Part shown: piece by piece, positions 1-32,000 of the stretch
How the letters are laid out: each line of letters opens with the position of its first letter
How positions within the stretch are numbered: position 1 is the stretch's first letter
Assembly (NCBI GenBank): GCA_963692945.1
Contig: OY843585.1
Span: 990,001-1,022,000, forward strand
Direction: 5' to 3'
Source: Bdellovibrionales bacterium
Lineage (GTDB): Bacteria > Bdellovibrionota > Bdellovibrionia > Bdellovibrionales > UBA1609
DNA length: 32,000 bases
The notes under the pieces: generated by a model
Databases searched by the model: none
The model's input: only the letters and a program-made list of their open reading frames with translations
Told to the model about the DNA's origin: nothing
Translations under genes and position numbers: made by a program

Positions 1-7763: not shown

Positions 7764-8960
7764 ATGAAGTTAGATTCATTTTATTTTGAGGTTTATTTGA
7801 AGATAGTTATTTATTTTATAGTTTTTTGTTCTTTTTTAGCTCAAGGAGAGAAGAGTCTGGAAATGGATCAAATAAGTCTTGAGCCAGTAACAGAGATAAA
7901 TATTAATACAAGCAAACCGTTTCGTACTTTTTGGAAAACAAATTTTAAAATTAATATTTTTTCAGATCGTTCTACATCTAATTCTGTATTAAGTAATGAA
8001 ATTTATGGAAAGGTGAATTGGGATATTTCAGATAGATTGTCTTTTCACACTCAAAGTTTAATTATTGGAAGAAGTGGATTCACTCAATCTATTTATGATA
8101 GAGCAGATAGAAAGAATGGTTTTTATCTTTTGGATGGTTATTTTGATTGGGAAATCACTCCAGAAATTTTCTTTAAAATTGGAAGTATTAAACAGGATTT
8201 TTTAAAAGCTCCACTTTTTATTACTGATAAAACTTTTCCTAGTTTGGTGCAAAATCTTACGATTCCTTTTTCTGAAAACTCTAAACTTTCTTTTATATTT
8301 CAACAGTCTATTCCAGATAATGCCACTGAAACTGTAAAGCGAGAGACTCAAATTGTAAGGTGGACACCCTTATTTTTAACTTCAACGGCTTTTCTTGATT
8401 TGGATTCTATTTCTTCTTGGGATATATCTTTAGAAGAAAGATTAACAGGTTTTTATTTTACCAATTTGTCAGCAGCTGTTGCTGAATTAGGAAGAATAAG
8501 AGGAAATACAATTGATCTTACTGGTAGTGATTCTCGTTTTAAGTATAAATTTTTAGGATTACATAATAGTATCAATTTAAAAGCTACTTTATTAGAAGAT
8601 TGGGTTGTAGAGTTTGGTGGAGATATTTTATTCAATGTGCTTGCACCAGATACTTTTAATCAAGGTGAAAGGTTTTATATGGCTATCTATCATAACTATA
8701 AAAATTATGCAGAAATTAAAGCCTCTGGTGAATACTTTGCTAATCAATCTGATACTTCTGTGGCTTACTACAATAGTGAAGTTTATGGTCATAACAATAG
8801 AGTTGGAGGTTTGTTAAAATTGCAAACTCACCTTTACAATTCAGGGATTACTATAGGTATGACTTATGTTTATAGCCGACCTATTAATCCAAAACGATCT
8901 TCTATTGGAGTGTCAAATTCTTTTGCTATTTTCTTTGGGACAAATTATGTATCTATTTAA
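7764..8960 (+). CDS. Hypothetical secreted, beta-strand-rich protein (possible outer-membrane beta-barrel), 398 aa
   Basis: ATG ORF with a hydrophobic N-terminus (YLKIVIYFIVFCSFLAQ|GE). It has alternating hydrophobic/polar stretches and an aromatic-rich C-terminus (SFAIFFGTNYVSI). I recognise no family. Its 3' end overlaps the next gene by 14 nt. Confidence 0.6.
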   Translation: MKLDSFYFEVYLKIVIYFIVFCSFLAQGEKSLEMDQISLEPVTEININTSKPFRTFWKTNFKINIFSDRSTSNSVLSNEIYGKVNWDISDRLSFHTQSLIIGRSGFTQSIYDRADRKNGFYLLDGYFDWEITPEIFFKIGSIKQDFLKAPLFITDKTFPSLVQNLTIPFSENSKLSFIFQQSIPDNATETVKRETQIVRWTPLFLTSTAFLDLDSISSWDISLEERLTGFYFTNLSAAVAELGRIRGNTIDLTGSDSRFKYKFLGLHNSINLKATLLEDWVVEFGGDILFNVLAPDTFNQGERFYMAIYHNYKNYAEIKASGEYFANQSDTSVAYYNSEVYGHNNRVGGLLKLQTHLYNSGITIGMTYVYSRPINPKRSSIGVSNSFAIFFGTNYVSI

Positions 8961-11900
8961 TCAAAAAAATATAATCCTAGTTTTAAAATCTCTATTTTGT
9001 TTGACTTTGATTTCTTGTGTAGGAAAAGAGAAACAGATTCTTTCAGACACGGAATACGCTTCAAACGCTCCGTTTATTGTGGAGCAAATCACAAAAGCTG
9101 AAAATTCAGTTAAATCTATTAATTTTATTGAAAAAGATGGATTAAAAAATGCTTTTATTGTGAATCTTTCAACCTGTTTAAAAGATTCTTTTAAAAAGGA
9201 TAACTCTATACAAGAGACCCCTTTTGTTATTGAGTATGAAACCAATTTTGATAATGATGGAAAAACAGGTAAGAGAATAGAAAGAGTAGAAGTTACTTCT
9301 GATGTGAATGGTTGTATCCGATGGGAAGAAGAGTATAAATATAGATATGTTATTAAGCCCAAATGGATTGTCCTTACGAGAAGCATTAAAAAAGAAGAGG
9401 GGGGTTATTCTGGTCAAGTTGAAATTCCTTTGGCTGTAAATCCTTGGTTGAAAAGTAGTAATGAGGAGTTTCCAGAGGTTTTAGATTTAAGAAAAAATTA
9501 TTCTGAAAAATATTCTATCTTTAAGAAACTTCCTTATGAAAAAAAGGGATTAGAGTATTTATCCAGGAATGAAAGTTCAGAGTATCCTCAATTATGGGCT
9601 CCTGAGATAGGTTTACAGATTGAAACACAATTGCCAAAATTATCAGAGGAAAAACGATATCAAAATCCTAAGGAGTTATTAAAAAATTATCAATCCCTTT
9701 GCAATAGTGAACTTAAGGAAAATTGTTACAAACGGCACTTTAAACTCAACTTAACTATTCCTCTTCAATTGCGAACCTATGGGTTACAAAAAGATGTGGT
9801 GGATGAGATTGTCAAAGGAGGGTCTTATCATGTGAAATTACAATTGCTCGCTATTCCTGATATTAATAAGAAGTTTTATCGTATACATGAAAATATTTGT
9901 GCAGAAGATATTCATATTAGTAATTCAGCAGATAATAGTTATAGAGCAAAGAGCATCAATATATCTTGTGATATTCCTATCTCTTATTTTAGCCAACATG
10001 CCAATTATAAAATTGCTGTAGAAATTGATCCAAAAGTAGGTCTTCCTTTTACAAAATTTCAAGGGATTTATACAATCAATTTATCTCAAGAAATTAAAAG
10101 TGGATCTCTTTATACTTATAATATTGATAGCAGTTTAGAAAATGATTATACAAAGATTCCTGTAAAGACTCCAATTATACAAAATAGAAATATTAAATAC
10201 ATTTATGATGCTATTAACAACAATAGAAAAAAGATCTCTCGTGAAGGCGCATCTTTTTCTGAAGATAAACAATTATCTCGTTTAGGATTTCATTCCGTTC
10301 ATTTGGATGTGGAATTAAAAAAAATGACATTTGCTAATGTTGAAAATGATGAAAATTGTTCAAATAATGAATCCGTTGTAAAAAGAAGAGTTAATTTTAT
10401 TGGGAAAGCTTGTATTAAGGATGTGTTGACAGATTATAAAAACAAAGGAATAGCCTTTAGAGTTTTTATAGAAGATGAACAAAATGGACACAAAATAAGA
10501 GAAGTGTTTTCTGATACTACGAAAAGAACAATACCTAAAGCAGATGCAGAAGGGTGTATATCTTGGCCTGATTCTATAGAGCATAAAAACTTTGATAGGC
10601 AAGTTTATATGCCTAGAAAAGTACATTTTTTATCGGAAGAATTAAATTTATATGGAACTGTTGGTGTTGCAGTCACTCCTTGGCAAAGAGCCTTTCAGGC
10701 CTATCAAGATATTTCTCAATTGAGTCGTGATGAGATACGAACAGATACTAAAGGTGTTAAGAAGCCAAAATTGATTGTTAATCAGTTTAAAAGTGTTAAT
10801 TTATTTCCTTCTTATGTATTAGATAAATTTTTAAATATCCATTTATTTCATAGTTTGTATTTCTTATTTCAACCTTTTATATTAAGACATGATAATATTG
10901 CTTTAGGTAGAGAGGGTAGAGCAAGAGAGGTTTTACGAGATGGTTATTATATTTTACGAGTGCTTCTTTTAAGAAACCCTCAGGAGACTGGAGATTTTTC
11001 TCGGGTTGTAAAACCTGAAACTGTTGAGAATGTACGAAAGTCTATCTTGCTTAGAGAACATAATAAAGATAATCAGTATATAGAAGAGATTGCAAAGGGA
11101 GATATTAAAGGGCAATATATCACTCATATTGATACAGTGATTAAGGCAAAAGCCAATTTCGTTAATGTTTATGTTCCTCTTCATTTTACAAAAGAACAGT
11201 TTTTTTATTTGGCCTCAAGAAACTTGATATCTATTCAAGTTATTCCTGTTGATCCTGAAGGATTTAAATTTAAAGAATTGAATGAGCAAAGAGAAATTTG
11301 TGAAATTGATTTTGATAAAACAGAATGGAAACCATTTTTTGATCATGATCTTATTGTGAAACCGTCAGTAGGGGTTTTTCAAATTCAAAACTGGACAAAT
11401 TGGAATATTTTACAACCTATGAATGAAGAAAAATTCAATACGGACATGATTATAGATGCAGATGAAGAAGGTAAGAAATACAGACATTTTACATTATCAC
11501 AAGATTCTTCTAGTGTTGATATAAAGCCAGCAGAGATTGAGCCTAGTGTATTACAGCAAGGATATAATGATTGTGTAGGTGAGGAATCAGATGGGGAGAA
11601 ATTTAATATTGAATCTTGTCATCCTTCTAAAGTTACAGATAAGAGTGAAATTACTATTGAGGGATACTATCAAGAAAAAGTTGAGAAAATTATATTAGAA
11701 AAAGCAAAAACAGTGAAAAAAGATATTAGTTCGGAAGATCTTATAGATAGTTTTGCTGAAATAAATGCCTTAAAAGTTGTTAATTTAGGAGAAGAAAGTG
11801 GGAATAAATTTTTAAAAAATTTAAAATATTCTCATAATGAAACTTATCTTTTGGATGAGAATGGTACTATTAATTACAAAATTTTGGATTTTATTTCTAA

Positions 11901-13950
11901 TAAAAAAATAAAAAAAGAAATGGAACAAAAAATTGAGAAAGATTGTGAGATGTCATCTCTAACATCTTTTCTTTTAAAATACATGATCACTGAAGCTTTA
12001 AAAACCTGTATGAGTGAATCTATAGAGGGTTACCTTGTTGATTGGATAAATCAGCAAAGTGAAGATAAAGATGTCCAGCATGAAAAATTTAGAGATTTTC
12101 TAGATGAACAAGTCAGTGATTCTGAAATTACACATACATTCAAATGGATTATGCAGAAGCAGGAATTGCCTAATGCATTATCTTCTTTGTTATTAGATAG
12201 AGTCTCTCTCTCTTTAGAAACCGTTATTGATAAAGGTGTTACTGATAAATATCAAAAAGAGATAGAAACCTTAACTTTTGGAAAATCTTTATGTGGATTT
12301 TGGTTTAAATCTTTTTTTGAAAAATATTTAACATCTCAACAAATGAGAACAGTTTATACAGATTATATTAAAAAATTTGATTATTATAAAGTTTTAGAAA
12401 ATGAGAGTTTACTTGATACTGAAAAAGGTGATTTTCTTATTAGTTTTATGAAAATGCTTTCTGATGGAGAGACGATGGGGGAAAGAGATCTAAAAAAATG
12501 TCATCTCAATTATAGTCAATGTGTTTTTTTAGATCATTGTAAGTTAAGGGATCATACTCGTCATTCAAAATCTTATTGTAATAAAGTCTCAGGGTTAGAA
12601 GATTTAAGTTGTTTAAAAGTTGTAAAAGAAGAATGTAAAAAAAATCCATCCACTTCTATTTGTCAAAAAAATATAGAACCTAACAGGTGTCATTACTCTT
12701 TAAATCATTTTTGTGGAATCAATTCCAGTCATAGTATGTGTCAGAGATACTACTCAAGATGTTTAACAGAATATTATTCTTGTACAGATATTCCTACAAT
12801 TAGAAAAGATTTTGAAAAATCTAAAAATGAGATAGAGTTATTTCGTATGCAACCTAGTCAATCTTTATTGGATGCCTATTTTGATTTTAAATTTTATAAG
12901 TCTAAAAATGTTAAATCTCCTCTATTAGAGAGTTGTTTAGAAAATCCATTTCGTTTTTTTCAATTAGAATCTAAAATGTTCATTGAGAAAATATCTGATG
13001 ATTCAGCTACTTATGTGGGAGGGTTTTCAGGGAATCTTGTGGTGAGTGGAAGTTTTTCTACAGGTTCCTATATGAATTGGACTTCCCAAAGAGGCTCTTC
13101 TTTAGGTTTGAAACATGGGACGAGTCTTGGTTTTGGATTACTTGGTTCAAATATTACAGCCATGGAAGTGAGTCTTTCTAAAAATGTTTCTTCTAATATC
13201 TCTAATAGTGGTCGTAGAGCTATAGATATAAGGGTTGGTGAAGGAGCTTTTTTAGTTATTTCTAGAGCCACATTTGATATTAATGTTACTAAATTTAAAA
13301 AATGTTTAGTTATAAAACCAAATCCACAGGCTTTTTTTGGTAAACTTGTAGATGGAATATGGGAACCTTTTGACGATGATGTTTGGAATGATGATTTTAC
13401 AAGAAACTCTTATAAAAAAATTCTTATATCTCGTCCAGGATTGATGATTTGTAGTCCAAAAAAAGAGCTGGATGAGAGTGATCCTGAAACAATAAGAGAA
13501 AATTACTATTACATTTCTCAATCTATGGTTGATCCTAGTAACTCTCAATTTTTGAATTTATATGATTTAGCAAATAGACCTTTTATGGCTGTTTTAAGAG
13601 GGCGAAGAGAGTTTCTGAATTTCTTTAATGGAATGAAAATAGTTATGGAAGGAAAGTCAGGAGATGTTGATAAAAATGCTCTTCATAATACTTTACCATC
13701 TAATATGTTTGGTGAATATCCTCATCCTGTTGAAGAAGCTTTATCTTTGAGTCTTGCTAGAAGAGAGTTTGGAAAGACAGGATTTTATCCAGGAGTTTTT
13801 ACTTATGCTTACTCTAGAGACAATTTCAATCGTGAGTTAACAAAAGATAGTGCTTGGATGAGTAAATTGTTTAAATCCTATGAAAGTATCAATTATGGAT
13901 TACCTTTAGTTACACCTTCTGAAAATAAAATACCTACAATTTCTTATTGA
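8947..13950 (+). CDS. Giant lipoprotein of unknown function (1667 aa from ATG 8947)
   Basis: Uninterrupted 5-kb frame. The internal ATG at 8947 gives MYLFNQKNIILVLKSLFCLTLISCVGKEKQ, a signal peptide with lipobox L-I-S-C. The track start at 8866 would lie inside the upstream gene. It contains a 12-Cys cluster (CHLNYSQCVFLDHC...YYSC, about 12490-12790). No recognisable domain. Confidence 0.75.
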   Translation: MYLFNQKNIILVLKSLFCLTLISCVGKEKQILSDTEYASNAPFIVEQITKAENSVKSINFIEKDGLKNAFIVNLSTCLKDSFKKDNSIQETPFVIEYETNFDNDGKTGKRIERVEVTSDVNGCIRWEEEYKYRYVIKPKWIVLTRSIKKEEGGYSGQVEIPLAVNPWLKSSNEEFPEVLDLRKNYSEKYSIFKKLPYEKKGLEYLSRNESSEYPQLWAPEIGLQIETQLPKLSEEKRYQNPKELLKNYQSLCNSELKENCYKRHFKLNLTIPLQLRTYGLQKDVVDEIVKGGSYHVKLQLLAIPDINKKFYRIHENICAEDIHISNSADNSYRAKSINISCDIPISYFSQHANYKIAVEIDPKVGLPFTKFQGIYTINLSQEIKSGSLYTYNIDSSLENDYTKIPVKTPIIQNRNIKYIYDAINNNRKKISREGASFSEDKQLSRLGFHSVHLDVELKKMTFANVENDENCSNNESVVKRRVNFIGKACIKDVLTDYKNKGIAFRVFIEDEQNGHKIREVFSDTTKRTIPKADAEGCISWPDSIEHKNFDRQVYMPRKVHFLSEELNLYGTVGVAVTPWQRAFQAYQDISQLSRDEIRTDTKGVKKPKLIVNQFKSVNLFPSYVLDKFLNIHLFHSLYFLFQPFILRHDNIALGREGRAREVLRDGYYILRVLLLRNPQETGDFSRVVKPETVENVRKSILLREHNKDNQYIEEIAKGDIKGQYITHIDTVIKAKANFVNVYVPLHFTKEQFFYLASRNLISIQVIPVDPEGFKFKELNEQREICEIDFDKTEWKPFFDHDLIVKPSVGVFQIQNWTNWNILQPMNEEKFNTDMIIDADEEGKKYRHFTLSQDSSSVDIKPAEIEPSVLQQGYNDCVGEESDGEKFNIESCHPSKVTDKSEITIEGYYQEKVEKIILEKAKTVKKDISSEDLIDSFAEINALKVVNLGEESGNKFLKNLKYSHNETYLLDENGTINYKILDFISNKKIKKEMEQKIEKDCEMSSLTSFLLKYMITEALKTCMSESIEGYLVDWINQQSEDKDVQHEKFRDFLDEQVSDSEITHTFKWIMQKQELPNALSSLLLDRVSLSLETVIDKGVTDKYQKEIETLTFGKSLCGFWFKSFFEKYLTSQQMRTVYTDYIKKFDYYKVLENESLLDTEKGDFLISFMKMLSDGETMGERDLKKCHLNYSQCVFLDHCKLRDHTRHSKSYCNKVSGLEDLSCLKVVKEECKKNPSTSICQKNIEPNRCHYSLNHFCGINSSHSMCQRYYSRCLTEYYSCTDIPTIRKDFEKSKNEIELFRMQPSQSLLDAYFDFKFYKSKNVKSPLLESCLENPFRFFQLESKMFIEKISDDSATYVGGFSGNLVVSGSFSTGSYMNWTSQRGSSLGLKHGTSLGFGLLGSNITAMEVSLSKNVSSNISNSGRRAIDIRVGEGAFLVISRATFDINVTKFKKCLVIKPNPQAFFGKLVDGIWEPFDDDVWNDDFTRNSYKKILISRPGLMICSPKKELDESDPETIRENYYYISQSMVDPSNSQFLNLYDLANRPFMAVLRGRREFLNFFNGMKIVMEGKSGDVDKNALHNTLPSNMFGEYPHPVEEALSLSLARREFGKTGFYPGVFTYAYSRDNFNRELTKDSAWMSKLFKSYESINYGLPLVTPSENKIPTISY

Positions 13951-14052
13951 TTTTTTTGCTCTATAATTTTTACAAATAATCAGGAAAAATTTAAATTATA
14001 AAATACTTTAAATGATTCTTTTAAATCCTTGAAATAATTATTTTTTTTAAGA

Positions 14053-14481
14053 TTATTTTTTATTCAAATAATTGTCTAAGCTGTATTTTCCACCACCAGC
14101 ACATACAAAAAAGAGATAAACGACAGCATACAAAATAGCTAATTCTTTTTTTGCAAAGGGATCTGGTCCATGAGTGATAAAGGCAGCCACCAACATTGTT
14201 ATAAGGATGGTTACAGAAGCCCATCTTGTTAAGAGGCCAATGGCTACAAACAAGGCAGCAAAAAATTCTGAACCAACCACAAGTAGGAGGCTTAAGGTGG
14301 AACCGAGTCCTAAAGGATCTACAAAATTAGGAGCTATATCATTGAAACCTATGAGTTTCCCAAAACCATGTCTTAACATTAAAAGAGCAGCAAGAACTCT
14401 AAAAATAAGCCATCCTCCGTCTTTGAGTTTTTTCTCCCAATGATTTCCTAAATTTATTCCAAGTAAGAGTTTTTTATTCAT
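14053..14481 (-). CDS. DoxX family membrane protein
   Basis: 142 aa with four hydrophobic helices. The pattern LMLRHGFGKL...GSEFFAALFVAIGLLTRWASV...MLVAAFITHG...AGGGKYSLD is typical of DoxX. Confidence 0.8.
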   Translation of the reverse strand: MNKKLLLGINLGNHWEKKLKDGGWLIFRVLAALLMLRHGFGKLIGFNDIAPNFVDPLGLGSTLSLLLVVGSEFFAALFVAIGLLTRWASVTILITMLVAAFITHGPDPFAKKELAILYAVVYLFFVCAGGGKYSLDNYLNKK

Positions 14482-14813
14482 AATCCCTCCTTTTTTGTAG
14501 GATTTTATTTTTGAATAATAATAGTGTTTTTATTGTAGGAAATAGTTTTTCTATTTGTCTAAAAAAAACTATGGAGCAATATGTCTTTTATGAAAAAAGC
14601 ATAGCACAGGACTTATTTTAGAGAAAACACGATAAATAGAGGATTTTAAGTTAGCCTATATGAAAAAGACTGAAATAACAGAAGAGATTTGACTTTAGGA
14701 GCAGGGAATACAGGGCATAAAATCTGTGTAAGATTTTATGTGATAGAAGTAAGGACTTTATTTGCCAAGATGTATTAAGTTAGTTTAAAAGCATATTAGT
14801 TTAAGCATTTTAT

Positions 14814-14871
14814 GCGGGTGTAGCTCAGCTGGCTAGAGCGCAACCTTCCCAAGCTTGAGTTGTGGGTTCGA
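14814..14871 (+). pseudogene. Truncated tRNA-Gly-like remnant (anticodon position CCC)
   Basis: gcgggtgtagctcagctggctagagcgcaaccttcccaagcttgagttgtgggttcga matches the first ~59 nt of the intact tRNA. There is a C-C mismatch in the anticodon stem. The 3' T-stem and acceptor strand are replaced by unrelated sequence. Confidence 0.75.
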
Positions 14872-15027
14872 TTTTTGTGTTCAAGTTGTCCCTGTGTAGC
14901 CTGCGACTTTAGGAGCAGGGAATACAGGGCATAAAATCTGTGTAAGATTTTATGTGATAGAAGTAAGGACTTTATTTGCCAAGATGTATTAAGTTAGTTT
15001 AAAAGCATATTAGTTTAATTATTTTAT

Positions 15028-15085
15028 GCGGGTGTAGCTCAGCTGGCTAGAGCGCAACCTTGCCAAGCTTGAGTTGTGGGTTCGA
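15028..15085 (+). pseudogene. Truncated tRNA-Gly-like remnant (anticodon position GCC)
   Basis: Same as the 14814 copy but with ttgccaa in the anticodon loop. The 3' T-stem and acceptor strand are missing. Confidence 0.75.
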
Positions 15086-15241
15086 TTTTTATGTTCAAGT
15101 GTTCCCTGTGTGGCCTGCGACTTTAGGAGCAGGGAATACAGGGCATAAAATCTGTGTAAGATTTTATGTGATAGAAGTAAGGACTTTATTTGCCAAGATG
15201 TATTAAGTTAGTTTAAAAGCATATTAGTTTAATTATTTTAT

Positions 15242-15299
15242 GCGGGTGTAGCTCAGCTGGCTAGAGCGCAACCTTGCCAAGCTTGAGTTGTGGGTTCGA
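15242..15299 (+). pseudogene. Truncated tRNA-Gly-like remnant (anticodon position GCC)
   Basis: Same as the 15028 copy. The 3' T-stem and acceptor strand are missing. Confidence 0.75.
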
Positions 15300-15453
15300 T
15301 TTTTGCGTTAAAGTTCCCTGTGTTGGCTGCGACTTTAGGAGCAGGGAATACAGGGCATAAAATCTGTGTAAGATTTTATGTGATAGAAGTAAGGACTTTA
15401 TTTGCCAAGATGTATTAAGTTAGTTTAAAAGCATATTAGTTTAATTATTTTAT

Positions 15454-15530
15454 GCGGGTGTAGCTCAGCTGGCTAGAGCGCAACCTTGCCAAGGTTGAGG
15501 TCGTGGGTTCGAATCCCATCACCCGCTCCA
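15454..15530 (+). tRNA. tRNA-Gly (anticodon GCC), CCA encoded
   Basis: Hand-folded cloverleaf: acceptor GCGGGTG/CACCCGC, D arm GCTC-AGCTGGCTA-GAGC, anticodon arm CAACC-TTGCCAA-GGTTG, T arm GTGGG-TTCGAAT-CCCAT, discriminator T, CCA. Confidence 0.95.
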
Positions 15531-15548
15531 TTTTGAGCAATAGATTTT

Positions 15549-15569
15549 TGATAGGAGCATTTCCTATCA
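15549..15569. terminator. Hairpin between tRNA-Gly and the convergent DarT-macro gene (weak terminator candidate)
   Basis: tgatagga-gcatt-tcctatca forms an 8-bp stem. Only a short T-run (atttc) follows on the + strand. Confidence 0.35.
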
Positions 15570-15624
15570 TTTCAAAATAAATTGCTTCTTAAATAACCAT
15601 CATCTCTAAAAAATTAATCTGATG

Positions 15625-16797
15625 CTATGTTGTTTTTAATAGAAACTCTGAACTCAAATGCTCTTCTTGAATCTGATATTCATTAGGTAAGTAAACATAG
15701 CTTTGTATATCCATCTTATCAAGGTGTTGGCACATTAAAGGACCTACATCTTTCCAGTGTAATTTTCCTAAGCCACATCCTAACGCTGGAAGAGCTATGG
15801 ATTCAATTTTTTTATCTTTATAATTATCTACTAGCCACTGTAATCCTTTTTTAATTCCGTCAATAGGAGAGGATTCTTTCCAGTGATTTTTTGTAGGAAA
15901 TAAAAGAAACCAACGGTGGCCATTTTCTGTAATAGTTGCATTTGAATTCTCCATAAGTGTCATTTCAAAATTTTCATTTCTTTTATAAAGAACAGGTGTT
16001 CCCATTTTTAATGTTTTATTTCTGCACAAATCTTGATAATGAACATAGACATCAGGAAATTGATATTTTGATCTCGAAGCTAAGCCTTTCCCCATAACAC
16101 CAACCGTATTAACACTAATGGTAAATGTTTGCATATCAGAAAAAAACATATCTCCTTTTACCAAAGTAATGTTTTTTGAAATTTTCTTTTGATAATCAGG
16201 AAGAAAAAACATTCTGGGGGAGGGGATAACATTTATAGGACCTATAAACTCTTTTTTAATTTCTTTTGATATTTTATCATTGGCAGTATAAATCGCTACA
16301 ATATATTCTTTTGGTATTTTTTCTGGCACTAAAAGTTCAGCCATAATTTTTCGTTTAGAATCGTCTGAATTATTCCAGTAATCTTTTTGAAATTGATCTT
16401 TGGTTATTTTTTGTAATCCATTATCTATATCTTCAAAAAATTCTGTGTCTGAAGATGCAGCATTTCCATCTGTAATGCCAGCATTTTCTATTTCAATGAT
16501 TTTAGGATCAACTTGTATAACAATAATATTTTCTTCTTTGTGTTTTCGAATCACAGAATATAACATAGGGTTTCTGACTTCAAAGTAAAGATTAGCATAA
16601 TTCCATAAAGATCGTTCTCTAAATTTTTTATTTTTTCTTATTTTAATGATGTCTTTGTTGTGAATGGATTCAAATTTGATTTTTTTAAAAAAATTGAATA
16701 TACTAGCTTTTTGAGATCGTGCAAATATACCATTTTCTAAAATAGATTTCAGATTTTTTCTGTGTGTAATATAATAAAATTGTTTTGGCCTTTTCAT
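15625..16797 (-). CDS. Fused DarT-like ADP-ribosyltransferase (DUF4433) and DarG/TARG1-like macrodomain, single 390-aa polypeptide
   Basis: The N-terminal half has DarT hallmarks from memory: FYYITHRKNLKSIL (YHITH..NL), LWNYANLYFEVRNPMLYSV (DYVPFYF.PRSPMLY), DYWNN...KRKIMAELLV (catalytic-Glu motif QAEFLV). The C-terminal half is a macrodomain: VNTVGVMGKGLA, FPTKNHWKESS (the TK..HW motif of DarG/TARG1), ALPALGCGLG. Confidence 0.85.
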   Translation of the reverse strand: MKRPKQFYYITHRKNLKSILENGIFARSQKASIFNFFKKIKFESIHNKDIIKIRKNKKFRERSLWNYANLYFEVRNPMLYSVIRKHKEENIIVIQVDPKIIEIENAGITDGNAASSDTEFFEDIDNGLQKITKDQFQKDYWNNSDDSKRKIMAELLVPEKIPKEYIVAIYTANDKISKEIKKEFIGPINVIPSPRMFFLPDYQKKISKNITLVKGDMFFSDMQTFTISVNTVGVMGKGLASRSKYQFPDVYVHYQDLCRNKTLKMGTPVLYKRNENFEMTLMENSNATITENGHRWFLLFPTKNHWKESSPIDGIKKGLQWLVDNYKDKKIESIALPALGCGLGKLHWKDVGPLMCQHLDKMDIQSYVYLPNEYQIQEEHLSSEFLLKTT

Positions 16798-17053
16798 GAT
16801 ATCAATGCTCTTTAATAATTAATGTAATATGTTTTTTTATGCAACCATTCCAAAACCGAATACCCTTTATAAAGCTCTTCTATGGCTAAATCCTCATAAA
16901 ATTTCACCATAGAAGCTGTAGGCTTAGGAAACTCAGCATCTTCAATATTATCAATAATATTCCCTTTTCAATGAAGCAAAATGAACTATGGGGCATTGCA
17001 TAAAAATAAAAAAAAACCTAATGTTTTCAATGCTTATAAGGGAAAAAGGTTCA

Positions 17054-17065
17054 CCCCCCCCCCCC
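17054..17065. repeat. Poly-C homopolymer (12 C) in a divergent intergenic region
   Basis: ggttca-cccccccccccc-gattttt, about 70 nt upstream of ATG 17136 and about 260 nt upstream of the DarT-macro start. It stands out in a roughly 30% GC sequence. Confidence 0.9.
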
Positions 17066-17135
17066 GATTTTTCGTTTGATTTTTTTAATAACTATGTACA
17101 AAATCTGATTTAGATCTTTAAAAAAGGAGAGAGTT

Positions 17136-17780
17136 ATGAAATTTATGTATAGTTTAAAAATTTTTATTTTATCTGTTTTTATATTGCCTCATTTTTTTGT
17201 TTATGGAAACAGTGATGAATCTAAAGAAATTGAAACATTTAATGTAGTAAAGGAACGGATTTATCAAACACTAAAGTATGGTGATGTAAAAGAATTTGAG
17301 AAAGTGATAAGTGAGAACTCAGACTTGCTTTCTAAAGATCATATAAAACTTTTGTTACAAGAGTTTGTAGAGAGTGACGAGTTTTTAAAATTAACTATTG
17401 ATGACAGAGCAAATTCTCCTACAGGTAGGGGTCTCTATACTACAACAGCAAATGCTATAGCAGCTTTTTATGGTATAGGAGCTTTCGCAGTTGTTAGCAC
17501 TGTATTTAGTCCTTATATTGATTTTGAAGGTTTTTTAGGAATGTCAGGATATTTAGCGGATCTTTCAGAAGTAGGTGTTCTAGTTATGCTAACCTTGGTA
17601 CCAATATACAACAATTCATCACTACATACATTCCTCAAAAGAGCATTTATAGATAGAAATGTTTTACCAAAGCTATCATCAGATATAGAAAGGATATCAC
17701 ATATAAATCAGTTTAAAAAAGTAAAAGATTTTTACAAAGACAAAAGACAAAAATGTAAAGCCGTTTTTTCTTCGTCTTAA
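17136..17780 (+). CDS. Hypothetical exported/membrane protein (214 aa)
   Basis: ATG preceded by AAGGAGAGAG. Signal peptide MKFMYSLKIFILSVFILPHFFVYG|NS. Two central hydrophobic helices (AIAAFYGIGAFAVVSTVF, VGVLVMLTLVPIY). C-terminus is ...KRQKCKAVFSSS. Confidence 0.7.
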   Translation: MKFMYSLKIFILSVFILPHFFVYGNSDESKEIETFNVVKERIYQTLKYGDVKEFEKVISENSDLLSKDHIKLLLQEFVESDEFLKLTIDDRANSPTGRGLYTTTANAIAAFYGIGAFAVVSTVFSPYIDFEGFLGMSGYLADLSEVGVLVMLTLVPIYNNSSLHTFLKRAFIDRNVLPKLSSDIERISHINQFKKVKDFYKDKRQKCKAVFSSS

Positions 17781-17802
17781 TGATTTACTTTTTTTTAGTA
17801 CT

Positions 17803-18109
17803 CAATATTTGTTAAAGTGAATTTTTTTGTTCCAGCTAATAAAGGTTCCATTACATTGCGAACAACTTTTTGAGGGCTTATATCTTCATACCCATGAAGT
17901 CGTCCACATTGAAAGCAAATAGATTGTCCTGTTTCACGGTGAACAAAGTACCGATAGAGTCCTTGATGAGTGTTTGCTGTTGGCATTGTTAAACCCGGCA
18001 CATCAGCAAAAGAAATAGAAAATCTCTCTTCCCAAATATGAGAGAGTTTTTTCCTAAACTATCTAAAGCTTGGCTGATACCTAAAACAAAATGTCTTTCT
18101 GGAGATTGA
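17803..18109 (-). pseudogene. Internal fragment of the purine nucleoside phosphorylase gene (duplicate of 19803-20116)
   Basis: About 307 nt aligns by eye with 19803-20116, with scattered substitutions, a 1-nt deletion (ttttttcctaaac vs ttttttccctaaac) and a 6-nt deletion. The track ORF 17795..18001 is the open part of this fragment. Confidence 0.85.
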
Positions 18110-18130
18110 TTGGAGCAGTTATAAAAAAAA

Positions 18131-18148
18131 GGAAGCCTATAGGCTTCC
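18131..18148 (-). terminator. Rho-independent terminator downstream of deoC
   Basis: The palindrome ggaagcctataggcttcc is flanked by a 9-A run on + (a T-run on the - strand) and by ttttt on the other side. It lies 42 nt after the deoC stop. Confidence 0.75.
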
Positions 18149-18189
18149 TTTTTAAAATCAATATTTTATTGAAAAAGTGAATTGTTTTT

Positions 18190-19032
18190 TTATCTTTTAC
18201 TTACAATTTCATCTCTCTCTTCTACAACTGGTACTCCAGCACTTAAACCTAAACGATTGGCTCCATTTACAAGCATATCTGATGCTGTTTGAAGATCTTT
18301 CATTCCTCCGCTGGCTTTGATTTCCATATGGTCAGAAATACTGGCTCTCATGAGTCGTACATTTCTTACAGTAGCTACTCCTTCAGAAAAACCAGTTGAG
18401 GTTTTTACAAAATGAGCTCCAGCTGTTTCTACGATTTGTGAAGCAGTAACAATTTCTTCTTCAGTCAATAATCCTGTCTCTAATATAACCTTAACTGGAA
18501 GTGGAGTTGCTTCTACGACGGCACGAATGTCTTTTTCCGTGTATTCAAAATCTCTATCTTTAATAGAACCTACATTGATAACCATATCTAATTCGTCTGC
18601 TCCTTTTTTATAAGCATCTTTTGCTTCAGCCACTTTACTAGCTGTAGTAGGAGAACCTGTTGGGAATCCTATCACTGTAGCAATGAGAGGTTTATGTTTG
18701 TTTTCTGACACTTTGTCTAGCATGTTTTTTACAAGAGGAACGCGACAAGGGCTTACACAAACTGCTTTAAATTTGTGGAGTAAAGCTCCATCAACAAGAT
18801 TTTCAACATCTTGTCTAGTAGATTGAGGTTTAAGGACAGTTTGATCCATAGTATCTTCAATATTGTTTATGACTGTATCTTTTTTTATATTTGCTTGTTT
18901 TGGCTCTGTTTTATCTACAGCTCTTATAATTTTTTGAGCATCGGCTTCAAAGGTTTTTTTACAAAATTTACTAGCTTGAACGGCAGGGGTTAAGACAATA
19001 AGGCCTCCCCATAAAAATAAAGTTGTTTTCAT
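18190..19032 (-). CDS. deoC: Deoxyribose-phosphate aldolase with an N-terminal export leader
   Basis: DeoC core: DQTVLKPQSTRQDVENL, AVCVSP, TVIGFPTGS, ELDMVINVG, VKVILETGLL, FVKTSTGF, IKASGG. The ATG is preceded by AAGGAGA. About 60 extra N-terminal residues: MKTTLFLWGGLIVLTPAVQA|SKFCKKTFEAD... Confidence 0.9.
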   Translation of the reverse strand: MKTTLFLWGGLIVLTPAVQASKFCKKTFEADAQKIIRAVDKTEPKQANIKKDTVINNIEDTMDQTVLKPQSTRQDVENLVDGALLHKFKAVCVSPCRVPLVKNMLDKVSENKHKPLIATVIGFPTGSPTTASKVAEAKDAYKKGADELDMVINVGSIKDRDFEYTEKDIRAVVEATPLPVKVILETGLLTEEEIVTASQIVETAGAHFVKTSTGFSEGVATVRNVRLMRASISDHMEIKASGGMKDLQTASDMLVNGANRLGLSAGVPVVEERDEIVSKR

Positions 19033-19296
19033 AATTTTCTCCTTATATTTATTTTTTATGTGAAGGTTATACTCTTTAGTTTTTAAAAAATCAAGAAAAA
19101 AATAAGTTTTTGAGGAAAGTTCTAGAAAATGATTAAACTATAGTGTTTAGGCTATTTTTTCTCTGAATTGAGTCATAATAAGAAAGACTAATAACTTCTT
19201 TATCCCAAGTTTTTGCATTATCTTTTTTTGTTTTCTTTTATATAAAATTTAATTTTTTAAAGTATTTCTTTATTTAAGCCATACAATTAGTTTAAT

Positions 19297-20322
19297 TTAG
19301 TGAGTATTAAATTCTTTATTACAGAAACATAAAAAACCTTGAAGCATTTTTTCACTATGTATTTTAACATGCTTTAACATGTCTTCATCTTTTATTTCTG
19401 AACCTTTTAAGCCACTTCCAGGGTTAGAGATCATAGAAAAACCTGTTACTTCGGCTCCAGCATGTTTTAAAGCAATGGCTTCCCAAACTGTGGACATACC
19501 TACAACATCTAATCCCCATTGAGCAAAAAGTTTTATTTCTGCTGGAGTTTCTAAATTAGGACCAGGAACGCAAATATAAGTTCCTTCTTGGACATGAACT
19601 CCTGCCATTTGAAGTTCATTTATAATTTTATTTCGTGTGTTCTCACTGTAAATTTTTTCCATATGTGGGAATCGATCTCCTAAAGGTTCTCCATTATGAT
19701 CAGTGGGGTTGGGTCCAGTTAGAGGACTTTTTCCTGTAAAATTAACATGATCTTTTAAAGCAATGATAGTTCCTATAGAAAGGTCTGATCTTAATCCTCC
19801 TCCAATATTTGTTAAAGTGAATTTTTTTGTCCCAGCTAATAAAGGTTCCATCACATTGCGAACAACTTTTTGAGGACTTATATCTTCATACCCATGAAGT
19901 CGTCCACATTGAAAACAAATAGATTTTTCTGTTTCACGGTGAACAAAGTATCGGTAGAGTCCTTGATGAGTGTTTGCTGTTGGCATTGTTAAGCCCGGCA
20001 CATCAGAAAAAGAAATAGAAAATCTTTCTTCCCAAATATGAGAGAGTTTTTTCCCTAAACTATCTAAAGCTTGGCTGATACCTGAACCTAAAACAAAATG
20101 TCTTTCTGGAGATTGAATTTTATGTTTTTTATATTGTTCTTTTAAAAAATCTGCACCTGTTTGTGATGTAAAGGAATTTTTACATGTATTTGGAATTCTA
20201 TCTATAGGTTTTGCATTTACAAATGTTGAAAAAGAAATAAAACTAAGAATGCAATATAAATAAAAAAAATTTATCTTAAGCCTTTTTATTCTTTTGAAAA
20301 ATTCTATTATTGGTTTTATCAT
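19297..20322 (-). CDS. punA: Purine nucleoside phosphorylase (trimeric PunA/PNP family) with an N-terminal export leader
   Basis: Family motifs: VLGSGIS, GRLHGYED, TNIGGGL, GPNLETPAE, VGMSTVWE. About 50 extra N-terminal residues with a hydrophobic core, then ...STFVNA|KPIDRIPNTCKNSFTSQ. Confidence 0.88.
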   Translation of the reverse strand: MIKPIIEFFKRIKRLKINFFYLYCILSFISFSTFVNAKPIDRIPNTCKNSFTSQTGADFLKEQYKKHKIQSPERHFVLGSGISQALDSLGKKLSHIWEERFSISFSDVPGLTMPTANTHQGLYRYFVHRETEKSICFQCGRLHGYEDISPQKVVRNVMEPLLAGTKKFTLTNIGGGLRSDLSIGTIIALKDHVNFTGKSPLTGPNPTDHNGEPLGDRFPHMEKIYSENTRNKIINELQMAGVHVQEGTYICVPGPNLETPAEIKLFAQWGLDVVGMSTVWEAIALKHAGAEVTGFSMISNPGSGLKGSEIKDEDMLKHVKIHSEKMLQGFLCFCNKEFNTH

Positions 20323-20650
20323 ATCATCTCTAGATTTTATAATTTCTTACAAGGTTCTTTATGAGGAAAAAGATTTTCATATATTTGACTTTTAGAAGTT
20401 CCAAGCGATAAGAGTGGAAATAGGAATATACAGATTAAAAAAGTCTTAAAATTAAAGAGCGACATTACGAAGAATTTGACCAAAAAATAGGCAAAAAATC
20501 AAGAATAAATTGCAAAATAGGGAGTTTTTTTCAGAAATATTCAAAAAATTGATTATTTTTTAAGAAGAATCACATGAGCTTAATTGTAAAAAAAGAAAAC
20601 TATTTTTTTTTGAGGGTTTTTTTAAAATCCATTTTTTCGTTTTGTGAAAT

Positions 20651-22066
20651 CTATAAAACAGTTTCAATAAGTTTAGGTATTTCTTTAGGGGAGGATTTAG
20701 AAAAACCAATAGCTTGTATGAAAAATTCTTCAGCTTCTTTAAGAGAGGATTTTTTACTATAGTAAAAAATAGCAAGAGGATGTCCTTTCTTTACATAATC
20801 TCCTAAACGGACATTCATTTCTATACCCACATTATGATTTATAACATCTTCTTTTTGTAATCGTCCGGCACCTAAGAGAACAGAGGCCATACCTATATTT
20901 GTAGTGTTCATGCTACCGATATATCCATCTTGAGGAGCAAGAATTTGACGTTTGGTTGAAGAGTTTTTTGGCAACTTGAGTTGACAAGTCCCTTGAGCTT
21001 TACACATTTTTTCAAATAATTCAAAAGCCAATCCACTTTCTAAACTGCTTTCAGCCATAGCGTAACCATGTCTAAAAGTTTTAACTTTATTTGTTATGTG
21101 AAGCATACGAGCTGTTAACTGTAAACTGAGTTCTTTTGTGCTGTTGTAATAATCTGCATGTTCAGCAGGAATTTCATTTTTTAAGATAGTTAAAACTTCT
21201 TGGACTTCTAAAGAATTTCCAATAAATCGTCCAAGAGGTTGATCCATATTAGTAATAAGACCAAGAAATTTAACATCATTGTATTCAGCAATATGTTTTA
21301 ATTCCTCTGCAAGTTGAATAGCATCTTGTTTGGTTTTCATAAAACCACCAGAACCAAATTTCACATCCATTACAAGAGCATCTAATCCTTCAGAAAGTTT
21401 TTTACTCATAATACTTGCTGCAATAAGAGGTTGAGAACTTACTGTTGCTGTTACATCTCTTAAAGCATAAATTTTCTTATCTGCAGGGGCTATGTTTTCA
21501 GTTTGCCCAGCTATAAAAACTCCAATTTCTTTTATTTGTTTTTTCATTTCTTTTTCAGAAAGATTGATATTAAATCCTGGCAAGCTTTCTAACTTATCTA
21601 AAGTTCCACCTGTGTGACCTAACCCTCTTCCAGAAATCATAGGAACTGCAACGCCACAGGATGCACAAAGTGGTGCTAAAATTAAAGAGACTTTATCTCC
21701 AACACCTCCTGTACTGTGTTTATCAACAATGGGTATATTAAGGTCTTTAAAATTTAAAACTTTTCCAGATTGAGTCATGGCTTTTGTGAGAAAACCTGTT
21801 TCTTCTCTAGAAAGTCCATTCAAACGAACAGACATAGCCCAAGCAGACATTTGGTAGTCAGGAATTTTTCCTTTAGTGAAAGCTTGAACAATATAAGAAA
21901 TCTCTTCTGCACTATGAGATTTTCCTAAGGCTTTATTGTCAATCAATTGTACCATATCAAAGGTTTTTTTACTGGCAAAAGTATCTGAACAAGGACTCGC
22001 AAAAGAAACAGAGCTTAAAAAAGAGATTAAAGGAATCCATCCAATATATTTTAATAACAACTTCAC
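20651..22066 (-). CDS. deoA: Thymidine / pyrimidine-nucleoside phosphorylase with an N-terminal export leader
   Basis: Family motifs: IPDYQMSAWAM, DKHSTGGVGDKVSLILAPL, SGRGLGHTGGTLDKLE. The track start at 22132 is a TTG with no RBS. GTG at 22066 follows AAGGAG-TGAA and gives MKLLLKYIGWIPLISFLSSVSFA|SPCSDTFASK. Confidence 0.85.
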   Translation of the reverse strand: MKLLLKYIGWIPLISFLSSVSFASPCSDTFASKKTFDMVQLIDNKALGKSHSAEEISYIVQAFTKGKIPDYQMSAWAMSVRLNGLSREETGFLTKAMTQSGKVLNFKDLNIPIVDKHSTGGVGDKVSLILAPLCASCGVAVPMISGRGLGHTGGTLDKLESLPGFNINLSEKEMKKQIKEIGVFIAGQTENIAPADKKIYALRDVTATVSSQPLIAASIMSKKLSEGLDALVMDVKFGSGGFMKTKQDAIQLAEELKHIAEYNDVKFLGLITNMDQPLGRFIGNSLEVQEVLTILKNEIPAEHADYYNSTKELSLQLTARMLHITNKVKTFRHGYAMAESSLESGLAFELFEKMCKAQGTCQLKLPKNSSTKRQILAPQDGYIGSMNTTNIGMASVLLGAGRLQKEDVINHNVGIEMNVRLGDYVKKGHPLAIFYYSKKSSLKEAEEFFIQAIGFSKSSPKEIPKLIETVL

Positions 22067-22109
22067 TTCACTCCTTGAATAACCATAAAAAAACGTAACC
22101 AATGTGTAC

Positions 22110-22200
22110 AATAAAAAAACTTTAAAAATCAATAAAAAACTCTAAAAATCAATAAAAAACTCTAAAAATTAATAAAAAACTCTAAAAATCAATAAAAAAC
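22110..22200. repeat. 20-bp tandem repeat, about 4.5 copies, in the divergent deoA / mutase promoter region
   Basis: The unit aataaaaaactctaaaaatc is repeated head to tail (22110-22130 is a 21-nt variant, then 22131, 22151 and 22171 start full units, and 22191 starts a partial one). Confidence 0.85.
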
Positions 22201-22258
22201 ATTTACTTTTAAGTTGTTTTTTTGTAATGATTTATTTTTATTGTAGGGAAATTTAGTA

Positions 22259-23758
22259 ATGTTTAGTAAAAAATCTTTATTTGTATTAGGGCTTATTTGT
22301 TTTTCTTATTTGTCTTATTCAAATTCCTGTTTAGATACATTTAAAAATAAAGACGAAAAAAAAGTTGTTAATCTTGATATTTTTAAAGGTAATGATATTA
22401 GAGGGGTTTTTTCAAAAGATTTTGATTCTGATTTTGCTAAAGATCTAGGGAAATCTATTGTATCTTTTTCTTCAAATGAATTATCTATTTCTAATCCAAA
22501 AATTTTAATAGGTTATGATGCTAGATTGAGTAGTCCTGAATTAACAAAAGCTCTTTCAGAGACTTTACTTAAACAAGGTGCTACTGTATCTGTGGTTGGA
22601 CTTATTCCTACTCCTTTAGCTTATTTTTTACTTCATCATTATGACTATACGGCTACAGTGATTGTAACTGCTAGCCATAACCCTGTTGAATACAATGGAT
22701 TTAAAATTATGTTTAATAATAAATATGACAGATTTAATGTTATATCAGATATAAAGGATATTTTTAAAAATAAAGACTTTTTACCAAATGAAGACTCTGG
22801 CGAAATGGTGAAATTAGATCCTTATACTCCTTATATTAATTCTTTAAAAAAGGAATTTCCTAATTTAAAGCCTATTCCTTTTGTGGTGGATGCAGGAAAT
22901 GGGTCTGCAGGGCTTTTGGCAAAAAAAGCATTTAAAGCTTTAGGTCTTAACCCTCACTATCTTTTTACAGAGCCTGATGGGACTTTTCCTAATCATCATC
23001 CTGATCCTACAAAGGAATCAAATTTAAAAGACCTTAAACAGAGAGTAGCAGAAACTGAAAGTGTTTTTGGAGTAGGGTTTGATGGAGATGGAGATAGATT
23101 AGGTATTGTAACTTCAAAAAATAAATTTATTCAATCGGATGAATTTGCTTATATGTTTTTACCAACTCTTTTGGGCGATCCTAAAAATTCTAAAACCCTC
23201 ATAGCGGATGTTAAAGTTTCAAACTGGTATTTTGAAAAAGCTCAAGAGATGAATGCTAATGTCATTACATCTAGAACAGGGTATAGTTTTTTAAGGGAAA
23301 ATATGAGTAAAAATAAGGCTTCATTGGCTATGGAGTTGAGTGGACATATTATGTTTAATGATCGTCCTAATAGGGGATTTGACGATGCTCTTTATAATAT
23401 TTTACGATTTATAGAGTTAATAGGAGATAAAAAAGGATCTATAGAAAGTCTTTTGCCTAAAGTAAACACTGTAAAAACTAATGAAATAAGAATCAAATTA
23501 AATTTAAAAGATATTAAAAAATCTTTAGATTATTTAAAAACTCATTTAGATACAACCAAAGAATCTTATCTAGATATAGATGGAATACGAGTTACAAGAG
23601 GCGATTCTTGGTTTTTAGTTCGTCATTCTCAAACAGAAAATGTATTAAATCTTCGTTTTGAATCTTCATCTGAAAAAAAGGTTTTAAATTTGATTGAAGA
23701 GATTTCTAAAATTATGAACATCAAAATTCCTAAAGAAGAAATAGACATCTATCATTAA
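22259..23758 (+). CDS. Alpha-D-phosphohexomutase family protein (PMM/PGM type; candidate phosphopentomutase) with an N-terminal export leader
   Basis: Active-site loop TASHNPVEYNGFK, metal loop GFDGDGDR, and IFKGNDIRG near the domain start. About 35 extra N-terminal residues: MFSKKSLFVLGLICFSYLSYS|NSCLDTFKNK. Confidence 0.88.
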   Translation: MFSKKSLFVLGLICFSYLSYSNSCLDTFKNKDEKKVVNLDIFKGNDIRGVFSKDFDSDFAKDLGKSIVSFSSNELSISNPKILIGYDARLSSPELTKALSETLLKQGATVSVVGLIPTPLAYFLLHHYDYTATVIVTASHNPVEYNGFKIMFNNKYDRFNVISDIKDIFKNKDFLPNEDSGEMVKLDPYTPYINSLKKEFPNLKPIPFVVDAGNGSAGLLAKKAFKALGLNPHYLFTEPDGTFPNHHPDPTKESNLKDLKQRVAETESVFGVGFDGDGDRLGIVTSKNKFIQSDEFAYMFLPTLLGDPKNSKTLIADVKVSNWYFEKAQEMNANVITSRTGYSFLRENMSKNKASLAMELSGHIMFNDRPNRGFDDALYNILRFIELIGDKKGSIESLLPKVNTVKTNEIRIKLNLKDIKKSLDYLKTHLDTTKESYLDIDGIRVTRGDSWFLVRHSQTENVLNLRFESSSEKKVLNLIEEISKIMNIKIPKEEIDIYH

Positions 23759-23778
23759 TTACAAAACTCTCGTTCTTC

Positions 23779-23845
23779 CCCCTCCTTGTTTTCTGACCTT
23801 TCATCGTAAGAGGGACACTCTTCAAGTTCAGAAAACAAGGAGGGG
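23779..23845. repeat. Long hairpin element (18-bp perfect stem, 31-nt loop) just after the mutase stop
   Basis: cccctccttgttttctga (23779-23796) pairs with tcagaaaacaaggagggg (23828-23845). No T-run follows. A related copy lies inverted at 28767-28839. Confidence 0.85.
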
Positions 23846-23861
23846 ATATTCCTAGAGAAAA

Positions 23862-24276
23862 ACTACGGTTTTTCGCATGGGTAAGTTCTTCAAATCTCGT
23901 TAAAATAAGAGTTACTAACAGATTATGTTTGAACTAGAGAAAAACTACGGTTTTTCGCATGGGTAAGTTCTTCAAATCTCGTGAAAATAAAAGATTTAAA
24001 CATAGAGAAAACCTACTGGTTTTCGCAAACGGTTTTTCGTATGGATGATCTATTCAAATCTCGTTAAAATAAGAGTTACTAACAGGTTATGTTTGAACTA
24101 GAGTTTTATTATTTGAACTAGAGAAAAATTTCTGTTTTTCGCAAACGGTTTTTCGTATGGATGATCTATTCAAATCTCGTTAAAATAAGAGTTACTAACA
24201 GATTATGTTTGAACTAGAGTTTTATTATTTGAACTAGAGAAAAACTTCTGTTTTTCGCAACTCTGGTTTTTGTAGA
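23862..24276. repeat. Degenerate tandem repeat array (units of 72, 68, 116 and 116 nt plus a partial), each with a GAAAAAC-N4-GTTTTTC mini-hairpin
   Basis: Units begin ctagagaaaaac at 23862, 23934, 24002 (variant), 24118 and 24234. They share the core ...ggtttttcg..ttcaaatctcgttaaaataagagttactaacag.ttatgtttgaa. Confidence 0.8.
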
Positions 24277-26823
24277 TTACTTTTTCTTAAGGAATTTATT
24301 GTTGTACTGATCAATGATTTCTGCATCATCTGGTGCTGCTTCATTATCCGTTAGTTGGGCTGTCGGAGCAGGTTGTAGAGATAGAGGGAAAAATCCATTT
24401 TCCGGATCTTGTTTCCATGCTGATCCTGCTATGGCTTCATAGAGAATAAGTTGAGCATTTCCAGTATCTGAGTCAACCAATGCAATCCCTGATTGCCAGC
24501 TACTATAACCTCCTTCAGTATAAGCAACGGATTTATAAGTAGAGGTTCCCACATTTACAGTTCCTCCTAAGATACTTGGTTGATGAGAATCTCCTATTAC
24601 ACTTTGTTCAACCGCTTTTGCATGGGAAGGCATTCCTCCCTTAGCTCCGTTTGCTCCTTTATGTCCATGGAAGTGTAAGTACACTGGATTGTGTTGAGGA
24701 CCTACAATAAAAGGTTCACCAGTTTGTAGAACTTTTACTCGGTTTGGATCTACAATATAAAGATTACTTTTCATTTTTTTATGCTGAAGTTTAGGTTCTA
24801 AACCATCATGAAGTGTTTTTCTATGGTGGTTAAACATATATTCAAAAACATTTACATTTAAATGAGATCTAGCAAAAAGCAATTCAATAAGAAATTCTCT
24901 GTTAGGCATATCTTTTATAGCATCGGGATTGTCTAAAAGATTTTCTATCCAATAATGATGATTACTATCAACAAGTACAATATTTAAATCAGGAAATTTT
25001 TGTAAAAATCCATTCATAGTTTGTATAAGACCTTCTATCTCATCTTTTATATTCAATTCTCCTCTTTTGTATTTCTCTAATTTTGAATTTAATTTATGAG
25101 ATTCATGATGATTATGAGAACTCCCGTCAAGAGCATCATGAAGAACTAAAGTTTTAATATTGTGGGTTCTCATAATGTCTTCATGCACTTTTAAAAGAAG
25201 TTGATTGGCATTATAATCATGGAGATCTCCAGTAACCATAGTGTCTATGTTTCTTTTTATTATTTTGTCATTAGTGTATAAATGATTTAAATCTATAAAA
25301 CCAGGTATCTGATTTTGTTCAACAGAAGGGTCTTGTTTTGAATTGCCAAGATATTTTATAGGACGAACATAGAAAAACCCTGGAAGTCCCCCTTGATTTG
25401 GTCCAGATTTTTTATCAGCTAATTCAAGGATTAAGGCTCCCATAGCATGACGATTTTTTGCTAATTCACTCACTCTCAAAGAGGCTGGATTTTTAGAAGG
25501 GTAGAGGGGAGTTGTAATAGATCCAGGAGCCCATAAACCATGAGTGATATCTTTATTATCTGCTGTAGCGACAGTTTGATAGCGTTGCTGAGGACTACCT
25601 ATAATCTGAATTTGACCTCTTTTTCCCTGACTATAAGTATCTAGAGAAGCAAAAGGATTTGCATTTTTAGGCATGACAGGAAGAGCCCAGATTCTTAAAT
25701 AATCACTAAAGTTTATAGTGTGAGTCACAATACGTACTTTATCTGGCATACTCAAAAGATAAGGATCAATTCCATCTGTTTGTCCATTAACAGGAAGAAG
25801 TATAATAGGGACTTTTTTTCGTGTTGCATATTTTAACAAGCTTTCAAAAAAGTCTCTGTTTGTTGGAATTCCTGCTGTTACAGTAGAAACAATAGCTCCT
25901 TTGGCTTGCAAAACCATATCTGCTGTTTGTTGATCCGATTCTAGACTAAATTGATTGGTGTCAATGTAGTTGAGAAAAGCAGAAGGAGTTAATTTTTTTG
26001 CTAGCATTTCTACTTCCTCCATTCCATTTTCAAAAAGAACAGGAATATGTGCTTCTGATTTTTTATTAAGAGAAACCTTATTTCCTAACATAACACTCAG
26101 GTGAAGTTCTTTTTTTAAATATTTTGGTAAAATGTTGTTGTCTTCATCATGTTTTTCTACATACACCTGATAAAGTCTTTTGATGTCTGGGGTTTTGTTT
26201 TTCCATTTTATGTCATCACTTTTTATAGAAGCTATAAAAGCTTTTGCTATACTTTTTTTTAATTTTGTAATGTATGTTGGATTTTCTTCTTTGACTTGAT
26301 TCCAAAATATCATTGGAATAGAATCACCAATCAGTTCTTCTAATTTTTGTTTCGGCATTTTTAAAAATAAAGATATATCTCTAATACGAGGTATAACTAA
26401 AGTTTTACTAACCATAGTTAATATAGCTAGTTCAGCTTTTTTTAAAATATTTTGTGAAGTAAGGGTTTTATCAGCAGTCAAAAGGGCTGCTGAACGTAAA
26501 GCGGCTTGCTGTAGGTTTATTTTTGCGGTTGCATTTTCTTTTGATGCAGGAGGTGTTGTATCTTTTGCATCTTTTGCGGTTGCATTTTCTTTTGATGCAG
26601 GAGGTGTTTTATCTTTTGCATCTTTTGCATTTGCATCTTCTTTTGATGCAGGAGGTGTTTTATCTTTTGCATCTTTTGCGGTTGCATCTTCTTTTGATGT
26701 AGGAGGTGTTTTATCTTTTGCATCTTTTGCATCTTCTTTACTAAAAGTGTCTTTACATTTCTTATTTTCTGCATAGGAGGGAAAAGCCAATAATATAAGA
26801 ATTAAAACTAAAGTTTCTTTCAT
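24277..26823 (-). CDS. Secreted 848-aa protein with a 17-aa tandem-repeat linker and a C-terminal calcineurin-like metallophosphoesterase motif set
   Basis: Signal peptide MKETLVLILILLAFPSYA|ENKKCKDTF. About 4 copies of KDAKDKTPPASKEDA.A. The C-terminal third carries an ordered motif series: VTGDLHD, LHDALDG, VDSNHHYW, HFHGHKG, IGDSHQP (compare DxH, GDxxD, GNHE, GH, GHxH). The start ATG overlaps the upstream stop (ATGA). Confidence 0.8.
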   Translation of the reverse strand: MKETLVLILILLAFPSYAENKKCKDTFSKEDAKDAKDKTPPTSKEDATAKDAKDKTPPASKEDANAKDAKDKTPPASKENATAKDAKDTTPPASKENATAKINLQQAALRSAALLTADKTLTSQNILKKAELAILTMVSKTLVIPRIRDISLFLKMPKQKLEELIGDSIPMIFWNQVKEENPTYITKLKKSIAKAFIASIKSDDIKWKNKTPDIKRLYQVYVEKHDEDNNILPKYLKKELHLSVMLGNKVSLNKKSEAHIPVLFENGMEEVEMLAKKLTPSAFLNYIDTNQFSLESDQQTADMVLQAKGAIVSTVTAGIPTNRDFFESLLKYATRKKVPIILLPVNGQTDGIDPYLLSMPDKVRIVTHTINFSDYLRIWALPVMPKNANPFASLDTYSQGKRGQIQIIGSPQQRYQTVATADNKDITHGLWAPGSITTPLYPSKNPASLRVSELAKNRHAMGALILELADKKSGPNQGGLPGFFYVRPIKYLGNSKQDPSVEQNQIPGFIDLNHLYTNDKIIKRNIDTMVTGDLHDYNANQLLLKVHEDIMRTHNIKTLVLHDALDGSSHNHHESHKLNSKLEKYKRGELNIKDEIEGLIQTMNGFLQKFPDLNIVLVDSNHHYWIENLLDNPDAIKDMPNREFLIELLFARSHLNVNVFEYMFNHHRKTLHDGLEPKLQHKKMKSNLYIVDPNRVKVLQTGEPFIVGPQHNPVYLHFHGHKGANGAKGGMPSHAKAVEQSVIGDSHQPSILGGTVNVGTSTYKSVAYTEGGYSSWQSGIALVDSDTGNAQLILYEAIAGSAWKQDPENGFFPLSLQPAPTAQLTDNEAAPDDAEIIDQYNNKFLKKK
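26521..26733 (-). repeat. Coding 51-nt tandem repeat (about 4 copies)
   Basis: ttttgcggttgcat(c/t)ttcttttgatgcaggaggtgtt(t/g)tatcttttgcatc is repeated. It encodes the K/D/A/P/T-rich linker at residues 31-101. Confidence 0.9.
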
Positions 26824-28184
26824 GATGCTTTGCCTGTGAAAGTATTCTTACAATTTTTTTCATTTGTTTCATTTTCATCAGCTGGTTTAAAATTTTCAGT
26901 ATTAACTAACATTTTTCCAGTTTTATTATTATCTGTTTCTTTATTGTTAGCTTGAGAAGGGTTGTTTGATTCCTTTGTTGGTTTTGTGCTTTTAGGTGCT
27001 TCCTTATCAGCCTTTTTTTTAGCAATTTTTTTATTATTGTTTTTATATATTGAAGAGATACTCCTAGTTTGACTGGTTTGTAAATATTTTATATTGAAAC
27101 GATTGATGTTTTTTGGATGCATGTTTAATTCTTCTATTAATTCTACATCTGTTATAGGTCTAAAAAAACCATTATTAAAAACAAGAATACGATAACCATC
27201 AAAAGTTTTATCATCTTCTATATACTTATCTCGTCCAGCATGAATAAATACAAATTTTATTTTGTGCCTATATAAATTTTCTTGAGAGGATTTTTGTACT
27301 TTTTTAAAAAGTGCATCGGCGTATTCAGGATGGTCTTCAGCTACAATCATAAGATGTTTGTTCTCTCTTTCTCCTTGGATAGATTTTTGTTTTTCAACAT
27401 GAATAAAGCCTTTTCCTTTATTTCTGATAGGTTTAAGAGAAAGCTGTTTAACTTCTATATCAATAGCTCCTACTTTTTTATCAAGCAAGGTTCGTCCATA
27501 TGTACGACTATCTACTGAACTTAAAGCATGAAGTCTGAATTGGTGAGAAATTTGGGTTAAATGGTCGTTTTTTAAAAGAGTCTCAAAGAACTGATCAAAA
27601 TTAGCATGGTTTTGTGCTCTTGCTGTATGTATGGCTAAGTCTCCTTTTAACGGATTTTTCATGAGCCAAGATGCGATATCATAGGTTAAACCATAAAAGT
27701 TCTTATTAGTTTTTTGCTTTTTTTGCCTGTCAAAAGCTAATAATAAATCTTCAACGAGATAATTTTTATTTTCATGAAATCTAAATCTGTCATAAGAGGT
27801 GGATTCATTTATTGTATAATAACCAGGGATAATGGTTAGAGGGCGATCTTTAAAAAGAAAATCCTCTTTTAGTTTAACTTCTTCCAAAGTTTTAATTTTT
27901 CCCGCTAAGCCTAAAAGATGTTCCATTTGATGAAATTCTTCAATAGTGATTGGGAAGGAGGAAGGTATTTTTTCATGTATTTCTGTGTATTGAATTGCAC
28001 TGTGTAAAGATTCTATTTTTTCTAGTATGTAGTAAGGTTGCCAAGGACTGTTAATCTCAGACATAAGCGTTCCATCAAAATCAGTAACAAGAACAGTATG
28101 ACCAGCGTACCCATCTCCTTTTTTACCAGCAATAGCTAATGGAATAAGGGTTACAATAAATAAAAAAATAGTTGTTCTAAACAT
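26820..28184 (-). CDS. Secreted 454-aa protein with an N-terminal HAD-type DxDxT motif (putative phosphatase/nucleotidase) and a low-complexity C-terminal tail
   Basis: Signal peptide MFRTTIFLFIVTLIPLAIA|GKK. VLVTDFDGTLM is a textbook HAD motif I. Later motifs are only tentatively placed (IHTAR, VAEDHPEYAD). The K/N/E-rich tail ends ...NEKNCKNTFTGKAS. Confidence 0.75.
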   Translation of the reverse strand: MFRTTIFLFIVTLIPLAIAGKKGDGYAGHTVLVTDFDGTLMSEINSPWQPYYILEKIESLHSAIQYTEIHEKIPSSFPITIEEFHQMEHLLGLAGKIKTLEEVKLKEDFLFKDRPLTIIPGYYTINESTSYDRFRFHENKNYLVEDLLLAFDRQKKQKTNKNFYGLTYDIASWLMKNPLKGDLAIHTARAQNHANFDQFFETLLKNDHLTQISHQFRLHALSSVDSRTYGRTLLDKKVGAIDIEVKQLSLKPIRNKGKGFIHVEKQKSIQGERENKHLMIVAEDHPEYADALFKKVQKSSQENLYRHKIKFVFIHAGRDKYIEDDKTFDGYRILVFNNGFFRPITDVELIEELNMHPKNINRFNIKYLQTSQTRSISSIYKNNNKKIAKKKADKEAPKSTKPTKESNNPSQANNKETDNNKTGKMLVNTENFKPADENETNEKNCKNTFTGKAS

Positions 28185-28430
28185 ATATAACTATAAAGCC
28201 TTTGATATTTGGCTAAAGTTAAACTTATATTTATGTCTTCAGTAAAGAGTTTTATAGGAAATTTTAAAATATCTTAACATTTTATAGAAACATATAGTCA
28301 TTTTGATTTCATTTAAAATGACTTTTGACCTAATTTAAGAGAGCTTAGAGTGTCTAAATATTTTACGCATCAAATGAGTAAATTGTAAAATCATTATATA
28401 TAGTATAAGTTATAGTTATAGATAGTGTTT

Positions 28431-28839
28431 CTTTCTTATTTTCTGAACTTGAAGAGTGTCCTTTTATGATGTTTATGATGAAAACTCCTAAACTAATTTG
28501 CGAAAAACAGCCGTTTTTCTTTAGTTCCATTTCCAAAACTCTAGTTCAAATGAATTGTTAGGGAATCATCTTATCTCATCAAGGAGTTTGAAGAACGTCC
28601 CTTTTGTGATGAAAACTCCTAAACTAATTTGCGAAAAACAGCCGTTTTTCTTTAGTTCCATTTCCAAAACTCTAGTTCAAACATAGGTCTATTAAGTGAC
28701 TCTTATTTTAACGAGATTTGAAGAAGATTTTATAAGCGAAAAACCAGTAGTTTTTCTCTAGGAATACCTTACTTATTTTCTGAACTTGAAGAGTGTCCTT
28801 TTATGATGTTTACGATGAAAGGTCAGAAAATAAGAAAGG
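28431..28839. repeat. Repeat array related to 23779-24276 but in inverted orientation
   Basis: It contains a half hairpin element (28431-28480) and two copies of gatgaaaactcctaaactaatttgcgaaaaacagccgtttttctttagttccatttccaaaactctagttcaaa. It also has one inverted copy of the left-array unit (gcgaaaaaccagtagtttttctctag) and a full hairpin element (arms 28767-28783 and 28823-28839, one mismatch). Confidence 0.8.
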
Positions 28840-28859
28840 TAATAAGAGAGTTTTGGAAA

Positions 28860-28936
28860 TGGGGCGATCGACGGGATTTGAACCCGCGACAGCCAGAACC
28901 ACAATCTGGAGCTCTACCAGCTGAGCTACGACCGCC
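28860..28936 (-). tRNA. tRNA-His (anticodon GTG) with encoded G-1 and CCA
   Basis: The reverse complement folds as G(-1)-GCGGTCG, D arm GCTC-AGCTGGTA-GAGC, anticodon arm CCAGA-TTGTGGT-TCTGG, T arm GCGGG-TTCAAAT-CCCGT, acceptor CGATCGC, C73, CCA. Confidence 0.93.
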
Positions 28937-29101
28937 GTAATTTCATTATGTAAGTAATGTTTTTACTTTTACAACTCCATTTTTAATATCTAGCACTAGG
29001 GCTTTTATCAAAATGACTTTTAACATTGTTTCTTTTATTTTCAAATTTTCAGATAAACTCCTATTTTTTTTTAAAACTTATAAATCTCTTAAACAAAAAA
29101 C

Positions 29102-30016
29102 TCATTCTTTACTTGCATGAATTTCTTTTTTTGTATGTTTTATATAGCATTTATGACCAGACTTATAATGATAGGCACAATTTTTTGAGCAAGTTTTATA
29201 ATAAGCTTGTTTTTTTAAACAAATAGAACAAACTATAGCTTTTTTATAACAATGGTTGCAATCAATAGAAAGATTTCCTGGTTGACCACAATGAGGGCAT
29301 AGGGAATATTTTTTAGAAGGATGTAGATTTTGATCTAAAGCAACTCTGTGATCAAAAACAAAGCACTCTCCTTGAAAATGGGAATTAGGATAATGTTCTA
29401 AGTAACTCAAAATTCCTCCCTTTAATTGATAAATATTTTTAAACCCTTTATCTTCCATAATTTTGAGAGCTTTTTCACAACGAATCCCTCCTGTGCAGTA
29501 AATCAGAGTGTCCTCATTTTTATCTAACTTAAGATTCTCTATTTTTTGTGGAAATTCTTTAAAAGACTCTATTTGAAGATTCTTAGCTTGATTGAATTTT
29601 CCTATATTTACTTCATAAATATTTCTTATATCTACAATTTGAGGATTTTTATTGATTCTATTTTCCCATTCTTCAGCTGTTAGATGACGATTGGTTGATT
29701 CTTGTAATTGTGGATAAACTTTACCAATCTTGATGATTTCTGGTTTGATTTTGATGGATAAAAGTTTAAAATTCCATTTATTAGAATAAGAGTTTTTATA
29801 AATAAAATCTTGTTTAAACAAGTTGTTAAGATAATCTTTATATTCTTCTAAACTTTGTGTTTCTCCAGAGAAGGTGGCATTAATCCCTTCTTCTCCTATC
29901 AATATAAGACCTCTAATTTTTAAGACTTGTCCTTTTTCTTCTAATTTTTTTTTCAAATTTGAAAGAAGATTTTTGGTGATAGGAAAAAACTTATAAAAAG
30001 ATGTGACTTTAATCAT
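29102..30016 (-). CDS. trhO: Rhodanese-domain tRNA uridine(34) hydroxylase (UPF0176/YceA family) with a Cys-rich C-terminal extension
   Basis: MIKVTSFYKFFPI, GLILIGEEGINATFSG, the rhodanese active-site loop YCTGGIRCEKA, and GGILSYLE. The track start at 30052 is a TTG. ATG 30016 fits the family N-terminus. Confidence 0.82.
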   Translation of the reverse strand: MIKVTSFYKFFPITKNLLSNLKKKLEEKGQVLKIRGLILIGEEGINATFSGETQSLEEYKDYLNNLFKQDFIYKNSYSNKWNFKLLSIKIKPEIIKIGKVYPQLQESTNRHLTAEEWENRINKNPQIVDIRNIYEVNIGKFNQAKNLQIESFKEFPQKIENLKLDKNEDTLIYCTGGIRCEKALKIMEDKGFKNIYQLKGGILSYLEHYPNSHFQGECFVFDHRVALDQNLHPSKKYSLCPHCGQPGNLSIDCNHCYKKAIVCSICLKKQAYYKTCSKNCAYHYKSGHKCYIKHTKKEIHASKE

Positions 30017-30068
30017 AATAACTTTTATATATAAAAACCCTAAGACTTTCAAGTTTTAGAATAAGTTT

Positions 30069-30956
30069 ATGAAAATCTTAGAAATTAAAAATTTAGTTAA
30101 AGATTATGGTTCTCTCAGAGCTGTGAATCAAGCTTCTTTTGATATTGAAGAGGGTGAGGTTTTTGGTCTATTAGGTCCTAATGGAGCTGGAAAAACAACT
30201 CTCATTTCTACCATAATGACTTTGGAAGAAATCACAAGTGGTCAAATTCTTGTTGCTGGACATGATGTGCAAAAAGAACCTAGGGTTGCTAAATCTTTAA
30301 CCGGTTTTATGCCTCAAGAGCTCATCATTCATGGTTATTTTACGGTGAGAGAAGTGGTTCAATTTTATTCTGGTTTTTGTGGGGTGAAACCTTCTTTTGA
30401 AAGAATAGATTACCTACTTAAAAAACTTTCTTTATGGGATCAAAGAAATCATAAAGTGAGAACTTTAAGTGGAGGTATGAAGAGACGGCTTCTAATGGTT
30501 AAAGCCTTAGTTCACTCTCCTAAATTACTTTTATTAGATGAACCAACAGCAGGAGTAGATATCAATTTGAGAAACATGATTTGGGATTATGTGAAAGAGT
30601 TAAAAAAAGAAGGGCTTTCTATTTTATTCACTACTCACTATCTAGAAGAGGCTGAACAACTTTGTGATAGAGTGGCTTTTATCTATGAAGGAAAAATAAG
30701 ACAAATGGGGAAAACAAAAGATCTTATTTCTGATCTTACAGCCCGAAAAGTTTTTATTCATCTTAAAAAACCCTTATCTACCAGTCCTAAATACCATATT
30801 GGTAAAGAAAAAGAGTATGATGTGTTTTTACTACCTTATTCGTTAAAAATAGGGGAGTTTATTCAAAGTCTATCCTTAAATATTACAGATATTTTGAATG
30901 TGAAAATTAGAGAAGGAAATTTAGAAGATGTCTTTAATAAGGTTTTGGAAGAGTAA
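30069..30956 (+). CDS. ABC transporter ATP-binding protein (ABC-2 exporter type)
   Basis: Walker A GPNGAGKTT, signature LSGGMKRRL, Walker B LLLLDEPTAGVD, H-loop TTHYLEEA. Confidence 0.9.
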   Translation: MKILEIKNLVKDYGSLRAVNQASFDIEEGEVFGLLGPNGAGKTTLISTIMTLEEITSGQILVAGHDVQKEPRVAKSLTGFMPQELIIHGYFTVREVVQFYSGFCGVKPSFERIDYLLKKLSLWDQRNHKVRTLSGGMKRRLLMVKALVHSPKLLLLDEPTAGVDINLRNMIWDYVKELKKEGLSILFTTHYLEEAEQLCDRVAFIYEGKIRQMGKTKDLISDLTARKVFIHLKKPLSTSPKYHIGKEKEYDVFLLPYSLKIGEFIQSLSLNITDILNVKIREGNLEDVFNKVLEE

Positions 30957-31753
30957 TGGTTAAAAGAGATTTAAATTGGACGCCTTTTTTATTTTTTCTT
31001 TATAGAGATATAAAGCGATTTTATAAAGTTAAGGTTCAAACTATTTTTACACCTTTAATCACTCAAAGTCTTTATCTTGTCATTTTTGGTATTAGCCTTG
31101 GTAAAGTTGTTAGAATCAGTGAGCATTTTTCTTATTTAGAATTTATTATTCCAGGATTGATTTCTTTAGCAGCAATCAATCAATCTTTTCAAAATGGTTC
31201 TAGTTCTATTTTTGTCATGAAAATAACAGGGGAAATTATAGATATTAAAAGCACGGCTTTAAGTGTTCAACAAATTATTTTTGGTGTAGCCCTATCTGGT
31301 CTTTTAAGAGGAGTTATTGTCAGCCTTTTAACTTTATTTGTGGGAGAACTTTTTCATTATTTTTATGAAGGCTCTTGGTTGATTGTTTCTAATATCTATT
31401 GGCTTATGGTTTTTATTTGTTTATCCAGTTTTTCTTTTGCTATGGTTGGTTTGTCTATAGGCATAATATCTAAAAGTTTTGATCAAATTGGAGCCATCAG
31501 TGGTTTTATTATTGTTCCTCTTATTTATCTAGGGGGAGTGTTTTTTGATCTAGATAAGCTTTCTATTTTTTGGCAAAAACTTTCTATGTTCAATCCACTC
31601 TTTTATTTTGTGAATGGAATCAGATATAGTTTTCTAGGAATATCTGATGTGCCTGTTATTCAATCTTTCGTTTTTTCTTTATTAAGTCTTGGATTAACTT
31701 ACTTTGTTGCATATATCAGTGTTTCAAAGGGTTCCTTTCAGCGGTCCATTTAA
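30956..31753 (+). CDS. ABC-2 type transporter permease
   Basis: The start overlaps the ATPase stop (TAATG). 265 aa with about 6 hydrophobic helices, the usual partner architecture. Confidence 0.82.
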   Translation: MVKRDLNWTPFLFFLYRDIKRFYKVKVQTIFTPLITQSLYLVIFGISLGKVVRISEHFSYLEFIIPGLISLAAINQSFQNGSSSIFVMKITGEIIDIKSTALSVQQIIFGVALSGLLRGVIVSLLTLFVGELFHYFYEGSWLIVSNIYWLMVFICLSSFSFAMVGLSIGIISKSFDQIGAISGFIIVPLIYLGGVFFDLDKLSIFWQKLSMFNPLFYFVNGIRYSFLGISDVPVIQSFVFSLLSLGLTYFVAYISVSKGSFQRSI

Positions 31754-31823
31754 TTTTTAAAAAAGTAAAAAAAATCTTGAAAAGCAAACAATAAGCATAT
31801 ACATAGTCTTAGGAGAGATTTTT

Positions 31824-32000
31824 ATGGTAGTAATAAGGTTATCTAGAGTGGGTTCAACTCATAACCCAAAATATAGAGTGACAGTAGCAGATTCTAGAAA
31901 ATCAGCTAAAGGTCGTTTTATTGATCAAATAGGTTATTATGACCCTTTGCAAGATAAAAAAATTACTATCAATAAAGACAAATATGAAAGTTGGTTGCAA
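31824..32000 (+). CDS. rpsP: 30S ribosomal protein S16, 5' part (runs off the window)
   Basis: AGGAGAG RBS, then MVVIRLSRVGSTHNPKYRVTVADSRKSAKGRFIDQIGYYDP, the canonical S16 N-terminus. Confidence 0.92.
   Translation, partial: MVVIRLSRVGSTHNPKYRVTVADSRKSAKGRFIDQIGYYDPLQDKKITINKDKYESWLQ

Follow-up and report, generated by a model that had tools for sequence, protein, structure and literature searches.

Canonical DarTG systems consist of two genes. In DarTG2, as described in Thermus aquaticus, Mycobacterium tuberculosis and EPEC, the toxin DarT is accompanied by DarG, which combines a macrodomain with a C-terminal DarT-binding domain. DarT enzymes differ in the residue that coordinates the base: thymine-specific DarT2 has a histidine there (His119) and guanine-specific DarT1 an asparagine (Asn104). 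The DarG-type macrodomain is inactive on guanine-ADPr in the canonical systems (PMC11543638). Both DarTG1 and DarTG2 protect against phage, according to the passages of PMC11543638 and PMC13069673 that cite LeRoux 2022.

One DarTG of known structure is a single chain, deposited under the title “Thermosipho africanus DarTG in complex with ADP-ribose” (PDB 7OMU, released 2021-06-23). The entry belongs with the study of Schuller et al. (2021, Nature 596:597). In the searchable open literature, we found no description of a biological role of the T. africanus protein or of the protein studied here, no experiment on the latter or on what any natural fusion does, and no open paper discussing a natural DarT–macrodomain fusion or the release of its locked toxin.

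Here, we describe a protein of the same architecture from a Bdellovibrionales bacterium. The window, that is, the whole 32,000-nt stretch of DNA that was analysed, carries a continuous open reading frame (ORF) of 390 codons with an ATG start and zero internal stops (Table 1). A first-pass annotation, made from the letters alone, had read it as a DarT toxin domain followed by a DarG-type macrodomain in one polypeptide, and matches to Pfam, PADLOC and NCBIfam profiles bear out both the fusion and the toxin-first order. All the motifs quoted there are present in the translation (YYITH, NLYFEVRNPMLYS, AELLV, GVMGKGLA, FPTKNHWK and GCGLG). The Pfam DarT profile is matched over its full length (positions 1–201 of 201, E 2.4e-40, 138.8 bits vs. 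a cut-off of 22.5), and the PADLOC DarT profile matches aa 3–184 (E 1.1e-37). In the second half of the chain, the PADLOC DarG profile matches aa 210–378 (E 7.7e-47), NCBIfam antitoxin_DarG matches aa 210–379, and the Pfam Macro profile matches aa 297–352 (E 8.9e-8). The scores for toxin_DarT (98 bits vs. 150) and antitoxin_DarG (149.7 bits vs. 250) both lie below the NCBIfam equivalog cut-offs.

Since the two DarG profiles are matched over their N-terminal halves only (positions 2–152 of 329 in PADLOC and 1–156 of 338 in NCBIfam), the C-terminal half of DarG is absent, as the first-pass annotation had also stated. The chain ends 11 residues past the macrodomain, leaving no room for the DarT-binding domain. 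The gene thus departs from canonical DarTG2 in being one gene rather than two and in missing that domain, and the operon layout of two-gene systems is not found: there is a single ORF, with no adjacent DarT, DarG or other conserved partner.

Table 1. Features of the fusion gene and its surroundings (coordinates are those of the window).
Feature	Position	Strand	Remarks
214-bp tandem repeat, 3.8 copies	14691..15512	plus	TRF
tRNA-Gly(GCC), intact	15454..15530	plus	ARAGORN; Rfam tRNA 71 bits
Variable islet, from tRNA-Gly to the deoC/PNP operon	15531..17804		comparison with the 97% relative L081
DarT–macrodomain fusion gene, complete ORF	15625..16797	minus	390 aa + stop
DarG/TARG1-type macrodomain	15661..16170	minus	aa 210–379; contains N230, K237, K303 and G342
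Catalytic Lys K303 codon	15889-15891	minus	in the macrodomain
Interdomain linker, 11 aa	16171..16203	minus	aa 199–209; limits from Pfam/PADLOC/NCBIfam profiles; C-terminal to F197-F198
DarT (DUF4433) ADP-ribosyltransferase domain	16204..16776	minus	aa 8–198; Pfam PF14487; contains H12, R54, M78, N112 and E154
Catalytic Glu E154 codon	16336-16338	minus	in the DarT domain
214-aa gene, no function assigned	17136..17780	plus	in the islet with the fusion gene

Alignment against the PDB placed aa 3–388 colinear with chain 7omu_AAA (406 aa, E 8.5e-111). At the MAELLV motif of our protein, the construct in the crystal has MAACLV, which means that its catalytic glutamate was mutated for crystallisation. 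An AlphaFold2 model built from a 118-sequence alignment was of high confidence (mean pLDDT 90.3, pTM 0.86), with a pLDDT of ~95 through the linker. Superposed on 7OMU with Foldseek, the model gave TM scores of 0.90/0.93 and an rmsd of 2.3 Å (392 columns, 46% identity). The fit extended to both domains and to the way they are oriented relative to each other, so that the chain is predicted to form one rigid two-domain body. The next Foldseek matches were isolated macrodomains of DarG (from T. aquaticus and M. tuberculosis), followed by the Thermus and M. tuberculosis DarT2 structures, TARG1 and E. coli DarT1.

The resemblance to the T. africanus protein extends to the order of the domains, a similar length (390 vs. 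406 crystallised residues), a short linker with an FF(F)LP motif and the same lack of a DarG C-terminal domain. The two proteins differ in that they share 46% identity only and come from different lineages, the host here being an AT-rich bacterium with ankyrin-repeat proteins. We identify the gene, with near certainty, as a single-chain DarTG of the T. africanus type. The novelty implied by the first-pass annotation does not hold, as the architecture has a crystal structure released in 2021 and occurs in hundreds of species-representative genomes from many phyla. The gene adds another member to a fused architecture already known from a crystal structure and from its wide spread.

Conservation was read from the alignment of 118 homologous sequences. 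Residues R54 and E154 of the DarT domain and G236, G238, K303 and G340-C341-G342-L343-G344 of the macrodomain side were invariant, while H12, M78 (within an NPMLY motif), N112, residues of the N230 region and K237 were at least 90% conserved. On the linker side, F197 and F198 were invariant and P200 nearly so. E154 aligns with the residue mutated in the crystal constructs of Thermus DarT2 (E160A, 7omv) and E. coli DarT1 (E152A, 8baq), with a chain-index offset of +1 that was consistent for both markers in each of these PDB alignments. R54 is probably the counterpart of R51/R52 of DarT, although it lies two to three residues off in the pairwise alignment. All four kinds of DarT residue checked were present: the ART glutamate, the proton-abstracting arginine, the oxocarbenium-stabilising methionine and the base-coordinating residue. 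The DarT fold with catalytic Glu, Arg and Met is shared with canonical DarTG2.

The macrodomain aligns to that of T. aquaticus DarG (TaqDarG; 5m31), in which N22, K29, K80 and G119 were found by experiment to be important (PMC5179494). Their equivalents here, N230, K237, K303 and G342, are all invariant or nearly so, giving a macrodomain with a TARG1-like catalytic lysine and the N22, K29 and G119 counterparts, as in canonical DarG. Divergent family members, found in Thermotogota, Aquificaceae, Poribacteria, Bdellovibrionales and one Bathyarchaeota MAG, likewise retain the catalytic residues. Against a 97%-identical relative (P0001), dN/dS was 0.26 (10 synonymous and 11 non-synonymous changes), and 7 of the 11 replacements fell in aa 28–62, a variable loop that is the sole low-confidence part of the AlphaFold model. 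Judged from these alignments, both active sites are intact and under purifying selection. A search for substitutions in either catalytic set came out negative, in keeping with the first-pass annotation, and decay of the active sites is ruled out by the residue conservation, in the 118 sequences and in the divergent members, together with the dN/dS value.

The residue aligned with the base-coordinating position of the canonical enzymes is N112, a point absent from the first-pass annotation. This asparagine, within a common NAAS motif, is a likeness to DarT1 (N104) and sets the protein apart from DarT2, in which the position is histidine. The similarity to DarT1 does not extend further: the extra catalytic aspartate of DarT1 (R52-x-D54) is not kept, the query having R54-K55-N56; the guanine-contacting K74 and Y75 are replaced by S81-V82; and the eraser of DarTG1 is NADAR, whereas here it is a macrodomain. 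The RNPMLY motif is DarT2-like, and by Foldseek the DarT domain is nearer to DarT2 (TMt 0.72–0.79) than to DarT1 (0.63). Base specificity is not readable from the sequence, which joins a DarT1-like asparagine to a thymine-type DarG macrodomain eraser. The same combination of N112 (NAAS) with a DarG-type macrodomain invites a bolder reading, which we regard as a long shot: the compact fusions may form a third DarT subfamily with a chemistry or logic of its own. The target could be a new base or atom, with a macrodomain that has co-evolved so as to reverse the modification, or a cis-coupled writer and eraser could act as a single-stranded DNA (ssDNA)-triggered NAD+ consumer or as a single-chain sensor triggered directly by phage.

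Searched against 5.8 billion protein clusters, the protein had 2489 matches at E ≤ 1e-5. Among the best 120 of these, the fusion architecture was found throughout, at 49–97% identity and lengths of ~385–430 aa, except for a few shorter and apparently truncated members. The precomputed Pfam annotation lists both domains for most of the 120 and DarT only for three, and many of them lie on contigs of 1.5–3 Mb from independent assemblies. In the GTDB set, with one genome per species, relatives are encoded in 579 or more stretches. The best 80 of these include full-length fusions from Bdellovibrionales, ‘Ca. Poriferihabitaceae’, Acidobacteriota, Desulfobacteraceae, Chloroflexota, Planctomycetota, Poribacteria, Cyanobacteria, Nitrospirota, WOR-3, Armatimonadota, Thermotogota and Aquificaceae, as well as one Bathyarchaeota MAG. 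The closest among the GTDB matches listed, a Bdellovibrionales MAG, shares 59% identity. The family spans more than 12 phyla, in a patchy manner.

At ~30% identity, the matches were canonical two-gene DarT/DarG loci (L070–L080). In a library clustered at 50% identity, 7413 matches were recovered at E ≤ 1e-3 and only 70 at E ≤ 1e-30, of which ~30 were full-length fusion clusters. Longer DarT–Macro fusions also exist (440–610 aa), with ~60–180 aa between the Pfam matches. No close homologue of the fusion was found in the plasmid and phage collections, where the best full-length matches were 29–33% identical; one of them, at 29%, was encoded on an unannotated 7.5-kb phage-like contig. These collections contained canonical two-gene pairs of DarT and macrodomain at ~32% identity, and the phage collection also contained orphan DarG-like macrodomains. 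Several Poribacteria genomes carry a stand-alone DarT gene directly upstream of the fusion, and three loci (L062, L068 and L069) encode orphan macrodomains close to that of the fusion with no DarT nearby.

When all ORFs of 70 aa or more located up to 4 kb from the gene were clustered for 80 loci, no conserved partner emerged, in line with what the first-pass annotation had stated for this locus. The neighbours that were shared reflected synteny within lineages, mainly in Poribacteria. Nor did any family recur when the genes flanking the fusion most closely (62 upstream and 66 downstream) were compared with the Pfam and PADLOC profiles, apart from a few AAA ATPases and four stand-alone DarT genes. 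Across 69 diverse loci, the immediate neighbours were mostly housekeeping genes, and only a handful matched defence families; components of type I and type III restriction-modification systems, AbiEi and MADS proteins were seen sporadically.

The relatives at 59–65% identity lie in defence or mobile islands, at positions that are not syntenic. The L082 locus carries an integrase, an HSDR_N/ResIII/SWI2_SNF2 helicase, transposases, AbiEii and DUF4007, and L084 has the same helicase with a 286-aa RxxxxH (HEPN-like) protein, AbiEii, Abi_C and an N6 methyltransferase. Dnd-like genes and a YafQ/HTH toxin–antitoxin pair are found at L085, a methyltransferase-HNH protein and a Gp49/HTH toxin–antitoxin pair at L083, and AbiEi at L001.

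In the window itself, the fusion gene converges on tRNA-Gly(GCC), with its stop codon 94 nt from the tRNA 3′ end. The first-pass annotation had placed the gene directly downstream of a repeated tRNA-Gly locus. It does adjoin the tandem repeat, but on the minus strand and facing the tRNA, and only one intact tRNA is present. Alignment of the units showed that each consists of ~120 bp of upstream sequence followed by the 5′ two-thirds of tRNA-Gly. The complete tRNA occurs in the last copy only, and the three earlier units, which keep just its 5′ part, are pseudo-tRNAs (units at 15035–15092 and 15249–15306 score 21–22 bits against the Rfam gathering score of 29). The repeat is also present in the 97% relative L081.

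Beyond the fusion gene, the islet ends at a cluster encoding deoC, PNP, pyrimidine-nucleoside phosphorylase and a phosphomutase. Compared with L081, the islet is 95.8% identical and its flanks 98.3–98.9%, and L081 has two extra insertions of ~1.1 kb in it, one with a Bro-N gene, located between the tRNA and the stop codon of the fusion, and one with a 233-aa ORF. The lower identity and these insertions mark the stretch as a small variable islet. The islet has no integrase, and the window contains neither an att-like copy of the tRNA 3′ end nor neighbouring defence genes nor a second DarT. A scan for promoters and terminators gave nothing beyond chance. The divergent promoter region carries a poly-C tract (12 or 13 C), a candidate for phase variation.

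We propose, with a probability of roughly 0.6, that the fusion is a self-neutralising single-chain DarTG acting in conflicts with phages or mobile elements; a role in defence proper is probable to the same or a slightly lesser degree. We infer the enzymatic activities, the target base, this role and its trigger. The DarT domain would transfer ADP-ribose from NAD+ to a base of ssDNA, and the tethered DarG-type macrodomain would continuously hydrolyse this mark on host ssDNA. As the protein has no C-terminal DarT-binding domain, enzymatic reversal would be the basis of self-protection. This would amount to a type IV-like neutralisation at a constant 1:1 ratio, and intramolecular restraint of the DarT domain may contribute to it. 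Neutralisation by a macrodomain alone is plausible because the TaqDarG macrodomain by itself rescues cells from DarT, in a manner that requires K80 (PMC5179494). During infection or invasion, modification could outrun erasure, or a phage or other foreign factor could tip the balance, and the invader would be prevented from replicating. By analogy, the role of the module is most likely like that of the canonical DarTG anti-phage systems.

Counted in favour of a role in conflict were the lack of a conserved partner, the defence context of close relatives, the variability of the islet and the orphan DarG-like macrodomains of phages. Counted against it were the housekeeping neighbours at most of the 69 diverse loci, the lack of a close homologue in the plasmid and phage collections and the lack of defence genes in the window. 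A further point against it is that a toxin and an antitoxin covalently held at 1:1 cannot use the classical release by differential stability, and no trigger is evident. There is a precedent for another mode of release in CapRel(SJ46), an anti-phage sensor that also unites toxin and antitoxin in one polypeptide, is auto-inhibited and is freed when a phage protein binds it directly (PMC9712102). The two proteins differ in fold and chemistry, CapRel acting by tRNA pyrophosphorylation, and in their antitoxin part, which is a non-enzymatic sensor in CapRel and here an enzyme reversing the product of the toxin.

An alternative that we consider unlikely, though deserving of serious attention, is that the protein performs a housekeeping or regulatory function, in which reversible ADP-ribosylation of host ssDNA, for example at origins or forks, would tune replication, growth or dormancy. 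Such a role has been proposed for the chromosomal DarTG of Mycobacterium tuberculosis. This explanation would account for the housekeeping surroundings of most of the distant family members, the wide retention of the family in small genomes (~1.5–3 Mb) and the purifying selection on both activities. It fits poorly with the absence of synteny even among relatives at 60–65% identity, which sit in defence and mobile contexts, with the variability of the islet in this lineage, and with the patchy distribution over phyla, a pattern characteristic of accessory genes that spread horizontally.

The coupling of both activities could also work as an ssDNA-dependent futile cycle, with the net conversion of NAD+ to ADP-ribose and nicotinamide. 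Abundant phage ssDNA would then lead to depletion of NAD+, an outcome like that of Sir2/TIR defences. The two intact sites, covalently coupled in what is predicted to be a rigid two-domain body, would suit such a cycle by inference, but the toxicity of canonical DarT has been ascribed to the DNA adduct itself (PMC5179494), and the turnover of DarT may be too slow for bulk depletion of NAD+. We consider this improbable, a shade more so than the existence of a third subfamily.

It is more doubtful still that the protein serves mainly as an eraser or immunity factor, whose DarT domain targets ssDNA or binds or mimics another DarT while the macrodomain clears the ADP-ribose left by a separate or foreign DarT. 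The stand-alone DarT genes upstream of the fusion in Poribacteria, the orphan macrodomains with no DarT nearby and the use of orphan DarG-like macrodomains by phages are consistent with this possibility. The DarT catalytic residues, however, vary little or not at all within the family, this protein included, which would be unexpected for a purely structural domain, and the window has no second DarT. Finally, an artefact, either a frameshift or assembly merge of darT and darG, as the first-pass annotation had cautioned, or a decayed remnant, is virtually impossible, as nothing was found in its support and it is contradicted by the continuous ORF, by the fusion architecture of the best 120 clusters from independent assemblies, by the alignment to and superposition on the crystal structure of a fused protein, by the intact catalytic residues and by the dN/dS of 0.26.

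The reading of the fusion as a self-neutralising single-chain DarTG raises the question, rightly posed in the first-pass annotation, of how a toxin and an antitoxin fixed at 1:1 stay harmless and are then unleashed with neither a degradable antitoxin nor a binding domain. A second question is which base is modified by a DarT clade that pairs a DarT1-like asparagine with a DarT2-type eraser. As a single-gene module for reversible DNA ADP-ribosylation, the protein would be a convenient minimal system for biochemistry, and it could also be useful for the DarT-based genome-editing tools in development (PMC13368585).

Two further features near the gene were considered. An upstream frame of 32–51 aa on the minus strand (16812–16967) was rejected as a hidden antitoxin, being conserved only in the 97% relative and bearing no relation to the small ORFs that lie upstream at L083 and L085. 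Adjacency to a tRNA as a trait of the family was ruled out by a scan of 60 related loci, in which a tRNA lay near the gene in one, that of the 97% relative L081; the arrangement is confined to this lineage. At L001, a tRNA-Lys lies ~4.7 kb from the gene.

Four Poribacteria MAGs (L052, L058, L060 and L067) carry a stand-alone DarT gene directly upstream of, and on the same strand as, a DarT-macrodomain fusion. The free DarT proteins keep the H, R and E residues intact and have Ile or Leu at the position equivalent to Asn112, the base-coordinating residue of the fusion in the window. This tandem arrangement suggests that, in those Poribacteria genomes, the fusion may act as an antitoxin for its free DarT paralogue. 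The macrodomain is also encoded on its own: three loci (L062, L068 and L069) contain an orphan macrodomain gene whose product shares 48–55% identity with the macrodomain half of the fusion, and no DarT-like sequence was found across these loci of about 10–13 kb.

In two 64–65% relatives (L082 and L084), the fusion gene is the third gene of a common same-strand cassette, preceded by an HSDR_N/ResIII/SWI2_SNF2 helicase and a ~286-aa RxxxxH-motif protein (split in L082), and followed by an ORF that by eye resembles an N-terminal HsdM fragment. This cassette recalls DarHTG, a helicase-associated variant reported in 2026, although the helicase of that system is UvrD-like (PMC13069673).

DarG-like macrodomains were detected in 246 phage records, including phiEco32, with matches spanning residues ~171–370 at 32–33% identity; these are presumably anti-DarTG factors. 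Single-piece matches to the fusion were obtained in an unannotated 7.5-kb "Bacteriophage sp." contig and in a 140-kb plasmid of Pigmentibacter ruber, a human isolate of the Silvanigrellaceae. The plasmid's annotation gives the matching region as darT and a macrodomain protein.

Coordinates of the features in the window, related loci and database records
Feature	Location	Strand	Remark
tRNA-Gly tandem repeat	window 14691-15512		214-bp unit, 3.8 copies, 97% matches
12-C homopolymer tract	window 17054-17065		divergent intergenic region
68-aa ORF	window 17795-18001	-	copy of internal PNP gene segment
Purine nucleoside phosphorylase (PNP) gene	window 19297-20322	-	source of duplicated segment
Bro-N domain gene	L081 11424-12284		versus window 15559-15596
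233-aa ORF	L081 8185-8886		versus window ~17804
Stand-alone DarT	L052 5223-5876
Stand-alone DarT	L058 5236-5874
Stand-alone DarT	L060 3699-4331
Stand-alone DarT	L067 5209-5880
Orphan macrodomain	L062 5142-5687
Orphan macrodomain	L068 6022-6582
Orphan macrodomain	L069 6022-6582
Cassette including fusion	L082 4822-9464
Cassette including fusion	L084 3604-8588
DarG-like macrodomain, phiEco32	EU330206.1 34836-35345
Fusion match, phage contig	MT837167.1 810-1916		98% coverage, 29% identity
Fusion match, plasmid (tblastn)	AP029160.1 77024-78109		95% of query, 31% identity
Ankyrin-repeat protein, 300 aa	window 2338-3240	-
Ankyrin-repeat protein, 275 aa	window 5208-6035	-
398-aa ORF	window 7764-8960	+
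1694-aa ORF	window 8866-13950	+
848-aa ORF	window 24277-26823	-
454-aa ORF	window 26820-28184	-

In a near-identical strain (97% relative, L081), the islet holding the fusion gene contains two features that the window lacks: a Bro-N domain gene, which separates tRNA-Gly from the fusion gene, and a 233-aa ORF adjoining the 214-aa gene. The intergenic region flanked by the divergent fusion gene (minus strand, ATG at 16797) and 214-aa gene (plus strand, from 17136) holds the poly-C tract, with 12 C in the window versus 13 at the same place in L081. Either phase variation or a sequencing error in the homopolymer could account for the difference. Common to both strains is a duplicated PNP segment, which forms the 68-aa ORF immediately past deoC, on the islet's inner edge (~94–96% DNA identity to the relative's copies and ~95% at the protein level).

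L081 also shares the tRNA-Gly repeat, whose unit comprises ~120 bp of upstream sequence and the first ~59 nt of the tRNA. The tRNA part ends at GGTTCGA of the T-arm, with divergence beyond it, and the sole functional tRNA-Gly(GCC) is the final copy. Where units meet, there is an imperfect palindrome (CCCTGT..CCTGC / GCAGG..ACAGGG). The repeat could have arisen by unequal recombination, or through repeated rounds of integration or excision at the T-loop.

Elsewhere in the window (GC content ~31%), two proteins gave ankyrin matches at E values of about 1e-66 to 1e-80; in bacteria, ankyrin-repeat proteins typically accompany a host-associated or intracellular lifestyle. A Pfam search returned no match at E <= 1e-3 for four large ORFs (1694, 848, 454 and 398 aa), the longest of which encodes a protein with a hydrophobic N-terminal segment and a Cys-rich region.

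Follow-up and report, generated by a model that had tools for sequence, protein, structure and literature searches.

A C-x3-F motif as a candidate terminal tag on a subset of exported proteins in a Bdellovibrionales lineage

Each of the lipobox, LPXTG and PEP-CTERM signals led to a dedicated machinery of the envelope and has since served to predict surface proteomes. Among related signals, MYXO-CTERM carries an invariant cysteine, and the Bacteroidota LES needs a lipidated +1 cysteine together with an acidic K-(D/E)2 run. S-palmitoylation is not confined to one position, and the effectors SspH2 and SseI use a cysteine near a terminus. In a 32,000-nucleotide stretch of DNA from a Bdellovibrionales bacterium (GCA_963692945.1 OY843585.1:990001-1022000; hereafter the window), a subset of the exported proteins carries a lone Cys followed by Phe at +4 (C-x-x-x-F) at the free end of a flexible tail. 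Judged from sequence, this C-x3-F tag looks like an apparently undescribed means of protein anchoring or sorting outside the cytoplasm. The initial annotation of the window had not recognised the motif as a described signal, and we concur: no NCBIfam or Pfam model matches the tag, and a full-text literature search on CxxxF-type tags returned no description of it. The literature likewise yielded no description of this clade, which is represented by only about six uncultured genomes of small size (1.15-1.56 Mb); the best named matches are Bdellovibrionales and Oligoflexia MAGs at 45-49% identity. The six are represented by the 1.56-Mb NCBI/ENA contig that bears P0124 and by ENA ERZ26050970 contig_1 (1.19 Mb), ERZ26167614 contig_1 (1.30 Mb), ERZ19650279 s572.ctg000583l (1.15 Mb), ERZ26695812 contig_1 (240 kb) and ERZ25071928 contig_1 (555 kb).

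Each tag lies outside the folded domain, at most about 10 residues from a mature terminus and past a variable low-complexity linker. The N-terminal layout, found in 17 of the 24 tabulated tags, runs from a signal peptide with an SPase-I-type site through 1-9 residues to C-x3-F, a flexible linker and the folded domain; the C-terminal layout is its mirror, with domain, linker, C-x3-F, 0-5 residues and stop. Linkers span 5 to about 100 aa and differ in length among orthologues and even among strains. The setting of the tag is polar and Lys-rich (K enriched at -2, -1, +1, +5 and +7), positions +1 to +3 hold K/L/E, a variable residue and T/S/I, and Phe at +4 is the conserved partner. At the C terminus the residues between Phe and stop are polar (F-stop, FSSS-stop, FTGKAS-stop, FKGKAS-stop and FARSK-stop), the Cys lies 4 to 9 residues from the end and the middle residues are charged. 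A six-frame scan recovered every instance of the tag in the eight families first proposed, in frame and at the coordinates listed below, and bore out its occurrence at either mature terminus: C-terminal in the 454-aa, 214-aa and ankyrin proteins, and N-terminal in the others.

Four of the tagged proteins are nucleoside-catabolic enzymes or their relatives, with the following coordinates in the window:

18190-19032, minus strand: DeoC, deoxyribose-phosphate aldolase, 280 aa, with signal peptide ...PAVQA↓S
18963-18949, minus strand: DeoC tag CKKTF, followed by a linker of about 32 aa and the DeoC domain from residue ~60
19297-20322, minus strand: PNP, purine nucleoside phosphorylase, 341 aa, with signal peptide ...FVNA↓K
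20184-20170, minus strand: PNP tag CKNSF
20651-22066, minus strand: TP, thymidine/pyrimidine-nucleoside phosphorylase, probable GTG start at 22066, with signal peptide ...VSFA↓S
21991-21977, minus strand: TP tag CSDTF
22259-23758, plus strand: exported PGM/PMM-family mutase, 499 aa, with signal peptide ...LSYS↓N
22328-22342, plus strand: PGM-family tag CLDTF

DeoC, PNP, TP and the PGM-family mutase are cytoplasmic in nearly all bacteria. Here their catalytic domains, with families confirmed by Pfam and NCBIfam, begin 55-62 residues into the ORFs. All N-terminally tagged proteins have signal-peptide features (a basic n-region, an h-region and small -3/-1 residues), with cleavage sites such as VQA↓S, VNA↓K, SFA↓S, SYA↓E, ANA↓I and SQA↓N; signal peptides and cleavage sites alike were assigned by inspection and by a crude hydrophobicity heuristic in place of SignalP. 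On whether the N-terminal extensions are translated, a question raised in the initial annotation, the sequence favours the upstream starts, which are preceded by Shine-Dalgarno sites that are absent before internal Met codons; in DeoC, for example, AAGGAG precedes the upstream ATG and no such site precedes Met62. For TP, the start earlier placed at a TTG codon (22132) should be revised, as GTG at 22066 with its AGGAG Shine-Dalgarno is the most likely one.

Orthologues of these enzymes carry variants of the same tag: CEKIF (locus L083), CKSNF (L086) and CVRIF (L088) in DeoC; CEKSF (L083), CKKTF (L088) and CKKSF (P0244) in PNP; and CKKTF (L083) and CKAAF (L086) in TP. The PNP tag site reads as lying inside an inverted repeat, ATGTAAA-N6-TTTACAT. 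Exported PNPs of other bacteria (P0334 and P0373) are canonical lipoproteins with their Cys at the same place. A scan of genome contigs with TP found relatives only at 49% identity or less, the species itself being absent from the GTDB representatives, and was reused as a negative control, in which none of 33 TP loci of other bacteria had the extension. All six PGM-family paralogues with a signal peptide are tagged, whereas about 114 cytoplasmic PGM homologues have neither signal peptide nor tag, except for two chance MFCxxIF matches; a cytoplasmic paralogue sits on the same 1.56-Mb contig. In the AF2 model of the exported mutase, confidence is low over residues 1-39 and pLDDT exceeds 90 in the domain. 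The mutase presumably acts as a pentomutase, and PNP, TP, the mutase and DeoC together appear to form a relocated nucleoside-catabolic module. Searches for exact-protein matches to DeoC, the 454-aa protein, Mpl and P0131 found none.

Three further tagged proteins have no relative in Pfam, NCBIfam or PDB:

24277-26823, minus strand: 848-aa exported protein, with signal peptide ...PSYA↓E
26757-26743, minus strand: 848-aa tag CKDTF, followed by a K/D/P/T-rich linker of about 100 aa with 17-aa repeats
26820-28184, minus strand: 454-aa exported protein, with signal peptide, a folded part to residue ~370 and an N/K/E-rich linker of about 75 aa
26852-26838, minus strand: 454-aa C-terminal tag, ending CKNTFTGKAS-stop
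17136-17780, plus strand: 214-aa protein, with signal peptide and two hydrophobic segments
17754-17768, plus strand: 214-aa C-terminal tag, ending CKAVFSSS-stop

In the 848-aa family, C23 and F27 are invariant and the remainder is unconserved up to residue 135, with orthologue tags CKSSF (P0002) and CEGEF (P0003). Its gene contains a 51-bp repeat at 26521-26730, and strains differ in length (848 versus 845 aa); the AF2 model has a pLDDT of 41, and a metagenome scan with the family returned a single 3-kb fragment, which lacks the N terminus. The stop of the 454-aa gene overlaps the 848-aa start (ATGA), and the two are probably co-transcribed. Orthologues of the 454-aa protein end in CKSTFKGKAS-stop (L083) and CKNSFARSK-stop (L084); in this family C445, K446 and F449 are invariant while the linker varies from 20 to 75 aa. 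A HAD-type DxDxT motif may be read in LVTDFDGTL of the 454-aa family, and His/Asp-rich motifs of the 848-aa family resemble those of metallophosphatases; since the three databases gave no match, both assignments are sequence readings. The 214-aa protein, already described as the weaker instance, remains the weakest because no orthologue was found in which conservation could be followed; its gene belongs to an island that the syntenic L083 locus lacks.

The remaining tagged family consists of ankyrin-repeat proteins:

1826-7547, minus strand: six tandem signal-peptide ankyrin genes, ending ...NETS[FS][ILV]S[KR]CR[ED][IS]F-stop
1826-1840, 2341-2355, 3423-3437, 3938-3952, 5161-5175 and 6081-6095, minus strand: ankyrin tails C-R-[ED]-[IS]-F-stop

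Four of these frames are open from signal peptide to tail, of which only 2338-3240 has an ATG start, the others (7547-6081, 3899-3423 and 2302-1826) having no canonical start codon. Two genes are disrupted, 4977-3938 by a frameshift and 6035-5208 by a stop just ahead of the tail. As first reported for the family, the tails end on the tag. They count as one family only, because they belong to tandem paralogues, two of them disrupted, in which conservation of the DNA extends beyond the stop codon. An ankyrin search was dominated by generic homologues; 120 of these served as a negative control, and not one had CxxxF at its end.

To place these instances against background, we pooled the window with related loci, giving 145 proteins (44,227 aa) in which the probability of CxxxF is 6.5e-4 per position. 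In the frequency comparison suggested by the initial annotation, CxxxF occurred at background both at internal positions and in cytoplasmic proteins: internal copies numbered 16 in non-exported proteins (15.2 expected) and 6 in exported proteins (9.8 expected), so that the entire excess is terminal. A terminal-zone CxxxF was present in 20 of 44 signal-peptide proteins versus 3 of 84 others (Fisher p = 1e-8), a comparison that relies on a home-made hydrophobicity heuristic and a biased sample with non-independent orthologues, because homologues of the tagged cluster were the route to every locus. In the window by itself, the tag is present in 8 of 10 signal-peptide proteins, against a null of 0.022 per protein (p ~2e-12). 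The pattern is real and chance is excluded.

The claim that every exported protein is tagged held within 17136-28184 (7/7) and failed just outside it, where two exported proteins are untagged:

7764-8960, plus strand: OMP-like exported protein, 398 aa
8947-13950, plus strand: giant canonical lipoprotein whose h-region is followed immediately by the lipobox L-I-S-C

In the same genomes the tag is also missing from outer-membrane proteins, canonical lipoproteins and Bam/Mla/SurA-like proteins. The tagged set, comprising nucleoside-catabolic enzymes, two unknown-family proteins and one ankyrin family, is a subset of exported proteins only. A standard lipoprotein signal, as the LISC of the giant lipoprotein indicates, coexists with the tag and differs from it. 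The giant lipoprotein also contains a Cys-rich block and may, speculatively, be a candidate partner of the tag.

When relatives of 46-100% identity are compared, the terminal tails have diverged and essentially nothing but Cys and Phe(+4) is invariant in them, whether from initiator Met to catalytic domain or in the C-terminal tail, in four enzyme and two unknown families and up to six lineages. The two positions singled out in the initial annotation are exactly those kept in orthologues. Its view that conservation acts on the protein and not on a DNA repeat also agrees with the codons, which vary between TGT and TGC for Cys and between TTT and TTC for Phe, with the three middle codons varying freely.

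The number of cysteines is equally distinctive. No Cys other than that of the tag is present in the mature PGM-family mutase (6 lineages), the 848-aa family (3), the 454-aa family (3), or the 214-aa, intact 300-aa ankyrin and 99-aa proteins. Besides the tag Cys, DeoC contains one CxxxC pair and TP two pairs; the rule of an odd Cys out is not universal, since the Cys of PNP total 6, an even number. The median in cytoplasmic PGM homologues is 5 Cys, and untagged exported neighbours mostly have none or an even number. With a tag Cys that is lone or unpaired, thiol chemistry is likely to be the core of the function. A disulfide between tag and domain of the same molecule is impossible where the tag Cys is the sole Cys.

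We favour, at a probability of roughly 0.45, the reading that C-x3-F is a lineage-specific terminal tag on Sec-exported proteins, predicted to act as a covalent tether through its lone thiol. The signal peptide would direct Sec export, with SPase-I-type cleavage 1-9 residues before the Cys, and the exported thiol would then be coupled covalently, either in an intermolecular disulfide to an envelope partner or by S-lipidation, in which case a putative enzyme would read the Phe and its context. Otherwise soluble proteins would thereby be leashed to the cell envelope or surface. Conservation of Cys and Phe, the association with export, the lone thiol and the anatomy of the linkers all point this way, as do the positional analogy with the lipoprotein PNPs and the restriction to a subset. 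Counting against a tether, periplasmic enzymes normally need none.

Some of this evidence could be accommodated by other fates of the exported proteins. A receptor or secretion system might read the terminal C-x3-F without any covalent bond and direct the subset through the outer membrane, onto the surface or to vesicles, host or prey. The tag is indeed terminal and exposed, and is limited to effector-like or relocated proteins with none on housekeeping envelope proteins, but such a signal is unlikely, as it explains neither an invariant lone Cys with other Cys purged nor long linkers of variable length, and to our knowledge the known translocation signals are each bound to one terminus. Alternatively, the proteins might be released and their lone Cys, in a flexible Lys-rich end, S-acylated by enzymes of a host or prey cell, anchoring them to its membranes like palmitoylated or prenylated effectors; activity at either terminus would fit this fate. 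The polybasic setting formed by the lysines at the five enriched positions, the solitary Cys and the small genomes (1.15-1.56 Mb) encoding secreted ankyrins are consistent with that idea. Yet scattering a catabolic pathway of four to six enzymes on foreign membranes makes little metabolic sense, the proteins bear Sec signal peptides and not type III or type IV secretion signals, and a Cys 4 to 9 residues from the C terminus with a charged middle gives no CaaX or C(x)3X box; we rate host or prey lipidation as improbable. The single free thiol per protein, and the fact that several tagged proteins share one pathway and one gene cluster, could also reflect disulfide oligomerisation, as homodimers or a pathway complex, or a redox switch, with no anchoring at all. 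One thiol would allow dimers only, though, and dimerisation needs no long leash; oligomerisation or redox switching accounts neither for an invariant Phe at +4 nor for the ankyrin and 214-aa members, which are unrelated, so that this possibility, too, is remote.

Two further explanations do away with a new signal. Were the Lgt/LspA of the clade to accept the tag as a non-canonical lipobox, the tag Cys would be the first residue of the mature form and the proteins ordinary lipoproteins, and a Cys soon after the signal peptide followed by a disordered linker is indeed lipoprotein-like. However, 6-15 residues separate the tag Cys from the h-region, with good AxA-type sites upstream of the Cys, the same genomes contain canonical boxes (LISC, FTGC, VSSC and LLGC), and C-terminal copies cannot be lipoboxes, leaving very little room for this proposal. 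Least credible is that no protein feature exists, the motif being an operator site for a deo-type regulon within 5' DNA misread as coding, or a compositional coincidence. Its location upstream of the canonical enzyme starts, and of the PNP site within an inverted repeat, would suit an operator. Against it, every copy is read in frame and points the same way, and the frames are open and show signal-peptide features in six lineages; conservation is confined to the Cys and Phe codons, each with synonymous variants; Shine-Dalgarno sites mark the upstream starts and not internal Met codons; some copies stand at the 3' end of an ORF; and internal frequency is at background with a terminal excess of p ~1e-8 or lower. 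The codon pattern and the Shine-Dalgarno positions effectively refute an operator or untranslated leader.

Compared with described systems, the tag resembles in anatomy the lipobox (Lgt/LspA/Lnt), in which a single Cys soon after the signal peptide likewise leads into a disordered tether and then a soluble domain, and lipidation of the tag Cys would give the same outcome, a protein on a lipid leash. It differs in that its Cys is 1-9 residues past an SPase-I-type site, in its invariant Phe at +4 and in its C-terminal copies. The initial annotation had already set it apart from lipoboxes, rightly in view of the -1 residues, the Cys beyond the h-region and the C-terminal copies: no [LVI][ASTVI][GAS]-C stands at the end of the h-region, and the -1 residue in 24 tags is K (7), N (4), P (3), S (3), F (2), T (2), D (2) or Q (1). 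The analogy drawn there with LPXTG, PEP-CTERM and GlyGly-CTERM is apt in part. Like LPXTG/sortase, PEP-CTERM/exosortase, GlyGly-CTERM/rhombosortase and MYXO-CTERM, the tag is a short, lineage-restricted, position-specific terminal motif on unrelated exported proteins, often preceded by a low-complexity spacer and sharing the logic of a common post-export fate. Unlike these tripartite signals it marks a subset only, has no following transmembrane helix or basic cluster (Phe is followed by just 0-5 polar residues and the stop) and is mostly N-terminal; in genome pieces of about 20 kb we saw no sortase, exosortase, rhombosortase or CPBP enzyme.

CaaX, C(x)3X and S-palmitoylation sites share with the tag a terminal Cys in a flexible basic tail, fifth from the end in the ankyrins, and S-acylation shares its indifference to which terminus is used. 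N-terminal copies cannot be prenylated, however, and the proteins are Sec substrates; as a CaaX or C(x)3X box the ankyrin CREIF has charged residues, and the other Cys are 8th-10th from the end. The Bacteroidota LES, too, is a short polar motif beside a Cys near the mature N terminus that selects an exported subset for another destination, but the tag has no lipobox, its partner residue is Phe at +4 and it has C-terminal copies. A C2H2 zinc finger (C-x2-4-C-x3-F-x5-L-x2-H-x3-5-H) does not fit a single Cys without a His pair.

What sets the C-x3-F tag apart from the lipobox, LPXTG and PEP-CTERM is thus that it lacks a membrane segment, occurs at either end and centres on one unpaired Cys, differences that point to a novel attachment or sorting chemistry. 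Tentatively, and with less assurance than for the tether itself, it may represent a third route for fixing exported bacterial proteins beside the lipobox and sortase-type signals, in which a putative dedicated enzyme or partner couples the thiol to a lipid or envelope component and so lets a nucleoside-catabolic pathway move outside the cytoplasm on leashes. DeoC, PNP, TP and the PGM-family mutase, normally cytoplasmic, are here duplicated or relocated, exported, tagged and stripped of other Cys, an arrangement suggesting that small-genome relatives of predatory bacteria break down nucleosides outside the cytoplasm. The tag also offers a simple pattern for finding the tagged secretome of this clade, with Cys and Phe as an experimental handle.

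The region between 17136 and 28184 (window G+C about 30%) encodes seven proteins with N-terminal signal-peptide-like sequences:

17136-17780, +, 214-aa protein
DeoC, deoxyribose-phosphate aldolase
PNP, purine nucleoside phosphorylase
TP, thymidine/pyrimidine-nucleoside phosphorylase
22259-23758, +, exported PGM/PMM-family mutase
24277-26823, -, 848-aa protein
26820-28184, -, 454-aa protein

Pfam and NCBIfam confirmed the identities of DeoC, PNP, TP and the mutase, whose catalytic domains begin 55-62 residues into the ORFs, and returned no match for the 214-aa, 848-aa and 454-aa proteins. A six-frame scan recovered, in frame and in place, every copy of the terminal C-x-x-x-F tag listed by the initial annotation, and located six tagged ankyrin tails at 1826-6095. 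The N-terminal extensions are most likely translated, because strong Shine-Dalgarno sites precede the upstream ATG of DeoC, the 214-aa gene and the ATG-started ankyrin gene, and the internal Met codons matching canonical DeoC and TP starts have none. The most likely TP start is a GTG at 22066 preceded by AGGAG, which corrects the earlier reading; a 20-bp tandem repeat in the divergent TP/PGM intergenic region (22109-22200, 4.6 copies, 94%) overlaps the spurious TTG-extended start. Downstream of the mutase gene, 23994-24260 holds 2.3 copies of a 116-bp repeat. The 454-aa gene stop overlaps the 848-aa gene start (ATGA, 26820-26823), and the pair is also adjacent in the related contigs L083 (4-nt overlap) and L084 (2-nt gap); translational coupling is suggested for these genes, neither of whose proteins matched a Pfam or NCBIfam model. 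A DxDxT motif (DFDGT or DFDET), read by eye only, is kept in the 454-aa family.

The tag always lies within about 10 residues of a mature terminus, 1-9 residues past the predicted SPase I site when N-terminal and 0-5 residues before the stop when C-terminal. Its context is Lys-rich, with K enriched at -2, -1, +1, +5 and +7; position +3 is enriched in T, S or I. A low-complexity, K/E/P/T/N-rich spacer of 5 to about 100 residues separates it from the fold; in the 848-aa protein, which measures 848 or 845 aa depending on the strain, the spacer includes 17-aa repeats. In the AF2 model of the mutase the domain has a pLDDT above 90 and residues 1-39 are not confident. The PNP C terminus (19297-19341) reads ...FLCFCNKEFNTH before the stop, so that another CxxxF stands eight residues before the stop; the corresponding sequence is CNRDF in L088, where it lies further from the end, and CNRDL in L083, and this copy is probably part of a conserved CFC element rather than a second tag.

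Relatives were reached through members of the 848-aa family, of which only three occur among 5.8 billion clustered proteins, and a mutase search, yielding a narrow, uncultured clade of five further lineages and a near-identical strain (L001). Identities are 68-72% for L083, 64% for L088 and L087, 59% for the mutase relative P0128, 50% for L084 and 46% for L086. Contig sizes reaching 1.15-1.56 Mb point to small genomes. On the 1.15-Mb contig of L086, gene calling broke FtsH and GlpX into several short genes (746-5170), probably through frameshift errors of long-read assembly, so gene calls in these ENA contigs call for caution. The best match of TP is a Bdellovibrionales MAG (49% identity), and the phylum is assigned only tentatively on this match and on those of the cytoplasmic mutase paralogues. 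The tag is found in all orthologues of the six families compared.

Tags in relatives, by family
DeoC: CEKIF, CKSNF, CVRIF
PNP: CEKSF, CKKTF, CKKSF
TP: CKKTF, CKAAF
Mutase: CLDQF, CLDLF, CLDSF, CHNEF, CTSIF
848-aa family: CKSSF, CEGEF
454-aa family (C-terminal, each followed by stop): CKSTFKGKAS, CKNSFARSK

Apart from Cys and Phe(+4), essentially no position stays invariant in alignments of each family between the initiator Met and the catalytic domain, or along the C-terminal tail; linkers drift freely in length and sequence. Both Cys codons and both Phe codons are used and the three middle codons vary; conservation therefore acts at the protein level, as first proposed, and a DNA element was rejected on these codons and on the Shine-Dalgarno sites at upstream starts.

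The tag is associated with export. Six of 120 mutase homologues have a signal peptide, and all six are tagged 1-3 residues past the predicted cleavage site, whereas the roughly 114 cytoplasmic homologues have neither feature, save two MFCxxIF matches that are chance overlaps with the conserved IFRANDIRG start. The source genome and the L087 genome each also carry a tag-less cytoplasmic paralogue on the same contig, with named best matches in Bdellovibrionales and Oligoflexia MAGs (45-49% identity). No N-terminal extension was found in 33 TP loci examined from other bacteria, and no C-terminal CxxxF in 120 generic ankyrin proteins. The initial annotation had placed the tag on every exported protein of an 11-kb stretch, which holds for 17136-28184; across all the loci examined the tag is not universal. 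Untagged proteins in these loci include OMP-like, BamB-, MlaC- and SurA-like proteins, a glucosaminidase, a deacetylase, other signal-peptide ankyrins and all canonical lipoproteins.

In a set of 145 proteins (44,227 residues), drawn from the window and from related loci, about 1.1% of residues are Cys and about 5.7% are Phe, giving an expected CxxxF frequency of 6.5e-4 per position. Internal matches agree with this frequency: non-exported proteins have 16 where 15.2 are expected, and exported proteins have 6 where 9.8 are expected. Terminal-zone matches occurred in 20 of 44 signal-peptide proteins versus 3 of 84 others (Fisher p = 1e-8), counted with a crude home-made signal-peptide heuristic and non-independent orthologues, and in the window alone in 8 of 10 signal-peptide proteins against a null of 0.022 per protein. 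The comparative evidence is stronger than these counts because of that classifier and that non-independence.

The most informative new result is that the tag Cys stands alone. It is the sole Cys of the mature mutase (six lineages), of the 848-aa family (769-848 aa, three lineages), of the 454-aa family (three lineages), and of the 214-aa protein, the intact ankyrin protein and a 99-aa L083 protein. In DeoC one CxxxC pair accompanies the tag Cys, and in TP two close pairs do; PNP is the exception and has six Cys altogether. The median is five Cys among cytoplasmic mutase homologues, and untagged exported neighbours mostly contain none or an even number. Unpaired cysteines are known to be avoided in proteins exported to an oxidising periplasm. 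A Cys that is added, invariant and unpaired, with all others purged, points to thiol chemistry, with an intermolecular disulfide or covalent modification as the options.

At 1826-7547 (-) lie six tandem signal-peptide ankyrin genes made of 99-bp repeats; one (4977-3938) is frameshifted, one (6035-5208) is interrupted by a stop codon immediately ahead of the conserved tail, and in three open frames a canonical start codon is missing (first residues I-I-[IK] versus I-M or I-I-M in intact copies). The disrupted genes are either decaying paralogues or assembly errors. A 214-bp unit occupies 14691-15530 in 3.8 copies (97% identity), each holding a truncated tRNA-Gly-like copy (5' ~55 nt kept, 3' end diverged). 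The last unit continues into the intact tRNA-Gly(GCC) (15454-15530), and the array resembles a scar of repeated integration or excision at this tRNA. Beside the tRNA is an apparent island (15625-18001), which L083 lacks in its syntenic region (gene order there TP-DeoC-PNP-DoxX):

15625-16797, -, fused DarT (ssDNA ADP-ribosyltransferase) and Macro domain protein
17136-17780, +, 214-aa tagged membrane protein
17795-18001, -, 66-aa PNP gene fragment, 95% identical to residues 108-173 of intact PNP

These data demonstrate a conserved, export-associated terminal tag with an unpaired thiol; attachment, partner and cellular location of the tagged proteins are what we infer from here on. Our main reading, at a probability of roughly 0.45, is a covalent tether. 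Sec export and SPase I cleavage would expose the terminal peptide, which would be recognised through Phe(+4) and its basic context; the lone thiol would then be fixed to an envelope component, either through a disulfide with a partner protein or through S-lipidation carried out by a putative enzyme, keeping the tagged enzyme on a leash. This reading fits because of the linkers, the lone Cys and the lipoprotein PNPs found elsewhere. The tagged cluster would be, we infer, an extracytoplasmic nucleoside-catabolic module. Near it lie two untagged genes:

7764-8960, +, OMP-like 398-aa protein
8947-13950, +, giant lipoprotein

The giant lipoprotein (1,667 aa from a lipobox-compatible start, ORF 1,694 aa; about 1,660-1,670 aa in relatives) contains a block rich in Cys near residues 1185-1279 and, speculatively, could be the docking partner of the tag. 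It recurs in L083 (19160-22310), and both genes recur in L087 (20144-21521).

Five rivals are each less probable than the tether. A non-covalent sorting signal would suit the restriction of the tag to a subset of exported proteins and its terminal position; the lone invariant Cys, the purging of other cysteines and the long linkers speak against it. Disulfide oligomerisation would use the unpaired thiol among the tagged proteins themselves, and lipidation by a host or prey cell would use it with an enzyme from outside; the lone Cys suits both, as it suits the tether. An aberrant lipobox would likewise have a Cys shortly after the signal peptide, yet the -1 residue and the distance from the h-region are wrong, C-terminal copies exist and neighbouring genes carry canonical lipoboxes, in line with the earlier rejection of that reading. 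An artefact is very unlikely; against it stand the orthologues with drifting linkers and constant Cys and Phe.

No NCBIfam or Pfam model matched the tag, and none of the papers that full-text searches brought up describes it. We rate it as belonging to the general kind of terminal sorting or anchoring tags; that it represents a categorically new attachment system is less likely than not, though a substantial possibility. By sequence, it lacks the defining features of all known signals that could be tested: LPXTG, PEP-CTERM, GlyGly-CTERM and MYXO-CTERM motifs are followed by a transmembrane helix and a basic tail, whereas this tag has neither, and a CaaX or C(x)3X box is at odds with the variable Cys-to-end distance and charged middle residues. 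Exported PNPs of other bacteria are lipoproteins whose Cys is in the position matching the tag Cys.

Follow-up and report, generated by a model that had tools for sequence, protein, structure and literature searches.

Genes and features of the locus

The window, i.e., the whole stretch of 32,000 nucleotides analysed here, carries four genes for (deoxy)nucleoside breakdown, coding for deoxyribose-phosphate aldolase (DeoC), a purine nucleoside phosphorylase (PNP), a thymidine/pyrimidine-nucleoside phosphorylase (TP) and a mutase, along with other genes whose products display a similar leader and cysteine motif, hereafter the tag (Table 1). These four types of enzyme are normally cytoplasmic.

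Table 1. Features of the window, with positions counted from its first letter
Feature	Position	Strand	Product	Leader	Tag	Other parts
Leader-bearing ankyrin-repeat protein	2338..3240	-			SKCREIF, then stop (2338-2355)	
214-aa protein	17136..17780	+	214 aa	present	tag-like C-terminus KCKAVFSSS, then stop (17754-17780)	internal hydrophobic segments
deoC, deoxyribose-phosphate aldolase precursor	18190..19032	-	280 aa	aa 1-20 (18973-19032)	CKKTF, aa 24-28 (18949-18963)	charged linker to ~aa 56 (18865-18948); core from ~aa 57
Trimeric-type PNP precursor	19297..20322	-	341 aa	aa 1-37 (20212-20322)	CKNSF, aa 47-51 (20170-20184)	
TP precursor	20651..22066	-	471 aa, GTG start	aa 1-23 (21998-22066)	CSDTF, aa 26-30 (21977-21991)	
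20-bp tandem repeat	22109..22200					4.6 copies
PGM/PMM (alpha-D-phosphohexomutase) family mutase precursor	22259..23758	+	499 aa	aa 1-21/23 (22259-22327)	CLDTF, aa 24-28 (22328-22342)	
848-aa protein of unknown function	24277..26823	-	848 aa	aa 1-18 (26770-26823)	CKDTF (26743-26757)	repeat linker (26509-26742)
454-aa HAD-like protein	26820..28184	-	454 aa	N-terminal (28125-28184)	C-terminal, CKNTFTGKAS, then stop (26820-26852)	DFDGT motif

The sub-coordinates of deoC were checked by translation. In profile searches, DeoC matched TIGR00126 (226 bits vs. a cut-off of 117), TP matched TIGR02644 (509.5 vs. 409) and NF004490 (500.5 vs. 269), and PNP matched PF01048 (104 bits), scoring slightly under the cut-off of NF006054 (208 vs. 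218). The mutase displayed the four PGM_PMM Pfam domains (4/4) and scored below every equivalog cut-off of NCBIfam. Regarding solved structures in the PDB, DeoC aligned with 3r12_A (E=2e-49, aa 49-275), and PNP with 1vmk_A and the human and bovine PNP (E ~1e-31 to 1e-35); the nearest structures to the mutase were PMM/PGM enzymes (E ~1e-72), with 9ix8_A, a solved 'Phosphopentomutase' of the same family, at 1e-21. These structure matches placed the start of the core at ~57 in DeoC, 47-66 in PNP and 35-39 in the mutase. The catalytic motifs, whose roles are well established in these families, were read from the sequence and are intact in DeoC (LDMVIN, KVILETG, FVKTSTGF, IKASGG), TP (DKHSTGGVGD, SGRGLGHTGGTLDKLE, IYALRDVTATV, SIMSKK), PNP (GSG, CGRLHGYE, TNIGGG, PNLETPAE, VGMST, ISNP) and the mutase (TASHNP, DGDGDR, ELSGH, RHSQTE).

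The first-pass annotation had reported no DeoB of the alkaline-phosphatase type, and none was found in the window, with 8 ORFs searched against Pfam and NCBIfam and the rest assessed by their translations and the Pfam labels of their counterparts at the syntenic locus L083. In L083 and L001, as in the window, the mutase is syntenic with deo genes and bears leader and tag every time, and this synteny in three genomes, together with the shared tag, makes it a candidate phosphopentomutase. The 20-bp repeat (CAATAAAAAACTCTAAAAAT) lies between the divergent TP and mutase genes and may be a regulatory element.

The 848-aa protein has the same type of leader and tag as the enzymes, followed by an ~80-aa repeat linker (KDAKDKTPP(A/T)SKE...) and a His-rich, conserved C-terminal half; it had no match in Pfam, NCBIfam or PDB, its structural model was poor (pLDDT 59), and the fold search gave no significant match. 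A leader followed by the Cys motif was found in 5/5 of its homologues. The 454-aa gene, with its stop codon overlapping the 848-aa start codon in ATGA, encodes a member of an orphan family with 67 representatives, in which a lone C-terminal Cys within Cxxx[LF] is near-invariant among 30 homologues with identity down to 20%. Its model (pLDDT 86.5; residues 404-442 form a disordered tail) resembled HAD phosphatases only weakly in Foldseek. This gene pair is kept in L083, L089 and L090, as well as in a distant contig of 56% GC (L088).

Leaders and translation starts

Each of the four enzymes begins with an extension consisting of basic residues, a hydrophobic stretch and a -3/-1 small-residue site, with the CxxxF motif (CKKTF, CKNSF, CSDTF and CLDTF, respectively, for DeoC, PNP, TP and mutase) located 0-9 residues after this site, thus confirming the leader, AxA-like site and Cys tag that the first-pass annotation had described. 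The hydrophobic stretch is uncharged and spans 18-19 residues in DeoC, TP and the mutase, being longer in PNP. A K/D/E-rich linker had been claimed for every enzyme as well; this stood for DeoC, where the charged linker is long, as it also is in the 848-aa neighbour, but not for PNP, TP and the mutase, where it comprises a few residues, the PNP tag immediately preceding the first core helix. Among orthologues, the linker varies from ~5 to ~90 aa and the tag is retained throughout.

Leaders were assessed by a home-made heuristic analysis of charge, hydropathy and -3/-1 residues, in which ~30 tagged proteins displayed uncharged stretches mostly of 13-28 residues and 8-residue hydropathy maxima mostly of 2-4, and most had a basic N-terminus and small -3/-1 residues 0-8 aa upstream of the Cys; the 7-residue stretch obtained for the window PNP arises from the script halting at CILSF, within the hydrophobic core. 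These features were absent from leaderless TP homologues and from the clade's own housekeeping enzymes (18 examined). Judged by sequence, the leaders are of the cleavable Sec type (signal peptidase I type).

A Shine-Dalgarno sequence precedes the leader start of DeoC (TAAGGAGA, 6 nt upstream of the ATG) and TP (AAGGAG), as well as those of the TP copy of L001 (AAGGGGAG) and the DeoC of L087 (AAAGGAGG), whereas none was found before the internal Mets of DeoC and TP. The TTG at 22132, initially taken as the TP start, was rejected, since the GTG at 22066 has the AAGGAG sequence and yields a product identical to the deposited 471-aa protein (P0001); this GTG is most likely the start codon, which sets the extension at ~37 aa. 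As had been claimed, PNP and the mutase lack an alternative start before the core: codons 2-90 of PNP contain no in-frame ATG, GTG or TTG, and the only candidate in the mutase is a TTG at codon 18, within the hydrophobic core, with none downstream of the leader.

It had also been proposed that DeoC and TP keep a Met exactly at the canonical start, as if a leader had been grafted onto a complete gene. This holds approximately for TP, whose internal Met lies near the canonical start, at the core boundary, and is kept in 11/13 orthologues, being Ile in the other two (P0005 and P0014); it does not hold for DeoC, in which Met62 lies inside the conserved hDhTxLKP motif, 5-10 residues past the usual N-terminus, and is replaced by F or I in 4/4 orthologues. 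The proximity of these Mets to the canonical N-terminus in TP and the window DeoC, and the choice of such a Met by one gene caller for P0011, would suit ordinary cytoplasmic enzymes translated from internal starts of deoC and deoA, or preceded by non-coding sequence, with artefactual leaders. Such an explanation is scarcely credible and is contradicted by the sequence data, given the strong Shine-Dalgarno sequences at the leaders alone, the replacement of the Mets among orthologues, and the fact that PNP and the mutase cannot start internally. Moreover, the upstream regions of orthologues proved to be conserved coding leaders. Leader and CxxxF motif are present in 13/13 TP orthologues of the clade (61-77% identity), with leader properties, Cys and Phe held although the flanking sequence diverges; among syntenic orthologues, leader and tag were likewise found in 4/4 for DeoC, with greatly differing linker lengths, and in 2/2 orthologues each for PNP and the mutase. 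The sole apparent leaderless second copy, the TP P0011 of L001, was a gene-calling artefact, as an in-frame leader and tag of its own, with AAGGGGAG, lie upstream.

The Met at the core boundary of 11/13 TPs could also allow a dual localisation, in which TP, and DeoC in this genome, would be made as an exported long form and a cytoplasmic short form started at the internal Met, so that no second gene would be needed for salvage in the cytoplasm. We consider this quite improbable: besides the missing Shine-Dalgarno sequence, the absence of the Met from two TP orthologues and the lack of an equivalent in PNP and the mutase, free Cys have been removed across the entire protein (see below), and the position of the TP Met is hydrophobic in canonical TPs (F, L or I), so that a structural role is enough to account for this residue.

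The cysteine tag and cysteine remodelling

The tag follows the consensus [NS]-x-C-[KE]-[KD]-[ST]-F with one invariant Cys, and is located either immediately behind the leader or at the very C-terminus of proteins having their own leader. N-terminal tags were observed 33 times vs. 0.84 expected (Poisson P ~1e-40), and C-terminal tags 8 times vs. 0.79, with hydrophobic N-termini in 8/8 of the latter proteins. In related genomes, tagged proteins include cytidine deaminase (L084, L087), the NAD(P)H-dependent GpsA (L001), a DEAD/SNF2-type helicase (L086), ankyrin and Sel1 proteins (L084, L087), and many orphan proteins of exported type. The motif does not fit any known form of lipobox, a Tat signal or the tripartite Cys sorting signal; it is a short, lineage-specific, single-Cys tag, previously undescribed. 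For the 214-aa protein, the topology is ambiguous and the tag-like end could be a chance match.

Cysteine content is altered beyond the tag. In TP, the clade lacks three Cys (0/13) that 81-84 of the 85 outgroup sequences possess, and it has the new pairs C134-x2-C137 and C355-x5-C361. Compared with phylogenetically distant outgroups, DeoC lacks all six outgroup-frequent Cys (0/5 in the clade) and gained C96 beside the universal C92, and in PNP Met replaces the common outgroup Cys and new CxxC and CxC pairs arose. Apart from the tag Cys, no Cys occurs in the mature mutase, the 848-aa protein, the 454-aa protein, the tagged ankyrin protein or the 214-aa protein. By sequence comparison, three unrelated folds (TP, DeoC and PNP) have changed alike, and this loss of Cys with gain of close pairs is the pattern expected of folding in an oxidising compartment; the close pairs could instead be metal ligands and not disulfides.

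These changes also bear on whether the hydrophobic segments are uncleaved anchors that hold the catalytic domains on the cytoplasmic side, as a tethered deo metabolon beside a nucleoside transporter. With this arrangement all cofactor problems vanish, a C-in orientation could be promoted by the Lys-rich sequence that several of the proteins have behind the hydrophobic segment, and the K/R-rich tagged tail of the 214-aa protein might be cytoplasmic. However, the purge of free Cys and the gain of pairs would be unexpected in cytoplasmic domains, the placement of C-terminal tags on proteins with N-terminal leaders argues against it, and hydrophobic cores mostly of 13-20 residues, with conserved -3/-1 sites and basic N-termini, correspond to a signal peptide and not to a transmembrane helix; we therefore regard the anchor as very improbable.

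A proposed exported nucleoside catabolic route

Since Shine-Dalgarno sequences lie at the leader starts, leaders and tags, unlike the internal Mets, are conserved among orthologues, the tag is enriched and the Cys are remodelled, we infer that the leaders are translated and used; the export proposed in the first-pass annotation thus has good computational support. The explanation that we favour with fair, though not high, confidence is that the four enzymes are leader- and tag-bearing precursors that are exported and run the pathway outside the cytoplasm, be it in the periplasm, on the cell surface or in a host or prey cell. The leader would direct DeoC, PNP, TP and the mutase across the membrane, where they would fold in an oxidising compartment; the phosphorylases would convert nucleoside and phosphate into base and (deoxy)ribose-1-phosphate, the mutase would convert the latter into (deoxy)ribose-5-phosphate, and DeoC would cleave the product into glyceraldehyde-3-phosphate and acetaldehyde. 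Cytidine deaminase would feed the route in relatives. Co-compartmentation of mutase and aldolase with the phosphorylases would draw the reversible phosphorolysis forward, after which the cell would import the bases along with the small phosphorylated or aldehyde products; no product uptake system and no tag-processing enzyme were identified. Leaderless cytoplasmic copies of the enzymes may also lie elsewhere in the genome. The tag would act as a common address or anchor for exported proteins, its thiol most likely forming a specific covalent bond, speculatively either to a lipid or, as a disulfide, to a partner.

Two observations count against a periplasmic site: the mutase requires a sugar-bisphosphate activator, not expected in the periplasm, and the tagged GpsA and helicase make little sense there, indicating a cytosol-like destination. 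Thus, it is possible, albeit rather doubtful, that the periplasm is only a place of transit and the tag a signal for second-step secretion or host modification, with the enzymes being 'metabolic effectors' that would convert host or prey nucleosides into bases and triose phosphate, plus glycerol-3-phosphate via the tagged GpsA, for the bacterium to import. Host cytosol would supply the bisphosphate activator, and the ATP, NADH and eukaryote-type targets needed by the tagged helicase, GpsA, ankyrin and Sel1 proteins and orphan paralogue families; furthermore, the tag occurs at either terminus beside disordered K-rich linkers, like a linear recognition motif, and, judging by contigs of 1.2-1.9 Mb and ~30% GC, the genomes seem to be small and AT-rich. 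Conversely, no secretion machinery is tied to the tag, the HAD-like/848-like pair with its terminal lone Cys also occurs in the 56% GC genome, and the gain of close Cys pairs better fits an oxidising site than the reducing host cytosol. Free thiols could nevertheless be counter-selected during passage through the periplasm.

The contig sizes, the leader-bearing ankyrin and Sel1 proteins, and the Oligoflexia label of the lineage, which comes from one related MAG, are consistent with a predatory or intracellular lifestyle. Under the favoured export of the four enzymes, this uncultured small-genome lineage probably performs the breakdown of nucleosides into bases and small sugar fragments outside its cytoplasm.

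Families and translation starts of the four enzymes

The window, with a GC content of about 30%, encodes four enzymes of the deo type: deoxyribose-phosphate aldolase (DeoC), a trimeric-type purine nucleoside phosphorylase (PNP), a thymidine/pyrimidine-nucleoside phosphorylase (TP) and a mutase of the alpha-D-phosphohexomutase (PGM/PMM) family (see table). Their genes do not form one operon: those of DeoC, PNP and TP share a strand but lie apart from one another, and that of the mutase is divergent. The signature motifs of all four families, whose roles we take as established family knowledge, are legible in the translations and alignments. By passing the TIGR00126 cut-off, DeoC classifies as an equivalog member of its family (TIGR00126/PF01791), and its Schiff-base Lys and partner motifs (FVKTSTGF, VKVILETG, IKASGG and ELDMVIN), with the residue roles established for E. 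coli DERA, are invariant in 5 orthologues. TP displays the complete three-domain architecture (PF02885, PF00591, PF07831) and scores 421 with the thymidine-specific equivalog TIGR02643, below the cut-off of 570.7. PNP falls just under two model cut-offs (NF006054, 208 versus 218; TIGR01697, 177.5 versus 197.1) and matches solved trimeric PNPs at E-values from 1e-31 to 1e-35. The mutase, with the loops TASHNP, DGDGDR, GExSGH-like and RxSxT conserved in 3 orthologues, reaches no equivalog cut-off (the best being PgmG, 309.6 versus 600); it is much nearer by sequence to bacterial PMM/PGM (1e-72) than to the solved phosphopentomutase 9ix8_A (1e-21), and its fold is not that of the DeoB type (alkaline phosphatase fold). 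From the deo synteny in the window and in two relatives' loci (L083, L001), together with the Cys tag described below, we take it as a candidate phosphopentomutase. The four enzymes are ordinary members of their families, and what is new is the relocation proposed for them.

Comparison with solved structures places the start of the catalytic cores at about residue 57 in DeoC, 47-66 in PNP and 35-39 in the mutase, the residues upstream being extra. The first ATG of DeoC is preceded 6 bases upstream by TAAGGAGA, and AAGGAG lies immediately 5' of a TP GTG at 22066; since this GTG reproduces the deposited 471-aa protein (P0001), the TTG at 22132 used by the ORF finder is probably too far upstream. 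Equally strong Shine-Dalgarno sequences precede the leader codons in relatives, such as AAGGGGAG in locus L001 and AAAGGAGG in locus L087. The first-pass annotation had stated that PNP and the mutase have no alternative start ahead of the catalytic core, and this was borne out: codons 2-90 of PNP hold no ATG, GTG or TTG, and the sole alternative start of the mutase is a TTG at codon 18, within the hydrophobic core. Judged from these start signals, the leader extensions of the four enzymes are translated.

The same annotation had placed a Met of DeoC and another of TP exactly where the canonical enzymes begin. For DeoC this did not hold, as Met62 lies inside the conserved hDhTxLKP motif and every orthologue has F or I at this position; in TP, Ile takes the place of the internal Met in two orthologues (P0005 and P0014), and canonical TPs have a hydrophobic residue there. 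Translation from these internal codons would give a dual localization that is not exclusive of export; the in-frame Mets themselves would allow it, no ribosome-binding site was found before either, and we regard it as improbable. Within the window and the relatives' loci, the search for leaderless second copies left the proposal standing, the sole apparent copy being a gene-calling artefact: P0011, a 435-aa TP in tandem with P0007, was rejected as leaderless because an in-frame leader and tag lie upstream, its ORF reaching MLKFFIFLSIFYSLQTFGAGSCKKLF with a strong Shine-Dalgarno sequence. Its public gene call starts at the internal Met, masking both elements, and the TP and DeoC gene calls of locus L002 look 5'-truncated as well; such mis-starts may hide enzymes of this kind in databases. 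The converse idea, that the leaders themselves are an artefact of annotation, can point to the internal Mets and to the start called for P0011, but the absence of downstream starts in PNP and the ribosome-binding sites ahead of the leaders make it extremely improbable. A second DeoC/LacD-family gene in loci L089 and L090 was discarded as a DeoC paralogue, since it is a leaderless class I fructose-bisphosphate aldolase.

Features of the window and of relatives' loci
Locus	Feature	Position	Strand	Remarks
Window	Ankyrin-repeat DNA field	1925-7391		99-bp periodicity
Window	Three intact leader-bearing ankyrin ORFs	2338-3240, 4348-4977, 5208-6035
Window	Ankyrin repeats, probably a decayed gene	6147-7391		12.5 repeat units without an ORF of at least 100 aa
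Window	1694-aa giant lipoprotein	8866-13950	+	Canonical lipobox LTLISC; 33 Cys, many regularly spaced in aa 1212-1306
Window	214-bp tandem array	14691-15512		3.8 copies, 97% identity; extends into tRNA-Gly(GCC) at its 5' part, next to the DarT-DarG gene
Window	tRNA-Gly	15454-15530		Adjoins the DarT-DarG ORF
Window	DarT-DarG ORF	15625-16797	-	390 aa; DarT ssDNA ADP-ribosyltransferase (PF14487, E=2e-40) fused to DarG-like macro domain (NF048014, E=1e-43)
Window	DeoC	18190-19032	-	TIGR00126, 226.1 bits versus cut-off 117.3, aa 60-269; PDB DERA matches to E=2e-49
Window	PNP, trimeric type	19297-20322	-	PF01048, 104.2 versus cut-off 25.1
Window	TP, ORF	20651-22132	-	TIGR02644, 509.5 versus cut-off 409.05; NF004490, 500.5 versus 269
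Window	20-bp tandem repeat	22109-22200		4.6 copies, in the divergent TP/mutase promoter region
Window	Mutase, alpha-D-phosphohexomutase (PGM/PMM) family	22259-23758	+	PF02878, PF02879, PF02880 and PF00408, all above cut-off
Window	116-bp repeat	23850-24270		2.3 copies and related partial copies upstream, between the mutase and 848-aa genes
Window	848-aa gene	24277-26823		Overlapped by the 454-aa gene (ATGA)
Window	454-aa gene	26820-28184		Overlaps the 848-aa gene (ATGA); C-terminal tag ..NCKNTFTGKAS*
Window	Ankyrin protein			C-terminal tag ..SKCREIF*
Window	214-aa protein			C-terminal tag ..KCKAVFSSS*
L001	TP P0011	8533-9936		Tandem with P0007
L001	GpsA	19307-20380		NAD(P)H-dependent, apparently intact; leader and tag
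L002	Five paralogous orphan genes	13694-19173		Near-identical leader and tag, MKKGFLKSKIFLLVFT.GFLPEALAQ.QCK..F; bodies diverging
L083	Lipoprotein corresponding to the 1694-aa protein	14389-19368		Beside the same gene set
L086	Large DEAD/ResIII/Helicase_C protein	18657-21452		Leader and tag
L087	Cytidine deaminases and TPs	4593-8264, 10001-13179		Six identical 168-aa deaminases (leader and tag) beside two tandem tagged TPs
L088	HAD-like/848-like pair, 56% GC metagenome contig	10001-13776		Stop/start overlapping; first protein ends ..NCTAILAGNF.., second starts with a leader and ..KDCASVVAG

Among the remaining features of the window, the DarT-DarG ORF is predicted to be a toxin-antitoxin pair in a single polypeptide, and the adjacent 214-bp array may be the scar of repeated integration at tRNA-Gly. 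The Rfam scan of the window returned two tRNAs only, and promoter and terminator scans gave no more matches than shuffled sequences.

Leaders and the terminal cysteine tag

Each of the four leaders is followed by a CxxxF motif with one Cys (CKKTF in DeoC, CKNSF in PNP, CSDTF in TP and CLDTF in the mutase), hereafter the tag. A protein search with TP recovered 13 relatives that group tightly, at 61-77% identity, and all of them carry leader and tag (13/13), the leader sequences themselves having diverged; the next TPs, at 52% identity or less, are leaderless, 430-447 aa long, and several are labelled Bdellovibrionales or Oligoflexia. P0013, from an 'Oligoflexia bacterium' MAG, is the only close relative with a name label, the related contigs measure 1.19-1.86 Mb, and no TP above 49% identity was found in a collection of species-representative genomes. 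In the flanking DNA of seven relatives (L001, L002, L083-L087), every DeoC, PNP and mutase orthologue likewise bears leader and tag, and with them the upstream regions read as leaders in the first-pass annotation prove to be conserved. Cytidine deaminase carries both elements too, as one copy in L084 and as six identical tandem copies in L087, a relative in which genes of this exported set have been amplified. Tag and core are joined by a linker of a few to about 90 residues (DeoC of L083), a length range typical of a tether.

Tag enrichment was counted over 135 distinct ORFs from the window and the relatives' loci. Just after an N-terminal hydrophobic segment, CxxxF was observed 33 times versus 0.84 expected (Poisson P ~1e-40); within 14 residues of the C-terminus it was observed 8 times versus 0.79 expected, in every case (8/8) in proteins with hydrophobic N-termini. 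N- and C-terminal tags share the preference C-[KE]-[KD]-[ST]-F-[KS]. We did not use the topology of the 214-aa protein to argue that the tag is periplasmic, since with a K/R-rich tail this protein could be oriented either way. In relatives, the tag is also carried by ankyrin and Sel1 repeat proteins, orphan paralogue families, a GpsA-type glycerol-3-phosphate dehydrogenase (L001), whose tag Cys is its only Cys, and a DEAD/SNF2-type helicase (L086). The five orphan paralogues of L002 suggest that a family of tagged, exported proteins is expanding there. A host- or prey-dependent life would fit the small AT-rich genomes and the ankyrin/Sel1 proteins with leaders, which are circumstantial indications.

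Leaders were scored on about 30 tagged proteins and on leaderless controls with a heuristic feature script, which is not a dedicated signal-peptide predictor. With few exceptions, the tagged proteins combine a basic N-terminus with a run of 13-28 uncharged residues, hydropathy maxima (over 8 residues) that mostly lie at 2-4, and a small-residue -3/-1 site (VQA|, SFA|, SYS|, VNA|, SYA| and others) 0-8 residues ahead of the invariant Cys; in leaderless TP homologues no uncharged run exceeds 9 residues, and the maxima are about 1.5. Such N-termini were found in none of 18 housekeeping enzymes of the same lineage (GltX, AspS, LeuS, EF-G, PurH, PyrG, Alr and others). By this heuristic scoring, the leaders have the features of Sec/signal peptidase I substrates (basic n-region, h-region of about 7-15 or more residues, small -3/-1 residues), and no RR, as required for the Tat twin-arginine motif (S/T-R-R-x-F-L-K), occurs in any of the four. 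The leaders might alternatively act as uncleaved membrane anchors with the catalytic domain kept in the cytoplasm, a reading that shares their hydrophobic segments but sits poorly with the small-residue sites and with the cysteine changes reported below; we consider it very improbable.

Residues at -1 of the tag Cys are S (9), K (7), P (6), D (4) and others including F, N and Q, with mostly A, S, N or M at -3. Most tags therefore fail as a lipobox for Lgt/Lsp ([LVI][ASTVI][GAS]C), and only a few variants (ANS|C, ANA|C) might pass a lax rule. As in lipoprotein signals (L-[AS]-[GA]-C), a leader precedes an invariant Cys close to the start of the mature protein, and a flexible tether often comes next; unlike them, the tag has an AxA-type site 0-8 residues upstream, has no lipobox, and works at C-termini too. 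MYXO-CTERM-type signals, which have been proposed to act after type II secretion, in the attachment of lipid and in surface display, are likewise short terminal motifs with one invariant Cys, present in many exported proteins of one lineage. However, those signals are tripartite, the motif being followed by a transmembrane helix and a C-terminal Arg cluster, whereas the tag ends 0-9 residues from the C-terminus without helix or Arg cluster and is more often found at the mature N-terminus; we rejected this assignment, given that no hydrophobic segment follows CxxxF in the C-terminal tags. No relevant NCBIfam model appeared among tag-peptide matches at E up to 10, and a full-text literature search found no earlier description. 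Disulfide formation with a partner, lipid attachment, a secretion signal or a site of host-mediated acylation could each account for the chemistry of the tag.

Near the deo genes lies a tagged pair encoding a HAD-like 454-aa protein and an 848-aa protein, conserved in L083, L089, L090 and a distant contig with 56% GC (L088). The 454-aa protein, one of an orphan family with 67 representatives, contains a DFDGT motif; an alignment of 30 members, reaching down to 20% identity, shows N-terminal leader and lone C-terminal Cys (Cxxx[LF]) retained, so that the terminal-Cys device predates the AT-rich lineage. Its structural model (pLDDT 86.5) shows a disordered tail ahead of the tag and gave only weak Foldseek matches to HAD-phosphatase folds (probability at most 0.44). 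For the 848-aa protein, no match was found in Pfam, NCBIfam or PDB sequences, and its poor AlphaFold model (pLDDT 59) retrieved nothing below E=0.01 with Foldseek; its conserved His-rich motifs make it a candidate metallophosphoesterase, and it is an attractive idea that the two proteins feed nucleotides into the pathway. The paired terminal cysteines in L088 hint at a possible link between the two proteins. A Cys-rich giant lipoprotein is also encoded in the window and is conserved beside the same gene set in L083; that it is the docking partner of the lone-Cys tags is pure speculation.

The tag may represent a sorting signal of a new kind. A fuller proposal, which we put forward tentatively, as plausible though short of probable, is that C-[KE]-[KD]-[ST]-F is an undescribed sorting or anchoring signal usable at either terminus, rooted in the HAD-like/848-type module of distant genomes and spread over a large exported proteome in a reduced-genome lineage provisionally assigned to Oligoflexia, where it would have relocated whole pathways (nucleoside catabolism including cytidine deaminase, and GpsA in some members), the enzymes maybe being surface or host/prey 'metabolic effectors' held by a covalent tag-thiol bond.

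Cysteine content and proposed destination of the enzymes

The 13 TPs of the clade were compared with 85 leaderless sequences. Three Cys of the outgroup, found there in 81, 83 and 84 of 85 proteins, occur in none of the 13, and the clade-specific Cys form close pairs (C134-x2-C137 and C355-x5-C361), C134 and C361 being found in 13/13 versus 0/85. DeoC (5 clade versus 15 outgroup sequences) has lost all six outgroup-frequent Cys and gained C96 near the universal C92. In PNP (3 versus 44), Met replaces the common outgroup Cys, and the gains are C136-x2-C139, C332-x-C334 and C251, for each of which the outgroup count is 0/44 or 0/20. The tag Cys is the sole Cys of the 848-aa, 454-aa and 214-aa proteins, the tagged ankyrin protein and the mature mutase of the window, and this holds for the L089 and L090 orthologues too; the Cys content of the lineage's cytoplasmic proteins is ordinary, mostly 0.6-2.6%. 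Loss of free thiols, close pairs and a single reserved tag thiol would be expected of folding in an oxidizing extracytoplasmic space with one specific bond, although the pairs could instead bind metal.

We propose that precursors with translated, conserved Sec-type leaders would leave the cytoplasm and that the enzymes would act together outside. Since phosphorolysis can run in both directions, it is drawn forward only where mutase and DeoC remove the pentose-1-phosphate in the same compartment, which makes co-export biochemically sensible. The export suggested in the first-pass annotation thus gains support, at the level of sequence, from translated and conserved leaders and tags, intact catalytic motifs and remodelled cysteines. 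As for the destination, the Cys pairs point to an oxidizing one, that is, periplasm or surface. The tagged GpsA and the tagged helicase, which both require cytosolic cofactors, and the bisphosphate activator required by the mutase point to a cytosol-like place, namely a host or prey cell. Onward delivery to such a cell accommodates these three observations, but the Cys pairs argue against it, and we regard it as rather unlikely. Export with function outside the cytoplasm is the reading we hold to be moderately probable, with periplasm or surface slightly favored.

Comparison with known pathways and significance

The deo pathway, as in E. coli deoCABD, is cytoplasmic and leaderless, and it is the closest functional analogue: families and logic are the same, from TP/PNP phosphorolysis through the mutase to DeoC, yielding G3P and acetaldehyde. 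The window enzymes differ from it in three respects: all of them have Sec-type leaders and Cys tags along with remodelled cysteines, a PGM/PMM-family protein stands in place of the alkaline-phosphatase-type DeoB, and the genes are not in one operon. Phosphopentomutases of the PGM/PMM kind exist, namely human PGM2 and archaeal enzymes of the phosphohexomutase family, and provide a precedent for pentose-phosphate mutase activity in this fold; the window mutase belongs to the same superfamily and retains the Ser-phosphate, Mg and phosphate-binding loops. Extracytoplasmic scavenging of nucleotides is carried out by UshA, CpdB and AphA in enterobacteria and by surface nucleotidases and nucleases in Gram-positives and mollicutes. 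These are the closest extracytoplasmic analogues, as they have Sec leaders and handle nucleic-acid products outside before uptake, yet they are hydrolases whose action ends at nucleosides or phosphate. Phosphorolytic nucleoside cleavage, phosphosugar isomerization and aldol cleavage are textbook cytoplasmic reactions; we know of no described system with exported phosphorylases, phosphosugar mutase and aldolase, and a full-text search found no report of exported DeoC, TP, PNP or Cdd. In Mycoplasma hominis, thymidine utilization through DeoA, DeoB, DeoC and DeoD serves as an energy source in a small-genome organism (PMC8895549). The organism studied here, apparently also of small genome, could likewise live partly on nucleosides.

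The tag, being defined by sequence, provides a candidate for a new mechanism of sorting or anchoring that can be tested with ease, and a simple way to list the exported tagged proteome of an uncultured lineage. The cysteine-remodelling signature, in which ancestral free Cys are lost, close pairs are gained and a lone tag Cys is kept, offers a reusable marker of relocated cytoplasmic enzymes elsewhere. If the whole set is exported, it would change the view of compartmentation in Gram-negative cells, as well as that of how host- or prey-dependent bacteria harvest nucleic-acid carbon, phosphate-ester energy and bases.
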